Notes: generated by a model from the sequence alone, not told the origin. A DNA stretch of 64,000 nucleotides from Akkermansia muciniphila (GCA_943331445.1 CALQLO010000003.1:66173-130172), one strand, 5' to 3'; positions 1-64,000 are shown, numbered from the stretch's first letter. Program-made: numbers and translations.

Positions 1-142
1 CGTTATCACGGAGGGACTCGAGGTGTGTTTTGCGGGCCACATCGAGATTGGAGAGGGCGGAGGCTTCGCCGCTCCAGGAGACCACGGCAATACCGCCAAA
101 GGCGGCGGCAATCAGGATGAGAATGTATTCACGAGGCTTCAT
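1..142 (-). CDS. 5' end of a gene running off the left edge; hypothetical protein with a hydrophobic N-terminus (membrane or secreted)
   Basis: The minus-strand ATG at 140-142 reads MKPREYILILIAAAFGGIAVVSWSGEASALSNLD... and stays open to position 1. It is missing from the ORF track because it is truncated. Confidence 0.35.
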   Translation of the reverse strand, partial: MKPREYILILIAAAFGGIAVVSWSGEASALSNLDVARKTHLESLRDN

Positions 143-202
143 AGGATTTGATTACGGTATTTATTGCCCGAAACCGCCAAGGGGTCAAGTGCCTACCCCT
201 GC

Positions 203-1486
203 TTAGGAAAGGCGATTTTTGTAATCCGCGTAGCCGAACTTACGTATTACCTGAATCTGGCCGACCGCCGGGTCGAAGCTCGCGATCGCTGGCAAAGGGA
301 CGCCATTGAAAGTCGTGTTCTTGACGAAGGTGTAATGAGACATGTCCAAAAATACGATTCTTTGGCCGATTTTAAGCGGGGCTGGGAAGGAGTAGTCGCC
401 GATGACATCGCCCGCCAGGCAGGTGACGCTGCCGAGTCGATAGGTGTGCGGGAGTTGGCCTGGCAGGTCGGCGTCGATGATGTCGGCTCGGTAGGGCATC
501 TCTAGCGTGTCCGGCATGTGGTTGGTCGCCGAGATGTCGATGATGGCGATATCCAGCCCGTTATGGACAAGGTCTAGCACTGTGCCGACAAGCACGCCGG
601 TGCCGATGCCGATGGCTTCTCCGGGTTCGAGGTAAATTTGGAGGTGCTCGCCCCAGCGTTGACGGAAGCCGGTGATAACTCGGACGAGGCGATCGAGGTC
701 GTAGCCTTCGCGGGTGATATGATGCCCGCCGCCAAAATTAACCCACTTCATTCGTGGGATGAATTCGCCGAACTTAGCCTCAAAGGCTGCAACCGTGCGT
801 TCGAGCACATCGGAGCCTTGCTGGCACATCGTGTGGAAGTGGAGCCCTTCGAGGCCCTCGAGGTCGGCCACCGATTTGATTTCAGAGCGGAGGGTGCCGA
901 GTCGTGAGCCGGAGGCGCAGGGATTGTAGAGCTCGACGTCGACCTCGGCGTGCTCGGGATTGACGCGCAACCCGAAGGAGACTTTGCGACCCGAGGCGAG
1001 GGCCGCGGCCTTGTGGCGCTTCCATTGCGAAGGGGAGTTAAAGGAGATGTGGTCGGCGACGCGGAGGAGGTGGGCAAACTCTTCGTCCTTGAACGCGGGA
1101 GAGTAAGCGTGGACTTCGCCGCCAAATTCTTCGCGGCCCAGCAGGGCTTCGTGAATGCCGCTGGCCGTGGTGCCTGCGAGGTATTTGCGGACGAGCTTGG
1201 CTTCGCTGAACTGCGCAAAGCCTTTGAGCGCGAGGAGAATCTTGGCGCCCGAGCGGTCCATCACGGAGCGCAGGATGCGGAGGTTATTCTCGAGTAGGCC
1301 GCGGTGCAGCACGTGGCACGGGCTGGGGACCTGGCTCAGATCGACCTTGCGGAAGGCTTCGGTGAGGGCGTCGGACACGGGCTTGAAAGTGTGAGCGGAT
1401 GCGAACGGGGCAAACGAAAAGCCCGCCGGTTGGGCGGGCTTGAGTGGACGTCTCTTTAGGCGACCGGGAGTTCCTTGACGTGCCAA
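203..1486 (-). CDS. nspC: Carboxynorspermidine decarboxylase (PLP-dependent)
   Basis: 427-aa ORF with blocks LHFHTMCQQ, WVNFGGGHH, YLEPGEA and MSHYTFVKNTTFNG, typical of NspC/CANSDC. It lies directly downstream of the carboxynorspermidine synthase gene. The 1486 start is a TTG that overlaps the upstream gene; a GTG at 1378 (VSDALTEAF...) is a plausible true start. Confidence 0.85.
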   Translation of the reverse strand: MARQGTPGRLKRRPLKPAQPAGFSFAPFASAHTFKPVSDALTEAFRKVDLSQVPSPCHVLHRGLLENNLRILRSVMDRSGAKILLALKGFAQFSEAKLVRKYLAGTTASGIHEALLGREEFGGEVHAYSPAFKDEEFAHLLRVADHISFNSPSQWKRHKAAALASGRKVSFGLRVNPEHAEVDVELYNPCASGSRLGTLRSEIKSVADLEGLEGLHFHTMCQQGSDVLERTVAAFEAKFGEFIPRMKWVNFGGGHHITREGYDLDRLVRVITGFRQRWGEHLQIYLEPGEAIGIGTGVLVGTVLDLVHNGLDIAIIDISATNHMPDTLEMPYRADIIDADLPGQLPHTYRLGSVTCLAGDVIGDYSFPAPLKIGQRIVFLDMSHYTFVKNTTFNGVPLPAIASFDPAVGQIQVIRKFGYADYKNRLS

Positions 1487-2655
1487 GGCAGGCCACGCTT
1501 GTTGAGTTCGTCCATGAAGGGGTCAGGGTTGAGCTCCTCCATGTTCCAGACTCCTGGTTTCAGCCACTGGCCACTGGCGACCAGCGCGCCGCCGATGGCG
1601 GCAGGGACGCCTGTCGTGTAGCTGATGGCCTGAGACTTCACTTCGGCGAAGCACTCTTGGTGGTCGCAGACATTGTAGATGAAAACCTTGCGGGGTTTGC
1701 CGTCCTTGAGGCCGGTAATTTCACAGCCGATACAGGTCTTGCCCTTGGTACGCGGGCCGAGCGAGGCGGGGTCGGGCAGGAGCGCCTTGAGGAACTGAAT
1801 CGGGACGATTTGATGGCCCTGGAAGTCGATGGGGTCGATGCGAGTCATGCCGACATTCTCAAGTACGCGCAGGTGGGTGAGGTAGTTCTCGGAGAAGGTC
1901 ATGAAGAAACGGATGCGCTTCAGGCCCTTAATGTTAATCGCCAAGGACTCGAGCTCCTCGTGGTAGAGCAGGTAGCTGTCCTTGGGGCCGACAACGGGGT
2001 AGTCGTACACCCACTTGACGGAGAGCGGGTCGGTTTCCTTCCACTCACCCTTCTCCCAGTAGCGGCCACGTTGGGTGATTTCGCGGATATTGATCTCGGG
2101 GTTGAAGTTGGTGGCAAACTTGTAGCCATGGTCGCCGGCGTTGGCGTCCATGATGTCGATCGTCTCGATGGTATCGAACAGGTGCTTCTGGGCGTAGGCG
2201 CAGAAGACGTTGGTCACGCCCGGGTCGAAGCCGGAACCAAGGAGGGCCATGAGGCCGGCCTTCTCGAAGCGTTCGCGGTACGCCCACTGCCAGGAGTATT
2301 CGAACTTCGCGAGGTGGGGTGGTTCGTAGTTGGCGGTGTCGACGTAGTGGATGCCGGCGTGGAGGCAGGCGTCCATCAAGTGAAGGTCCTGGTAGGGTAG
2401 CGCGACGTTGATGAGCAGGTCGGCACCGAAGGACTTGATGAGGGCGACGGTGGCCTTGACGTCATCCGCATCGACGGCGGCCGTGCGGATGGTGCGGCCG
2501 GTCGTGGCCTTAACGTCGGCGGCGATGGCCTTGCACTTATTCTCGTTTCGGGAGGCGAGCATGATTTCCGAGAAGAACTCGGTCGCCATGGCGCACTTAT
2601 GGGTGACGACGTTGCCCACGCCGCCCGCACCGATGATTAGGACTTTTTTGCTCAT
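1456..2655 (-). CDS. Carboxynorspermidine synthase / saccharopine dehydrogenase-family NADP oxidoreductase
   Basis: Starts MSKKVLIIGAGGVGNVVTHKCA (Rossmann GxGxxG). About 400 aa, the usual size for this family, and paired with nspC. The ATG at 2655 was chosen over the longer track start at 2709. Confidence 0.85.
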   Translation of the reverse strand: MSKKVLIIGAGGVGNVVTHKCAMATEFFSEIMLASRNENKCKAIAADVKATTGRTIRTAAVDADDVKATVALIKSFGADLLINVALPYQDLHLMDACLHAGIHYVDTANYEPPHLAKFEYSWQWAYRERFEKAGLMALLGSGFDPGVTNVFCAYAQKHLFDTIETIDIMDANAGDHGYKFATNFNPEINIREITQRGRYWEKGEWKETDPLSVKWVYDYPVVGPKDSYLLYHEELESLAINIKGLKRIRFFMTFSENYLTHLRVLENVGMTRIDPIDFQGHQIVPIQFLKALLPDPASLGPRTKGKTCIGCEITGLKDGKPRKVFIYNVCDHQECFAEVKSQAISYTTGVPAAIGGALVASGQWLKPGVWNMEELNPDPFMDELNKRGLPWHVKELPVA

Positions 2656-2799
2656 GAGATGACTGATTTCTGTCCACTCAGTGGAGAGGGGGAAGCAAAA
2701 AGGATACACAGTCGGGCAAGGGATGGGCGTCGGTCGGGTGACGCCATCCAGCCAGCCCTTTCCAAACCGGCGAACCGGTCAGAAAGTAACCCTTTTGGC

Positions 2800-2876
2800 T
2801 GGCGGGATGGACGAGACTCGAACTCGCGACCTCCGCAGTGACAGTGCGGCGCTCTAACCAACTGAGCTACCACCCC
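2800..2876 (-). tRNA. tRNA-Asp (anticodon GTC)
   Basis: The reverse complement reads GGGGTGGTAGCTCAGTTGGTTAGAGCGCCGCACTGTCACTGCGGAGGTCGCGAGTTCGAGTCTCGTCCATCCCGCCA. It folds as a cloverleaf with anticodon loop CTGTCAC, discriminator G73 and an encoded CCA. Confidence 0.9.
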
Positions 2877-2942
2877 GGTAGCCAAAAGGAAGGGTAACAA
2901 AGGTTTCCGGCAGGGGGTCTGTCAAACGGAAAACCGACCGAA

Positions 2943-4202
2943 TTAGCCTCGAACCTGACCTTGGCCAACGATTTCGAACTTCCAGGTGGTCAATTCACGA
3001 ATCCCCATAGGTCCGCGGGCGTGTAGGCGGTCCGTGGAGATGCCGACTTCGGCTCCGAAGCCGAACTCGCCCCCGTCCGTGAAACGGGTGCTGGCATTCC
3101 AATAGACGCAGGCACTGTCAATTTGGGCCAGGAAGGAGCGGGCTACGGCTTCGTCTGCCGTGATGATCGCGTCAGAGTGGTGGGAACCATAGCCTTCGAT
3201 GTGGGCGACGGCCTCATCGAGGCCGCTGACGATCTTCACATTGAGTATCAGGCCAAGGTGCTCAGTGCGGAAATCCTGTTCAGTCGCCACCTTAGCACCC
3301 GGCATGAGTGCACGGCTCTTTTCGCAGGCGCGGACTTCGGTTTTTTTCTCCGATAGCGCTGCGGCCATAGCGGGGAGGAATTGAGCGGCCACGGCTTGGT
3401 CGACGAGTAGCGTCTCAAGGGCATTGCAGGCGCTAGGGCGCTGGCACTTGGCGTTGAGTACGATGGCCTGGGCCATGGCGAGGTCAGCCTGCGCATGGAC
3501 GTAGACGTGACAGATGCCAGCGTCATGTTTAATGACGGGGACTTTGGCGGAGTTGACGACGGCCTCGATGAGGCCAGGTCCACCGCGCGGGACGATGATG
3601 TCCACGATGCCACGAAGGGAACCCAGTGCGGGCACAGCTTCGCGGTCCGTAAAGGGGAGGAGCGTGACGGCGGCGGCGGGGAGGCCGGCGGCGCGCAGGC
3701 CAGTCGCGAAGGATTTCGCGAGCGCGAGGTTCGTGTGGATGGCTTCGCTGCCGCCGCGGAGCACGCAACCGTTGCCGGACTTAAGGCAAAGGGCCGCCGC
3801 GTCGACGGTGACGTTGGGGCGCGATTCGAAGATGATTGCGACGAGGCCGATGGGCACTCGGCGTCGGATGATGCGGAGGCCATTGGGCCGGGTCCAGTCC
3901 TCGGTGATTTCGCCGACGGGGTCAGGGAGTTTGGCCACCGCTTCGCAGGCTACGGCGATATCCTCAAGGCGGGCATGGTCGAGGCGGAGGCGGTCGGTCA
4001 TCGCCTCGGTGAGCCCTTTGGCTTTGGCCACCGCGAGGTCTTTACCGTTAGCTTCAAGGATGAAGGCCTCATCGGTACGCAGGGCCTGGGCAGCCGCACG
4101 CAAAGCACGGTCGCGGGTTTCGGTCGACGCCAGAGCAAGCGCCCGCGAGGCCTTCTTGGCGGCTCGGGCGATATCCGTCACGCGCTGGAGCAGGTCGCTC
4201 AT
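2943..4202 (-). CDS. proA: Gamma-glutamyl phosphate reductase
   Basis: 419 aa of the aldehyde dehydrogenase-like ProA family, with catalytic Cys block QRPSACNALETLLV. Its start overlaps the proB stop by 4 nt. Confidence 0.93.
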   Translation of the reverse strand: MSDLLQRVTDIARAAKKASRALALASTETRDRALRAAAQALRTDEAFILEANGKDLAVAKAKGLTEAMTDRLRLDHARLEDIAVACEAVAKLPDPVGEITEDWTRPNGLRIIRRRVPIGLVAIIFESRPNVTVDAAALCLKSGNGCVLRGGSEAIHTNLALAKSFATGLRAAGLPAAAVTLLPFTDREAVPALGSLRGIVDIIVPRGGPGLIEAVVNSAKVPVIKHDAGICHVYVHAQADLAMAQAIVLNAKCQRPSACNALETLLVDQAVAAQFLPAMAAALSEKKTEVRACEKSRALMPGAKVATEQDFRTEHLGLILNVKIVSGLDEAVAHIEGYGSHHSDAIITADEAVARSFLAQIDSACVYWNASTRFTDGGEFGFGAEVGISTDRLHARGPMGIRELTTWKFEIVGQGQVRG

Positions 4203-4969
4203 TTCTTCTGTAAGGAGAAGCGGGTGCCGAGCTTCTTGCCGGCCGCGATTTCGATGAGCACGTTCGGGTGGCGGCCGCTGGCGATGATGGTATCGACCCC
4301 GCCTTCGGCGGCGATCTCGGCCGCGAGCAGCTTCGTGACCATGCCTCCGACATTGCGTTCGGAACCGGCGCCGCCGGCGAGGGCGCGCACGGAATCATCA
4401 AGTTTGCGGACGGAGGGGATCAGGTCGCCCGTGCCGTCGGACTTCGTCATCAGGCCTTGGATGCCGGAAAGGATGATCAGCAGGTCGGCGCCGACGAGGG
4501 CGGCGACGTGCGCGGAGAGGCGATCGTTGTCGCCCACCTTAATTTCCTCATCGGCGATGGCATCGTTCTCGTTGATGATTGGGATGAAGCGCTTGCGAGC
4601 GAGGAGGAGGTCGAGTGTCGCCCGGGCGTTGCGGGTGCAGGCACGGCTATCGAGGTCCCAGTAGGTCAGGAGCATCTGGGAGCCGAGCAGCTTATGACGG
4701 CGGAGGTGCTTGCCGTACTCGGACATCAGTTCGGGTTGGCCGACCGTCGCGCAGGCTTGGAGTTCGCGGGCTTCTTTAGGGCGCTTGTCGAGGCCCATGG
4801 CAGTCATGCCGGCGGCGACGGCTCCCGAGGTGACGACGACGACCTGGATGCCGCGCTTATTGAGGGCGGCGACCTGATCGACGATGCGACCAATCTGGAC
4901 GCGATCGACCTTGCCGTCTTTGCGGGTGAGCAGACCGGAACCGAGTTTGATGACCCAACGTTTTGCCAT
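4199..4969 (-). CDS. proB: Glutamate 5-kinase (short form without PUA domain)
   Basis: MAKRWVIKLGSGLLT... with the amino-acid kinase fold and IINENDAIA block. It is coupled to proA by an ATGA overlap. Confidence 0.9.
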   Translation of the reverse strand: MAKRWVIKLGSGLLTRKDGKVDRVQIGRIVDQVAALNKRGIQVVVVTSGAVAAGMTAMGLDKRPKEARELQACATVGQPELMSEYGKHLRRHKLLGSQMLLTYWDLDSRACTRNARATLDLLLARKRFIPIINENDAIADEEIKVGDNDRLSAHVAALVGADLLIILSGIQGLMTKSDGTGDLIPSVRKLDDSVRALAGGAGSERNVGGMVTKLLAAEIAAEGGVDTIIASGRHPNVLIEIAAGKKLGTRFSLQKK

Positions 4970-5017
4970 GGCTTTAAGGTGCAGACCTTAGCCGATGGAA
5001 TTCGTCGATGTCCAGCG

Positions 5018-6064
5018 TCAGAGTGGCCCGCCCGCCGGGGAGGGAGGCGTCAAGCCGACGGCCAGCCAGCCCTTGGGGGCTAAAACGCGGCCCTGCGGGG
5101 TGCGCAGTACGTAACCTTCTTGGACGAGGAACGGCTCGTGGACTTCCTCGAGCGTGTGGGCGTCTTCGCCGATCGCGGCGCCGATGCTATTGAGACCGAC
5201 CGGGCCACCGTTATGTTTCTCGGCCATGGCACGGAGAAAGCGGTGGTCCATTTCATCGAGGCCGTGGCGATCGATTTCGAGGAGTTCGAGGGCGGCGGCG
5301 GTCACGGCGGCGTTGGCTTTTCCGCCCGCACGTTCGAGAGCGTAGTCGCGGGTGAAGCGTAGGAGATTGTTAACGATGCGCGGGGTGCCGCGGGCACGTC
5401 GCGCGATTTCATCAGAGCCGCCTTGGTCGATATCCAGCTGCAATAGCTCCGCATTACGGCGCACGATGCTCAGGAGTTGTTCGCGGGTGTAATAGTCGAG
5501 GCGAGTCTGCAGGGTAAAGCGACTGCGCAGTGGAGCGGTAAGTAGGCCAGTGCGGGTGGTCGCGCCGACGAGGGTGAACTTCGGGAGGTCAAGACGCACG
5601 GAGCGGGCGTTCGGTCCTTGGTCGATCATGATATCGATGCGGAAGTCCTCCATTGCGGAGTAGAGAAATTCTTCGACCGTCTTGGGGATGCGATGAATCT
5701 CGTCGATGAAGAGCAACTCGCCTTCTTGCAGGCTGGTGAGCAAGCCCGCGAGGTCCGATGCTTTTTCGACGACTGGTCCGGACGTGACGCGAATCGGGCG
5801 ACCCATCTCTTCGGCGAGGATCATCGCGAGGGTGGTCTTCCCTAGTCCGGGTGGGCCGTGCAGCAGGATGTGGTCGAGCGTACGGCCTTCGCGCCGAGCG
5901 GCGCCAATCATCACGCGCAGGCGTTCGACCGTGCGGGCTTGGCCGACGAAATCATCGAGCTTCGGCGGGCGCAGGGAGGCATCGAGCGAACGATTGGCCC
6001 GTGACAAGCCTTCCTTCCCGGCGGGAAGAGCGGGCTCATCGGGAGAATCCTTAGCACGGGCCAT
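5018..6064 (-). CDS. ruvB: Holliday junction branch-migration helicase RuvB
   Basis: Walker A GPPGLGKTT, Walker B FIDEIHR, and GATTRTGLLTAPLRSRF. The ATG at 6064 (MARAKDSP...) was chosen; the track start at 6235 adds an implausible 57-aa extension. Confidence 0.93.
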   Translation of the reverse strand: MARAKDSPDEPALPAGKEGLSRANRSLDASLRPPKLDDFVGQARTVERLRVMIGAARREGRTLDHILLHGPPGLGKTTLAMILAEEMGRPIRVTSGPVVEKASDLAGLLTSLQEGELLFIDEIHRIPKTVEEFLYSAMEDFRIDIMIDQGPNARSVRLDLPKFTLVGATTRTGLLTAPLRSRFTLQTRLDYYTREQLLSIVRRNAELLQLDIDQGGSDEIARRARGTPRIVNNLLRFTRDYALERAGGKANAAVTAAALELLEIDRHGLDEMDHRFLRAMAEKHNGGPVGLNSIGAAIGEDAHTLEEVHEPFLVQEGYVLRTPQGRVLAPKGWLAVGLTPPSPAGGPL

Positions 6065-6101
6065 AGGCGCAAGGTGCGGAGTCGCGGCGGATTGGCAACC
6101 C

Positions 6102-7394
6102 TCAGTCCTCGGCGAAGCCCTTGGGCAGTTCGGAGGCGGGGAGGCGTTCAATATCGGCACCGAGGCCACGCAGCCGTTCTTCGAAGCGTTCGTAGCCGCG
6201 ATCGAGATGGTAGAGCCGTTGGACCCAAGTTTCACCTTTGGCGATGAGGGCGGCGAGGATGAGGGCCGCGGAGGCGCGCAGGTCGGAGGCCATTACGGGC
6301 GCGCCGGAAAGAGGTCGATCGCCGTAGATGGCTGCGGTGGGACCGTCGATGGCGATTTCCGCCCCCATGCGTTGGAGCTCGGCCGCATGCATGAAGCGAG
6401 CGGGGTAGATTTTTTCCGTTACCGTGCTCCGGCCGTCGACCAAGAGTTGCAGGGCCATGAATTGGGCCTGCAGGTCGGTGGGGAAGCCGGGGTAGGGTTC
6501 GGTGATAATGGCGACGGCGTGCGTTGGCCGGCCGAAGGCGCGAATGAAGTCGGGTCCCGTTTCCACGCCGACACCTGCTTCGCGCAGCTTGTCGAGGAAT
6601 GCGGTGAGGTGCGCGGGGTTGCAGTGCGTGACGGTGACGTCGCCGCCAGTGATGGCGCCAGCGACTAGATACGTGCCTGCTTCAATGCGGTCAGCGATGA
6701 CCGTGTGGTCACAGCCGTGAAGGGTTGTGACGCCTTCGATTTCAATGATGTTGGTGCCCTGTCCGCGGATTTGTGCGCCCATCTTGATGAGCATCTCGCA
6801 AAGGTCGACGACCTCAGGTTCGCGGGCTGCGCACTCGATGCGGGTGATCCCCGGGGTGAGTGTCGCCGCCATCACGATGTTGGCTGTGCCTAAGACCGTG
6901 CTGCCCATCGGGCCGCCCATGAAGACCGTGTCGCCATGAGCTCGGCTGGCGTCGACTTGCACGAGGCCGGCTTCTACGTTCACGATGCAGCCCATCGCCT
7001 CGAGTCCCTTTAGGTGGAGATCGATGGGGCGCGGGCCGATGACGCAGCCGCCGGGAATGGCCATCTCCGCGTGACGGAGGCGGCCGATGAGTGAGCCGAG
7101 TAGGCAGACGGAGGCGCGCATCTTGCGTACCAGGTCGTAGGGCGTGCGGTGTGTAATTGTGGACGCACAAATAGTCCACACGCCGGGCTCGGGGTTGGTG
7201 ACGACGGCACCTTGGTGACCGAGGATCTCGGCCATGTAGCGGACGTCGCTGAGGTCGGGGACGTTACGCAACGTCACCGTCTCGCCCGTGAGGAGCGAAG
7301 CGGCGAGAAGCGGCAGGGAGGCGTTCTTGGAGCCTGCGGCCCGGAGGGAGCCGCGCAGCACGTGACCACCTCGGATGCGTGCGACCTGGAGCAT
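6102..7394 (-). CDS. murA: UDP-N-acetylglucosamine 1-carboxyvinyltransferase
   Basis: MLQVARIRGG...GSKNASLPLLAASLL, with an active-site loop IPGGCVIGPRPID that retains the Cys. ATG at 7394. Confidence 0.93.
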   Translation of the reverse strand: MLQVARIRGGHVLRGSLRAAGSKNASLPLLAASLLTGETVTLRNVPDLSDVRYMAEILGHQGAVVTNPEPGVWTICASTITHRTPYDLVRKMRASVCLLGSLIGRLRHAEMAIPGGCVIGPRPIDLHLKGLEAMGCIVNVEAGLVQVDASRAHGDTVFMGGPMGSTVLGTANIVMAATLTPGITRIECAAREPEVVDLCEMLIKMGAQIRGQGTNIIEIEGVTTLHGCDHTVIADRIEAGTYLVAGAITGGDVTVTHCNPAHLTAFLDKLREAGVGVETGPDFIRAFGRPTHAVAIITEPYPGFPTDLQAQFMALQLLVDGRSTVTEKIYPARFMHAAELQRMGAEIAIDGPTAAIYGDRPLSGAPVMASDLRASAALILAALIAKGETWVQRLYHLDRGYERFEERLRGLGADIERLPASELPKGFAED

Positions 7395-7436
7395 TGTGTA
7401 AAAGAGCGGGGGCGCCGTTTGGCGCCCCCGGTTCAA

Positions 7437-8387
7437 TCAGCCTTCGCGCGGACCGTTGCGAGGACCGCGGTCGCCACGGAAATCTCCGCGGCCACCACGT
7501 GAGCCACCACGATCGCCACCGCGAGATCCGTCGCGGGAACCGCCACGGAATTCGCCGCGTCCGCGTCCACCGCGCTGCCCACGGTCAGAGCGTTCGCCGT
7601 GATGTTCGCCGCGGGGCTGCTGGGCACGTTCGGAAGGAACAAAGACGGCCTTGGTGGGAATGCCAAAGAGCGTAGCGAACTTGCGCTTCAGCGAAGCCCA
7701 GAAGCCGATCGGCGCCTGGACGGGGATGACGACGGGCTCGATCTGGATGCGTGGGCGTTCTTCGCGGCGGGGGCGATCTTCGCGACGAGGACCGCGGTCG
7801 CCTTCAGGGCGGGGGCCACGATCACCTTCGGCGCGGGGCTCGCGACGAGGACCACGTTCGCCTTCGGCGCGCGGTTCACGACGAGGACGGTCGCCTTGCG
7901 GGATGCCGGGCTGACGGCCTTCTTCGGCGACGAAGCCTTCGGCACGAGGTTCGCGGGGTTCGCGACGCGGGCGGTCACCCTGCGGGATGCCCGGCTGGCG
8001 CGGTTCGCGTTGCTCACGAGGCTCACGCTGCTCGCGCGGTTGAGGCGCAGGCTGCTGGGCGAGGCTACCCGAGAGGTTCTCGGTAAGCTGCGACGGATCT
8101 TCGACGACGCCGCAGGTTGGGCGGGCAGTCTGACCATTGGCGGCCGGAGCGGCGCCACGGGGTGTACCGCGACGACCGAATTGCTTCGGCGTGGTGATGG
8201 TTCCGGGTTTCGCGGCGGGTTCACTGGAAGCACCGATCACTGACAGCGGGGGGAGTTCCGCGTGGGCGGACTCCAGCTTAGCTTCGGCAATACGGGGTGC
8301 GGGGGTGCGGACTTCATTGGCGCCTGCGTCCGCGGCGGGCTGTTGGGCGGAGACTGGCTCCTGGCCCTGGGTTTGTTCTTGGCTCAT
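7437..8387 (-). CDS. Arg/Pro/Glu/Gly-rich low-complexity protein with tandem repeats, a central amphipathic hydrophobic patch and a C-terminal RGG tail (hypothetical; putative RNA-binding or scaffold protein)
   Basis: This is the longest of several open frames across the repeat. It contains repeats RQPGIPQGDRPRREPR(EPR)AEG and PRREPRAEG(E/D)RGPR, the patch PIGFWASLKRKFATLFGIP, and the tail RGGRGRGEFRGGSRDGSRGGDRGGSRGGRGDFRGDRGPR. It is co-directional between rny and murA. Confidence 0.55.
   Translation of the reverse strand: MSQEQTQGQEPVSAQQPAADAGANEVRTPAPRIAEAKLESAHAELPPLSVIGASSEPAAKPGTITTPKQFGRRGTPRGAAPAANGQTARPTCGVVEDPSQLTENLSGSLAQQPAPQPREQREPREQREPRQPGIPQGDRPRREPREPRAEGFVAEEGRQPGIPQGDRPRREPRAEGERGPRREPRAEGDRGPRPEGDRGPRREDRPRREERPRIQIEPVVIPVQAPIGFWASLKRKFATLFGIPTKAVFVPSERAQQPRGEHHGERSDRGQRGGRGRGEFRGGSRDGSRGGDRGGSRGGRGDFRGDRGPRNGPREG
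7749..8039 (-). repeat. Imperfect in-frame tandem repeats inside the Arg-rich gene
   Basis: Near-duplicate DNA segments such as gtcgccttgcgggatgccgggctgacggcc and gtcaccctgcgggatgcccggctggcgcgg lie about 84 nt apart. They encode residues 117-213 (REQREPREQREPR ... RREDRPRREERPR). Confidence 0.6.
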
Positions 8388-8582
8388 GTTTCTTGTGTTG
8401 GGGCGGCCTTCGTTGTGGCCGACCGGATGATGCGGGCTGCTCCGTTGTGGGGCGGCGTCGCGGTTTGTCGGACCCTTGGTGACGGAGGACGAACCTCCTT
8501 GGGGTGCCGAAAGGCGCCGGGAGTGACTCCCGGAAAGAATGTGAATAAATAGACCCCCCTAGGTTAACAACAAGAAACTCCC

Positions 8583-10019
8583 TCAGCGGGCCTCTTCCGT
8601 GAACCTTTGTTCACGAATAAGCACGATTTTGACGGTTCCTTGGTAGGAAAGGGTCTCTTCCACCTTAAGTCGGATGCGCCGGGCCAATTCCGTCGCCCCA
8701 AAGTCATCCACCTTGCCGGGGTCGACAATGACCCGGAGTTCTCGGCCGGACTGGAAGGCGTAGGCTTCGCGGACCCCCTCAAAGGTGAGGGCGACTTCTT
8801 CCAGACGGCGGACGCGCTGGGCGTAGCTCTCGAGGGTAGAGGAGCGGGCCCCGGGGCGGGAGCCGGAAGCGGCATCGGCGATCATCACCAGTGGCGCGTA
8901 AAGGCTTTCGGCTTCCACCTCGCGGTGGTGGCCGGCGACGGCATTGACGACGCGCAAATCTTCGCCCAATCGGCGGAGGAGGGCGGCCCCAGCGAGGGCG
9001 TGACTACTGCCGGCTTCGGCTTCGATGGCCTTGCCTAAGTCATGCAGCAGGCCGGCGCGCTTGGCGGGAATGGGATCGATGCCGATCTCGGCGGCAAGCA
9101 TCGCGCAGAGCTGCGCAACCTCGATGGAATGGGAGAGCGTATTCTGGTTAGCAGAGAGACGGAAGTGGAGTCGGCCAAGCAGCTCTTCGACCGAGGCATC
9201 CATCGGTGGGAGCCCAAGGTCGCGCACGGCTTCCCGGCCGAGGCGCCGGGCGTGCTTGACAACTTCTTCGCCGGCGGAGCGCACGGAGTCTTCGATCAGT
9301 CCGGGTGAGATCCGTCCGTCTTTCACGATGCGTTCGAGGGCGATGCGGGCGATTTCGCGTCGAACCGGGTCGAAGCAGGAAACAATAGCTAAACCAGGGG
9401 TTTCGTCGATGAGCAGCGTCGCCCCCGTGCTCTGTTCGAAGGTGCGGATGTTGCGACCTTCCCGGCCAATGAGACGTCCCTTCATGTCCTCATTAGGGAG
9501 CGAGACCGAGATCGCCGTGGCGTCTTGCGTCGTCGTCGTCGTGAGGCGTTGCATCGCCGAGAGAAGTTTGCGGCGAGCTTCGTCGTCGATGTCTTGCTCG
9601 ACTTGGTCAAGCAGTCCGCGGCGGAGGTGTTGAGCCTCTTCGCCGTATTCGGCACGCATCTTTTCGAGGAGAAGTTGGCGGGCTTCGTCCGGGGAAATCT
9701 TGCCGAGGCGTTGGAGTTCGCGCTGCAGGAACTCCCTTTGCCGTTCGTTGTCCTTGCGCATCTCATCGGCCGTGCGGGCCTCCTCTTCGGCGGCGGCTTT
9801 CAACCCGGCGGCCTCGCGTTTTTCGGCTTCGGCTTTGGAGTGAAGTTCAGCGGCTTCGACGGTCGCTTCGCGGCGGGCAAAATCGACCTCGGTGCGGAGG
9901 CGGGCATCGCGGATTGAGCCGAGGGTGTTTTCCCGCCACTTGGCGACCGCATAGGCCACGATGGCTCCAGAGGAGAACGCCACGGCGGCGAGGATGCTTT
10001 GGTCGGCTGCCACAGGCAT
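8583..10019 (-). CDS. rny: Ribonuclease Y
   Basis: It has an N-terminal TM segment (ILAAVAFSSGAIVAYAV) and a coiled-coil region. The KH motif is GREGRNIRTFE and the HD domain contains LLHDLGKA...GHH. The ATG at 10019 was chosen over the track start at 10196. Confidence 0.9.
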   Translation of the reverse strand: MPVAADQSILAAVAFSSGAIVAYAVAKWRENTLGSIRDARLRTEVDFARREATVEAAELHSKAEAEKREAAGLKAAAEEEARTADEMRKDNERQREFLQRELQRLGKISPDEARQLLLEKMRAEYGEEAQHLRRGLLDQVEQDIDDEARRKLLSAMQRLTTTTTQDATAISVSLPNEDMKGRLIGREGRNIRTFEQSTGATLLIDETPGLAIVSCFDPVRREIARIALERIVKDGRISPGLIEDSVRSAGEEVVKHARRLGREAVRDLGLPPMDASVEELLGRLHFRLSANQNTLSHSIEVAQLCAMLAAEIGIDPIPAKRAGLLHDLGKAIEAEAGSSHALAGAALLRRLGEDLRVVNAVAGHHREVEAESLYAPLVMIADAASGSRPGARSSTLESYAQRVRRLEEVALTFEGVREAYAFQSGRELRVIVDPGKVDDFGATELARRIRLKVEETLSYQGTVKIVLIREQRFTEEAR

Positions 10020-10134
10020 GTTCGTCGCGGTTTCCGGAGGTCCGGGGTCGATACCCTTGCGTCCAAAGGCCCTTCCGCAAGCCCTTTCGGGAGGTTGACC
10101 TTGCCAGCGGGGGGCAAGGCGGGTTGCCTTCGGC

Positions 10135-11469
10135 ATGTCACTAAACTTTATCGATGAGCCGACTCCGGCCGCGGTCTGGTGGGACAAGTTTGCCAATTAT
10201 TCGTGGCGGACGGACTGGACCCAAGTCGTCCTGATTCTCCTCTTAAGCACGCTTGGGGTGGTTGCCATCCAATCGGCTGGAAGTGCCCGGGAGTCGAACT
10301 TCTACCAGAAGCAGATCTTCTTCATCGCCCTGGGATGGGTGGCTTATTGGGCGGTCTCGTCGGTCGATTACCGCCAGATTCAGCTTTTCGCCCGGCGCAT
10401 TTATATCTGTACGGTGGCCCTGCTTATTCCGGTGGCGATTTGTGCGTTATTGAAGAAGGATTTAGGGTCATTTATTCATAGCACCAACGGAGCCCGTCGC
10501 TGGATGGATTTTGGCACGTTTTCGTTGCAGCCATCCGAATTCGCCAAGGTGGGAGCACTGATTTTCCTCGCGGCAGTGCTAGCCCGATCGCCCATCGGCA
10601 GTTTTCGTGCGAATTGGCGCACGGCAGCTTTAGTGCTCGGGGCTGCGGCAGTCCCGTTTGTCTTGATTTTTGTGCAGCCTGACCTAGGGTCTGCTCTCAT
10701 CTACCTGCCGCTTTCATTCATCCTGCTTTTTGTCGCCGGCCTGACCCATAGGTTCTTCGTGGTGGCCGGGGTGGCTTCCCTTCTGTTAGCCGGAATTGTG
10801 GCACTGGATTTGAAGGAATACGCAGCGAAAGTGACCACTTATTCGCAGGCTCACCCGGAAGACCGTGACCCGGCGCGGGCGGTGCGCGGAACCCACGAGG
10901 CGAAGGCGTGGTTTTTCCTCCTCAAGGATTATCAGCGGGAGCGTATCATGTCTTTTGTCGCCCCCCATGTGATTGATCCGAGGGGCCTAGGGGTGACTTG
11001 GAATGTAAACCAGGCCGTGATTGCGGTTGGGCGTGGGGGCGTCACGGGTCAGGGATTTGGCAATGGCACGCAGGCTCGCTTCGGCTACCTGCCGGAGGCG
11101 GCCGCTCATAATGACTTTTTATTTTCGGGGATGGCCGAGGAAATCGGCCTCACCGGCGGACTCTTGGTGATAGGCGCATTTGCTCTGTTGTTCTGGCGCG
11201 TCGTGCGAACGGCGGCCCGGGCCTCGGATCGTTTTGGTTCCTTGCTGGCTATTGGCGCCGCGATCGTGCTCGGCACGCACGTGGTGGTTAACATCGGCAT
11301 GAACATCAACCTGATGCCCGTCACCGGGGTCCCCCTTCCTTTCCTTAGCTACGGAGGGTCTTTCGTTCTCAGCTGTTTCTTGCTCCTTGGATTAGTCCAG
11401 AGCGTTCACCGGCATTCGTCCGGTGGCGGCGAAGACGGAGGCTCTCCGGCAACCGGCTTAACCGCCTGA
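10135..11469 (+). CDS. FtsW/RodA/SpoVE-family peptidoglycan glycosyltransferase
   Basis: 444 aa and polytopic, with typical SEDS blocks QPSEFAKV, QPDLGSAL, LPEAAAHNDFLFS and PVTGVPLPFLSYGGS. Confidence 0.85.
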   Translation: MSLNFIDEPTPAAVWWDKFANYSWRTDWTQVVLILLLSTLGVVAIQSAGSARESNFYQKQIFFIALGWVAYWAVSSVDYRQIQLFARRIYICTVALLIPVAICALLKKDLGSFIHSTNGARRWMDFGTFSLQPSEFAKVGALIFLAAVLARSPIGSFRANWRTAALVLGAAAVPFVLIFVQPDLGSALIYLPLSFILLFVAGLTHRFFVVAGVASLLLAGIVALDLKEYAAKVTTYSQAHPEDRDPARAVRGTHEAKAWFFLLKDYQRERIMSFVAPHVIDPRGLGVTWNVNQAVIAVGRGGVTGQGFGNGTQARFGYLPEAAAHNDFLFSGMAEEIGLTGGLLVIGAFALLFWRVVRTAARASDRFGSLLAIGAAIVLGTHVVVNIGMNINLMPVTGVPLPFLSYGGSFVLSCFLLLGLVQSVHRHSSGGGEDGGSPATGLTA

Positions 11470-11474
11470 CCGAG

Positions 11475-13196
11475 ATGCCCGACAATACTGAACCCGAAGA
11501 TATTCACGACGAGTCGCCCGAAACCGGCGAACAAACTTCCCCGATCGACCAGCGACAGCTGGCCGACGAGGCGTCCAAGCGCCGCAAAGAGCTCCCGTTG
11601 CTCCAGCGCATCGTCAAGCACTTCTCCAAAGACCGAGCCGTTTACCGCGAGCTCGTCATCAACGCCGAGACGCTCGAGAAGCGGGTCGCACTGCTCACGA
11701 ACGGTGTGCTCGATAAGTTTGAGATCGAGCACAAGGGCGAGAACCGAATGGTCGGCGCGATCTTCAAGGGACGGGTGCAGAATCTCGAATCCGGCCTCAA
11801 GGCCGCCTTCGTGGATATCGGTCAGCCGAAGAACGCTTTCTTACATTACTGGGACATGCTCCCGGCGGCCAATGACTCCCAGGTTGAGTTTATTCGTGAT
11901 AACGAATCCGCCGCGCAGAAGGATCGCAAGGCTCGCTATCAGGCGAAGGATATTCCGCAGCTCTTCCCGTCTGGCTCTGACATTGTCATCCAGGTAGTGA
12001 AGGACCAGATCGGCACCAAGGGTCCCCGTTCGACGACGAATATTGCCCTGCCGGGTCGTTACCTCGTCCTGATGCCATTCAGTGGTGCGTGCGGCGTCTC
12101 CCGTAAGATTGAGGAGGCCCCTGAGCGCGAGCGCCTGAAGGACATCCTCCGTTCACTGACCATCCCCGAGGGCATGGGTGTCATCATCCGTACCGCCGGT
12201 GAAGGTAAGCAGGCGCGCTGGTTCGTCCGCGACTTGCATGTGCTGCTCAAGTGCTGGCAGGCGATCGTCGAGAAAATCAATGCTCCCGACCGCAAGCCCG
12301 TGTTGCTCTACCAAGAGCCCGGCCTCATCGAGCGCACCGTCCGCGACTTCCTCACTGAAGAAGTCGACCGCATTCTCGTCGATAACCCTGAGGACTTTAA
12401 ATTAGTCCAAGACCTCGTCGGCGTCGTCTCGCCGCGTTCCCGTTCACGGGTCGAGCTCTACAACGACCCGATTCCCGTCTTCGAGCGCTACAATATCGAG
12501 CGGCAGATTGAACAGCTTTTCCAGCGTCGTGTCCCGCTCCCGAGCGGTGGCGAAATCGTCATCGATGAGACGGAGGCGCTTACCGCTATCGACGTCAATA
12601 CCGGCGGACATCGCGGTAAGGACGGCGCGAAGGATGGCAACTTTATCACCCAGGCGAATCTCGAGGCGGTGACCGAAGCGGCCCGCCAGATCAAGCTCCG
12701 CAATCTCGGTGGCCTCATCATGATCGACACGATCGACATGAAGAACCCGAAGGACCGGAAGAAGGTCTTCGACACGCTCCGCGAAGCGATGGAAGACGAT
12801 CGGGCGAAGCACCAGATTCTACCCATCTCTCAGCTCGGCGTGTTGCAGATGACGCGTCAGCGTCACACGGAGTCCAATACGACCTCCATGTACACGGCCT
12901 GCCCGCATTGTCAGGGGCGTGGCATCGTGAAGAACCCTCGTACGGTGTCCGTTGAGATTCAGCGCAAGCTGCTGAGCACGATTCGGCGCCTCCGAGAGGC
13001 CGTCGGCCCGGATAAGGAACTGGAGATCAATATCCTCCTGCACCCCATCAACCTCGAGCGGATCATCACCGAGGATCGGGAGTTCTTCCGCGACCTGATG
13101 AAGTCCTGCAAGGTTCGCCTCGGCACCAAACCGGATCCGACCTACAGTATCGAAGCCTTCAAGCTCTTCGATGGTGCGGGTAAGGAACTGCGCTGA
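11475..13196 (+). CDS. rng: Ribonuclease E/G family endoribonuclease (catalytic half only)
   Basis: It has an S1-like segment (GAIFKGRVQNLESGLKAAFVDIG) and a DNase I-like block (IVIDETEALTAIDVNTG). The Zn-link is CPHCQGRG. There is no long Arg-rich C-terminal scaffold. Confidence 0.85.
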   Translation: MPDNTEPEDIHDESPETGEQTSPIDQRQLADEASKRRKELPLLQRIVKHFSKDRAVYRELVINAETLEKRVALLTNGVLDKFEIEHKGENRMVGAIFKGRVQNLESGLKAAFVDIGQPKNAFLHYWDMLPAANDSQVEFIRDNESAAQKDRKARYQAKDIPQLFPSGSDIVIQVVKDQIGTKGPRSTTNIALPGRYLVLMPFSGACGVSRKIEEAPERERLKDILRSLTIPEGMGVIIRTAGEGKQARWFVRDLHVLLKCWQAIVEKINAPDRKPVLLYQEPGLIERTVRDFLTEEVDRILVDNPEDFKLVQDLVGVVSPRSRSRVELYNDPIPVFERYNIERQIEQLFQRRVPLPSGGEIVIDETEALTAIDVNTGGHRGKDGAKDGNFITQANLEAVTEAARQIKLRNLGGLIMIDTIDMKNPKDRKKVFDTLREAMEDDRAKHQILPISQLGVLQMTRQRHTESNTTSMYTACPHCQGRGIVKNPRTVSVEIQRKLLSTIRRLREAVGPDKELEINILLHPINLERIITEDREFFRDLMKSCKVRLGTKPDPTYSIEAFKLFDGAGKELR

Positions 13197-13216
13197 CGTA
13201 GCGGACAGCTTTAACG

Positions 13217-13252
13217 AAAAGACCCCGGGGCTATCCCCGGGGTCTTTGTTTT
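13217..13252. terminator. Bidirectional Rho-independent terminator between rng and the ATPase gene
   Basis: Sequence aaaa-GACCCCGGGG-ctat-CCCCGGGGTC-tttgtttt: a 10-bp GC stem flanked by an A-run and a T-run. Confidence 0.8.
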
Positions 13253-15179
13253 AGCGCTTAGGCCGGTAGCCCAGGAGCCGCAGGCCGTTAAGGCAGACGA
13301 GGACCGTACTACCTTCGTGCACCGCGACGCCTAGGGTCAGGGGGGCCTGATTGAAGACCACGTAGGCGGCCATGCCGAGAGCGGCACCGATGGAGACAAT
13401 GATATTGAAGCGGATGGCCGCGCGGGCGGTGCGGCTGAGCTCAATCGCGTCTACTAAGCGGCCGATGCGGTCATCGGTCAGGACAAGGTCGCTCGATTCC
13501 AGGGCGGCATCACTCCCGCGACCACCCATGCCGATGGCGACGTCAGCTGCCGCCAGGCTCGGCGCATCGTTGACGCCATCGCCAACCATGGCGACCACAT
13601 GGCCTTCCGCCGAATAGCGACGGATAGCAGCCATTTTGGCGTCCGGGGTCAGGGCGGCGGCATAACTCTGCACTCCGACTTGCTTGGCCGCGGCCGAGGC
13701 GGCTTCCTCGCGGTCGCCGGTGAGCATGACGGTGCGGATGCCACGCTGATGCAGGGCGTCGAGGGTTGGGGCGCTCTCGGCGCGGATCTGGTCGACCAGA
13801 GTGGCCCGAACGACGACAGTGCCATCGGACGCCCAGACTTCGCTCACAATGGCACCTGCGGCCATTGGGGCGGGCGGCAGGTCGTGCCCGCCGACGAACT
13901 CGCGGGTTCCGACGCTCCAGCGGGTGCCGGCGACGGAGCCGGCGACCCCTTGGCCGGGGGAATTAGAAAGGCCGACCACCTGAATCTGCACTGCGCCTTC
14001 TTTCTGGCAGGCCTTGACCACGCCAGCGGCGAAGGGATGGGTCGTGCCAGACTCCAGTGAGAGGAGGGCGTTGAGTGCGCGTTGCCGGTCGGCGCCAGCA
14101 GGGAAGACTTCCAGTGCTGCCACTTCTGGCTCACCCGCGGTGAGCGTGCCGGTTTTGTCGAAGCAGACGCAGTCGACGTCGGCCAGTCGCTCCACGGCGG
14201 CACCCCCGCGGAAAAGGATGCCGTTACGCGCGCCGGCGGCGATGGCCGCGAGCACGGCGGAGGGGACCGAGAGTACTAAGGCGCAGGGGCTCAGCACCAC
14301 CAGTAAGGTCATCGCCCGGTAGAGCGGCGCCGCTTCTTTGACGGCGTCCGCCGGGCTGGTGAACTTTAGGAAGACGAAGAAGAGGGCGGAGGCGGATAGC
14401 GTGAAGATGGCGTAGGTATCGCCCCATCGGTCGATGGTGCGCTGGGCGGGTGCTTTACTCTCCTGGGCTTCGCGGATGAGGCGAACGATCCGTTGCAGGG
14501 CACTATCCACTTCAGCCTTAGTCACTGCCACGATCAGGCGCCCCCACGTGTTCAGGGTGCCGCCTGCGACCTCCGATCCAGGCTTCTTGGCGGCGGGTTT
14601 GGCTTCCCCGGTGAGGTTGGATTCATCCACAGCGCTTTCCCCGGTGAGCACCTTGCCGTCTGCTGGGATGAGTTCGCCTGGCAGGATGACCACGCGGTCA
14701 CCTGGGCGTAGTGAGGCCACGGAGATTTCCGTTTCGATGTCGTTTTCGCCCAGCAGACGGGCCTTTTTAGGTGCACGGTCGAGTAGGGCGTCGATGGCGC
14801 CGCGCGTACGATCCATCGCGAAATGCTCGAGGGCGCCCGCCGTGGAGAAGAGGAAGAGAAGGAGGGCGCCCTCGGCGCGAGCATCGACGACCCACGCGCC
14901 TGCGGCGACGACCAGCATGAGGAGGTGAACGTCGACGCGGCGCTGCTTCAGCGAGGCCCATCCGTCGATCGCCGCGTCCCATCCGCCCGCCAGGCAGGAG
15001 GCGCCGACGAGCAGGAGTGCCCAGTCGCTCTCCGGGCCGCCGAAGTGCTTTGCAAGCAATGACAGCAGGCCAAGGACGCCGCTGGCGGCGGCCAGGAGGG
15101 CGAGCTTTTTCCACTCACCCGCTTCTTCGTGATCATGGTCGGCGGGATGATCGTGCATCACATCAATCTGTGCGCCCAA
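13251..15179 (-). CDS. Heavy-metal-translocating P-type ATPase with a P1B-4-like signature (Co/Zn/Fe-type)
   Basis: It carries DKTGTLT, GDGVNDAP and TGD. The TM motif is SPC (VVLSPCALV) rather than CPC, and HEGSTVLV lies in the last TM. The N-terminus is His-rich (MHDHPADHDHEE) with no HMA domain. The start could be 15179 or the ATG at 15158. Confidence 0.9.
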   Translation of the reverse strand: MGAQIDVMHDHPADHDHEEAGEWKKLALLAAASGVLGLLSLLAKHFGGPESDWALLLVGASCLAGGWDAAIDGWASLKQRRVDVHLLMLVVAAGAWVVDARAEGALLLFLFSTAGALEHFAMDRTRGAIDALLDRAPKKARLLGENDIETEISVASLRPGDRVVILPGELIPADGKVLTGESAVDESNLTGEAKPAAKKPGSEVAGGTLNTWGRLIVAVTKAEVDSALQRIVRLIREAQESKAPAQRTIDRWGDTYAIFTLSASALFFVFLKFTSPADAVKEAAPLYRAMTLLVVLSPCALVLSVPSAVLAAIAAGARNGILFRGGAAVERLADVDCVCFDKTGTLTAGEPEVAALEVFPAGADRQRALNALLSLESGTTHPFAAGVVKACQKEGAVQIQVVGLSNSPGQGVAGSVAGTRWSVGTREFVGGHDLPPAPMAAGAIVSEVWASDGTVVVRATLVDQIRAESAPTLDALHQRGIRTVMLTGDREEAASAAAKQVGVQSYAAALTPDAKMAAIRRYSAEGHVVAMVGDGVNDAPSLAAADVAIGMGGRGSDAALESSDLVLTDDRIGRLVDAIELSRTARAAIRFNIIVSIGAALGMAAYVVFNQAPLTLGVAVHEGSTVLVCLNGLRLLGYRPKR

Positions 15180-15227
15180 CTCGGCGGGTCAACCTCGCGT
15201 GAGCTCGCGAAGCGTATCGATTTCATG

Positions 15228-15267
15228 TTTACGCATCGTCGTGTGAACGGATTTTTTACGCATCGTC
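15228..15267. promoter_or_regulatory. Perfect 13-nt direct repeat TTTACGCATCGTC x2 in the divergent promoter region
   Basis: The copies are at 15228-15240 and 15255-15267 (27 nt start to start). They lie between the ATPase start and the RHH gene. Confidence 0.4.
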
Positions 15268-15297
15268 TGACGCGCTTCCGCGACACGAAAGTTTCCT

Positions 15298-15313
15298 CTT
15301 GCGCAAGCGCAAG
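15298..15313. promoter_or_regulatory. 10-bp perfect palindrome CTTGCGCAAG followed by a repeated half-site (CGCAAG)
   Basis: The sequence reads cttgcgcaagcgcaag, directly upstream of the probable GTG start of the RHH gene. Confidence 0.3.
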
Positions 15314-15349
15314 TTATGCTTATCAATCTTACTAAGAGTTAACCGCAAC

Positions 15350-15745
15350 GTGACGAACCGAACCGAAACCCCGAGCGAAAGTCTCATCACAGTGTCGCTT
15401 CCCCCGAAGCTCCACTCTGAAGCAGTCGCCTTTCAGCATCGGTCCGGATTCAGCACCTTGAGCGAAGTGATCCGTCACGCGCTCGATCGTTTCGATGACT
15501 CCCGTCCTTCCCTGGAGACCACCCGGTCTCGCCAGGTTTCTTTCCGCGTACCGTCGGAGCTCCGTACTCGTATCACCCGTCAGGCGCGTAACGCCCGGGT
15601 GAGCGTGGGGCGAATCGTCAGGGTGGCGCTTCAGGCGTTGCCCTCAAACCCAACAACGATCCAAAAAAAGGACACAACTATGGCTAAAAAGAAGGCTGCT
15701 GCTAAGAAGAGCGCCAAGAAGGCCACCAAAGCTAAGAAGAAGTAA
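15350..15745 (+). CDS. Single-chain tandem ribbon-helix-helix (CopG/Arc/TraY-like) DNA-binding protein with a Lys/Ala-rich histone-H1-like tail
   Basis: There are two RHH-like units: ITVSLPPKLHSEAVAFQHRSGFSTLSEVIRHALDRF and VSFRVPSELRTRITRQARNARVSVGRIVRVALQAL. The tail is MAKKKAAAKKSAKKATKAKKK. The start is uncertain; the track gives TTG 15299 and I prefer GTG 15350. Confidence 0.5.
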   Translation: MTNRTETPSESLITVSLPPKLHSEAVAFQHRSGFSTLSEVIRHALDRFDDSRPSLETTRSRQVSFRVPSELRTRITRQARNARVSVGRIVRVALQALPSNPTTIQKKDTTMAKKKAAAKKSAKKATKAKKK

Positions 15746-15805
15746 TTCTTCCTAGTCTTTTCCGTCCTTCGGGGCGGATGGCGCCGGCACCCCCGGTTAT
15801 AACAA

Positions 15806-15836
15806 GGACCCTCGCAAGGGGGTCCTTTTCTTTTTC
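15806..15836 (+). terminator. Rho-independent terminator after the RHH gene
   Basis: GGACCC-tcgcaagg-GGGTCC followed by TTTTCTTTTT. Confidence 0.75.
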
Positions 15837-15916
15837 CCCACATTCCCGGAGGTGCGGTTAGCGTATAGGCTTGAAATCGCCCCCCCGAACACGGTTTCTT
15901 ATCGGTCTTAGACCTC

Positions 15917-17170
15917 ATGAGCACCCCTGCATCCGGCCGTATCACTATCGCTAACGGCAAACTGACTGTCCCCGACCATCCGGTCGTTCCCTTTATCGAG
16001 GGCGACGGTACTGGCCCGGACATCTGGCGCGCCTCCGTTCGAGTTCTCGATGCCGCGGTCGCCAAGGCTTACGCTGGCAAGCGCAAGATCGAGTGGCTCG
16101 AAGTCCTCGCCGGCGAGAAGTCTTTTAAGCAGACGGGCGATTGGTTGCCGGAAGCGACCTTGACCGCCTTCCGTGATTACCTCGTGGGCATCAAGGGCCC
16201 GCTGACCACTCCCACCGGTGGTGGCATCCGCTCGCTGAATGTTGCCCTGCGTCAGCAGCTCGATCTCTACGTCTGCCTCCGTCCCGTGCAGTGGTTCACT
16301 GGGGTGCCTTCGCCGGTGAAGAATCCGGGTAAGGTCGACATGGTGATCTTCCGCGAGAACACTGAGGACATCTACGCGGGTATCGATTTCGAGGCTGGGT
16401 CCGAAGTTGCTTTGAAGACGCTCGATTTCATTAAGACCAACTTCCCGAAAGAGTTTAAGAAAATCCGCTTCGGTGCCGAGCAGCCGGAGACGGTGGGCTT
16501 AGGCATCAAGCCCGTCTCTCGCCCTGGCTCCGAGCGCCTGATTCGCTCCGCACTCCAGTACGCCATCGCGAACAAGCGCAAGTCGCTCACCCTCGTCCAT
16601 AAGGGAAATATCATGAAGTACACCGAGGGTGCCTTCATGAAGTGGGGCTATGATCTCGCCAAGAGTGAGTTCGGTGCTGAAGAGATTGATGGCGGTCCTT
16701 GGTGCAAGATTCCGGAAGGCAAGCCTGGTGCGGGCCTGATTATTAAGGACGCCATCGCCGACATTACCCTCCAGCAGATTCTCACCCGTCCGACCGATTT
16801 CGACGTCATCGCCACGCTGAATCTCAACGGCGATTACCTCTCTGACGCCTTGGCGGCGCAGGTGGGCGGCATCGGGATCGCCCCGGGCGGCAATATCAAT
16901 TACCTGACCGGCCACGCCATCTTCGAGGCGACCCACGGTACGGCCCCCAAGTATGCCAACAAGGATGTCGTCAATCCGGGTTCGGTCGTGCTCTCCGGCG
17001 AGATGATGCTCCGCTATATGGGTTGGATTGAAGCCGCGGATCTCGTGCTCAAGGGTCTCAATGGCGCCATTGGTGGTGGCCGCGTGACTTACGACTTCGC
17101 GCGCCAGATGCAGGGTGCCACGGAAATTAAGTGCTCGGAGTTCGGCGACGCGATCATCGCATCGATGTAA
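15917..17170 (+). CDS. icd: NADP-dependent isocitrate dehydrogenase
   Basis: 417 aa with [13 protein letters not shown] and [23 protein letters not shown], typical of the prokaryotic homodimeric enzyme. Confidence 0.95.
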
Positions 17171-17191
17171 GCGAGCTGAGTTTTTTACATT

Positions 17192-17242
17192 AACCTGTTG
17201 GCAATCCCCCTAGTCCTTGGGGCTTGCCAACAGGTTTTTTTT
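17192..17242 (+). terminator. Rho-independent terminator after icd
   Basis: ACCTGTTGGCAA ... TTGCCAACAGGT forms a 12-bp stem followed by TTTTTTTT. Confidence 0.8.
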
Positions 17243-17271
17243 GGGCAAAACGGAGAGTCACAATCCTATCC

Positions 17272-18033
17272 ATGAAGCACACCCTCACCGCCCTCGCCCT
17301 CGCCGCTTTTGCTGCCGGCGCCTCCGCCCAAAATGCCCCGGCTCCCGTCGCCGCCGCTAACACCGACATCGCCGTCCGTGGCAGCGTCTCTTGGAACGGC
17401 AAGAATGTCTTCCGTGGCATCGATCGCTCGGATACCGCCGGTCTCGTACAGTCGGCCGTCACCATCGAATACAACATCCCTGGCTTCACCGGCGTCTCGG
17501 CTTACCTCAACTTCTTCAATGCAGATGGCGTTGAGCGCACTTACACCCTTGGTGCCAAGACCGATTCGCCCTTCGGCACTCTTGATGTCGGCATCCAGCG
17601 CCTGACTTCGCCCTCCGTCCGCACCCTCGCTTCCGACGGCTTCACGCAGCTCCGCTCCAATAATGAAGTCTACGTTGGCACGACCCTGTCCACCGTCGCT
17701 TTCAAGCCTTCGGCTTACGTCTACTACAGCAGCGACCTCAAGCAGTACACGCTCGAGCTCGCCGGCTCCAAGAGCTTCGCTGGTTCTAGCGTCGGTCTTT
17801 CGGGCTTCGACATCGTCACCAAGGTTTACGGCGGCTACAGCAACGCCTCGGCCAGCGCTTACGACGTTAAGAACGCCTACGAGTACCTCGGTGCCTCCGC
17901 TGACCTCACCCGCGCCGTCGGCCAGGGTGCCGTGTTAGGTGCCGGCGTGAATTGGGCCTATAACACCGATGGCCGCGCCCTAACCGCTGGTTCTTCGGCC
18001 TGGGTTCGCGTTTTCGCTAACTTCAAGTTCTAA
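17272..18033 (+). CDS. Putative outer-membrane beta-barrel protein, TorF/Gcw_chp-like porin
   Basis: It has a signal peptide (MKHTLTALALAAFAAGASAQ) and the early block SWNGKNVFRGIDRSD. The sequence shows an alternating beta pattern and ends in an aromatic residue (...ANFKF). ATG at 17272. Confidence 0.55.
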   Translation: MKHTLTALALAAFAAGASAQNAPAPVAAANTDIAVRGSVSWNGKNVFRGIDRSDTAGLVQSAVTIEYNIPGFTGVSAYLNFFNADGVERTYTLGAKTDSPFGTLDVGIQRLTSPSVRTLASDGFTQLRSNNEVYVGTTLSTVAFKPSAYVYYSSDLKQYTLELAGSKSFAGSSVGLSGFDIVTKVYGGYSNASASAYDVKNAYEYLGASADLTRAVGQGAVLGAGVNWAYNTDGRALTAGSSAWVRVFANFKF

Positions 18034-18061
18034 GCCCTCCCTTATAAGGGGACGGTAATCC

Positions 18062-18097
18062 GGGAGGCGCAGTTTAGGCTGCGCCTCCCTTATTTTT
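18062..18097 (+). terminator. Rho-independent terminator after the porin gene
   Basis: GGGAGGCGCAG-tttagg-CTGCGCCTCCC followed by ttattttt. Confidence 0.8.
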
Positions 18098-18182
18098 GGC
18101 TTATTTTGCCCATACCTCCCTACGGGTGTATTCGAGTGTTGACGGAGGGGGGTCCTTTCTCATGTTCCCGCTTTCCCTCTTT

Positions 18183-18614
18183 ATGAAGACCACGCTAGCC
18201 AAGAACGTGCAGCTCAAGGACAAGACCTGGTATGTCGTTGACGCCAAGGACCAAGTCCTGGGCCGTATTGCCGTCAAAATCGCCAACATTCTCCGCGGCC
18301 GCCACAAGCCCACCTACACCCCCCACGTCGACACGGGTGACTACGTCATCGTGATCAACGCCGACAAGGTGCGCCTCACCGGCTCTAAGGAAGAGGACAA
18401 GACGTACATGTTCTTCACTGGCTGGGTGGGTACCGCCTACCGTCGCACGGCTGCCGCCATGCGCACCCGTCGCCCTGAGTTCTTGGTCACCCACGCCGTC
18501 AAGGGCATGCTCCCCAAGAACCGCCTCGCCAATGACATGCTCCTTAAGCTGCGCGTCTACGCCGGCGACAAGCACGAGCACGCCGCTTCCAACCCGATCC
18601 CGTTCAAGGGTTAA
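18183..18614 (+). CDS. rplM: 50S ribosomal protein L13
   Basis: MKTTLAKNVQLKDKTWYVVDAKDQVLGRIA...RGRHKPTYTPHVDTGDYVIVINA. ATG at 18183. Confidence 0.95.
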   Translation: MKTTLAKNVQLKDKTWYVVDAKDQVLGRIAVKIANILRGRHKPTYTPHVDTGDYVIVINADKVRLTGSKEEDKTYMFFTGWVGTAYRRTAAAMRTRRPEFLVTHAVKGMLPKNRLANDMLLKLRVYAGDKHEHAASNPIPFKG

Positions 18615-18632
18615 TCTATCGTCCTCTTTGCA

Positions 18633-19031
18633 ATGAGCGCCAAGTCCCCCGCCATCACCGCCGTCGGCCGTCGCAAGACCGCTTCGGCCCGCGTCCGCCT
18701 TACCCGCGGCACCGGCACCATGTCCATCAACGGCAAGCCCGCTGAGGAGTACCTCTACACCGAGGCCCTCGTTAAGGCTGCGACGTTGCCTATCCGCACT
18801 GCTGGCCTCGAGGGTCAGGTGGATGTCATTGTCCTCGTCATCGGCGGTGGCCCTAACGGTCAGGCCGGCGCCATCTCCCACGGCCTCGCCCGCGCGATCC
18901 AGAAGATGGATGCCACCCTGCGTGCCCCTCTCAAGAAAGAAGGCCTCCTTACCCGCGACGGTCGTATGCGCGAACGTAAGAAGCCCGGCCGTCCTGGTGC
19001 CCGTAAGCGTTTCCAGTTCTCCAAGCGTTAA
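18633..19031 (+). CDS. rpsI: 30S ribosomal protein S9
   Basis: Contains GRRKTASARV and ends RERKKPGRPGARKRFQFSKR. Confidence 0.95.
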   Translation: MSAKSPAITAVGRRKTASARVRLTRGTGTMSINGKPAEEYLYTEALVKAATLPIRTAGLEGQVDVIVLVIGGGPNGQAGAISHGLARAIQKMDATLRAPLKKEGLLTRDGRMRERKKPGRPGARKRFQFSKR

Positions 19032-19057
19032 TCCGCGACGAGACAGGAACCCACGAA

Positions 19058-19082
19058 GGCCCCGGCACCCCGGGGCCTTTTT
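19058..19082 (+). terminator. Rho-independent terminator after rpsI
   Basis: GGCCCCGG-cacc-CCGGGGCC followed by TTTTT. Confidence 0.8.
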
Positions 19083-19142
19083 GTTGCCCAGTTTTCTGTG
19101 TCCTTTCATCCATTCGTCATCTAATAACCACACACTCAAGCC

Positions 19143-20192
19143 ATGTCCCAAAACCTGACCAAGGTCGGCATTGTCGGAGCCTCGGGCTACACCGGGGAAG
19201 AGCTCGTGCGCGTGCTCGCCCGGCATCCCCGGGTGAAGCTGGCCGCCGTCTGCTCCCGCACGCTCGCCGGCAAACTCGTCGCCGATGAGATTCCGCGCCT
19301 GCGCGGAGTCGTGGAGGCTACCCTGACTTTCTCGGCCTCTTCGCCCGAAGAGTGCGCAAAGTCCGACGTGGAAGTTTGGTTCCTTGCCTTACCGCACGGC
19401 GTCGCCGCCGAATATGCCCAGCCACTGGTGGCCGCCGGCAAGCGGGTGCTTGATTTATCCGCGGACTTCCGTCTGCGCGACCTGGCTAACTACAAAAAGT
19501 ATTACGGACACGATCATCCAGCGCCGGCCCTCGCCGCGCAGGCTTTTTACGTCATTCCTGAATTGCAGACGGGCGATGCTTGGAAGTCCGCGAAGCTGAT
19601 TGCCTGCCCGGGCTGCTATCCGACGAGCATCCAGATTCCGATGGTCCCGCTCTTGCGCGCCGGCCTGATTAAGCCCGAGCCAGGGCGGCTTGTCATCAAC
19701 TCGTACAGTGGTGTCTCCGGGGCCGGCAAGAAGGCCGAGGTCGGCCTGCTCTTCTCGGAGCGGGATAGCTCGATGAAGGCCTACGGCATTCCTGGCCACC
19801 GGCATATCGCCGAGATCGAAGAGGCATTCTCGGCCGCGGCGGGTCAGCCGGTCGTGATTCAATTTAATCCGCATCTTGCGCCCATGCACCGGGGGATTGC
19901 CACGACGATTGTGGTGCCTGCCGCGGGGGTGACGGTCGCGCAAGTTGAGGCCGTATGGCAGCAGGCCTACGCGGGTCGGCCGTTTGTGACGTTGCTCAAG
20001 TCGGGCGACTTCCCAGACACCGCGCATGTCGCCAATACCAATCGGGTGGCCTGTTCCGTCGTCGCCGATGCGCGCACGGGCAATCTCATTATTACCTCAG
20101 TCATTGATAATCTCCTCAAGGGCGCTGGCGGTCAGGCCGTTCAGAATCTGAATCTCATGATGGGCTGGGGTGAGGCTGAAGGGCTCCGTTAA
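19143..20192 (+). CDS. argC: N-acetyl-gamma-glutamyl-phosphate reductase
   Basis: VGIVGASGYTGEEL with active-site block ACPGCYPTS. Confidence 0.93.
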   Translation: MSQNLTKVGIVGASGYTGEELVRVLARHPRVKLAAVCSRTLAGKLVADEIPRLRGVVEATLTFSASSPEECAKSDVEVWFLALPHGVAAEYAQPLVAAGKRVLDLSADFRLRDLANYKKYYGHDHPAPALAAQAFYVIPELQTGDAWKSAKLIACPGCYPTSIQIPMVPLLRAGLIKPEPGRLVINSYSGVSGAGKKAEVGLLFSERDSSMKAYGIPGHRHIAEIEEAFSAAAGQPVVIQFNPHLAPMHRGIATTIVVPAAGVTVAQVEAVWQQAYAGRPFVTLLKSGDFPDTAHVANTNRVACSVVADARTGNLIITSVIDNLLKGAGGQAVQNLNLMMGWGEAEGLR

Positions 20193-20197
20193 TTTTC

Positions 20198-21427
20198 ATG
20201 TCCATCGAATTCACCAATGATTCGCCCGGGATTTCCGACGTCCCTGGCTTCCGGGTCGGCGCGGCCGCCTGTGATATCCGCAATAAAGGCACAGACCGTC
20301 TCGATCTGACGCTCGTGGTCGCTGATCAGCCGTGCGCGGCCGCCGGCGTTTTCACCACCAACGATGTGAAGGCTGCGCCCGTCCGGTTCTGCCAACAGGT
20401 CTTAGCCGTCTCGGCGGATAAAATTCGCGGCATCGTCGGCAACAGCGGCAACGCCAACGCCTGCACCTCGCAGCAGGGCGATACCGATACCGTGGCGATG
20501 GCTAGGCTGGCGGCGGCCGCGGTCGGCCCCGGCGGGGATCAATTCCTGGTTTGCTCGACGGGTCGCATCGGCGAACTGCTCCCGATGGCCAAGATTGCCG
20601 AAGGTATTAAAATCTCAGCTGTGCGGCTTTCCCGTGATGCGGCCGAGGGCGTGCGTTCCGCTAACGCTATCCTGACTTCCGACACGCGGCCTAAGTCGGT
20701 GACGGCACGTTTCTCGTGGCAGGGAAAGACGGTCACGATTGCTGGCATCGCGAAGGGTGCCGGCATGATTGAGCCGAATATGGCCACGATGCTTGCTTTT
20801 GTGTGCACGGATGCGGCCGCTTTGCCGGCCGAACTTAAATCCGCGCTCAAGGCTGCCTCCGACCAGTCCTTTAACTGCGTCAGTGTGGATGGCGACATGT
20901 CGACCAATGATACGGTGTTGCTGCTCGCTTCCGGCGTTTCCGGGGTCGCCGTGGGCGCCTCCGCCGAGCCGGCCCTCCGCCAACTTTTCCAAGAGGCGCT
21001 CGACAAGGTCTGCTTTGCTCTGGCTGAGAAGATTGTCGGCGATGGGGAGAAAATCACTAAGGTCGTCGCCGTCGAAGTTGAGGGTGCCCGTACCCGGGCC
21101 GATGCGGAAAAGATCGCCCGCGCCATCGGCAACTCGCTCTTGGTGAAATCCTCCTGGTATGGCGAAGATCCGAACTGGGGACGACTGGCGGACGCCGCCG
21201 GCTACGCCCGGACCGGCTTAGATGAGTCTAAACTCGATATTTTTTACGACGACGTCCCCGCCGTGCTCGGCGGCAAGCCGCTCCCGGAGAACAAGCCCCA
21301 GTGGAAACAGGTGGTGAAGGCCGCTCGTTTCGCCGTCCGGTTGAAGCTCAATCTGGGCGAAGCCAAGTTCCGGCTTCTGGCCGCTGACCTCACCGACGGG
21401 TATGTTAATTACAACAAAAGCGAGTAA
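20198..21427 (+). CDS. argJ: Bifunctional glutamate N-acetyltransferase / amino-acid acetyltransferase
   Basis: Autoprocessing site [14 protein letters not shown], in arg cluster context. Confidence 0.93.
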
Positions 21428-21477
21428 GGTTTTCCGTTTACTCTGCCGACCGTAGTCCCGACACTTCGCACCGAAAG

Positions 21478-22359
21478 ATGAGCACACCCGCCGCGCAAAA
21501 AGCCGAGGTCCTTCTCGAGGCGCTTCCCTATATCCACAAGTTCCGTGGCTCCACCTTTGTGGTGAAGTACGGCGGTAGCTTTATGGATGACCCGAATCCC
21601 GAGGGACGCGATCGGGTCGCCACAGACATCGCTTTCTTGGCGGCCGTCGGCATTCAGGTCGTCGTCGTCCACGGGGGCGGTAAGGCCATTACGCGGGCCA
21701 TGGACAAAGCGGGTATTAAATCCGAATTCCGGGGCGGCATGCGCGTCACGGATGCCGCGACCGTGAAGATTGTGGAGGAAACCCTTAATGTGGAAATCAA
21801 CGGGCAGATTTGCGAATCGCTGAAGGCCCGGGGGGGCAATCCGCTCGGCATGCCGGGCAACCACGTCAACCTTTGTGAGAAGCTCATGGGCACCGACGAA
21901 AAGGGTGAGCCCGTCGATATTGGCTTTGTTGGCGATATCAAGTTCGTGAAGACGAAGCTGATTAAGAAGGCCCTCGCCGACGGCTTTCTGCCGGTCGTCT
22001 CCCCCATCGCCCTCGACGCGGAGGATCATCCTTACAATACGAACGCCGATGTCGCCGCCGCCGCCGTGGCACATTCGCTGCGGGCCCGCCGGCTGATTTT
22101 CATGAGTGACGTCCCCGGTCTGTTGGCTGACGCCAAGGACCCCGCCTCGCTCATCACCACGCTTAAGGTGAGTGAAGTCGATGAGCTTAAGAAGAAGGGT
22201 GTGATCGCCGGCGGGATGATCCCTAAGGTCGATAGCGCCGTGAAGGCCCTGAAAGAAGGGGTGCGCCGCGTGCACTTCATTGATGGCCGCGTGCCCCATG
22301 CCTTGCTGCTCGAAGTCTTTACCGACAAGGGCATCGGCACGGAAATCATTCACGGTTAA
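21478..22359 (+). CDS. argB: Acetylglutamate kinase
   Basis: [10 protein letters not shown] and VVVVHGGG. The stop overlaps the argD ATG (TAATG). Confidence 0.93.
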
Positions 22360-23579
22360 TGAGTGGGCTCACTCCAGATTCCGCCGCTGGGAACTACGCG
22401 GCCAATGTCGCCCATAATTATGGCGCTCCGCCCATCACCTTAGTGAAAGGGCAGGGGGCTTATGTCTGGGATGTGGCCGGTAAGCGTTACCTTGATTTTG
22501 CCGCTGGAATCGCGGTCAACTCCGTCGGGCATGCCCACCCGCACTGGGTTAAGCGCGTCACCGAACAGGCCAGCAAACTCGTCCATGTCAGCAATCTTTA
22601 CCGGAACGAGCCGCAGGGTGAACTCGCCCACGCCCTGTCGCTCCGTTGCGGGCCAGGTCGCGTCATCTTTTGCAATAGTGGTGCTGAGGCTAATGAAGGG
22701 CTACTCAAGCTCGCCCGTCTGCATGGCCAGCGTAAGTCTGGCACCGAGGGTGCCTGCATTGGCGTAGTCGTCGCGGAGAAGGCCTTTCATGGTCGCACCT
22801 TCGGAGGGATGTCCGCCACCCCTCAGGAGAAAATTCAGAAAGGTTTCCGTCCGTTGCTCTCTGGCTTCACCACGGCGCCGCTCAACGATCTTGCGGCCTG
22901 GGATAAGGCCATTGACGCTCAGACCACCGCCGCAGTCTTGATTGAATCGATCCAAGGCGAAGGTGGCGTGAATCCCGCGACCCCAGCCTTCCTTCAAGGC
23001 CTCGAGAAAATCTGCCGAGAGCGGAACGTACTCCTGATGATCGATGAAATTCAGTGCGGCATCGGCCGGACCGGAAAGTTCTTCGCCTATGAGTTTGCAG
23101 GGGTGAAGCCTGATGCGATTGCCATGGCCAAGGGCCTCGGCGGCGGTTTCCCCATCGGCGCAATCTGGATGGCTCCGCCGCACGACGACCTTTTCCAGGC
23201 AGGCTCGCATGGTACGACTTTCGGTGGCGGCCCGCTCGCGGCCACCGCTGGGCTGGCTGTCCTCGAAATCATCGAAGCCGAACAGCTCATCGCGAAGGTC
23301 GCCCGTCAGTCGATCGGTTGGCACGCGGAGCTGCGCAAGCTCATCGAACTGCGCCCCGACCTAGTGAAGGAAGTTCGTGGTGCCGGCTACATGGTCGGCG
23401 TGATTCTCTCCATCGACCCCGTTCCCGTGGTCACCGCCTTGCGTGATGCGGGGATGTTGACCGCACCGGCTGGTGGCGTCGCCGTCCGCTTGCTGCCCCC
23501 GCTCAACGCCTCTCCAGAGGAGTTGGCCGAATCGGTGGCGATCCTGCGTCAGGTGCTTGTCGGCTGGAAGGCCGCTTAG
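22359..23579 (+). CDS. argD: Acetylornithine aminotransferase
   Basis: Class-III aminotransferase with FCNSGAEANE, LMIDEIQCGIGRTG and PLP-Lys block AMAKGLGGG. Confidence 0.9.
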   Translation: MSGLTPDSAAGNYAANVAHNYGAPPITLVKGQGAYVWDVAGKRYLDFAAGIAVNSVGHAHPHWVKRVTEQASKLVHVSNLYRNEPQGELAHALSLRCGPGRVIFCNSGAEANEGLLKLARLHGQRKSGTEGACIGVVVAEKAFHGRTFGGMSATPQEKIQKGFRPLLSGFTTAPLNDLAAWDKAIDAQTTAAVLIESIQGEGGVNPATPAFLQGLEKICRERNVLLMIDEIQCGIGRTGKFFAYEFAGVKPDAIAMAKGLGGGFPIGAIWMAPPHDDLFQAGSHGTTFGGGPLAATAGLAVLEIIEAEQLIAKVARQSIGWHAELRKLIELRPDLVKEVRGAGYMVGVILSIDPVPVVTALRDAGMLTAPAGGVAVRLLPPLNASPEELAESVAILRQVLVGWKAA

Positions 23580-23646
23580 GCGGTTTTCTCCCTTATTTTC
23601 CTCTGTCCAAACGGTGCTGGAGGCTTATGTTCAAACGCTTTCCGAG

Positions 23647-24594
23647 ATGCGTCATTTCCTGAAGGAGACCGATCTGACTATGGCCGAAACGGCTCAGGTC
23701 TTCGCCGCCGCGGCCGCACTCAAGGCTGGGCGCGGCAAGTCTGACGCGACGGCGTTGGCTCGTCAGTCATGGGGCCTCATGTTTTTCAAGAAAAGCACCC
23801 GCACCCGCGTTTCCTTTCAGGTCGGCGTTCACGAACTCGGCGGCATGCCGGTGATGCTCAATGCTGATGACCTGCAGATTTCCCGCGGAGAGACGGTCGC
23901 GGACACCGCGCGTGTTCTTTCGCGCTATCTGCATGGCATGGTGATTCGTTGTCACGAGCACAGCCTACTCGAGGAGTTTGCTCGATGTGGCACGATGCCG
24001 GTGGTTAACGCGCTTTCGGATTTCCTCCATCCGTGTCAGTTCATGACGGATATGTTCACCTTGGCGGAGCGCTTCTCCCCGGGTCGCCCGGAGCAGTACG
24101 CTGCATCATTAAAGGGCAAGAAAGTCGCCTTCCTCGGTGATACCGCCTGCAATATGGCCAACTCATTTGTGCTCGGTGGCGCCGCTCTCGGCGTCGAAAT
24201 CGCCCTCGCTGGTCCAGCTGGCTATGAGCCTGGCGCTGAAATCCGTGCCCAGTTGAAGAAGGATGGCCTCAATGAGACTTTCACGTTCTCCACGGACCCT
24301 GCGGTGGCCGTGAAGGGTGCGGATATGGTCTACACCGACGTATGGGTGAGCATGGGCATGGAGGCCGAGAAGGCTGAACGCCTGCGCACGATGCAGCCTT
24401 ATCAGGTCAATTCGAAGCTGATGGCCTTGGCCAAGCCGGGCGCCTACTTCATGCATTGCCTTCCTGCCCATCCCGGGGAGGAAGTCTCCGCCGAGGTGCT
24501 TGAGAGCAAGCAGAGCATCATCTTCGACCAAGCGGAGAATCGGCTCCATGTGCAGAAGGCCATCCTCGCCCACCTCGCCGCCCATCGCGGTTAA
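23647..24594 (+). CDS. argF: Ornithine carbamoyltransferase
   Basis: KKSTRTRVSF, HPCQ, DVWVSMG and HCLPAH. The ATG at 23647 was chosen; the track start at 23473 overlaps argD. Confidence 0.9.
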   Translation: MRHFLKETDLTMAETAQVFAAAAALKAGRGKSDATALARQSWGLMFFKKSTRTRVSFQVGVHELGGMPVMLNADDLQISRGETVADTARVLSRYLHGMVIRCHEHSLLEEFARCGTMPVVNALSDFLHPCQFMTDMFTLAERFSPGRPEQYAASLKGKKVAFLGDTACNMANSFVLGGAALGVEIALAGPAGYEPGAEIRAQLKKDGLNETFTFSTDPAVAVKGADMVYTDVWVSMGMEAEKAERLRTMQPYQVNSKLMALAKPGAYFMHCLPAHPGEEVSAEVLESKQSIIFDQAENRLHVQKAILAHLAAHRG

Positions 24595-24609
24595 TTTTCC
24601 CATACACAC

Positions 24610-25866
24610 ATGAGCAAGCAGAAGAAAATCGTCCTGGCCTACTCCGGTGGCCTCGATACCTCCGTCCTCCTTTCCTGGATCAAGGAAAAGCATAACGCCG
24701 AGATGATCGCGTTCTGCGCCGATATTGGCCAGGAAGACGAACTCAAGGGCCTGAAGCAGAAGGCGATGAAGACCGGGGCCTCCAAACTCTACGTCGACGA
24801 CCTTCAGGCCGAGTTCTCCCGCGATTTCATCTTCCCGATGATGCAGGCGAGTGCCATCTATGAAGGCCAGTATTACCTCGGCACCTCCATTGCTCGTCCG
24901 CTCATCGCCAAGCGCATGGTGGAAATCGCCCGCAAGGAAGGCGCCACGGCCATCGCCCACGGCGCCACGGGCAAGGGCAATGACCAGGTCCGCTTTGAGC
25001 TGACCTGTGCCGCGCTCGCTCCGGATCTCGAGATTATCGCCCCTTGGCGCAACGAAGCCTTCCGCAAGGATTTTCCCGGTCGCGCTGAGATGATTGCGTA
25101 TTGCGCCGACAATAAGATCCCGGTCGAAGCCAGTGCTAAGAAGCCATACTCGTCCGACCGCAATCTCCTGCACATCTCCTACGAGGCCGGTATCCTCGAG
25201 GATCCCTGGATGGATGCTTTCCATCCCTCCAACAAGGCGATGTTCAAACTCTCCGTCGCCCCCGAAGATGCCCCCGATAAGCCAGAGTACGTTGAGCTCG
25301 AGTTCCGTCAGGGCGATTGCATCTCCGTCAATGGCAAGAAACTCGACCCTCTCGGCGTCATGCGCACCCTCAATAAGCTTGGCGGCCGTCACGGCGTCGG
25401 CCGCGTCGACATGGTTGAGAATCGCTTCGTCGGCATGAAGAGCCGTGGTGTCTATGAGACCCCGGGCGGCACCATCCTGCACTTCGCCCACCGCCAGATT
25501 GAGTCCCTGACCATGGACCGTGAGGTCATGCATCTGCGCGATTCGCTCGTCCCGCGCTACGCCACCCTCGTCTATAACGGTTTCTGGTATGCGCCGGAGC
25601 GGCTCGCCCTCCAGGCCTTGATCACCGAGTCGCAGCGAAATGTCTCCGGCACCGTCCGCGTGAAGCTCTACAAGGGCAGTGTGTACGTCGCCGGCCGCAA
25701 GAGCCCGCGTTCGCTCTACAACCCGCACATCGCCACGATGGAGGCCGATCCGACCAAGGCTTACAATCAGGACGACGCCACGGGCTTCATCCGTCTTAAT
25801 GGCCTGCGTCTGCGCGTGAACTCCAAGGTCAACGGTGTGGCCAATCTCAGCAAGACGGTCCGCTGA
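24610..25866 (+). CDS. argG: Argininosuccinate synthase
   Basis: [11 protein letters not shown] and [15 protein letters not shown]. Confidence 0.95.
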
Positions 25867-25885
25867 GCGGCGGGGTCAGTAAAGA

Positions 25886-25920
25886 AGAAGGGCGTCCCGG
25901 TTTGGGACGCCCTTCTTGTT
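25886..25920. terminator. Hairpin terminator between argG and tRNA-Cys (probably bidirectional)
   Basis: AGAAGGGCGTCCC-ggttt-GGGACGCCCTTCT forms a 13-bp stem with T-rich flanks on both strands. Confidence 0.65.
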
Positions 25921-25925
25921 TAAAC

Positions 25926-26000
25926 TGGAGGCGCGGGTCGGAATTGAACCGACGCATGGGGCTTTTGCAGAGCCCGGCCTTACCACTTGGCTACCGCGCC
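25926..26000 (-). tRNA. tRNA-Cys (anticodon GCA)
   Basis: The reverse complement reads GGCGCGGTAGCCAAGTGGTAAGGCCGGGCTCTGCAAAAGCCCCATGCGTCGGTTCAATTCCGACCCGCGCCTCCA. The anticodon loop is CTGCAAA, with discriminator U73 and an encoded CCA. Confidence 0.9.
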
Positions 26001-26100
26001 TGAAGACTGACTGGCACCCAAAATGCCCCCTTGGGGAGGGCGTTTCAAGGGTTTTGTGCATGGGCTTCCCTTTCGACGCTTTATCGCCTAATACCATGTC

Positions 26101-26595
26101 ATGCCTCAGCCCGTCCCACCTTTCCGCGTCGGCCTCGGCTACGATATTCATCCTTTGGCGGCTGGGCGTGCGTGTATCTTAGGCGGCGTCTTGATCCCTT
26201 CGGAGGTGGGCCCGGTCGGTCATTCCGATGCGGATGTCCTCCTGCATGCGGTGGCCGACGCTATTCTTGGCGGGGCTGGCCTGCGCGATATCGGCCATTA
26301 TTTCCCTAATACCGACGACGCCCTAAAGGGCCTAGATTCCGCCATGATTTTAAAGAAGGCCGTCGCCGAGGCCAAAGCCCTGGGCTGGTGGGTCGGTAAT
26401 GTGGACATTGTGTTGATTGCGGAACGCCCCAAAGTGCTCGCTCACGTGCCCGCTATCCGGGCTCGGGTGGCCGAAATCATCGGGATCGACCCCGCTCAGG
26501 TGGGAGTGAAGGCCACCACCAACGAGGGCATGGATGCCATCGGCCAAGGCAAGGCGCTGGCCGTCCAGGCGGTTTGTCTGCTTTTTAAGCCCTAA
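26101..26595 (+). CDS. ispF: 2-C-methyl-D-erythritol 2,4-cyclodiphosphate synthase
   Basis: FRVGLGYDIHPL and GHSDADVLLHAVADAILGA. Confidence 0.95.
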   Translation: MPQPVPPFRVGLGYDIHPLAAGRACILGGVLIPSEVGPVGHSDADVLLHAVADAILGGAGLRDIGHYFPNTDDALKGLDSAMILKKAVAEAKALGWWVGNVDIVLIAERPKVLAHVPAIRARVAEIIGIDPAQVGVKATTNEGMDAIGQGKALAVQAVCLLFKP

Positions 26596-26688
26596 AACCT
26601 GTCGTTTTCGACGGCTTGGGGGTTCGGGCTTGTCAATGGCTAGTGCAAAGCGAATACTGAACGACCCTTCAGTCCGAAGGGGTCACCT

Positions 26689-27123
26689 ATGGAAAAGACT
26701 CTTATCATCCTTAAGCCCGATTGCATGGAGCGTCGCCTCTGCGGCACCGTCTTGGCTCGCTTCGAGTCCGCTGGATTCGAGATCATGGCAAGCAAGATGG
26801 CCCGCCTGACGTCTGCCCAGCTCCGTGAGCATTACGCGCACGTCGCTGACAAGCCGTTCTACCCGGAAATCGAGGCCTTCATGTCCTCCCGCCCGGTGAT
26901 CGTTGCCGTTCTCGTTGGCGACAATGTCATTTCCCGCGTCCGTGAGTTACTCGGACCGACCAATTCTAAAGTGGCCCCTAAGGGCACCATCCGGGGCGAT
27001 TTCGGCACCGAGATGATGCGCAATGTTTGCCACGCCTCTGATAGTCCCGCTGCGGCGGAGGCTGAGGTTCGCCGTTTCTTCAGTTCTGACGAAGTCTTTG
27101 CCCCTGAGGCAAGCCGAGTCTGA
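26689..27123 (+). CDS. ndk: Nucleoside diphosphate kinase
   Basis: EKTLIILKPD, with catalytic His block NVCHASDS. Confidence 0.95.
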   Translation: MEKTLIILKPDCMERRLCGTVLARFESAGFEIMASKMARLTSAQLREHYAHVADKPFYPEIEAFMSSRPVIVAVLVGDNVISRVRELLGPTNSKVAPKGTIRGDFGTEMMRNVCHASDSPAAAEAEVRRFFSSDEVFAPEASRV

Positions 27124-27140
27124 CCCGAGGCATAGCACCA

Positions 27141-27181
27141 AAAATAAGCCCCGCAGTTCGCGCTGCGGGGCTTATCTTTTT
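27141..27181. terminator. Bidirectional Rho-independent terminator between ndk and the DUF4337-like gene
   Basis: aaaa-ATAAGCCCCGCAG-ttcgcg-CTGCGGGGCTTAT-cttttt. Confidence 0.8.
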
Positions 27182-27198
27182 ACGAGTATCGCGAAGGC

Positions 27199-27804
27199 TT
27201 ACTTCGCGGCCTTAGGGGCCTCCGCATGGACGGGCGCGACGGGCGGAGGGTTGAACTTCTCGTAGAGCGGCCAAGCGTAGGTGAGGAAGCCGACGCCGAT
27301 GGCCCCTGCACAGAGGCCAACAATCCAGAAAGACTGCTTCTTCATTAAGGCTGCGATGGCTGAGAGCATGATGGCGATTTGCAGGAACATGATCGCGAGG
27401 CCGAAGTTGCCGCCGCGTGCCTGGCTATAGGCGGCTTCGGCGTCGAGGTAGACGGCGTCCTTCATGATTTCGGCCTTCTCGCCCTTGTAGCGCTTGATTT
27501 CTTCGTCGGCCTTATCGATGGCCTTGCGGGCGATGGCTTTGGCTTCAGGGGCGGGCGTGCCGGCTTCGATCACCTTGATGATGGTGCTCTCGGTGTCTCG
27601 GGCGGTCTCTTTCAGGCTCTTGGCCTGGTAATAGGCCCACTTGTTCGAAGCACTGACCGTGGCTAGTTGGGTCTTTGTTGAGAAGCTTCCGCCCTTAAGG
27701 GTCGCGAAGGCGGCGCACACGGCGAGGAGGGTGGTGGAGAGGGCGACCCACTTGGTCCAAGCGTCGGGGGCGGGAGCAGGGGTGTCTTTTTTGGCTTCAG
27801 TCAT
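27199..27804 (-). CDS. DUF4337-like membrane protein (hypothetical)
   Basis: It reads MTEAKKDTPAPAPDAWTKWVALSTTLLAVCAAF...SNKWAYYQAKSLKE. It has an N-terminal TM, a long helix and two C-terminal TMs. ATG at 27804; the longer track ORF overlaps the serS leader. Confidence 0.55.
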   Translation of the reverse strand: MTEAKKDTPAPAPDAWTKWVALSTTLLAVCAAFATLKGGSFSTKTQLATVSASNKWAYYQAKSLKETARDTESTIIKVIEAGTPAPEAKAIARKAIDKADEEIKRYKGEKAEIMKDAVYLDAEAAYSQARGGNFGLAIMFLQIAIMLSAIAALMKKQSFWIVGLCAGAIGVGFLTYAWPLYEKFNPPPVAPVHAEAPKAAK

Positions 27805-27933
27805 GGTGATGTCTCTGGAAGCAAAGGTTTTCAGCCCTTGGCTCAATGCATTTCTTTCCCGAAAGCCCGCGCACCAAGGGTGCGCGATAATTCCCCGTTG
27901 CCCTCCGGCGGGGGGATTGGGCAAAGTCGGCCC

Positions 27934-29202
27934 ATGCTGGATCCTAAGTTCCTTCGTGAAAATATCGACCTCGTCCGCAAGGGCATCGCCCGGAAGAAGT
28001 TCCAGGTCGATCTCGATGCCGTCTTGGCCGCCGACGAAGCCCGCCGCCATGCGGTGGCCGAGTTCGAGGTCGCCCGCTCGGCGCAGAACGCCGCCAATAA
28101 GGAGATGGCGGCGATGCCCAAGGGCTCACCGGAGTTTCAGGCTAAGGTCGCCGAGATGAAGGCGGCATCCGCCAAGGTGAAGGAGCTCGAAAAAAAGGTT
28201 TCCGAAGTCGAAGAGCAGATGAAGGCGGTCGCTCTTTCGGTCCCCAATATCCCGCACGATTCCGTGCCCGAAGGTCGCACTGAAGCTGACAATAAGGTCG
28301 TGCTCGAGTGGGGCGATCATGGAAAGCTCATCTCTGCAGCCGCCAAGCCGCATTGGGATATCGCCTGGTTCAGTAAGGCCATTGACTTCGAACGTGGCGT
28401 GAAGGTCACCGGTGCGGGCTTCCCTTTCTACGTCGGCGACATGGCCCGCCTCGTCCGCGCGCTGATTCAGTACTTCCTGGAGGAGGCTGGCGCCAATGGC
28501 TACACGGAGGTCCACGCCCCGTTGCTCGTCAACGCCGCTTCCGCTACCGCTACCGGTCAGTTGCCCGATAAGGAAGGGCAGATGTACCACGCCCAGACGG
28601 ATGATTTCTACATGATCCCGACGGCGGAAGTGCCCGTCACAAATTTCTTCCGCGACGAGATTCTCGAGGAGGTTTCCTTGCCCGTGAAGCGTGCAGGCTA
28701 TACGCCGTGCTTCCGTCGCGAAGCTGGCAGCTGGGGCGCCCATGTGCGCGGCCTGAATCGCCTGCACCAGTTCGACAAGGTGGAGCTCGTGAAATGGGTC
28801 CACCCCGAAAAGTCCTTTGAAGAGCTAGAGCTTTTGCGTGGCGACGCCGAGCGTCTCCTTCAGAAGTTAAATCTGCCTTATCGCGTGCTGCTTATTTGTG
28901 CCGGCGATATCGGCTTCTCCCACAGCAAGCAGTACGACCTCGAAGTTTGGGCCGGCGGCCAGAAGCGCTGGCTTGAAGTCTCGAGCTGCTCTAACTTCAC
29001 CGACTTCCAGGCCCGTCGTGCGGGGATACGGTTCCGCCCGAAGGATGGGAAGCCCGAGTTCGTCCATACCCTCAACGGTTCTGGTCTCGGCCTGCCACGC
29101 GTCCTCGCCGCCATCTTGGAGAACAACCTCCAAGCCGACGGCACCGTGCTCGTGCCCGAGGCGCTCCGTCGCTGGTACGGCAAGGAAACGCTGTCGTTCT
29201 GA
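27934..29202 (+). CDS. serS: Seryl-tRNA synthetase
   Basis: It starts MLDPKFLRENIDLV with a coiled-coil arm. Class II motifs TPCFRREAGS and GSGLGLPR are present. ATG at 27934. Confidence 0.95.
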   Translation: MLDPKFLRENIDLVRKGIARKKFQVDLDAVLAADEARRHAVAEFEVARSAQNAANKEMAAMPKGSPEFQAKVAEMKAASAKVKELEKKVSEVEEQMKAVALSVPNIPHDSVPEGRTEADNKVVLEWGDHGKLISAAAKPHWDIAWFSKAIDFERGVKVTGAGFPFYVGDMARLVRALIQYFLEEAGANGYTEVHAPLLVNAASATATGQLPDKEGQMYHAQTDDFYMIPTAEVPVTNFFRDEILEEVSLPVKRAGYTPCFRREAGSWGAHVRGLNRLHQFDKVELVKWVHPEKSFEELELLRGDAERLLQKLNLPYRVLLICAGDIGFSHSKQYDLEVWAGGQKRWLEVSSCSNFTDFQARRAGIRFRPKDGKPEFVHTLNGSGLGLPRVLAAILENNLQADGTVLVPEALRRWYGKETLSF

Positions 29203-29255
29203 CGTCCGCTTTGGATTGGCAGGGCTTCAGTGTCGCGTAGTCTGACTGCGTACCG

Positions 29256-30641
29256 ATGAGCTTGCCTAACTCTGATGCCTTGCGGGTGGCCGCGTTACGG
29301 CTTCCGCGACTGCCATCGATGCCGTCGGTAGCTGGGCCGATCGCGATCGCGGTCTCGGGTGGTGCGGATTCAGTCTACCTACTGTGTGCATTGTGGGCCG
29401 ATGAATCATTGCGGCCGCGCCTTCGTGTTCTCCATCTCGATCACCAGGTCCGAGGCGAAGCCTCTGCGGGAGACGCTTGTTTCGTGGACGCGCTCTGCGC
29501 CGCCCTCGGCGTGCCTTGCGTGCTGGGCTTACGCGAAGGGGCGGGGGCTGCTTCGGAGGCAGACCTGCGCTCCGCCCGCGATACTTTCTTCGCCGAACAG
29601 CGAATGGCTACCGGCTTTGAAATTCTTTGTACTGCTCACCATCTCGATGATGTCGTCGAGAATGCACTGCTGCGCCTCGCTCGCGGTGCGGGGCTGGCCG
29701 GGCTGGCTGCACCGCGGGCCTTGCAGGAGTTTCGCGACGGCCATTGCCGCTGGCGACCGCTCATCGCCGCAGGCCTCACGAAGGCCGACTTACTCTCCGC
29801 CCTCCATGCCGCCGGCCTCCCTTGGCGCGAGGATGCAACGAACATTTTGCCCATCGCGGCCCGCAATCGTATCCGCACCTGGCTGGCCCAAGGCGGAGAG
29901 CAAGCGCTCGGGGTAGGTTATCAGGACGGCTTTGCCCGTTCTGCCCGTATCATTGGCGAAACTCAATGGGCGCTATCGCAGTGGGCGCAGGAACTCGGCT
30001 GTGTCATGGTCGATGGCGCTATGCCCGTGGCTCAGCTCCGCGGCCGCCCAGTAGCCTTAATCCAAGAATGCCTTCGCGGGTTCCTTTATGCGCAAGGCGT
30101 TGCGGATCCGAGCGGACCTTCCCTTGCGTCGCTGACGGCCGCCATGGGTGCCGGTCAAGACGCCCAGTCGGCCGTGCGGGGTTTGCTCGTGCGCGTGCAG
30201 GCCGGTTATCTCTCGGTCTTGAAGGATTCTCCTGTATTAGGACAAACTGAACGTCCGCTACGGTTGGGTGTGCCGGATGAAGAGTGCGGACTGCTAGCGG
30301 AGTTCGCGGATGTCGATGAGGCGCTGTGGGCAAGTCTGTCTCGGGGGGACATTTCGCCCACTCGGGAGGTCTATCTTGTCGCTTCACTTGGGCCGCTTGT
30401 CTGGCGGGGCCGAAGGGAGGGCGACCGCTATCAGCCTCTCGGGTCGTCCGGATCGGCCAAGCTATCCGACCATCTGATTAATCGCAAAATCCCTGTAGCC
30501 CAGCGGGAAGCGTTGCCGGTGGTCATGGCCGATGGGCAGATTCTCTGGGTGCCCGGATTGCCGCCAGCAGAATCCGCGCGTCTGGCAGGGCCGACTAAGG
30601 GGGCTCTCCGGTTGACTTGGCTTGGCCCCTGCTTAGGTTAA
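29256..30641 (+). CDS. tilS: tRNA(Ile)-lysidine synthetase
   Basis: PP-loop IAVSGGADSVYLL plus TAHHLDDVVEN; 461 aa. Confidence 0.85.
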   Translation: MSLPNSDALRVAALRLPRLPSMPSVAGPIAIAVSGGADSVYLLCALWADESLRPRLRVLHLDHQVRGEASAGDACFVDALCAALGVPCVLGLREGAGAASEADLRSARDTFFAEQRMATGFEILCTAHHLDDVVENALLRLARGAGLAGLAAPRALQEFRDGHCRWRPLIAAGLTKADLLSALHAAGLPWREDATNILPIAARNRIRTWLAQGGEQALGVGYQDGFARSARIIGETQWALSQWAQELGCVMVDGAMPVAQLRGRPVALIQECLRGFLYAQGVADPSGPSLASLTAAMGAGQDAQSAVRGLLVRVQAGYLSVLKDSPVLGQTERPLRLGVPDEECGLLAEFADVDEALWASLSRGDISPTREVYLVASLGPLVWRGRREGDRYQPLGSSGSAKLSDHLINRKIPVAQREALPVVMADGQILWVPGLPPAESARLAGPTKGALRLTWLGPCLG

Positions 30642-30652
30642 AACCTCTGCCC

Positions 30653-32641
30653 ATGAGCCAAAACGATAATCAGGATAATCGCAACGGGCCGCGCATGAAC
30701 GCCAAGCCCGTGTTGGTCTGGTTGCTGCTCATGGCCGCCATCATCGCTCTTTTTAATATCCCGAACGCCGCCACGGTCGGTGCTCCCCAGAAGCTGACGG
30801 CCTCTCAAGTCCTCGCCGCTGCCAAGGAGGATAAGATTCAAAGCCTCACATTGCGCGGTGACCGCAGTGCAGGTGAGGGCTGGGTGCATCTGTCAGGGGA
30901 GCTCAAGGTTGCGGGGGCCAAGCCCGGGGATAACAACAAGTTTACCGCTGAAGGCTCCCTTACTCCGGCGGATCGCGACCTCTTGCGTGCCCGGATTCCG
31001 ACGGATTCTTTTAAGGACGTCGCTGAACAGACCGGCTGGTCCATGTTCCTTTACAGCACGCTGCCGACGTTGCTCGTCTCCGGCATCGTGTTGTTCATGA
31101 TGTACCGCTTTCTGAAGAATGCGAACCGGGGTGCGATGCAGTTCGCCAAGTCCCGGGCGCGTCTCAATGCCAACGAAAAGGAAGCCACCACTTTTAAGGA
31201 CGTCGCTGGCTGTGATGAGGCGAAGGAAGAGGTGAAGGAGATTGTCGACTTCCTGAAGGATCCGAAGCGTTTTACGCGCATCGGCGCCAGCATCCCGAAG
31301 GGCGTGCTCATGGTCGGGCCTCCTGGTACTGGCAAGACGTTGCTCGCCCGCGCGGTCGCCGGCGAAGCAGGGGTGCCGTTCCTGAGCATCAGCGGCTCGG
31401 ATTTCGTCGAGATGTTTGTGGGAGTCGGCGCCGCCCGCGTACGCGACACCTTTGAGCAGGCCCGCAAAATGGCACCTTGCATTATCTTTATCGACGAGAT
31501 CGATGCGGTTGGCCGCCAGCGCGGTGCCGGCGTCGGCGGTGGTAATGATGAGCGTGAGCAGACGTTGAACTCCTTGCTGGTTGAGATGGATGGCTTTGAT
31601 GGCCAGGCTGGCGTGATCGTGATCGGGGCGACCAATCGCGCCGACGTGCTGGATGCCGCCCTGTTGCGGCCGGGTCGCTTCGATCGCCAGGTGTTTGTCG
31701 ACCTTCCTGACTTGCGCGGACGCGAAGCGGTTCTTGCCGTCCACGCCAAGCGGTTCCAGTTGGCCCCCTCAGTGGATTTACAACGAGTCGCGCGTATCAC
31801 GACCGGCATGTCCGGCGCGGACCTCGCGAATCTTTTGAATGAAGGGGCGCTGCATGCGGGTCGCCGTAATCGCGAAAAAGTCGAGATGTCGGACATCGAA
31901 GAGGCTCGCGACAAAATCGCCTATGGCCGCGAGCGCAAGAAGGTCATGGATGATTCTGACCTTAAGAACACTGCTTACCATGAAGCTGGCCACGCCGTCG
32001 TGCAGGCCCTGATTGATGATGGCGCTTTGCCTTTGCATAAGGTCACCATCATCCCTCGTGGCCGCGCTCTCGGGATGGCGATGCTCATGCCCACCAAGGA
32101 AATCTTGGGTTACACCCGCAAGCGACTACTCGACTACATCTGCATGGCCATGGCTGGTCGGGTCGGCGAGAAAGTCGTCTCCGGAGAAATTTCCAACGGT
32201 GCTTCGAGCGACATCAAGCAGGCTACCCGTTTCGCTCGTCAGATGGTGTGCGACTGGGGGATGAGCGACCTCGGACCCATCGCCTTCGGCGAAAACTCCG
32301 ACACGGTTTTCCTCGGCCGCGAAATTTCGCGCACCCAGAATCACAGTGACGAGACCGCCCGCCGGATTGACGAGGCCATTTCCTCCATCGTGAAGGAGCA
32401 GTATGCCCGCGCCGAGAAACTCATCGCTGACAACGCCGATGCCCATCGCAAGATCGCCGAAGCCCTCTTGGAGTTCGAGACCCTGGATGGCGTGCATGTC
32501 ATGGAAATTCTTAAGACTGGAGCTATCCAGACGCCTATCGTCGCGGCGCCTGAGGTGGTCGCCCCCGCCGCCACGACTTCCCCTGTCCCGACTCGGGCTG
32601 AACCCGACTCGGGGATGCAGTCGGCTCCTAGCCCCGCTTGA
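30653..32641 (+). CDS. ftsH: ATP-dependent zinc metalloprotease FtsH
   Basis: [20 protein letters not shown], and zinc site HEAGHAV, with two N-terminal TM segments. ATG at 30653. Confidence 0.95.
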
Positions 32642-32678
32642 GGTTTGCCTCGTCGGCCTAGCTAACTAGGCTCACGGC

Positions 32679-33254
32679 ATGGTCATCGGACTCACTGGCG
32701 GGATAGGCTGCGGAAAGTCCGCAGCGGCCGCTTTCTTTGCCGAGTTGGGCTTTCAGGTTATTGATGCCGATAAACTTGCGAGGCAGGTCCTCGAGTCCCC
32801 GGCCTGCGTCGCCCAGCTTCAGGCTCACTGGGGTCGCGACTGTCTTGATTCAGTCGGCCTGCCTAATCGCGCTTGGATAGCCGCCAAGGTTTTCGCTGAG
32901 CCTGCTGAGCTCGCGTTTCTGGAGGGGCTGACTCACCCTGAGGTGGCCCGGCAGCGCCAAAACCTCATTGCCCAGCACAATGGCGATACGGTCGTTGAGA
33001 TCCCGTTGCTTTTTGAGAAGAATTTAGGCGCTGAGTTTTCGACTGTCGTTTGCGTGGCAAGTTCTGACGCCATTCGACGGGAGCGGTTACGCCTTCGTGG
33101 TCTTTCGGAGGTGCAAATTACCGCGAGGATTAATTCACAAATACCTATTGAGCAGAAGGTTAAGGGCTCAGACTTTGTGATTTGGAACGATGGAGAGCTT
33201 TCTTTTCTTCGGCAGCAGGTCGGGCGATTGGTAACCCAGTTGCGCGGTCGATGA
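32679..33254 (+). CDS. coaE: Dephospho-CoA kinase
   Basis: MVIGLTGGIGCGKS P-loop; 191 aa. Confidence 0.85.
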   Translation: MVIGLTGGIGCGKSAAAAFFAELGFQVIDADKLARQVLESPACVAQLQAHWGRDCLDSVGLPNRAWIAAKVFAEPAELAFLEGLTHPEVARQRQNLIAQHNGDTVVEIPLLFEKNLGAEFSTVVCVASSDAIRRERLRLRGLSEVQITARINSQIPIEQKVKGSDFVIWNDGELSFLRQQVGRLVTQLRGR

Positions 33255-33382
33255 AATCGGTAGGTTTTCGCTTAATTTGCGGTTGCGGGTAAGGTTCCCT
33301 GATTTAGGTTATTTTACCCCGCCGTTCCTCTCCAAGAGGCCCTGCATTTCTACCCCCATCTTCCGCTCCGGACTTCCCTACT

Positions 33383-35101
33383 GTGACGACCGCCGACGAC
33401 TACGTCATTCAATTCATTCAGGACAAGGGGCTCGTGTCCCCTGCCGACGTGACGCAGGCCAGGGCTGACCTTGGCGCCATTCCGGAAGGGCAGAACCCTG
33501 ACACCTTGGCTTTGGCTAAGCTGGTGGAGACCGGCAAGGTGGCGTGGGCTAAAATCACTGAGGCGCTCAGCAAGGAATTCGATATGGAGCTGGTGGATCT
33601 TTCACAGATCGCCCCGGCCGAGGATGTGCTCAAACTGATTAGTCGCGACCAAGCCGAGCGTCATAATATCCTGCCGCTGCAGATGGACGGCGTCGAACTG
33701 GTCGTCGCTATTTCCGACCCCCTCGACACTGAGACGATCGACTCGATTTCCCGGATGCTGAAGGTGGCCCTGAATCCGAAGCTGGCCCCGCCCGAGGAGC
33801 TTAAGGCGGCAATCTCTCGCTGCTATAACGGCGGCCAGATGAGCGTGTCCTACGATGATATTTTAGGTAAGTCCGAAGAGGGCGGTTTATCGGTAGAGCT
33901 CCCGCAGGGTGGCGACGTCAAGGAGGACGACGCTCCCATCATCCGCTATGTCAACTCGCTCATCGTTGACGCCATTCGCCGCAAGGCTTCCGATATTCAC
34001 CTCGAGCCCCTAGAGAAACGCTTCCGCGTGCGCTTCCGTATCGACGGCGTCTTGCAGGAAATGAAGGGCCCACCTAAGCGCCTGCAGGCTTCCGTGATTT
34101 CCCGCCTCAAGTTGATGGCGGAAGTTTCGCTCGCCGAGAAACGCATCCCGCAGGACGGCCGTATTCAAGCCCGCACGGGCGGCCGCGACATTGACTTGCG
34201 CGTCTCCGTGCTGCCCACGGTTTATGGCGAATCCATCGTCATGCGAATTCTCGACAAGGAGGGCCTTAAGCTCGGCCTGCCGGAGTTGGGCTTCTTCGCT
34301 GACGACCAAGCTAAGTTCCAAGGGCTGATTTCGGGTTCAGACGGGGTTTTCCTGGTCACCGGCCCGACGGGTTCGGGCAAGTCCACCACCCTGTATTCCG
34401 CGCTTAACTACATCAATAAGCCGGACCGAAAAATCATCACGGTCGAAGACCCGGTCGAATACCAGATGGCCGGCATCAATCAGGTGCAGGTGAAGCGCGA
34501 TGTCGGTATGACCTTCGCCGCCGCCCTTCGCGCAATGCTTCGTCAGGCGCCCAACATCGTGATGATTGGGGAAATTCGAGATCTTGAGACCGCGGAAATC
34601 GCCATCAATGCGGCGCTCACCGGCCACATGGTTTTCTCCACGCTGCACACCAACGATTCCGTCAGTGCGGTCACCCGACTCGTTGATATCGGGGTTAAGC
34701 CGTTCCTCGTTTCCGCCGCGCTCCGCGGGGCGTTGGCCCAACGACTCGTCCGCCGCATTTGCCAGTCCTGTGCGCAGCCCTACAAGCCCAATGCGAAGGA
34801 ACTCTATTCCATCGGCATGTCCGAGCAGGACATGGCCGGAGCGACCCCCATGAAAGGTGCCGGTTGCGTCAAGTGCGGCGAGCGTGGCTACAAGGGACGC
34901 CGTGGTGTCTTTGAGATGTTCGTCATCACCGAGGAAATCCAGGAGATGATTTACAGCGGCGCAAATCTCGTCGACCTACGACGCAAGGCGCGCGAAGCCG
35001 GCATGCGCACGATGCGCGAAGACGGCCAGCGCAAGGTGGCCTCGGGCATGACCACCATCGAGGAGGTCATGGGTGCCACCGTGGCTGACGACATTATCTA
35101 A
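33383..35101 (+). CDS. pilB: Type IV pilus / type II secretion assembly ATPase (GspE/PilB family), copy 1
   Basis: It has a GspE-N-like N-terminal domain and Walker [11 protein letters not shown]. The Asp/His boxes include [13 protein letters not shown]. The tetracysteine is CQSC...[15 protein letters not shown] start. Confidence 0.85.
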
Positions 35102-35106
35102 TATCG

Positions 35107-36180
35107 ATGGCCTACGAGATGAATCAGTTGCTGGAGGCGATGACCGAGAACGGTGCTTCCGATCTGCATATTCATGTGGGCCGCTCTCCCTGTCTGCGGG
35201 TCAATGGCATCGTCGTCTCTGTGGATGGTCCCGCGCTGACCGAAGCCGAAGTCGAGCGTCTGGTCAGATCGGTGGTGCCCGTTGCTCAGCTCCCGCGTCT
35301 CGAGAAGGACGGCGGGTGCGATTTCGCTTTTTCCTTTCGTGATAAATGCCGCTTGCGCGTGAATGCCTTCCGCGGCCACGGAGCCTACGGCATGGTTCTG
35401 CGTCTCCTGCCTTCGGCAATGTTCACGCTCGAGCAGCTGCGACTCCCCTCCGTCATCAAAGATTTGCTGCGGCGAGCTCGCGGTTTGGTGCTGGTCACTG
35501 GGCCGACCGGCTCCGGGAAATCCACCACCCTCGCTTCGATGATCAACTGGATCAACGAGAACGAGCAGGGCCACATCATCACCATCGAAGACCCGATCGA
35601 GTATACGCACGAGCACAAGAGCTGCATGGTCACCCAACGCGAGGTTGGGGTCGATTTGCCGTCGTTTGCTGAGGGTGTTCGGGCCGCGCTTCGTCAGGAT
35701 CCAGATGTCATCTTAATCGGGGAAATGCGCGACCTTGAGACGATCGAAGCCGCGGTCACCGCCGCCGAGACGGGCCACCTTGTGCTCGCCACCCTGCATA
35801 CCTCCGGCGCCGCCCGCACCATCGATCGCATCATCGATGCTTTCCCCGCCAACGCGCGCGAACAGATTCGGGCGCAGCTTTCGACCTCGCTGACCGCCGT
35901 GATTTCGCAGTGCCTGTTGCACACCAAGGAAGACAAGCGGGTCGCCGCCTTTGAGATCATGCTGCGGACGGATGGCGTGGCCGCAAAAATTCGCGAAGGC
36001 AAGACCTACCAACTGTTGACGGATATCGAAACCGGCGGCGTGCGCGGGATGCGCACCTTGGACAGCGACCTGCTCTCGCTCTGCCATCAAGGCCTCGTTT
36101 CGGAGGACGAAATCTTTAACTACTGTCAGAATCCCGAAGCGATGCGTGACCGCATTAAAGCTGCGCCCGCTGCTCGCTAA
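35107..36180 (+). CDS. pilT: Twitching-motility retraction ATPase PilT
   Basis: 357 aa with [24 protein letters not shown] and [10 protein letters not shown], and no N-terminal GspE-N extension. Confidence 0.9.
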
Positions 36181-36206
36181 ACTTTCCCACCCCTTATTCT
36201 ATTCCC

Positions 36207-37892
36207 ATGTTTGACGACCACAGCGACCTGATCCGCGATATCGCCCTTGAGGCGGGACTCGTCTCGCCTCCCCAGGCCGAAGAAATCTGGGAGTCGCACG
36301 GCCTGACGGGCAAATCCTTCTCCGAGTCGATGATCGACGCCGGCCTGGCCGACCGTCCGACCATTCTCCAGGCGGTCGCGGATCACTTGCATGTACAGTT
36401 TTATGCCGCCGTGCCGCATGAACTCGGGGATGATTTAATCAAGCTCCTCAAGCCGGCGCAGGCGCACAAATACGTCGTGATTCCGGTTTCGGATGAGGCG
36501 GGAAAGCTCACGCTGCTCGCCAAGGACCCGTTCAACTCGGCGGCCGTCAATGAGCTGACCTTTATTCTCCAGCGTGACATCGAGTTGGCTGTCGCCGATC
36601 CGGCGTTGGTGGAGTCCGCGGTTATTCGTGTTTACGGGGAGCCTTCCTCTTCCTCGATGGAAGATCTGTTGGGTGAATTCGATCAAGTTGAAGGCGGCGT
36701 CCCGGTTACGGATGAGGACGTCGTCAATCAGGCCAGCCAGGCTCCGATTATTCGCTTCGTCGACCTCGTGCTGCAAGAAGGGGTCAAAGCCAAGGCTTCC
36801 GATATTCACTTCGAGCCGTTCGAGCATGAGTTCCGTATCCGCCTGCGCATCGACGGCTCTTTGTATGAAATGGCGCCGCCACCCAAGAATCTCGCGTCGG
36901 CGGTCATCGCCCGCGTCAAGGTGCTCTCTTCGCTGAATATCGCCGAACGGCGCGTACCCCAGGATGGTCGTATCAAGACCACCATCAGTGGACGCGCTAT
37001 CGATTTACGCGTCTCGACGCTGCCGACCCAGTTTGGCGAGTCCGTCGTGCTCCGTATCTTGGACAAGACCGTCGTCAACCTGAGCCTCGACGCACTGTCG
37101 ATGCAGGATGACATCAAGGAAGGCATCCGGGCGATGGTCAGCCGGCCGAACGGAATCTTCATTGTCACCGGCCCGACGGGTTCCGGTAAGACGACCACGC
37201 TTTATTCCGCGCTCCGTGAAGTGAATACCGAGGACATGAAAATCCTCACGGCCGAAGACCCGGTCGAATACGAAGTTGAAGGCATCATGCAGGTTCCGAT
37301 TAACCATCAGGTCGGGCTCACCTTTGCGGCCGCGCTCCGTTCGTTCCTTCGCCAAGACCCTGACACAATCATGGTTGGTGAAATCCGTGACCTTGAGACC
37401 GCCCAGATTGCCGTGCAGGCCTCGCTGACTGGCCACGTCGTGCTCTCGACGCTTCACACCAACGACGCCCCGGGTGCCGTGACCCGTCTGATTGATATGG
37501 GACTCGAGCCCTTCCTGATCTCCGCTTCGCTCGAAGGGATCCTCGCCCAACGTCTGCTCCGCCGCATTTGTAAGTCCTGCCGCACCGCCTACGAGCCGGA
37601 TAAGGACGTCATCAACATGCTCGATGTGGACGCCTTGGAGATCTCCAACAAGAAGTTCTACTTCGGAAAGGGGTGTGCAGAGTGCAATCGTGCCGGGTAC
37701 CGCGGACGCCAAGGCCTCTTTGAGCTGATGTCTATTAACGACAATATCCGCACCCTTATCACGCAGAAGGCGCCGACCTTGGTGCTCAAGCAGAAGGCCA
37801 TCGAATCCGGCATGCGTCCGCTCCGCGAGGATGGTCTGCGTTGCATCTTTGACGGACTGACTACTATCGAGGAAGTCCTTAAGTACACCTAA
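36207..37892 (+). CDS. Type IV pilus / type II secretion assembly ATPase (GspE/PilB family), copy 2
   Basis: Walker [24 protein letters not shown], and tetracysteine CKSC...[12 protein letters not shown]. Its N-terminal domain differs from copy 1. Confidence 0.85.
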
Positions 37893-37912
37893 CCCCTTAC
37901 CCAGCCACCCCT

Positions 37913-39163
37913 ATGCCCGACTACAAGTACACCGCTATCGACAAAGGCGGCAACCAGACCTCCGGAACTGTCGATGCCGCCAATGATGAGCAGGCGCGCT
38001 CCAAGCTCATGGCGCGCGGCTTGATGGTCACGACATTGAATGCCAATGCCGGTGCCCCCAAGTCCGCATCCTCCGCGGCCTCTGCCCCGGCTTCCGCCCC
38101 GAGGTCGGGATTGTTCGGCGCCAAGGTTTCCTCCGATGACGTCACCCTGATGACGCGTCAGCTCGCGACGCTGATTATCGCAGGTTTGCCGTTGTTGCGG
38201 GCGCTGGAACTAATCACCAAGCAGGAACGCAATCCAGCCTTCGCCCGCGTCCTCGCCAATGTCGCTGATAGCGTCTCGCAGGGCAATAACCTCTCCGAGG
38301 CTCTGCAGGCCCATCCGAAGGTCTTCGACCGTCTCTTTGTCAACATGGTCCGTGCCGGCGAGGCGGGCGGCGTGCTTGATAAGGTTCTCGATCGTCTGGC
38401 CAAATTCCGGGAAAAGGCCGCTCGCATCCAGAAGAAGGTCAAGTCGGCCATGGTGTATCCTGGCGTCGTCATGTCGGTCGCCATCGTTATCGTCTACATC
38501 CTGATGGTGAAGGTTGTCCCGTCTTTCCAGAAGTTACTGGATGGCCAGAAGACCCAGATGCCGCCGTTAACCCAGTTCGTTGTGGGCATCTCCAAGGCCC
38601 TCACGGTTTACTGGTGGGCTACGCCAGTCATCATCGTTGGGATCGTCGTCGGATTGAAGCAGGTTCTGTCGAGCGAGAAGGGCAAGGAAGTCTTTGATAA
38701 GATCATCTTAAAAGTACCGAAGGTCGGTGCTTTCGTAACGGTCGTCACCGTCTCCCGCTTCGCGCGTACCTTCGGTACCTTGATGGCTTCCGGGGTGCCG
38801 ATTCTCCAGGCGATCACGATCACCCGCGACACCCTCGATAACGCCGTCATCGCGAAAGCGTTGGAGAAAGTGCATGACCGAGTTCGCGATGGCGAAGCGC
38901 TTTCTGTGCCACTCGAGCAATCGAAGTTATTCCCGCAGATGGTCACCTCGATGATTCAGGTCGGCGAAGAAACGGGTCAGCTGCCCGAGATGCTTAACCG
39001 CGTTGCGGACATCTATGACGAAGACGTTGATAACGCCGTGACCGCGCTCACTTCGATCATCGAGCCTATCCTCATCGTGTTCCTCGCCGTGGTGGTCGGC
39101 ACGATCGTTCTCGCGATGTTCCTGCCGCTCATCGCGCTCATCACGAAGATGACCGGGGGCTAA
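37913..39163 (+). CDS. pilC: Type IV pilus platform protein (GspF/PilC family)
   Basis: 416 aa with two T2SSF repeats (FTRQLATLIIAGLPL... and FARTFGTLMASGVPI...) and three TM segments. Confidence 0.85.
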   Translation: MPDYKYTAIDKGGNQTSGTVDAANDEQARSKLMARGLMVTTLNANAGAPKSASSAASAPASAPRSGLFGAKVSSDDVTLMTRQLATLIIAGLPLLRALELITKQERNPAFARVLANVADSVSQGNNLSEALQAHPKVFDRLFVNMVRAGEAGGVLDKVLDRLAKFREKAARIQKKVKSAMVYPGVVMSVAIVIVYILMVKVVPSFQKLLDGQKTQMPPLTQFVVGISKALTVYWWATPVIIVGIVVGLKQVLSSEKGKEVFDKIILKVPKVGAFVTVVTVSRFARTFGTLMASGVPILQAITITRDTLDNAVIAKALEKVHDRVRDGEALSVPLEQSKLFPQMVTSMIQVGEETGQLPEMLNRVADIYDEDVDNAVTALTSIIEPILIVFLAVVVGTIVLAMFLPLIALITKMTGG

Positions 39164-39181
39164 TCAGCCCTTCAGCAAAGC

Positions 39182-39219
39182 AAGAAGCCCGGTCCAAGTG
39201 GATCGGGCTTCTTTGTTTT
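39182..39219 (+). terminator. Rho-independent terminator after pilC
   Basis: AAGAAGCCCG-(12-nt loop)-CGGGCTTCTT followed by tgtttt. Confidence 0.75.
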
Positions 39220-39246
39220 GGTCAGATTCGTGACCCCCTAAAAAGG

Positions 39247-39285
39247 AGGCGGCTTGCATACCCCTATGCAAGCCGCCTGTTTTTT
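39247..39285. terminator. Second strong hairpin; likely terminator of the convergent tRNA-Met transcript, or a back-up for the pil operon
   Basis: aaaa-AGGCGGCTTGCATA-cccc-TATGCAAGCCGCCT-gtttttt: a 14-bp stem with an A-run and a T-run on both sides. Confidence 0.7.
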
Positions 39286-39428
39286 ACTGCTTTATCTTAC
39301 TTACCCCATTGTCCCGTAGGACAAAGTTAATACCTGATACCGTGCAATTAAATCGGACTCCTTCAACACTAATCCGACGGCTTTTCAGGTTTTGTTGATT
39401 AAACCACTATCAATCAACGATTTAAAAT

Positions 39429-39506
39429 TGGGTGCAGGGGTAGGATTTGAACCTACGACCTTCAGGTTATGAGCCTGACGAGCTAACCGGGCTGCTCCAC
39501 CCTGCA
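39429..39506 (-). tRNA. tRNA-Met (anticodon CAT), initiator (fMet) type
   Basis: The reverse complement reads TGCAGGGTGGAGCAGCCCGGTTAGCTCGTCAGGCTCATAACCTGAAGGTCGTAGGTTCAAATCCTACCCCTGCACCCA. The D arm, anticodon loop and T arm are nearly identical to the E. coli tRNA-fMet layout, including the A11:U24 pair. Confidence 0.85.
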
Positions 39507-39634
39507 ATAAGTGGGAAGTGAAGGAGAAAGGGGACACACCCGGGTCGCAAGCCATTTTTTAGGCCAGTTCTGCACGGCTAGTTTGCCGATTCCTTGGGTC
39601 AAAAAGGGTTGAAGCGGGGAGGGGGGAGTCAAAG

Positions 39635-39658
39635 ATGTCAGAACCCCCTAAGCGATGA
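39635..39658 (+). CDS. 7-codon upstream ORF (MSEPPKR) whose TGA overlaps the ATG of the next gene
   Basis: GGGAG lies 6 nt upstream of the ATG at 39635. The codons are atg tca gaa ccc cct aag cga tga, and the ATGA overlap falls on the 39655 start. Confidence 0.3.
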   Translation: MSEPPKR

Positions 39659-41229
39659 GCGAAGAACTTCCTGCGAACCCTCCTGGAGAGACTGCACAGT
39701 CAGCCCCTCAACAGGTTGAATCAGCCTCGCTTGGTTCCAAGCGCATGAAGCTCCCATTTTGGAAGCGTATCGGTGGCGGGGGTCTTACGGTGTCGCTCGC
39801 TATTCACGCGGTGCTTATCTTTATTGCGGCAGCTTTTGTCGTCTCGACGGTTACGGACAATGCCAAGAAGGATCCTAACACTTTTGCGACCGGTGCCGGC
39901 GGCGGTTCCGGGGGCGAGCGCGTGAAGAGTACGCAGCACAAGATTCAGCCCAAGAACGTTAAGTCGCTGGCCAAGACGACGACCCGCATTACTTCCAAGA
40001 GCGCTTCGGCATCAATCGCTTTACCGGACATTCCCAATTCTGCATCTGCCTCTTCCATGGTTGCGGGTGCGATGGCTGGCGGTGCTTCCAAGGGCTTCGG
40101 CGGCGGTGCCGGCGGCGGCATCGGTGCTGGCAAGGGGATGGGTTCCGGCGGCGGGAAAAACTTCGTCGCGAAGCCCGTCCTTGGGGCGAACATCTTTGCC
40201 CAACGGTTAGCGGTTTATTTCGACGCTTCCGCGTCGATGCTGCCCTATCTCGACAAGGTTGAGGCCGAGATCCGCGATAAATTCCCTGATGCGGACGTCT
40301 TCCTTGGCAATGGGGTGTTCATCGACATCCATGATACCGAGGTTGTCGGCGGCGATAAATTCAAGGGTACCCCGTTTCTGAATCGACCTCAGGGTGGCGG
40401 TAAGAAAAAGACCGCTAAGGGTGAAATCGTTGAGACAGATACTAACCCGGCCAAGCTCACCAGCGCGGGCCGCAATATCCTCAAGAAATACGGGCAGAAC
40501 TTTAAAGTCGGTTCCGCCGGGGCTTGGATTGACGTCCTCAAAGATGAGCGTGCTTACGACGCCTTGATTATTTTCTCTGACTTTCAGGACGGCGTCCGTC
40601 AGGTTCGCACCAAGGGTTACAAGCCCGACAAGGGGATGCGCCCGGACCCACCCGTTGTTTTTACGGACCGTAATGATGCGGGCTCTGGCGGTTTCAAGTC
40701 CGCCACGATTATTCCTACGGGCGGCTCCGCAGGCCAGCCGGTCGTGATGACTAAAGACACCACTGGATTGGCCGTGGGCATGTTGGCCGTGGGTTCAGGG
40801 ATTCCGCTCAATACGACCATCACGGAAATTAAGCCGAACGTGAGTTTCACTTTGGATAAGCCGCTGAAGGGTAACCCTACCGGTAAGATTTCGTGCAACA
40901 ACGGCGGTGACAAGCGTAACCCCGAAGAGAAGAAATGGGAAGAAGAGTGGCTGAAGGCTTTCGCCGCGGCGAAGGACAATAAAGGACCTCGTCTTTATCT
41001 GCTATCCATTCAGCAACAGCCCCGTGGCGTGCTCGCAGCGTGCGTTGAGGCTTCTGGCGGTCAGGCTAAACTCATCACGGGCCTCCGCACGCTTGAGGCT
41101 GCACCTCTCGCTGGCGTTAAGCCTCCAGTGGCTGGTGCTCCAGCGGCGGCCACCCCACCTGCTGCGGGAGATACCAGTGCCGCGATCAAGGGCGTCACGA
41201 CCAAGGCCGCAGCCAAGCCGGTTCGCTGA
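39655..41229 (+). CDS. Membrane-anchored Gly-rich protein with a vWA/MIDAS-like core (hypothetical), paralogue 1
   Basis: It has a basic N-terminus and one TM (GLTVSLAIHAVLIFIAAAFVV) containing S-x3-H. A Gly-rich linker follows. The core blocks are RLAVYFDASASM and ALIIFSDFQDG. The tail is Pro/Ala-rich. It shares conserved blocks with 41362..42438. Confidence 0.6.
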   Translation: MSEELPANPPGETAQSAPQQVESASLGSKRMKLPFWKRIGGGGLTVSLAIHAVLIFIAAAFVVSTVTDNAKKDPNTFATGAGGGSGGERVKSTQHKIQPKNVKSLAKTTTRITSKSASASIALPDIPNSASASSMVAGAMAGGASKGFGGGAGGGIGAGKGMGSGGGKNFVAKPVLGANIFAQRLAVYFDASASMLPYLDKVEAEIRDKFPDADVFLGNGVFIDIHDTEVVGGDKFKGTPFLNRPQGGGKKKTAKGEIVETDTNPAKLTSAGRNILKKYGQNFKVGSAGAWIDVLKDERAYDALIIFSDFQDGVRQVRTKGYKPDKGMRPDPPVVFTDRNDAGSGGFKSATIIPTGGSAGQPVVMTKDTTGLAVGMLAVGSGIPLNTTITEIKPNVSFTLDKPLKGNPTGKISCNNGGDKRNPEEKKWEEEWLKAFAAAKDNKGPRLYLLSIQQQPRGVLAACVEASGGQAKLITGLRTLEAAPLAGVKPPVAGAPAAATPPAAGDTSAAIKGVTTKAAAKPVR

Positions 41230-41361
41230 GTCAGGCCTAGGCCTAACTCCAGCCATCGCCGGAACTGAAAGGTTTCCCTGCGGTTAATACTGGGTTGCCC
41301 AATGGGTGATGCCTGGGCTTGGGCGTGTTTGATATTCGGAGAGGTGTCCTAGAATGGTCGG

Positions 41362-42438
41362 ATGGAATCCCGTGACTCTGTACGTCCACGCTCGCGTGCG
41401 CGCTCCCTCGCCGGATTGGCTTTTTCCATCGCGGTACACGTGGTATTGGTGATGGCAGCCTGCTGGATTGTGTGGCGGCAGGCAGGCCCGGAGCAACGTG
41501 CGCAGGAGTTTGTCGCCCATGCGGTGGCGGGCGGACGCAGTGGTGCGTCGGCAGCTACCGTGGTTCATCCGGTGAGCCATCCGAAGGTCAGGATGCCGCA
41601 AGCACGCCTGGCGACGAAGTCTGCCAGTGCCACGCTTGCACTGCCGCCGATGTCTGCGCCGAAGCTCGGGGCCGCCATGGGCGCGGCGACGGGCCGAGGC
41701 GGGGTTTTCGGAAGAGGTATCGGTCGGGGTGCGGGCGGCGGTCTAGGCGCTGGCCTGGGTAAGTCCGCTGGCTTCGTGGGCCGACCGGTGATGGGCGCCT
41801 TCATCCGGGCCAAGCGCGTCGCGGTCTACCTGGATTGCTCGGGTTCGATGCGCTCGTATCTGCCGCGTGTCGAGGCCGAGATCCGGAAGGAGTTTCCGGA
41901 CGCAGACGTATTCCGGTTTGACGGTGCCCGGGTCGTCGGCTTGGGCGACACGGTCGTTTTTGGCCGACGGTTTCAAGGCGTCGCGCCTCGCCTGCGCGAG
42001 GGTCCGACGCAGACCACGCTCGAGTCGTTGACGCCAAACGGTCGCTCGGTGCAGGCCAAGGTCCGGACAGCCTGCGAGAAGGGCTCGCTGGGAGCGTGGA
42101 TGGATCGGCTATTGGCGGAATCCTATGACGCGCTAGTGGTCTTCTCTGATTTTCAGGATGGCGTTAGGCTCTATGAAACTAAGAAAGGCGAACCGAAGAT
42201 GGTCTATTCGGATAGTTCCTATCATAAGATCGGTGGCGTCCAGAAAGGACACACCCGTTGGCAGCGGGAGTGGCTGGAGGCCTTCGCCAAGGCCCCGCAC
42301 GGGGCCGGCCCGCGGCTTTATCTCTTTACCGTCCAGCAGGAGCCGCAGGTTTTCCTGCAGGCTTGCGTGGCGGCCTCCGGCGGTGCCTCGACCTCGGTAT
42401 CCTGGCTGAAGAAAGGCGGACGCAAGGCGTCGCCTTGA
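41362..42438 (+). CDS. Membrane-anchored Gly-rich protein with a vWA/MIDAS-like core (hypothetical), paralogue 2
   Basis: It has an Arg-rich N-terminus and a TM (GLAFSIAVHVVLVMAACW) containing S-x3-H. A Gly-rich linker follows. The core carries canonical RVAVYLDCSGSM and ALVVFSDFQDG. Confidence 0.6.
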   Translation: MESRDSVRPRSRARSLAGLAFSIAVHVVLVMAACWIVWRQAGPEQRAQEFVAHAVAGGRSGASAATVVHPVSHPKVRMPQARLATKSASATLALPPMSAPKLGAAMGAATGRGGVFGRGIGRGAGGGLGAGLGKSAGFVGRPVMGAFIRAKRVAVYLDCSGSMRSYLPRVEAEIRKEFPDADVFRFDGARVVGLGDTVVFGRRFQGVAPRLREGPTQTTLESLTPNGRSVQAKVRTACEKGSLGAWMDRLLAESYDALVVFSDFQDGVRLYETKKGEPKMVYSDSSYHKIGGVQKGHTRWQREWLEAFAKAPHGAGPRLYLFTVQQEPQVFLQACVAASGGASTSVSWLKKGGRKASP

Positions 42439-42463
42439 CGGTTGCACCCTTGGGCGGGACGGC

Positions 42464-42895
42464 TTGGATAGGCGCATGGCCCCTTTCACGGCAGATTACC
42501 GCGCTAATTTCTCCGACACCGACGCCGCGGGCATCGTGCATTTCTCGACGATCTTTTTCTGGGTCGAGGCCACGGAAGAGGCTCTCTTTCGCCAATTGAA
42601 GTTGCCGTTTATTCGGGCTGAAGGGGCCAAATTGACCGGCTTCCCCCGCGTGCGCGTCGAGTGCGACTTCCTTTCGCCGATTCACCGTGAAGATATCGTG
42701 GCCGTGTCGCTTACGCCGACGGAGATCGGGGACAAGAAAATCGTCTGGGGCTTCGAGGCCAAGGTGGGTGAACGCGCCGTCGCCAAGGGTGCCCTGACGA
42801 CCGTCTACGCCTGGCGCGAAGGACAGGGCCCGATGTCGGCCGCGTTGGTGCCACTTGAAATCAAGACGGCGTTGCAGCAGCACTTTGGCGTCTGA
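42464..42895 (+). CDS. Acyl-CoA thioesterase, 4HBT/YbgC-like hotdog fold
   Basis: 143 aa starting FSDTDAAGIVHFSTIFFWVEATEEALFRQL, typical of YbgC/FadM-type thioesterases (catalytic Asp in DTD). Confidence 0.75.
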   Translation: MDRRMAPFTADYRANFSDTDAAGIVHFSTIFFWVEATEEALFRQLKLPFIRAEGAKLTGFPRVRVECDFLSPIHREDIVAVSLTPTEIGDKKIVWGFEAKVGERAVAKGALTTVYAWREGQGPMSAALVPLEIKTALQQHFGV

Positions 42896-42898
42896 GCT

Positions 42899-44326
42899 AT
42901 GAACGAAGGCACTACGAAGAAGCCGTGGGTGTGGCTCGGTCTGGTCGCCGTGGGCTTTGCGTGCTTCTCCTTGCTCGGATTGCAGCCGGCATCCTTTGCC
43001 TCGCTCGTCCATCCGCAGCCTTTGCATGCCGATGAGGCGGTGCAGTGGTCTTTAGCCAAAGATCTATCGGAAGGGGTCCTTTACAGTTCCCATGAAGACC
43101 GTTTCCACGGCCCGACCTTGGCGTCGTCCCTGTTGATCTGCTCCAAGGCGTCGGGCACCGCGTTCGCGGATATGTCGGAATCCTATCTCCGTAACGTCAC
43201 CGGTTTTTATCTCGTGCTGCTTTCCTTGGCGGCCTTGGCCTTACCCGGTGTCGGTCTGATCCCGCGCGTCACCGCCTCCACGTTCTGCTTCCTCGTCGGC
43301 GGCGGTGCTCCCTTCGGGTTTTATTATGTGCAAGAGGTGCTCCTGGTGGCGGGGCTCGCCTGGGGTGTGGTGCTATGGTTGCGTTCCGAGGTCGCGGAGT
43401 GCCCTAGGCTTAAGGTTTTTTTTCGTCTGCTTTCTGGCCTGTCCTTCGGTTTTGCACTGGCCTGTAAGGTGACGGCGGCGGCTTACCTTTTATTCTTTTT
43501 TGTGGCGCTGATGCTGGCACGCAAAGCTTGGGTTGATCGTCATCTCTTGGCCTTCCTGTTCGGCTTGATGGCGTCATGGGCTTTCTTTCAAAGCGTGGCC
43601 TTCACGGATCTCCATGGCTTGACGACTTGGTGGGGTCAGCTTGCTCGGTCGCTGGGCGTAGCCAGCGGCCAGTCGGAAGACACGCTGATGGCGGTTAACT
43701 ACTGGCCTTGGATCTGGGCAGCCCTCTGGGTGGGGGAGTTTGCCCTTCAGCGTTACCTGACACAGCGACTGGTCCCCTTCCGCTCCGGGTCATTCGACTT
43801 CGCCTTAGTTTTTGTCGGCTTGATCTTCAGCTTCCATCTCCTGCTGCCTTACAAGACGCCTTGGTTGCTTTACGGCGTCATGGCTTTACCCTTGGTCCTC
43901 ATCATCCCACACCAGCTTAGTGGCGGCTGGCTGCGGGATGGCATCCTGTTGGTGGGCTTGCTCATCGGGGCTGGCTGTGCGGCCGGAGATTTTGCCTCGC
44001 ATTCGCCGACGGCCGACCTGCGGGCTTTCGAAGCGAGCACGGCTCGATTCAAGGAAGCCTACAAGGGAAAAACCTTCTTCATTGCATTAGAATTAAAGGA
44101 AGGGGGCAATTACTGGCCTCTGCCATATTACCTCCGTCGCTACCAAGTTGGCTTCGGGGACTTTCCCGCGGCCGCTCAAGCTCCCCTGCGGCTGATCCCG
44201 GTGACCGACGACAGCGAGCCAGTCGTATCCGGCTACGCGGTCTCTAAATTGACCCTCCGAGAGGGCGGGGACCGCTATTGGGTGCTGGTTGCCAAAGGCT
44301 ACGAAAGCGTTTTTATCGGGAAATAA
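42899..44326 (+). CDS. Polytopic GT-C-fold membrane protein, TIGR03663/Agl23-like (glycosyltransferase-39-like)
   Basis: It has at least 10 predicted TM helices. The first loop carries LHADEAVQW...EDRFHGPTL, which resembles the HxDEAV...FHGP signature. The C-terminal domain is soluble. Confidence 0.5.
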   Translation: MNEGTTKKPWVWLGLVAVGFACFSLLGLQPASFASLVHPQPLHADEAVQWSLAKDLSEGVLYSSHEDRFHGPTLASSLLICSKASGTAFADMSESYLRNVTGFYLVLLSLAALALPGVGLIPRVTASTFCFLVGGGAPFGFYYVQEVLLVAGLAWGVVLWLRSEVAECPRLKVFFRLLSGLSFGFALACKVTAAAYLLFFFVALMLARKAWVDRHLLAFLFGLMASWAFFQSVAFTDLHGLTTWWGQLARSLGVASGQSEDTLMAVNYWPWIWAALWVGEFALQRYLTQRLVPFRSGSFDFALVFVGLIFSFHLLLPYKTPWLLYGVMALPLVLIIPHQLSGGWLRDGILLVGLLIGAGCAAGDFASHSPTADLRAFEASTARFKEAYKGKTFFIALELKEGGNYWPLPYYLRRYQVGFGDFPAAAQAPLRLIPVTDDSEPVVSGYAVSKLTLREGGDRYWVLVAKGYESVFIGK

Positions 44327-44331
44327 CCGCC

Positions 44332-45243
44332 ATGGAAAGCACCCCAGTCATCCACAATTTCTCTCACGAGGCATTCGGCTCTCGTTTCTGGATTCGCATC
44401 GCCGCCGAAGATGCCATCTACGCTCGGAATGCATCGGAGGCGCTATTCCAGCATCTTGATGACTTAGATTTCCAGACGGACCTCCGCCATGACAGCGGAC
44501 CGGTCGCCTCAATTAATCAAATGCCCGAAGGCGCCTTGGTGGCCGCCTCGGAGCACGTCCAGGCACTCTGGAATTTCTCCCGCGATGTCCGGGCGGACAC
44601 CAGTCGGGCTTTTGATGCCACCGCGGGGGCCCTTTTCCGCTACTGGAAAGACCGTGGCGATAGGCCCTTTAATCCGGACGATGCCGCCTGGCAGCAGATT
44701 TGGACGGCCTATCAAGGTGGGGAATTCAAGCTCGAGGGATGCGAACTCTCCTGTGTCAAATTTGGTTCCTCGGTCGACTTTGGTGCCATCGTGCGCGGTT
44801 ACGCCCTCGATCGGATGGCTGAAATGCTCGAAAGCAGCTGGGGAATTCATCGGGCGCTACTCATGGCCTCCGGTAGCGTCACGCTCGCACTTGATCCTCC
44901 GGGAGATTCCGTGGGCTGGCGCATTGGCGTCGGCGCCCACGAGGAAATCAAGCTGTGTCGTTTCGCCATGGCGAGTAAGATGGCGGATCCCACACGCGCC
45001 AATATCGTAGACCCGCGGACGGGCCAGGCCGTCTCCTTGATTGGGCCGGTGCGCGCGATTGCGACTTCAGCCATTGAGGCCGAAGGCTTGGCGGCCGTGG
45101 GCTGTGTGCTTACTTCGGCGGAGAGCGAAGAATTTGTGAACCGTGGCTGCAGTCGCGGTCTCTGGATGCCGGATGGCTCTAAGTTGGGATCGGCGACCTA
45201 TTTCGATGTGACGGAGCGGCCGATATCGGACACGGTCAGTTAA
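44332..45243 (+). CDS. ApbE-like FAD:protein FMN transferase family protein (divergent, no signal peptide seen)
   Basis: HEAFGSRFWIRI corresponds to the MGT..I block and VDFGAIVRGYALDRM to the D.GAIAKGYA.D block. AIATSAIEAEGLAA lies near the C-terminus. ATG at 44332. Confidence 0.5.
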   Translation: MESTPVIHNFSHEAFGSRFWIRIAAEDAIYARNASEALFQHLDDLDFQTDLRHDSGPVASINQMPEGALVAASEHVQALWNFSRDVRADTSRAFDATAGALFRYWKDRGDRPFNPDDAAWQQIWTAYQGGEFKLEGCELSCVKFGSSVDFGAIVRGYALDRMAEMLESSWGIHRALLMASGSVTLALDPPGDSVGWRIGVGAHEEIKLCRFAMASKMADPTRANIVDPRTGQAVSLIGPVRAIATSAIEAEGLAAVGCVLTSAESEEFVNRGCSRGLWMPDGSKLGSATYFDVTERPISDTVS

Positions 45244-46984
45244 TCAGTGCTTCGAGGTCGTTCAGCAACTTGACGCGATTTTCAGAGAAAATAAAGGTGT
45301 CGGAACTGAGTCGTCGCAAAGATGCTTGCAGGACTTCCTTGGACGGTCGGCGGTTTAGCATCAAGCGGCGAAGGTATGTTTCCAAGTCGGCGGAGATCTG
45401 GGCGTACTCCAGTTTGAGCCGCACAATCTGCATCAGGATGGCTTGGTTCGTTTCGTTTTGGAGGTGCGCCTGGATGAGTACCTCGTTGGCTTCGTCGTAG
45501 CGGCGGGCCGTAATGAGCTTCCGGCTAGCGGAAATCAGTACTTGGGGCGGCACATTACGGTTTTGCATCAACTTCTGTAGGTTGATGATCCCGATATCTG
45601 CTTGGCCATCGGCGAAATAGGCAATCATGCGCAAGGCTTCAAAGGCGATGCGCGTCTCGGCGACCCACTGTTCGCGTTCGGCGCGTTTGTAGAGTTCGTC
45701 GACCAGTTGGATGGTCTCCCGGGGTCGATTGGCGTTCAGTAGGCACTCGACGTGCACCAAGGTGAAACGCACGCGATTGGGAAAGCGCCGGGTTTCCGCT
45801 AGGCGTTGCAGGCGAAGGGTTAGGGTGGTGTCGGCGGTGTCATTCCCGAAGCGGCTGAGGTCGAGCATCGTCTGCTCTTGATGGCCGAATCGGCTAATAA
45901 CCTGTTCGATCTGTTGTTCGCGACGGCTGCGATTTGCCGCTCCTGGCATCAGGTAAAGCGACTGAATGAGGGGGGTGGGCTTGTCGGGTGCGATGATGGT
46001 CAGGAGGGCGAGGCTGTCTTGGGCGGCGGCGAGTTGGCCCATCTCCTTGAGCCACGAGGCTTTAATTTCCAACAGGCGTTCCTTGCCCGCGGGGTTGGCG
46101 TTGAGTGCGAAGTTAATCTGCTCCAGCGCGGCGTTCCGCTCGCCGGATTCCCAGAGTATCTGGCAATTGAGGAGGTAGCCTTCGGCGGTCAGGGTGAGTT
46201 GGTGGGTTTTGACCAGCCGGGAAGCTTCGCTGAAATTGCCTCGCAGAAAGTTGGCTTGGGCTGCGGCGATTTGGAGATCCTTCTTGATCAACGGCGCGAG
46301 CTCCGGGTCATTCATATACTTATTTGCCGTCGTGATGATGCGCTGGTCTTGGTCCAGCATGAAGCATCGCTGGAGGTAAATGCGGAAGTGTTCGCGGTCT
46401 TGCTTGGCGAAGAGCATTGAGTCTTCGAGCAGCTTGTAGCTATCGAGCGGACGATTGAAGGCGAAGAAGAGGTCGGCGGAGAGTCGTTGGGCCTCCAGGT
46501 CCGTGGGGCGCAGGCTGGAGCCAGTGCCGATATATTTAGCGAATTCGGCGTAGTCCTGGCGGGTGAGTGCGGCCTTGGCGATCTCGATGTAAAATTGTCC
46601 TTTGCGTTGCAGGTGGGCGATGCGACCGTAGCCTTCAGCAGCGTGGATGATCTGAGCTAAGTCGCGCTGGCGGATGGCTTCCTTGCCGCGGAAAACATTA
46701 CCCACGGAGTTGGCAATCGTGTCCGGGAAGTACAGGTACATGTCGGCCCGCCGCGTCGTCGCGATGCCGTTCATATACTTCTGATTAAATAGGTAGAGTT
46801 CCGCGGTGACTACCCAGAGCCCGGCGAGGAAAATAGGCAGAAGCAGGCAGACGCGCCCCCAGGCCAGTCGATAGCGGCGATTTTTATACCCGACGGTATC
46901 CACGATGACCAGACCCAGCAGGATGCTCCGACTGGAACGGGAGTCCTGCCCTTGGCCGTAGACATAGTGGGGTTCCGATGACAT
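45236..46984 (-). CDS. Membrane-anchored all-helical repeat (TPR-like) protein, hypothetical
   Basis: It begins MSSEPHYVYGQG... and has one TM (VCLLLPIFLAGLWVV), then about 500 aa of helical-repeat sequence. ATG at 46984; the track start at 47098 overlaps the upstream gene. Confidence 0.5.
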   Translation of the reverse strand: MSSEPHYVYGQGQDSRSSRSILLGLVIVDTVGYKNRRYRLAWGRVCLLLPIFLAGLWVVTAELYLFNQKYMNGIATTRRADMYLYFPDTIANSVGNVFRGKEAIRQRDLAQIIHAAEGYGRIAHLQRKGQFYIEIAKAALTRQDYAEFAKYIGTGSSLRPTDLEAQRLSADLFFAFNRPLDSYKLLEDSMLFAKQDREHFRIYLQRCFMLDQDQRIITTANKYMNDPELAPLIKKDLQIAAAQANFLRGNFSEASRLVKTHQLTLTAEGYLLNCQILWESGERNAALEQINFALNANPAGKERLLEIKASWLKEMGQLAAAQDSLALLTIIAPDKPTPLIQSLYLMPGAANRSRREQQIEQVISRFGHQEQTMLDLSRFGNDTADTTLTLRLQRLAETRRFPNRVRFTLVHVECLLNANRPRETIQLVDELYKRAEREQWVAETRIAFEALRMIAYFADGQADIGIINLQKLMQNRNVPPQVLISASRKLITARRYDEANEVLIQAHLQNETNQAILMQIVRLKLEYAQISADLETYLRRLMLNRRPSKEVLQASLRRLSSDTFIFSENRVKLLNDLEALIN

Positions 46985-47036
46985 GCCTTCACCGATGTTC
47001 CCTGTCCGCTGGGGGCGGGCAAGTGTGGAGTGACTT

Positions 47037-49046
47037 TCAGCGGAGCAGACGGGCGGCTTCAATGGCGCCACTGACCCGCGGCAGGCAAGTCTGTCCAATG
47101 CAGACGGTGAAGCCCGCTTCGGCCGGGGTGCTGGTCATAAACATGGGCCGATAGGGCAGGGCGTGCGGCGCGGTATTGGCATCTCCCAGGAGCTCCGCTC
47201 GGAAGGCATCCCAGCCCCCCGGGGCTTTGGCGGTGGCATAGCCCGAAGCATGTCGAACGAGGCCGTCTAGGGCGTGGGATACCCCGCTAGGTACGTTGCG
47301 CGAAAGTCCGCCATACGCCGAAGCGAGATCAGTGAACTCGCGCGACCAGAGGCTGTCATCATCCAGTGAACGCATGATGCCGAAGCCGTGGAGGAGGGAG
47401 GCGTTGCCGGAGGGAATCGCATTATCAAACCAATCTTTCTGACGAACCGAAAGGTCTTCACGGTCCGCCGGCACAATGAAGTAGCCCACGGCATGAGGGT
47501 CGGCAAAACGATCCTTGGCGGCGTGTAGAATCAGGGAGGCGCGCTGTTGATGGAGCGTACCCGCGGCTGGATTTACCCAAGGCGCGAAAGCCGCTAAGGC
47601 TAGTTCGGCTTCGGCCATCCAGGCGTGATCGGCAAGGCCCGCTGGTAGGCTGGCCTTTTCGCCATGGGCGACACTCAGGAGATTCAGTCCGGGATTTTCC
47701 TTGGCCAGGATGGTCCAGAGTTTCGCTTCAGTCTGTGCGGCGTGCTCATACCAGTCTTTGCGATCCATGATCCAGCTGGCTTTGGCCAACCCGGTGATCA
47801 CCAGGGCATTCCAGCCCAGCAGGTTTTTACTATCACGTTCGGGTTGGGGTCGCCGGTTGCGTTGAGTGAGTAGCTTGGCCCGGGCGGCCGCAAAGCGGGT
47901 GCGCGTGGCGTGATCGCCGCGCAACTTGGGAATATTGGCGCCCTCGAAGTTGCCTTGGTCGGAAAGGCCGTAGGCTTGGGCAAAGGCAAAAGCGTCTGCC
48001 CCTAGGATCTCCGCGACCTCGGCGGACTTCCAGACGTACGTCGTCCCTTCTTCGTGGTCGGTGTCAGCATCGAGCGAGGCCGCGAATAGGCCGTTCTCCG
48101 TGCGCATTTCCCGGAGCATCCAATCGACCGTCTCGGCGCAGACATCCGCATACAGTGGGTCGCGGTAGCGGGCCCAGGCTTCAGCGTAAACGCCAAGGAG
48201 CTGGGCATTGTCGTAAAGCATCTTCTCGAAGTGCGGCACGGTCCAATCACGGTCCACGCAGTAGCGATGGAAGCCGCCACCGATTTGGTCATAAAGCCCG
48301 CCGCGGGCCATGGCACCGAGCGTGATGGTGAGGACGGCATCCATCCGGATGGCGAGGGTGCGGTCGGCTTGGACTTCAGGATCAGCCCGCATACCCAGAA
48401 GAAAACTGAGCGTATGGGGCGAGGGGAACTTGGGGGCACCGCCGAAGCCGCCGTGCTGATCATCATGTTGCTCGCAAATACGTCGAACGGCACTGATGAG
48501 GTCGGCTTTCGTCGGGGCTAGTCCGTCGGCATCAGGTGCCCTTGTGAGGTGCGTGAGGTTCTGGGCAATCGCGTCAGCATTGGCGCCGAGCTCAGTTTTG
48601 TTGCGATGGTAGAAGTCGGCCACGCGCATGAGCAACTGCGGCCAGGGGACTTGCCCGTGGCCGCGATCTTCGGGCGGGAAGTAAGTTCCGCCGAAGAATG
48701 GCCGGCCATCCGGTAAGCAGAAACAATTGAGCGGCCATCCGCCGTGCCCCTGAATCATCTGGACCGCGTCCATCATCAGCTTGTCGACTTCAGGGCGTTC
48801 CTCGCGGTCAACTTTGATACAAATGAAATGCTGATTCATCAGATCCGCAATCCAGGCCTGTTCGAAGGACTCACGGGCCATCACATGACACCAATGGCAG
48901 GATGAATAGCCGACCGAAACCAAGACGGGTTTATTCTCGGCTTTGGCCGCGGCAAAGGCTGCCGGACCCCAAGGCCACCAGTGCACGGGGTTATCCCGGT
49001 GCTGGCGGAGGTAGAGAGAGCTTTCTTGGGCCAGGAGGTTCGGCAC
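47037..49046 (-). CDS. Thioredoxin-domain protein, DUF255/YyaL family (N-terminal Trx fold plus (alpha/alpha)6 domain)
   Basis: [37 protein letters not shown], and the length (669 aa) is typical of the family. Confidence 0.85.
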
Positions 49047-49120
49047 GCCTGCACGGTTGAGATACCGCCGCAGGGTGCAACAAAGACCGTTAGGCCGCCC
49101 TTCGACTTGCAGGAGGGCCG

Positions 49121-49771
49121 ATGTCGGTCAAGGCTCGGGGAATGAGGCCCCTGATGTTCGCCATGCTGCTGACTGTCGCCACCGCGACGGCGGTGGAGGT
49201 GCGGGTCCAGTTGCCCGACCAGGGGGTGGATGATCGGCTGAAGGCATTTGCTGCCCGTTCGGAATCCTTGGTGGTTGAATGGGAGCCCAAGGTGGCGGCG
49301 GCCCTCGGAGTGCCGGTCGAACGTCGGCCTAAATCCGTCACGATTATTTTCCGGGACATGAAGGGGGTCGCTTATTGGGACGGTAAGGCGATCAACGTCG
49401 CGACCGCGTGGGTGGCCGGGCATCCCGATGATGCGGGTCTGGTTGTCCATGAACTTACCCATGTGCTGCAGGGTTACCGCAAGGCCCCCGGCTGGATGAC
49501 GGAAGGGCTGGCGGACTATGTCCGCTTTCAGCTGATGGAGAAAGGGAAGTTCGGTATCCGTATCGACCCCTCCAAGAATAAGCCTACGGACTCATATCGC
49601 GTGACTGGTTATTTCTTGGCCCAAGCCGAGAAGAAGTACCCCGGGCTTATCGTGAAACTTAATCAGGCCTGCTTCGAGGGTGCGCCCGTCGACAAGGTCT
49701 TTGCCGCCCACTGTGACGGGCGTACCTATGAGCAGGCCTGGGCTGAGCTGGTGCCGCCGATCAAGAAGTAG
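49121..49771 (+). CDS. Secreted basic-secretory-protein (BSP, PF04450-like) zinc metallopeptidase
   Basis: Signal peptide [17 protein letters not shown] plus [31 protein letters not shown] (an HExxH with a downstream EG.ADY.R). Confidence 0.65.
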
Positions 49772-49773
49772 CC

Positions 49774-51504
49774 ATGGCCACGATTCGCATTCTGGAAGAC
49801 ACGGTAGCCAACCAGATCGCCGCCGGCGAAGTGGTTGAGCGGCCCGCGGCGGTGATCAAGGAGTTGCTGGAGAACTCGCTCGACGCCGGCGCTCGGCGCG
49901 TGACCGTAGACTTTTCCCGCGGTGGCAAGGCCTTGATGATCGTGGATGATGATGGGAAGGGTATGACCGGAGAGGAGGCGCTACTCAGCCTGGAGCGTCA
50001 CGCGACGAGTAAGATTCGTATTGCGGCCGACCTCGACCGCATCGCCACTTTTGGTTTCCGCGGCGAAGCGCTCCCTTCCATCGCGAGTGTCGCCCGCTTC
50101 ACGATGCAAACCCGCCCAACGGAGGCGCCCTCTGGCACGGAAATCTCGGTTAACGCTGGTAAAATAGTCCATCGCCGCGAACACGGCATGGCTCCAGGTA
50201 CTCGCATTGAGGTAGCCAATCTTTTTCACCCGGTCCCAGCGCGACTCAAGTTCCTGAAGTCCGATGAGACGGAGGCAGCGCACATTGTTCGGCTAGTCCG
50301 GTTGTATGCAGTCGCTCATCCAGAAGTTGGGTTCCTGTTGCGCGAAGATGGCCGCGAGATTTTCCGGTCGCCGGGTAATGCGCCTTTGCTTGATCGCGTC
50401 CGTGAAATCTGGGGTCGGCAGGTCGCGGAAGAGGTAACGCTCATGCCAGTCTTTGCCCGCCCAGGGATGAAGCTCAGTGGGCTCCTCGGGAAGCCTGGTG
50501 TCAGTCGTGGCACTCGGCAGGACTTGGTCACGGTAGTGAATGGACGCCCGGTGGATAGTCGCACGATGGCCTTTGCGCTGATGGAGAGCTATCACACCTT
50601 AATCCCTAAGGGTCGATATCCGCTCGCCTTTGTTTTCCTCGAAATGGATCCGGCTTGGGTCGATGTGAATGTCCACCCCGCTAAGCGCGAGGTGCGTTTT
50701 CGTGATGAAGCCCGCGTCCGTAATTTCCTGATTGAATCCGTGCTCGCCGTCCTGCGTTCGCACGGTGGTGACGGATTGCCCGCCCAGACGGTACCTGCGG
50801 TCGCCCCGTTGGTCGCGGGAGCCGCTTCCGTGGTCAGTATCGCCGCGCCGGTACCACCCACAATCCCCGTCCCGGCGTCCGCTGGAGTGGCGGTGCCGGT
50901 ACCCGTGGCGCCTGCGCATGCTCCCGCCGTGCGACTCGGCTGGAGGCTACTTTCGCGCCTGCGCGAAGAGCGTGCCGTCTTTGAGACCCCGACGGGGTTG
51001 GCGATTCTCGATATCGGTGCCGCGCATCAACGTGTGCTCTACGAATCCATCCTCAAGCAGTTCTCCGAGCAGAAACCGGTCAGTCAGCCTCTGTTGATGC
51101 CGTTGGCGATAGAGCTCGAACCGCTGCCCGCCGCGGTACTGCGTGAACGCCTCCCGCTCCTCACGGCGGCGGGTTTTGATTTCGAAGAATATGGGCGCAA
51201 TTTCTGGCGGATGGCGGCACTACCCGCATGGCTCGAACCGGAGGATGCCCTGGATTTCGTGCGCGATTTACTTGCCGAGATGGCTCGACGCGAAGGTGAT
51301 TTTGGTCGCCCGTCCCTAGCCTACGACGCGCTTGCGAAGCTGGCTGTAGGGAAAGCACGCCGGAAGGGCGACGCCATGTCTGAGGGTGAGCTGATGGAGC
51401 TAGTGCAGTCTTTATTCCGGACGGCACAACCTGGGACGTGCCCGCGGGGTCGACGTACCTATGTCGAGTGGACCGATGCCGATCTCGGTCGCCGATTCGG
51501 CTGA
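49774..51504 (+). CDS. mutL: DNA mismatch repair protein MutL
   Basis: The GHKL N-terminus reads IAAGEVVERPAAVIKELLENSLDAG and FGFRGEAL. The linker is Pro/Ala-rich and is followed by a C-terminal dimerisation domain. Confidence 0.9.
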   Translation: MATIRILEDTVANQIAAGEVVERPAAVIKELLENSLDAGARRVTVDFSRGGKALMIVDDDGKGMTGEEALLSLERHATSKIRIAADLDRIATFGFRGEALPSIASVARFTMQTRPTEAPSGTEISVNAGKIVHRREHGMAPGTRIEVANLFHPVPARLKFLKSDETEAAHIVRLVRLYAVAHPEVGFLLREDGREIFRSPGNAPLLDRVREIWGRQVAEEVTLMPVFARPGMKLSGLLGKPGVSRGTRQDLVTVVNGRPVDSRTMAFALMESYHTLIPKGRYPLAFVFLEMDPAWVDVNVHPAKREVRFRDEARVRNFLIESVLAVLRSHGGDGLPAQTVPAVAPLVAGAASVVSIAAPVPPTIPVPASAGVAVPVPVAPAHAPAVRLGWRLLSRLREERAVFETPTGLAILDIGAAHQRVLYESILKQFSEQKPVSQPLLMPLAIELEPLPAAVLRERLPLLTAAGFDFEEYGRNFWRMAALPAWLEPEDALDFVRDLLAEMARREGDFGRPSLAYDALAKLAVGKARRKGDAMSEGELMELVQSLFRTAQPGTCPRGRRTYVEWTDADLGRRFG

Positions 51505-53490
<1,986 letters not shown>

Positions 53491-53491
53491 C

Positions 53492-54157
53492 TCAGCTAAG
53501 GCGGCCGCGGGCGAGCCACTGCGGGTCTACTTCGGAAAGGTCCTTCACAATGCGATGGGCGCCAGCGGTGACCAGCTGCTCGCGGGTATTGGTCGTGGCC
53601 AGGGCGATCGTGATGAAGCCGCCATCGATCCCGGCTTTCAGTCCGGAGAAGGAGTCTTCGAAGACAAAAGAACTCGCCGGTTCGCCGCCCCCGAGGGCGC
53701 AAGCCTTCAGGAAAACTTCTGGGTCGGGCTTGCCGCGGCTAACATCCTCGCTGGCGATCGCCCCCAGGAAGTAGTCGCCGATGCCGAATAACTCGAAGGA
53801 GAGGGCGAGGTTCGCCTTGTGGGTCGACGTACCGATCACGCAGGGAATGCCGAGATCATGGAGCGCACCGCAGAGTTCGCGGACGCCCGGAAGCAGGTGA
53901 ACATGGCCGGTGCGGGCGATATCTCGGTACAGAGCTTCCTTGCGGTCGGAGAGGCGCTTCACCTCAGTCTTATCGTTAGCCCAGCCCAAGATATCCGGAA
54001 TGATTAGCTCGTTACGCTTGCCGAAGCCGCGTTTGAAATGGTCAGCAGGTAGCGGAAGTTTCTCCTCGGCTGCCAAGGCTTCCCAGGAGCGTTCATGGGC
54101 TATCGAGGAGTCGATGACGACTCCGTCCCAGTCAAAGACGGCAACAGTGCGGGGCAT
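53492..54157 (-). CDS. HAD-superfamily hydrolase (beta-phosphoglucomutase-like subfamily IA)
   Basis: Motif I VAVFDWDGVVIDS, GTST, and motif IV FEDSFSG. Confidence 0.75.
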   Translation of the reverse strand: MPRTVAVFDWDGVVIDSSIAHERSWEALAAEEKLPLPADHFKRGFGKRNELIIPDILGWANDKTEVKRLSDRKEALYRDIARTGHVHLLPGVRELCGALHDLGIPCVIGTSTHKANLALSFELFGIGDYFLGAIASEDVSRGKPDPEVFLKACALGGGEPASSFVFEDSFSGLKAGIDGGFITIALATTNTREQLVTAGAHRIVKDLSEVDPQWLARGRLS

Positions 54158-54160
54158 GGC

Positions 54161-55636
54161 TCAGTGCTTATCCCAAGGCAGTGTCACCTTCACCGGACGA
54201 TGTTCCCAGACGTTAAGCGGGTCGAAAATCTGGCCAGGGGCGAGGATGCCGTTGGGATCGAGAGCCTGCTTGACTGCCATCATCGCTCCAATTTCGGCGG
54301 GCGTATGCTGCAGGCGGAGGAAAGGAGATTTCGCGATGCCAATGCCATGTTCGCCCGTGATGGCTCCACCGAGTTCCACGACTTTGGTCATCACTTCGTG
54401 GATGGCTTTCTCCGCTTTGCGGCAATGCTCGGGATTGTCCCGGTCATACATGATATGAACATGGAAGTTGCCGTCGGCCGCGTGGCCAAAGGTCGGCGTT
54501 GCCAGGCCGATCCGGTCGCGGACTTCACGCGTATAGCGGATGAGCTCAACATAGGACCGGAAAGGGACGACGATATCTTCGTTGAGTTTCGCGTTACCCA
54601 GCGAATACATCGCTTGCGAGCAGGTGCGGCGGATGTCCCAAAGAGCTTCGGCTTCGGCTTCGACGTCGGTCTCACGGAAGGCGATAGCGTGGCGGCTGAT
54701 CCAGGCCCGGACTTTCACTGCATCCTCCGCTAGTGCGGCCGGGTGGCCGTCGATTTCGACGAGGAGGATGGCGTGGGTGTCGGCGAGCCCTTGGAGCTCG
54801 GTGGCCGTGAAGACGCGGCTGCCGCGTTGCTTCTCGGCGGCCTCGACGGTCTGGGTGTCGAGGAATTCGAAAACGGCGGGGTTCACGCGCAGGCCCATTA
54901 GTTCGGCGGCGGCTTCGAGGGCTCCTTCGTCGGTGCGGCAGGCGATCAGGAAGGTGCGGCGGGCGGCGGGCTTATTGACGAGTTTCAGGGTGGCCTGTGT
55001 GATCACGCCGAGCGTGCCCTCGGAGCCAATCCAGAGGTCACGGATATTAAGGCCGCTAACAAATTTGCGGAGCGGCGCGGCCCAGCGCACTTTTTCACCC
55101 GTGGGGAGAAAGCCTTCGAGGGCGTAGACGTGGTCACGGACAACTCCGTACTTCGCGGCGCGGAGGCCGCCGGCGTTGGTCGCGATATTTCCGCCGATGC
55201 TGCAATACTTGAGCGAGGACGGATCGGGCGGGAAGAAGAGCCCGTGAGGGGCGGCGAGTTCGTTGATGCGGGCGGTGATTGCCCCGGGTTGCACGGTCGC
55301 CATTGCGGAGATCGGATCGATCTCGATTTTATCCCAGTGGTCTAGGTGGATGACCCATCCGCCTTGGATCGGGGAGCTGGCACCAGTGTTGCCGGTGCCG
55401 CGGCCGCGGACAGTCACCGGGATGCGGTATTCGTTGGCGAGCTTCAGGACGATTCCGATGTCGTCCTCCACGCCTGGGCGGATGACCGCTTCGGGCATGA
55501 AGGAAAGGCGCATGTTGTCGAACGACGCGGCGAAGCAGGTAGCTTCATCGGTCAGCACCTTCTCTGGGCCGAGTTTGGCCAGTAGGGCTTGAGTGGCGGC
55601 AGGATGCGTCTTCACGAGGGAGCTCACGCCCGCCAT
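54161..55636 (-). CDS. FAD-linked oxidase (GlcD / D-lactate dehydrogenase-like)
   Basis: PCMH-type FAD-binding N-terminus (VTVRGRGTGNTGAS) and a C-terminal FAD-oxidase domain (GGAITGEHGIG). Confidence 0.8.
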   Translation of the reverse strand: MAGVSSLVKTHPAATQALLAKLGPEKVLTDEATCFAASFDNMRLSFMPEAVIRPGVEDDIGIVLKLANEYRIPVTVRGRGTGNTGASSPIQGGWVIHLDHWDKIEIDPISAMATVQPGAITARINELAAPHGLFFPPDPSSLKYCSIGGNIATNAGGLRAAKYGVVRDHVYALEGFLPTGEKVRWAAPLRKFVSGLNIRDLWIGSEGTLGVITQATLKLVNKPAARRTFLIACRTDEGALEAAAELMGLRVNPAVFEFLDTQTVEAAEKQRGSRVFTATELQGLADTHAILLVEIDGHPAALAEDAVKVRAWISRHAIAFRETDVEAEAEALWDIRRTCSQAMYSLGNAKLNEDIVVPFRSYVELIRYTREVRDRIGLATPTFGHAADGNFHVHIMYDRDNPEHCRKAEKAIHEVMTKVVELGGAITGEHGIGIAKSPFLRLQHTPAEIGAMMAVKQALDPNGILAPGQIFDPLNVWEHRPVKVTLPWDKH

Positions 55637-55645
55637 CGTGCACCC

Positions 55646-57589
55646 TTAGCCCAGTTCGGCAAGCCACGCTGTCGCTTCGGCGTCGGAAGGCATGCGCCAA
55701 TCGCCGCGCGGCGAAAGGGCTAAGGACCCGACCTTGGGGCCATCCGGCATCGCGGAGCGCTTATATTGCTGGGTGAAGAAGCGGCTCAGGAACGAGCGGA
55801 GCCAATGGCGGATCTCCGCTTGGTCATATTTTCCGGCAAAGGCGTGTTCCGCGATCCAGAGCACCTTTGAGGGGCGGAAGCCGTTGCGGATGACGTGATA
55901 GAGGAAGAAGTCGTGCAGCTCGTACGGGCCGACAATCATCTCGGTCTGTTGGGCGATTTCACCGTCGGCTCCGGGAGGGAGTAATTCGGGGCTCACGGGC
56001 GTGGCGACGATGTCTTCCAGGATGCTGCGTTCTGGGCCGACGTGGCGCGCATGGGCGGCCCACGAAACCAAATGCTTCACGAGCGTCTTCGGAACGCCGA
56101 TGTTCACGTGGTACATCGACATATGGTCAGCGTTGAACGTGCACCAGCCGAGGGCGGCTTCGGAAAGGTCGCCCGTGCCGACGACGAAGCCCTGACACTG
56201 ATTGGCCGTGTCCATTAGGATCTGCGTGCGCTCGCGGGCCTGGGCGTTCTCGAAAGTGACGTCGTGTTTGCCGGCCGGGTGGTGGATATCCTTGAGGTGT
56301 TGATCGACGGCCTCGTTGATAGGAATTTCGCGGGCCGTGATGCCGAGCGTTTCCATCAGGCGCATTGCGTTCATGCGGGTGCGGGCCGAGGTGCCTGGGC
56401 CCGGCATCGTGAGTCCGATGATGCCTTTGCGATCCAGCCCGAGCCGATTGAACGCTTCGAGGGTGACCAAAAGGGCCAGCGTGGAGTCGAGTCCGCCTGA
56501 GACGCCAATGACGATGTGCTTGAGGCCTGTATGTCGGATGCGACGGGCGAGGCCGGTCGATTGGATTGCGAAGATTTCTTGGCAATTCTCGTCGCGCCGA
56601 TGGGCGTCGGAAGGGACAAATGGATGCTGGCTGAAGCGACGGCGCAGTTTGGGGGTCTGCCCGACGGGCGTACCGAGTTCGAAGCTGAGGACGCGAGGGC
56701 GGAGGGTCGACGGAGCACCGAAGAAGGTGCTATTGCGGCGGCGTTCGGCGGCCAGGCGGTCAAGGTCGACCTGGGAAACAATCAGGGCGAGATCAAAGCG
56801 GAAGCGTTCTGATTCGCCGAGTACTACGCCGTTCTCGGCGATGAGTCCGTGCCCGCTATAGACGATGTCCGTGCTCGATTCGCCGGCGCCGGCGGCCGCA
56901 TAGACATAGGCGGCGAGGCAGCGGGCGGATTGGGATTTCACCAGGTCGCGTCGGTAGGCGGCCTTGGTCAGGAGTTCATCGCTGGCCGAAAGGTTGCAGA
57001 GGAGGGTGGCGCCGGCGAGTGCGAGGGCTCCGCTTGGGGGCTCGACGGCCCAAAGGTCTTCGCAGATCTCGATGCCGATGACACAGTCCGGCATGTCTTT
57101 GGCCTGGAAGAGTAGGTCGGTGCCGAAAGGGACTTTCTGGCCGAGGAGATCAACTTCGCTGACTGAGGCGACACGGGCCGACGCGAACCAGCGCTGTTCG
57201 TAGAATTCCCCGGTATTGGGCAAGTGGGTCTTGGGGACGACGCCGAGGACCTTGCCGCGGGAGATGGCGACGGCGACATTGAAGAGGCGTCCATTGACCT
57301 CCAGAGGCAGCCCGACAAGGGCAGTTAGGCCGAGCTTAGCGGTAGCCTCGCAAACCTGTCCTAGGGCCTTCAGGGCACCCGCTAGCAGGGTGCGTTGGCC
57401 GAAGAGGTCGCCGCAGCTATAGCCGGTCAGGCAGAGTTCGGGTAGAACCACCAATTCAACCCCCTCTTGCGCGGCCTTTTCCAGAGCCTGACAAATCAGG
57501 TGGGCGTTGGCCGCAGGGTCCCCCAGCCGGAGGGCCGGCGAGGCGGCCGCCACGGTCAAAAAACCGTTCTGGTGGATGCGGTTGGACAT
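55646..57589 (-). CDS. nadE: Glutamine-dependent NAD+ synthetase (CN-hydrolase plus synthetase domains)
   Basis: The nitrilase-type block is IGIEICEDLW and the PP-loop is IGVSGGLDS. ATG at 57589. Confidence 0.9.
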   Translation of the reverse strand: MSNRIHQNGFLTVAAASPALRLGDPAANAHLICQALEKAAQEGVELVVLPELCLTGYSCGDLFGQRTLLAGALKALGQVCEATAKLGLTALVGLPLEVNGRLFNVAVAISRGKVLGVVPKTHLPNTGEFYEQRWFASARVASVSEVDLLGQKVPFGTDLLFQAKDMPDCVIGIEICEDLWAVEPPSGALALAGATLLCNLSASDELLTKAAYRRDLVKSQSARCLAAYVYAAAGAGESSTDIVYSGHGLIAENGVVLGESERFRFDLALIVSQVDLDRLAAERRRNSTFFGAPSTLRPRVLSFELGTPVGQTPKLRRRFSQHPFVPSDAHRRDENCQEIFAIQSTGLARRIRHTGLKHIVIGVSGGLDSTLALLVTLEAFNRLGLDRKGIIGLTMPGPGTSARTRMNAMRLMETLGITAREIPINEAVDQHLKDIHHPAGKHDVTFENAQARERTQILMDTANQCQGFVVGTGDLSEAALGWCTFNADHMSMYHVNIGVPKTLVKHLVSWAAHARHVGPERSILEDIVATPVSPELLPPGADGEIAQQTEMIVGPYELHDFFLYHVIRNGFRPSKVLWIAEHAFAGKYDQAEIRHWLRSFLSRFFTQQYKRSAMPDGPKVGSLALSPRGDWRMPSDAEATAWLAELG

Positions 57590-57674
57590 CAAAGGACGAG
57601 AAGCCGTTATGTTCACCGTTGACCGAAGGGGAGGCAACCCGAAAGGTCTGCCATTCCCTGTTCAAAGGGGCCAA

Positions 57675-58628
57675 ATGACCACCCAGCCGCTCAAAGAAGT
57701 CCGGATCTTTTCGCCCGCCACCGTGGCCAATGTGGCGTGCGGTTTCGATGTGCTCGGTTTCGCCATCGACTCACCCGGAGACGAAATCGTCGCCCGCTTC
57801 TCGTCCAAGCCCGGACTGACCATCTCTAAAATCACTGGCGACGACGGTCGTCTACCGCTCGACTCCAAGAAGAACACGGCCGGCGTGGCGGCCCATGCGC
57901 TGTTGCGCCACCTTGGTAAGAGCGACGTCGGCATCGAGATGGAGATTCACAAGAAGATGCCCTTCGGCAGTGGTCTCGGCTCCAGTGCCGCCAGCGCGGT
58001 CGGTGGGGCCTTCGTGGTGAATCGTCTGCTCGGTGACCCGCTGACTCGCCTGCAGTTGCTTCCTTTCGTCGTCGCTGGTGAAGCCGCGGCCGATGGCGCC
58101 TGGCATGCCGACAATGTGGCGCCCTGTTTGCTGGGCGGAATCACTTTGATTCGTTCCAATGCCGAACTTGATGTGATGGATGTGCCGATTCCGGATCGGC
58201 TCTGGGCCGCCGTCGTCCATCCGGACATTGTCGTGCTGACCAAGGTCGCCCGGGAGATTATGCCGCGGCAGGTGCAACTGGAAATCTCTACACAACAGAG
58301 TGGCAATCTTGGTGGCCTACTCTGCGGCTTCTTTAAAAGCGACTATGCTCTCATCGGCCGCTCGCTGCATGACTTGATTGCCGAGCCACACCGCCACCGC
58401 CTGATTCCGGAGTTCTATCGTGCCAAGGCCGCCGCCATGGCCGCCGGAGCGCTTGGTTTCTCCATTTCTGGTGCCGGCCCCAGCGTCTTCGCTTTGTGCG
58501 AAGGCGAGGAAACCGCCCGCAAGGTTGCCGCCGCGGTCGCCGCCGTGTTTGCTTCGGTGCCGATTAAGGCCACGCCTTACGTCTCGCGTATCAATCCAAA
58601 GGGTGTCCATGTCATCTCCGAGTCCTAA
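57675..58628 (+). CDS. thrB: Homoserine kinase
   Basis: ATVANVACGFDVLG and GHMP motif PFGSGLGSSAAS. ATG at 57675. Confidence 0.9.
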   Translation: MTTQPLKEVRIFSPATVANVACGFDVLGFAIDSPGDEIVARFSSKPGLTISKITGDDGRLPLDSKKNTAGVAAHALLRHLGKSDVGIEMEIHKKMPFGSGLGSSAASAVGGAFVVNRLLGDPLTRLQLLPFVVAGEAAADGAWHADNVAPCLLGGITLIRSNAELDVMDVPIPDRLWAAVVHPDIVVLTKVAREIMPRQVQLEISTQQSGNLGGLLCGFFKSDYALIGRSLHDLIAEPHRHRLIPEFYRAKAAAMAAGALGFSISGAGPSVFALCEGEETARKVAAAVAAVFASVPIKATPYVSRINPKGVHVISES

Positions 58629-59940
58629 GTTGGAATTCGTCTCAACGGCTGACGCTTCCTGTCGCGGCTCTCTCCGCGAGGTGTTGCTTTCGGCGATGCC
58701 CGCCCGGGGTGGGCTATGGGTGCCAACGCACATTCCACAGCTCGCGCCCGACTTCATGGAGCAGCATCGGCATGACTCGTATGCCGAGTTGGCTGAAGCG
58801 GTGATCGCCCCCTATTTCGCTGAGGTCCTCGGCCCCGCGGTGTTGCGTCAAATCTGCCAGGACGCCTTTAACTTCCCTGTGCCACTGGTGTATCCGGAAC
58901 GGCTCAAAGGAACGCCAGCTGAGCGACTCGCGGTACTGGAGCTCTTTCATGGGCCTTCCGCCGCCTTTAAGGACTTTGCCGTGCGCACGCTCGTGCGCGT
59001 CACGGCTCGCGTCCTCGGTAATGACTTCCCGCAACTGACGGTCTTGGCCGCCACCTCCGGTGATACTGGGGCCGCGGTAACTGAAGCCTGCGCCGGGGTG
59101 CCCGGGGTGCGTGCGGTCGTGCTTTATCCGCGCGTCGGCGTGAGCGGCGTGCAGGAGTCGCAAATCGCCCGAGCGCGTCCGGGCGTCGTCGCGATCTCCG
59201 TCGATGGCACCTTTGATGACTGTCAGGCTATCGTGAAACGCGCGTTGGCTGACGAGAGCCTGCGTCGTCGTCGCCCGTTGCTGACGGCCAATTCTATCAA
59301 CCCAGTTCGCCTTATCGCACAGGTGCCCTTCGCTTTCCATGCGAAGCGTCTACTCGCTTCAGGTCGGCGGATGGGTGTCGTCGTCCCTTCGGGAAATCTC
59401 GGCAACGTCGGCGCCGTTCAGTTGGCCCGTCGGATGGGCTTGGAGGTGGCCGCGCTGGTTGCCGCCACGAACACCAATTCACCGCTACCGGAACTCTTTG
59501 CCACGGGGCAATATCGGGCCCGCCGATCAAATCCCACCGCTTCGAACGCGATGGATATCGGTGACCCAAATAACCTCGCTCGCTTGCTTGCCTGGCGACA
59601 GGGCGGCCCTTCGGTTGAGGCCGTGACCGTCGATGATCGTGCCACTCTGGATGCGATGCGCCGCGTGAGAGATGCTAGTGGTTACGTGCTCTGTCCACAT
59701 ACCGCTGTCGGCTGGAAGGCCGGCGAAGACCTACTTGTTCGGGCGGGCGCTCAATTGGATGACGTGGTTGTCTTCGGCACAGCCCACCCGGCCAAGTTCC
59801 CTGATGTGCTCCAGGCTGCCTTCGGTGACGCTAGTGTTTCGCGTTTCCCGGGCGAACTTCCTCCGCCAGAGCCGATTAAGATCGGTAATGACTTTGAGGC
59901 AGTGCGCGCCGTGCTGGAGTCTGAAGCGGGCTTCCGTTGA
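58609..59940 (+). CDS. thrC: Threonine synthase
   Basis: PLP-Lys block SAAFKDFA and TSGDTGAA. The ATG at 58609 overlaps thrB by 20 nt. Confidence 0.9.
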   Translation: MSSPSPKLEFVSTADASCRGSLREVLLSAMPARGGLWVPTHIPQLAPDFMEQHRHDSYAELAEAVIAPYFAEVLGPAVLRQICQDAFNFPVPLVYPERLKGTPAERLAVLELFHGPSAAFKDFAVRTLVRVTARVLGNDFPQLTVLAATSGDTGAAVTEACAGVPGVRAVVLYPRVGVSGVQESQIARARPGVVAISVDGTFDDCQAIVKRALADESLRRRRPLLTANSINPVRLIAQVPFAFHAKRLLASGRRMGVVVPSGNLGNVGAVQLARRMGLEVAALVAATNTNSPLPELFATGQYRARRSNPTASNAMDIGDPNNLARLLAWRQGGPSVEAVTVDDRATLDAMRRVRDASGYVLCPHTAVGWKAGEDLLVRAGAQLDDVVVFGTAHPAKFPDVLQAAFGDASVSRFPGELPPPEPIKIGNDFEAVRAVLESEAGFR

Positions 59941-59946
59941 GGAGGC

Positions 59947-60096
59947 TTACTTCGACTGGCTATCCGTCGCCGGCTTCGCTTTAGCCGCGGGAGCGGGGGT
60001 GGCGGCTTTGGGGTCGCGGGGCTGCTCGAATACGATGATGCAGCCCGAGAGGGCGAGGCTAGCAAGGGCGAGGGCGGCGAGCAGGACGGTCTTCAT
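59947..60096 (-). CDS. Small lipoprotein (49 aa), not in the ORF track
   Basis: The minus strand reads MKTVLLAALALASLALSGCIIVFEQPRDPKAATPAPAAKAKPATDSQSK. It has a canonical lipobox L-S-G-C after a hydrophobic h-region. Confidence 0.4.
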   Translation of the reverse strand: MKTVLLAALALASLALSGCIIVFEQPRDPKAATPAPAAKAKPATDSQSK

Positions 60097-60134
60097 TGCC
60101 CTGATTTAGGTCCGCGCTGCCTCGTTGGCAAATC

Positions 60135-60166
60135 CACAAAATAAAAAGGCCGTCTTGCGACGGCCT
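60135..60166 (-). terminator. Rho-independent terminator after the exbB-exbD-exbD operon
   Basis: The minus strand reads AGGCCGTC-gcaa-GACGGCCT followed by TTTTTATTTTG. Confidence 0.8.
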
Positions 60167-60188
60167 AGGAGGGCGGTGGGTGCGTTGA

Positions 60189-60632
60189 TTATTCCGTATC
60201 TGCGACCGCGAAGGTGACGTTCGAGATGTTCGCCTTGGCGAGGCAGTCGAGGACGTTGATGACGCGCTCATAGCGGGCGGTCTCTTCGGCCTGTACCGTA
60301 ATCAGTAGCTTGGTCTTGGACTGCTCGGCAGCTTGGCCCATTTGCTTCATCTGATTATAGAGGTTCTCGAGCAGCTTGTCACCAGGGGCGCCGACAGGGT
60401 CTTCGTTCAGGGTGATTTCGCCGCTTTCGCTCACGCCGATAGTGACCTCGTCGGGCATCTCGGTTTCCTTGGAGGTCTCAGCGTTGCCTGGCAGGGTGGT
60501 CTTGAGCTCATGCTCCACTTTCACTGCACCGGCCATCACCATGAAGAAGAGCATGATTACGAAGACCACGTCGATCATCGGGGCGATTTGGAAGCCCGGG
60601 TTGGCGTCGGCTTGTTGTTCAACTTGTTTCAT
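60189..60632 (-). CDS. exbD: Biopolymer transport protein ExbD/TolR, copy 2
   Basis: FQIAPMIDVVFVIMLFFMV TM followed by a periplasmic domain; 147 aa. Confidence 0.85.
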   Translation of the reverse strand: MKQVEQQADANPGFQIAPMIDVVFVIMLFFMVMAGAVKVEHELKTTLPGNAETSKETEMPDEVTIGVSESGEITLNEDPVGAPGDKLLENLYNQMKQMGQAAEQSKTKLLITVQAEETARYERVINVLDCLAKANISNVTFAVADTE

Positions 60633-60635
60633 GGC

Positions 60636-61076
60636 TTATTCCTCGTGATTGAGGCCAGAGAAAGCGATGTTCTCGATGCCTGCCTCGGCGCCCCACTCGA
60701 GGGCCTTGGAGATGTATTTGGCGTGGCAGTCCTTGTCGGCGCGGACCAGTAAGCGGTACTTCGGATTGTCGCCTTTGCGGGCGGCGAGTTCTTTGGCGAT
60801 GCCGTCCTTGTCGTTCATATCAAGTTCGCGGTCGTCGAGCTTGTACTTGGGCATGCCGGTTGTCTTGTCCCAGGAGATGTTAATGAGTCCAGCGGCGGCC
60901 TTGTCGTCTCGCTTCACGCCGTTGGCGGCGACAGGGAGGGAGATGTTCTTGTCGACCTTGAGCACCTGCGACGAGGTGATGGACATGAAGAAAATCAGCA
61001 GCACCAAGAGCACGTCGATCATCGGCGCGACCTGGAACTCTGGTTCCCCTTCTCCGCCTCCTCCTCCGCCTGCCAT
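60636..61076 (-). CDS. exbD: Biopolymer transport protein ExbD/TolR, copy 1
   Basis: FQVAPMIDVLLVLLIFFM with the conserved Asp in the TM; 146 aa. Confidence 0.85.
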   Translation of the reverse strand: MAGGGGGGEGEPEFQVAPMIDVLLVLLIFFMSITSSQVLKVDKNISLPVAANGVKRDDKAAAGLINISWDKTTGMPKYKLDDRELDMNDKDGIAKELAARKGDNPKYRLLVRADKDCHAKYISKALEWGAEAGIENIAFSGLNHEE

Positions 61077-61112
61077 GGCTGTTTAGTTTGTTAGGGGGTG
61101 GAAGGTGTGCGC

Positions 61113-61910
61113 TTAGGCCTGAGGCTGGTCGGCCGCAGCGGCATTCCAGTCAGGCTTACCAGCGTAAATCTCTTCATCGCCCACCTTGCGTCCAGCGACT
61201 TCATCGTAGGGGAAAGCGCGGAAAAGACCGGTGGCAATCTCCGTGATGTCGTGGATACCCTTGTTGATACGGTTGGCCAAGAGGTAGTAAGACATGAAAG
61301 CCGGGATTGCGATGAAGAGACCCGAGGCGGTTGCCACGAGCACTTCGCCGATAGCTTCGGCAAGTTTGGAGGGGTCGCCTACGCCAGAGGAGCCGAGTTT
61401 TTCGAACGCCTTCATCATGCCCGTCACGGTGCCAGTGAGGCCGATCATCGGAGTGCAAACGCCGATCACGGAGAGGTAGGAGGAGCGGCCCTTGAGCTCG
61501 GCCTGGATGCGGGTGATTTCAGAGAGGATGGCCTCTTCGGTCATCGTCTTGCCATCTGGGGTGAAGGCGACGCCAGCCCGGACGACATCAGCCACCGGCG
61601 AACCAGCGGTCTTAGCGAAGGCGTAGGCACCGACATAGTCGCCGCGCTTGAAGAGCTCGCGGAGCTGATGGACGTGGTCGACGGGGTAGAGTTTGCCGGC
61701 CGAGGTGCGAATGACGCCATCGACGATGAACCAAATCATGGCGACGGAGCAGATCGTGATCGGATACATGACCCAACCGCCTTCGCGGAAGAGGTCCATG
61801 AGGGTCTTCTCATGTTTCACGGCGCCAGCGGCTTCCTGGGCGGAAGCGAGGACGGTCATGAGACCCAGGAAAGCTAGGGTCAGGGTGGTCTTGCGGAAGT
61901 TCATCTTCAT
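61113..61910 (-). CDS. exbB: MotA/TolQ/ExbB proton-channel protein with a signal peptide-like N-terminus
   Basis: It begins MKMNFRKTTLTLAFLGLMTVLASAQ. The typical blocks GWVMYPI and GLTGTVTGMMKAF...ATASGLFIAIPA follow. The start could be the ATG at 61910 or 61904. Confidence 0.85.
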   Translation of the reverse strand: MKMNFRKTTLTLAFLGLMTVLASAQEAAGAVKHEKTLMDLFREGGWVMYPITICSVAMIWFIVDGVIRTSAGKLYPVDHVHQLRELFKRGDYVGAYAFAKTAGSPVADVVRAGVAFTPDGKTMTEEAILSEITRIQAELKGRSSYLSVIGVCTPMIGLTGTVTGMMKAFEKLGSSGVGDPSKLAEAIGEVLVATASGLFIAIPAFMSYYLLANRINKGIHDITEIATGLFRAFPYDEVAGRKVGDEEIYAGKPDWNAAAADQPQA

Positions 61911-61966
61911 TGGGATGATGGGGTGTTGGGTAAGTTTTAGGTCGGGTTTTGGAAAGGGGCAAGGAC

Positions 61967-63001
61967 TCACTTATTGCCTTCGACGGCCTCTTCAGGTCGC
62001 AGCTTGGGCTTGGCCATAATGACGCCTTCGGGGAGCGGGCCGCCTTCAGCGATCTTCTTTTGGTCGGCCTCGGCCTTGGCACGCTCCTCCTTGGGTAGGA
62101 GCTTCTTGGCTTCTTCCGCTTCTTTGGAGACGGGGAAGGTGACAATGATGTCGTAGAGGTAGCGATTCGAGATGGCTTCCAACTTCTGCTCCTTGAGGGC
62201 TGGGCTATCCATGCCTCGGAACGAGCGGGCAGCCCCGAGGAGGGCCTTGGGTACGTGCTCCACTTCGGCACCGAAGAAGACTGGGACGCGGAGGTAGGCA
62301 TTCATGGCGGCCTCATATTTCTTCGAAGCGAAGAGAGAGTTGCCTTTAACGATGTGCAGGCGGGCCTGGATTTCGGAGCTCTCTATCTTGGTGATCAGTT
62401 CCGAGGCTTCAGAGATAACGGCGTCATGGTCGCCCTTGCGGGCACGCTGCATGAGACGGGCGAGCTGAATCTGGGTGGCGACGGCCGGCTGCTTGGCGAC
62501 GTCTTCCTTCTCGAAGGCATCGAGGAAACTAGCGGTAGCTGCGTCGTTCTCGAGGCGGTCAAGGGCGTCGAGCTTGATCAGCGAGGCCTTGGTCCACCAA
62601 GAGCCAGAGACGTTTTTCATCGGCTCAAAGAGGCGGAGAACGGCTTCGGCGTTGTCCAGCGCTTTGCCCGGCTCGCCGCGATTCACGTTGTTCTGCGCCT
62701 CGGTGAGGCGGGCAGGCATCGGCCAGAGGATGTCGATGACTTCCGTGAGTTTGCGAGTGAGGCCAACTTCGATGCCGCCCTGATTGGTGGTGCGATCGAT
62801 GGTACCCTTCACGGCATTAATGATGCCCTTTTTGGGGTCGGGGGTCGCTGGCTTCGGCGGGATGGACGTGGTGTCCAGTTTGAGGGGGTCATTAATTTCC
62901 CAGCGCTCCCCGCCCTTGAACACAAAGGTTTGCGCTTGGGCGGACGCGGCCAAAAGGAGGGCGACGATGGGGACGAACGGATGCCGGACGAAGTGTTTCA
63001 T
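61967..63001 (-). CDS. Secreted helical (TPR-like) protein, hypothetical, upstream of exbB
   Basis: It has the signal peptide MKHFVRHPFVPIVALLLAASAQAQ. The rest is mostly helical and ends in a charged tail (EEAKKLLPKEERAKAEADQKK). Confidence 0.5.
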   Translation of the reverse strand: MKHFVRHPFVPIVALLLAASAQAQTFVFKGGERWEINDPLKLDTTSIPPKPATPDPKKGIINAVKGTIDRTTNQGGIEVGLTRKLTEVIDILWPMPARLTEAQNNVNRGEPGKALDNAEAVLRLFEPMKNVSGSWWTKASLIKLDALDRLENDAATASFLDAFEKEDVAKQPAVATQIQLARLMQRARKGDHDAVISEASELITKIESSEIQARLHIVKGNSLFASKKYEAAMNAYLRVPVFFGAEVEHVPKALLGAARSFRGMDSPALKEQKLEAISNRYLYDIIVTFPVSKEAEEAKKLLPKEERAKAEADQKKIAEGGPLPEGVIMAKPKLRPEEAVEGNK

Positions 63002-63005
63002 ATGA

Positions 63006-64000
63006 TCAGAGGGTGAGGATGAGCGCTTTGGCTTCGGTGCCTTCGCGGGTATCTTTGATGCGATCCTTTTCGAGCATCTCCTTCAGGAGTAGCTTGGCGG
63101 CGTCCTTCTGGTTGAGTTTGCCCGCAAAGAGCTTGGCGGCGGCGAGGTAGGACTTGGCTGACCAGTTTTCGTATTTCTTCCAAGTCATGTAGCAGCGGCG
63201 ATAGTAGGCCACGGCTTCGTTGTAGCCTTTTTCGTCGGTGGCTTGGCGTTCGGCCATGAGGCCGAGCCAATAAAGCGAGGCCGCGGTTTTCTCGCCGCGC
63301 CATTCCTTGGTCTTGGCGATTTCCTCGAATTCTTTCTTGGCCTCCGGATACTTCTGCATCTCGGCAAGGCAGCGGGCACGGATGAAGCGGAGGTCGAGTT
63401 CCTTTGACATCAGGATATTATTATCAATCGCCTCGTTGCAGAGGGAGAGGGCTTCCTTGTACTTCTTGTCGGCGAACTGGATTTCCGCCAAGCCGGCGAA
63501 GGCAAAGTCGGCGTACTCCGAGGAGCGGCCGTGCTCAAGGATGTAGCCGAAGTATTCCCCGGCTTTCTTGTGGTCACCCTTGGTCAGTAGGCTGTCGCCG
63601 ACCATGGCGAGAATCGTCGGGCTGAGTTCCTCGGCCTTGTAGTTGGCGGCGATTTTACCGAAGTAGAGGGCGGTTTTCTCGGGTTCGCGGTTGAGGGCGG
63701 CGAGTTGGCCGAGTGCAAAGAAGCCGCGAGCCTGGGCTACCAGCGAGTCGCGATGCTCTTCGAGTCGCAGTAACTTGGTCATCTCGGCTTCGGCGTTTTC
63801 CGAGGTGTAAGCGCCCGGCAGTGGCTTGGCGCCGGGCTTCACGCGCTTGACCTTGCGGGAAAGTTTTTCCGCGAGGAAGGCGATCAGCTTTTCAGTTCCT
63901 TCTTGGGTGCGGTCATTGATGGATTCGGAGACGGCGTCCGAGAGAATTTTGAGCGCGCGCTTCTTTTGGTCGGAGATGCTGGTCTGGCGGTCGGCCTCGA
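63006..64000 (-). CDS. TPR-repeat protein, 3' part; the gene probably continues beyond the right edge
   Basis: TPR-like units are present (ALYFGKIAANYKAEE, HKKAGEYFGYILEHG, KKYKEALSLCNEAIDNN, QKYPEAKKEFEEIA, YNEAVAYYRRCYMTW). The track start at 63842 is a GTG, and the frame stays open upstream to the window end (..LIAFLAEKLSRKVKRV-KPGAK..). Confidence 0.55.
   Translation of the reverse strand, partial: EADRQTSISDQKKRALKILSDAVSESINDRTQEGTEKLIAFLAEKLSRKVKRVKPGAKPLPGAYTSENAEAEMTKLLRLEEHRDSLVAQARGFFALGQLAALNREPEKTALYFGKIAANYKAEELSPTILAMVGDSLLTKGDHKKAGEYFGYILEHGRSSEYADFAFAGLAEIQFADKKYKEALSLCNEAIDNNILMSKELDLRFIRARCLAEMQKYPEAKKEFEEIAKTKEWRGEKTAASLYWLGLMAERQATDEKGYNEAVAYYRRCYMTWKKYENWSAKSYLAAAKLFAGKLNQKDAAKLLLKEMLEKDRIKDTREGTEAKALILTL

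Follow-up and report, generated by a model that had tools for sequence, protein, structure and literature searches.

The transmembrane (TM) helices of Escherichia coli TonB and TolA carry a Ser-x3-His pair, at S16/H20 and S18/H22, respectively. A putative proton-powered class of proteins, the vWA force transducers, has been described by computation only (Mol Biol Evol 2025; PMC12204202). Transducers of this class (SHLS-type) consist of a TM helix, a linker, and a vWA domain and are proposed to dock on TolQR/ExbBD-like motors; they have been reported in PVC bacteria, Proteobacteria, and Bacteroidetes, with exemplars including those of Tichowtungia aerotolerans (Kiritimatiellota), and in PVC bacteria an operon for a TPR protein, a TolQ-like protein, and two TolR-like proteins has been reported upstream of the transducer genes (PMC12204202). 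The second family of the same study comprises the TPH-type vWA proteins, which replace TolR/ExbD inside TolQ-like pentamers (PMC12204202). Two adjacent genes of Akkermansia muciniphila, P1 and P2, fit the published vWA force transducer class; the hypothesis considered here is the one already in print, and the idea is not new.

P1 and P2 are encoded on the plus strand of the window, i.e. the whole 64,000-nucleotide stretch of DNA that was analysed. The features of the two genes and of their immediate surroundings are as follows (all positions are those of the window).

39182..39278, two terminator-like hairpins with 14-bp stems, after pilC
39429-39506, minus strand, tRNA-Met gene, likewise located in five relatives from across the clade
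39655..41229, plus strand, P1, 524-aa ORF (family profile E 7e-119; AlphaFold model obtained)
39775..39864, plus strand, P1 TM helix, residues 41-70 (AlphaFold helix; S47 and H51 invariant in alignment A5)
39985..40035, plus strand, P1 conserved linker motif R111-ITSKSASASIALPDIP (R111, L123, and P124 invariant in the alignments)
40165..41082, plus strand, P1 vWA-like periplasmic domain, residues ~171-476 (AlphaFold core pLDDT ~90; invariant columns)
40678-40905, plus strand, P1 low-confidence insertion, residues ~342-417 (from the alignment; disordered in AlphaFold, pLDDT <50)
41092..41226, plus strand, P1 Pro/Ala-rich C-terminal tail, residues 480-524 (from the alignment; disordered, pLDDT <50)
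41362..42438, plus strand, P2, 358-aa ORF (family profile E 9e-90; AlphaFold model, mean pLDDT 76.7)
41407..41481, plus strand, P2 TM helix, residues 16-40 (AlphaFold helix; S22 and H26 invariant in alignment A3)
41605..41652, plus strand, P2 conserved linker motif R82-LATKSASATLALPPM (R82, L94, and P95 invariant in close homologues)
41779..42399, plus strand, P2 vWA-like periplasmic domain, residues 140-346 (AlphaFold pLDDT >90; hhalign chain; weak Foldseek matches)
42464..42895, plus strand, 4HBT thioesterase (Pfam 4HBT), 25 bp after P2, with synteny kept in Opitutales loci

In P1, a Pro-rich/basic cytoplasmic N-terminus is followed by a TM helix with S47-x3-H51, a disordered Gly-rich linker, a vWA-like domain with an insertion, and a Pro/Ala tail; P2 is a minimal version, with a basic N-terminus, a TM helix with S22-x3-H26, a Gly-rich linker, and the vWA-like domain. 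In BLASTP, a 308-residue alignment of the two proteins was 37% identical (E 5e-42), and a second block showed 50% identity (E 2e-15). The preliminary description had presented them as a paralogous pair on the same strand with several shared sequence blocks, each protein having a basic N-terminus, a single TM helix with Ser-x3-His, a Gly-rich low-complexity linker, and DxSxS plus a hydrophobic strand ending in DG, and P1 having in addition an insertion and a Pro/Ala tail; all of these elements were recovered, including every quoted block, the motif-containing helices in both AlphaFold models, and an insertion of ~75-100 aa in the alignment. No ORF in the window other than these two matches the family profile. 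Neither was matched by Pfam or NCBIfam, and the public records of proteins of this type are all labelled 'hypothetical protein'. The earlier statement that the pair belongs to no named family thus holds for these databases but not for the literature, in which the class has been published (PMC12204202). The family comprises ~200 clusters at 50% identity.

Upstream, the P1-P2 unit is delimited by the two hairpins and the minus-strand tRNA-Met gene. Downstream, the thioesterase gene, whose product is weakly YbgC-like (TIGR02799 thio_ybgC, E 3e-7, below the cut-off), is probably co-transcribed with P2, as are the genes at 42899-44326 and 44278-45243. When a looser Ser/Thr-x3-His regular expression was applied to the window, one further match was obtained, in an alternative-frame ORF at 43824-44087; it overlaps the gene called at 42899-44326 and probably does not represent a genuine gene. 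Near P1 and P2, neither a MoxR-type ATPase nor a Bat operon partner was found.

The Ser-x3-His pairs, S47-LAI-H51 of P1 (codons at nt 39793-39795 and 39805-39807) and S22-IAV-H26 of P2, each lie inside the sole predicted TM helix of the protein, and the basic residues preceding each helix indicate, as read from the sequence, an N-in/C-out topology. S22/H26 in P2 and S47/H51 in P1 do not vary across 35-36 homologues. In alignment A2, which contains 108 representatives with ~20-57% identity, H26 is at least 90% conserved, and the TM His is kept in 71/71 independently fetched metagenomic relatives (20-50% identity), in which the residue at position -4 is Ser in 64 and Ala in 6. Conservation of Ser, His, and DxSxS in both close and distant relatives, for which the preliminary description had proposed an alignment of orthologues, was therefore borne out. 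The anchor consensus, W-x-R-x-GG-x-SL-x-x-S-x3-H-x-x-L, is TonB-like. P1 and P2 resemble TonB and TolA in being bitopic with the N-terminus inside, in having the Ser-x3-His face in their only TM helix, and in carrying a globular output domain at the C-terminus, behind a long non-globular spacer in the periplasm. They differ in lacking a TonB_C (PF03544) or TolA (PF06519) domain in Pfam and NCBIfam searches, in having a Gly-rich spacer that is neither Pro-rich nor helical, and in having a MIDAS-type vWA domain instead of a beta-strand-augmentation domain as the output. In addition, the full S-x3-H-x6-L-x3-S (SHLS) motif is absent from P1 and P2 when the sequences are inspected: only S and H are kept, and the Leu and Ser positions are occupied by A33/V37 in P2 and A58/V62 in P1.

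The resemblance to the Tichowtungia transducers extends to the Ser-x3-His TM helix, the disordered linker, the periplasmic vWA-fold domain, and the presence of two tandem paralogues. In hmmsearch, the A2 family profile matched the two Tichowtungia transducers with 47 and 41 bits, the exemplar sequences being machine-read with small errors, and the match runs only from the TM helix via an R-x-x-S-x-S-x-x-S-x-x-LP-D motif to beta1. The Tichowtungia C-terminal domain is larger (~320 aa), shows no detectable sequence match to the P1/P2 domain, and has 'LDANK' in place of the DxSxS that is present in P1 and P2. The periplasmic linker of P1 and P2, ~100 residues long and disordered (residues 46-135 in the P2 model), is rich in Gly, and its Gly positions are almost invariant in the family, which also distinguishes it from the Tichowtungia proteins. 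Two segments of it are conserved. A D-x-x-F-x-x-G segment, located directly after the TM helix, where the published class has a short conserved 'motor/stator box', aligns with residues ~55-60 of the Tichowtungia exemplars, and no beta-strand is predicted for it in the monomer model. The P1 motif R111-ITSKSASASIALPDIP, which may be a partner-binding or motor-binding strand, has the counterpart RMASVSQASFSLPDM in the published Tichowtungia transducers, and P95 of the corresponding P2 motif is at least 90% conserved family-wide. Like P1 and P2, the TPH-type proteins combine a TM helix with a tethered vWA domain in the periplasm and often occur in heterologous pairs; in the TPH-type, however, the conserved Asp lies in a TolR-like trans-pore helix, the Ser/His motif is absent, and linkage to tolQ is tight (PMC12204202). 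Assignment of P1 and P2 to that type was rejected, as Ser/His is present, neither TM helix contains Asp, and no tolQ is adjacent.

A candidate motor operon is located 18 kb from P1 and P2 on the opposite strand (60189-63842).

60189-60632, minus strand, second, different ExbD/TolR-like protein (Pfam ExbD)
60636-61076, minus strand, ExbD/TolR-like protein (Pfam ExbD)
61113-61970, minus strand, ExbB/TolQ-like protein (Pfam MotA_ExbB, 2.7e-25)
61967-63001, minus strand, 344-aa protein upstream in the operon (sub-threshold NCBIfam match to 'Mul1B family putative transporter subunit')
63006-63842, minus strand, TPR protein upstream in the operon

The two ExbD-like proteins matched Pfam ExbD with E values of 2.5e-16 and 2.3e-23, and both contain the TM Asp ('PMIDV'); the best NCBIfam matches of the motor genes were tolQ and tolR, at sub-threshold scores. 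An ExbB-ExbD-ExbD operon without tonB had previously been placed at 60189-61910; the operon is real and no tonB was found beside it or elsewhere in the window, but its end had been set short, since the ExbB gene reaches 61970. With two genes each for ExbD-like proteins and for transducers, the window matches the Tichowtungia locus in both counts. There, the transducer genes are directly downstream of the motor genes, whereas the subfamily of P1 and P2 is never motor-linked in the sampled loci. No ExbB or ExbD gene was found within up to 10 kb of the family genes at 71 Opitutales loci, in four Verrucomicrobiales contigs with family genes, or in the flanks of 71 metagenomic family genes (638 kb of sequence); of ~140 sampled loci with usable flanks, none had a family gene near exbBD. 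Because no sampled family gene adjoins exbBD, it is from the anchor that we infer motor coupling of P1 and P2, and the ExbB-ExbD-ExbD genes (60189..61970) can be proposed as their motor only by such reasoning.

Four lines of evidence support a vWA-like C-terminal domain in P1 and P2: the presence of the MIDAS motif, the strand/helix arrangement predicted by AlphaFold, a profile-profile chain, and, for P2 only, weak Foldseek matches. DxSxS is formed by D190/S192/S194 in P1 (nt 40222-40236) and D158/S160/S162 in P2 (nt 41833-41847), and both proteins contain an 'ALhhFSDFQDG' strand, with FSDFQDG at residues 307-313 in P1 and D263 at the end of beta4 in P2. The S, H, D, S, and S residues and the beta4 Asp are invariant in the 36 homologues of alignment A3 (34-96% identity); in alignment A2, D158 does not vary, and conservation of S160, S162, and D263 reaches at least 90%. 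T218 and T224, the candidates for the MIDAS Thr, hardly vary. The P2 model is a three-layer alpha/beta fold in the order beta1-alpha1-beta2-beta3-alpha-alpha-beta4-(hairpin)-alpha-beta5-alpha-beta6. Classical vWA/integrin I-type MIDAS domains (Pfam VWA, VWA_2, and VWA_3; BatA/BatB and the gliding adhesin CglB) likewise have DxSxS after beta1, Asp after beta4, and this strand/helix order; the P1/P2 domain differs from them in being compact, without the last helix and with an extra hairpin after beta4, and lies beyond the Pfam VWA models, which gave no match to the full proteins or the isolated domains up to E 10. Two distant relatives with the same anchor are above the Pfam threshold (P0269, VWA_3, 39 bits; P0210, VWA_2, 27.6 bits). 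This missing Pfam match would also be expected of a generic Rossmann-like alpha/beta domain (e.g. hydrolase-like or USP-like) with a convergent DxSxS, as would the lack of significant Foldseek matches, the SGNH esterases among the top matches of P2, and the P1 model, which gave no vWA support and matched USP and DJ-1-like folds only (E >=0.5). We consider such a domain very improbable. In domain-only hhalign comparisons, the core family was connected to the Verrucomicrobiales branch (99.6%, E 1.5e-24) and the latter to Pfam-positive vWA relatives (92.9%, E 3.7e-7, 170 columns), a chain that spans the whole domain, with clean reversed-sequence controls (0.2-0.3%); vWA domains account for 17 of the top 50 and 6 of the top 9 Foldseek matches of P2, which are weak (best E 8e-3, TM 0.3-0.47); and the positions of DxSxS and Asp and the secondary-structure order all fit vWA. 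In relatives, a third tandem paralogue carries the same domain behind a cleavable signal peptide, which supports a periplasmic location. A vWA-like output domain instead of a TonB C-terminal domain, as originally suggested, therefore agrees with the MIDAS motif, the model topology, and the hhalign chain. Of the outcomes named beforehand as speaking against that suggestion, none was encountered: a vWA-like fold is predicted, Ser and His are conserved, and no characterised family of other topology was matched.

We give an even chance to the reading in which P1 and P2 are bitopic inner-membrane TonB/TolA-like transducers with a MIDAS vWA output, driven by an ExbB/TolQ-type motor. The Ser-x3-His face of the TM helix would dock outside a 5:2 proton-driven motor of the ExbB/TolQ type, for which the TPR/Mul1B-like/ExbB/ExbD/ExbD operon is the best candidate in the window; the largely disordered Gly-rich linker of ~100 residues, with its two conserved short motifs, would span the periplasm; and the vWA-like domain, with its MIDAS intact, would use a bound divalent cation to grip a partner in the outer membrane or periplasm at an acidic residue, so that motor rotation would pull on this partner. 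What is observed in P1 and P2 is the architecture, the topology signals, the conservation of anchor and MIDAS, and a match to the published vWA transducers that suggests homology in anchor and linker; we infer that the two proteins dock to ExbBD, bind metal, and transmit force, and likewise which partner they act on and which process they serve. The lack of motor linkage, the incomplete SHLS motif, the weak structural support, and the partial exemplar match argue against this reading.

If no motor were involved, P1 and P2 would be static membrane-tethered periplasmic vWA scaffolds or receptors, with the MIDAS binding a ligand and the Ser/His face serving oligomerization or another intramembrane contact. 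Motor-less TM-anchored vWA proteins such as BatA/BatB are common, no exbBD, tolQR, or motAB adjoins any sampled family gene, and the soluble signal-peptide version in relatives indicates that the domain can function without a tether. However, many genuine tonB genes, too, lie apart from exbBD, and the P1/P2 anchor and linker appear to be homologous to those of transducers within motor operons. A TM His in all 71 metagenomic relatives with Ser one turn before it is, moreover, a specific TonB/TolA docking signature (PMC12204202). We regard the static role as rather unlikely. The genes upstream point to another possibility, that P1 and P2 are accessory inner-membrane parts of a type IV pilus/type II secretion-like machine (GspE-PilT-GspE-PilC), functioning in alignment or adhesin handling with a vWA domain as in PilY1/TadG. 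vWA domains do occur in pilus-associated proteins; every Opitutales locus has the order GspE-PilT-GspE-PilC-[tRNA-Met]-P1-(P)-P2, down to an identity of 41%, and two loci of another subfamily have pil genes 0.8-2 kb upstream (GspE-PilC in L114 and PilC in L083). However, gene order kept within one order is weak functional evidence, and most of the distant family genes lack pil neighbours. The hairpins, which are strong, and the opposite-strand tRNA-Met separate pilC from P1, and some relatives have opposite-strand ORFs (427 and 496 aa; DUF1501/DUF1800-like by eye) inserted at this point. The proteins have no pilin-like N-terminus and no PilM/N/O, GspL/M, or Tad family match, and an accessory pilus role appears improbable.

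A more specific form of the motor-driven reading, speculative and itself unlikely, is that a MUL1-like envelope machine encoded at 60189-63842 has P1 and P2 as its missing force-transducing arms, each pairing with one of two different ExbD subunits, and that the MIDAS pulls an outer-membrane or pilus-associated partner and, with the adjacent ATPase and platform genes of the type IV pilus-like machine, powers TonB-independent capture or import of polymers (e.g. glycans) in Verrucomicrobiota. vWA force transducers would thereby gain their first role tied to a phenotype, and the matching motor operon with its Mul1B-like gene hints at a link to mucin/glycan uptake in Akkermansia, in which genetics are available. 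If the motor-driven mechanism is true, the work of ExbBD/TolQR-type proton motors extends beyond TonB-dependent import and Tol-Pal, and the same membrane anchor has been reused with a metal-dependent 'grip' domain. Unlike in the published exemplars, the MIDAS is intact in the Opitutales/Verrucomicrobiales subfamily, so that the effects of point mutations in DxSxS and in Ser/His can be clearly predicted. Defining the family, which is small and aligns well, would improve the annotation of the 'hypothetical protein' records.

Some public gene calls start P1 at M31, giving 494 aa, and the C-terminal tail ends in ...AAKPVR in P1 and in [YF][KR]P[PA]R in the orthologues.

The two genes designated P1 and P2 and their glycine-rich linker stretches are located in the window as follows.

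39655-41229, plus strand, P1, a 524-aa ORF
40075-40164, plus strand, glycine-rich linker stretch of P1, a 'low-complexity' region
41362-42438, plus strand, P2, a 358-aa ORF in tandem with P1
41689-41778, plus strand, glycine-rich linker stretch of P2, a 'low-complexity' region

P1 and P2 share 37% amino acid identity (E 5e-42), with a second block of 50% identity, and all of the shared blocks quoted in the preliminary description were found, confirming that the genes are tandem paralogues. In both proteins, a basic N-terminus is followed by a hydrophobic helix with Ser-x3-His, a Gly-rich stretch, and a domain with a DxSxS motif. The Ser-x3-His motif is located, as had been described, in a single hydrophobic helix (S47/H51 in P1 and S22/H26 in P2). 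The DxSxS residues are D190/S192/S194 in P1 and D158/S160/S162 in P2, and both proteins contain the strand 'ALhhFSDFQDG'. The insertion specific to P1 and its Pro/Ala tail, also noted earlier, are present in the alignment. Within the 64-kb window, P1 and P2 are the only matches to the family profile; the looser [ST]-x3-H pattern yielded one extra match, an alternative-frame ORF (43824-44087) inside gene 42899-44326, which is unlikely to be a real gene.

The start of P1 differs among public gene calls, i.e. M1 (524 aa) and M31 (494 aa), the segment concerned being 39655-39747 of the window. The longer form is favoured because the aligned orthologues share the Pro-rich extension at the N-terminus. 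The charges read from both sequences are positive ahead of the TM helix and balanced behind it, a distribution that indicates a predicted N-in/C-out topology. Many relatives encode a third tandem paralogue of 251 aa (e.g. positions 9091-9846 of L004, one of the loci of relatives designated by L numbers), which combines this DxSxS domain with a cleavable signal peptide. From the topology signals and this signal-peptide-bearing paralogue, therefore, the DxSxS domain of P1 and P2 is periplasmic. The third paralogue is located between P1 and P2, in the same position in many of the loci L003-L039, and lacks the TM anchor and the linker, thus representing a free periplasmic copy. It is missing in L001 and in the window, where the gap between P1 and P2 is 132 bp.

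When 1.84 billion cluster representatives were searched exhaustively, 201 relatives were identified at E <=1e-3 and 46 at E <=1e-30, and all records retrieved by cluster look-ups are annotated as 'hypothetical protein' and labelled Verrucomicrobiota or Opitutales. The motif 'GG-x-SL-x-x-S-x3-H-x-x-L' is present in nearly all of the 201 relatives, with DxSxS ~150 residues downstream. Among 108 representatives sharing ~20-57% identity, D158 (P2 numbering) is invariant, and H26, S160, S162, D263, and several Gly residues are at least 90% conserved. The orthologue alignment that had been proposed as a check bore out the conservation of Ser, His, and DxSxS, S22, H26, D158, S160, S162, and D263 all being invariant in 36 closer homologues. 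In independently fetched metagenomic relatives, the TM-helix His was found in 71 of 71, preceded one turn earlier by Ser in 64 and by Ala in six (Ala-x3-His; L114, L125, L152, and L154 among them). A branch of short proteins (cluster representatives P0207, P0259, P0260, and P0270) appears to carry Asn in place of His, e.g. 'SVIINL'. Six other representatives (P0228, P0238, P0240, P0261, P0265, and P0267) combine a W-x-R-x-GG-x-G-x-x-x-S-x3-H N-terminal module with a different C-terminal region lacking DxSxS, which would make the anchor a module that can be moved between outputs. When all representatives were scanned with Pfam, one PA14 and one GLEYA match were obtained, neither tied to particular members.

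Directly after the TM helix, the family alignments contain a segment D-x-x-F-x-x-G-x-GGG. The linker also carries a conserved motif R-[IL]-x-[ST]-K-S-A-x-A-x-[IL]-A-L-P, in which close homologues never vary at R82, L94, or P95. The linker glycines are near-invariant, those from G119 to G133 of P2 reaching at least 90% conservation in a family with an overall identity of only ~25%. This would not be expected of a simple flexible spacer, and the stretch may form an ordered Gly-based structure or serve as an interaction surface.

In the AlphaFold2 model of P2, for which a 36-sequence alignment was used as input, a TM helix (residues 16-40) and a disordered segment (46-135; pLDDT <50) precede a domain at ~141-345 (pLDDT mostly >90). 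From beta1 (153-158, ending in DxSxS), the chain of this domain passes through alpha1, beta2, beta3, and two helices to beta4 (257-261), with D263 after it; a beta-hairpin then leads to a helix, beta5 (318-323), another helix, and beta6. The predicted order of elements is that of vWA domains minus the final helix. The P1 model has the same core, with low confidence for the insertion (342-417) and the tail (480-524). In P1-type orthologues, the Pro/Ala-rich tail ends in a conserved [YF][KR]P[PA]R, and the P1 tail (41092-41226) ends in ...AAKPVR. Orthologues of 660 aa have a C-terminal extension of ~130-150 aa ahead of this tail (columns ~530-728 of A3, the alignment of P1/P2 homologues), which by eye resembles the ~75-aa insertion within the P1 domain.

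The vWA/MIDAS core claimed in the preliminary description was upheld as a vWA-like domain. Searches of Pfam and NCBIfam with full-length P1 and P2 and with their isolated domains, up to E 10, gave no family match, the sole matches being a chance Mito_carr and a faint GltJ (E 0.34). A single-sequence search of the PDB returned one chance match (E 4.9), and a PDB profile search, driven by the Gly-rich linker, retrieved mainly artificial Gly/Ser linkers together with other chance matches. On the other hand, the MIDAS-type residues are at the correct structural positions, judged from the alignment and the AlphaFold2 model of P2. Among distant relatives that share the anchor, P0269 (VWA_3, 39 bits) and P0210 (VWA_2, 27.6 bits) exceed the Pfam thresholds, and P0221 and P0222 fall just short of them. 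In domain-only profile-profile comparisons, the Opitutales core was linked to a Verrucomicrobiales branch (99.6%, E 1.5e-24, 171 columns) and this branch to the Pfam-positive group (92.9%, E 3.7e-7, 170 columns), whereas the direct comparison of the core with the Pfam-positive group (80.5%) was restricted to beta1-alpha1; reversed-sequence controls scored 0.2-0.3%. The Foldseek searches that had been suggested, run against the PDB, were only weakly supportive: full-length P2 gave weak matches (best E 8e-3, TM-score <=0.47), of which 17 of the top 50 were vWA domains (Rpn10, Sec23/24, CLCA1, ANTXR1/2, NorD, vWF A1, Ku, and p44), and full-length P1 gave no informative match. From the MIDAS positions, the Pfam-passing relatives, and the profile-profile links, we conclude that the C-terminal domain of P1 and P2 is vWA-like, though divergent and compact, and that its MIDAS motif is intact and would bind metal. 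A non-vWA, Rossmann-like domain, with which the empty Pfam and NCBIfam searches would agree, is very improbable in view of the same links.

The idea of PMF-coupled transducers, reached independently in the preliminary description, had already been published in a computational study of 'vWA force transducers' (PMC12204202); P1 and P2 are therefore not a new class, but further members of this published, still computational class. In its members, a TM helix bearing SHLS is followed by a disordered linker that includes a 'motor box' and by a C-terminal vWA domain, and they occur in Proteobacteria, Planctomycetes, Verrucomicrobia, Bacteroidetes, and Rhodothermaeota; their conserved His falls, in AF3 models, in the motor site used by TonB/TolA, and no phenotype is known for the class (PMC12204202). 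The two Tichowtungia aerotolerans exemplars are likewise tandem paralogues, and their locus includes two TolR-like genes (PMC12204202 supplement), an arrangement resembling P1/P2 and the two ExbD genes of the window. These exemplars, whose sequences were taken from the machine-read supplement, scored 47 and 41 bits with the broad P1/P2 family profile over the stretch between the TM helix and beta1, and the motif R-x-x-S-x-S-x-x-S-x-x-LP-D is common to both, which indicates homology of the anchor and linker to those of the class. In contrast, no DxSxS is present in the exemplar C-terminal domains, which do not align with those of P1/P2. The intact MIDAS, the Gly-rich linker with invariant Gly, the lack of motor linkage, the soluble paralogue in relatives, and the presence of a Mul1B-like gene among the candidate motor genes are distinctive of P1/P2. 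Assignment to the second class of the same study, the trans-pore-helix (TPH-type) vWA motor subunits, was rejected, as P1 and P2 lack a TM Asp and are not next to a tolQ gene, and a Bat or MoxR-type vWA system was rejected because no partner genes are present.

The candidate motor is encoded as follows.

60189-63842, minus strand, operon in the order TPR protein, 344-aa protein, ExbB/TolQ-like protein, and two different ExbD/TolR-like proteins
60189-61970, minus strand, the ExbB-ExbD-ExbD genes within this operon

The operon is real, with no tonB adjoining it, as had been described; both ExbD/TolR-like proteins carry the TM Asp, and the next gene downstream is that for threonine synthase, on the plus strand. 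In NCBIfam, the 344-aa protein scores 35 bits (E 7.4e-9) against the 'Mul1B family putative transporter subunit' model, below its cut-off of 75, which suggests a possible kinship of the operon with the Akkermansia mucin utilisation locus MUL1.

There is an about even chance that P1 and P2 are TonB/TolA-like transducers driven by an ExbB/TolQ-type motor. The Ser/His face of the TM helix would dock on an ExbB/TolQ pentamer, for which 60189-61970 is the obvious candidate, its two different ExbD paralleling the two transducers. The linker would cross the periplasm, and the MIDAS domain would grip an acidic residue of a partner via a divalent cation, a type of bond that bears load in integrins. Proton flux would then be converted into force on this partner. 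Of this scheme, the architecture, the topology signals, the conservation of residues, and the anchor and linker homology come from the analyses above; docking, metal binding, force, the partner, and the physiological process served are inferred. Alternatively, P1 and P2 could be static tethered vWA receptors without a motor. This is rather unlikely given the homology of anchor and linker to the published class, but it is favoured by motor synteny being wholly lacking at family genes: no motor gene was found beside them by tblastn with the window ExbB and ExbD against 70 genome loci, in the Pfam-annotated neighbourhoods of five contigs, or by phmmer on the ORFs of 84 further loci, nor was ExbB or ExbD found in 638 kb of flanks around 71 metagenomic family genes, the similarity screens having limited sensitivity with the window's own ExbB and ExbD as the only queries.

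The neighbourhood of P1 and P2 bears on a further alternative, that they are an accessory of a neighbouring pilus-like system.

33383-39163, plus strand, genes for GspE/PilB, PilT, a second GspE/PilB, and PilC, 5' of P1
39182-39213 and 39247-39278, two strong terminator-like hairpins (14-bp stems) after pilC
39429-39506, minus strand, tRNA-Met between pilC and P1
42464-42895, plus strand, 4HBT thioesterase; best NCBIfam match YbgC (tol-pal-associated), E 3e-7, below cut-off
42899-44326, plus strand, 475-aa protein with no family match, hydrophobic by inspection, with a 'HADEA' motif
44278-45243, plus strand, ApbE, after the 475-aa gene

The synteny with the pil genes is real: 71 Opitutales loci, with identities as low as 41%, keep the whole gene order from these genes to ApbE. 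It is, however, interrupted and not general, and the accessory role is improbable. Because the two hairpins and the minus-strand tRNA-Met follow pilC, P1-P2 is a predicted separate transcription unit; P2 and the 4HBT, 475-aa, and ApbE genes are packed at gaps of <=25 bp. In the most divergent Opitutales loci, opposite-strand ORFs of 427 and 496 aa, by eye DUF1501-like and DUF1800-like, are located between the tRNA gene and P1. A component of a pilus operon was rejected on account of the terminators, the tRNA, and, in some relatives, the inserted genes between pilC and P1. In 33383-39278, the stretch that follows FtsH (30617-32641) and a 741-bp gap (32642-33382) and runs to the terminators after pilC, no family-assigned pilin, PilMNOPQ, or secretin gene was found, and its GspE/PilB-PilT-GspE/PilB-PilC cluster resembles a stand-alone ATPase/platform module. 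The neighbours of distant family genes in Verrucomicrobiales are unrelated and variable, and GspE-PilC or PilC is near a family gene in only two of 84 further loci. In these, the family gene is located 0.8-2 kb downstream of GspE-PilC, with an SDR gene in between (L114, 4226-10624), or of PilC (L083, 7701-11026). Both genes belong to a different subfamily (~41-44% identity to P0218), and their arrangement may be what is left of an ancestral pil/transducer neighbourhood or due to chance.
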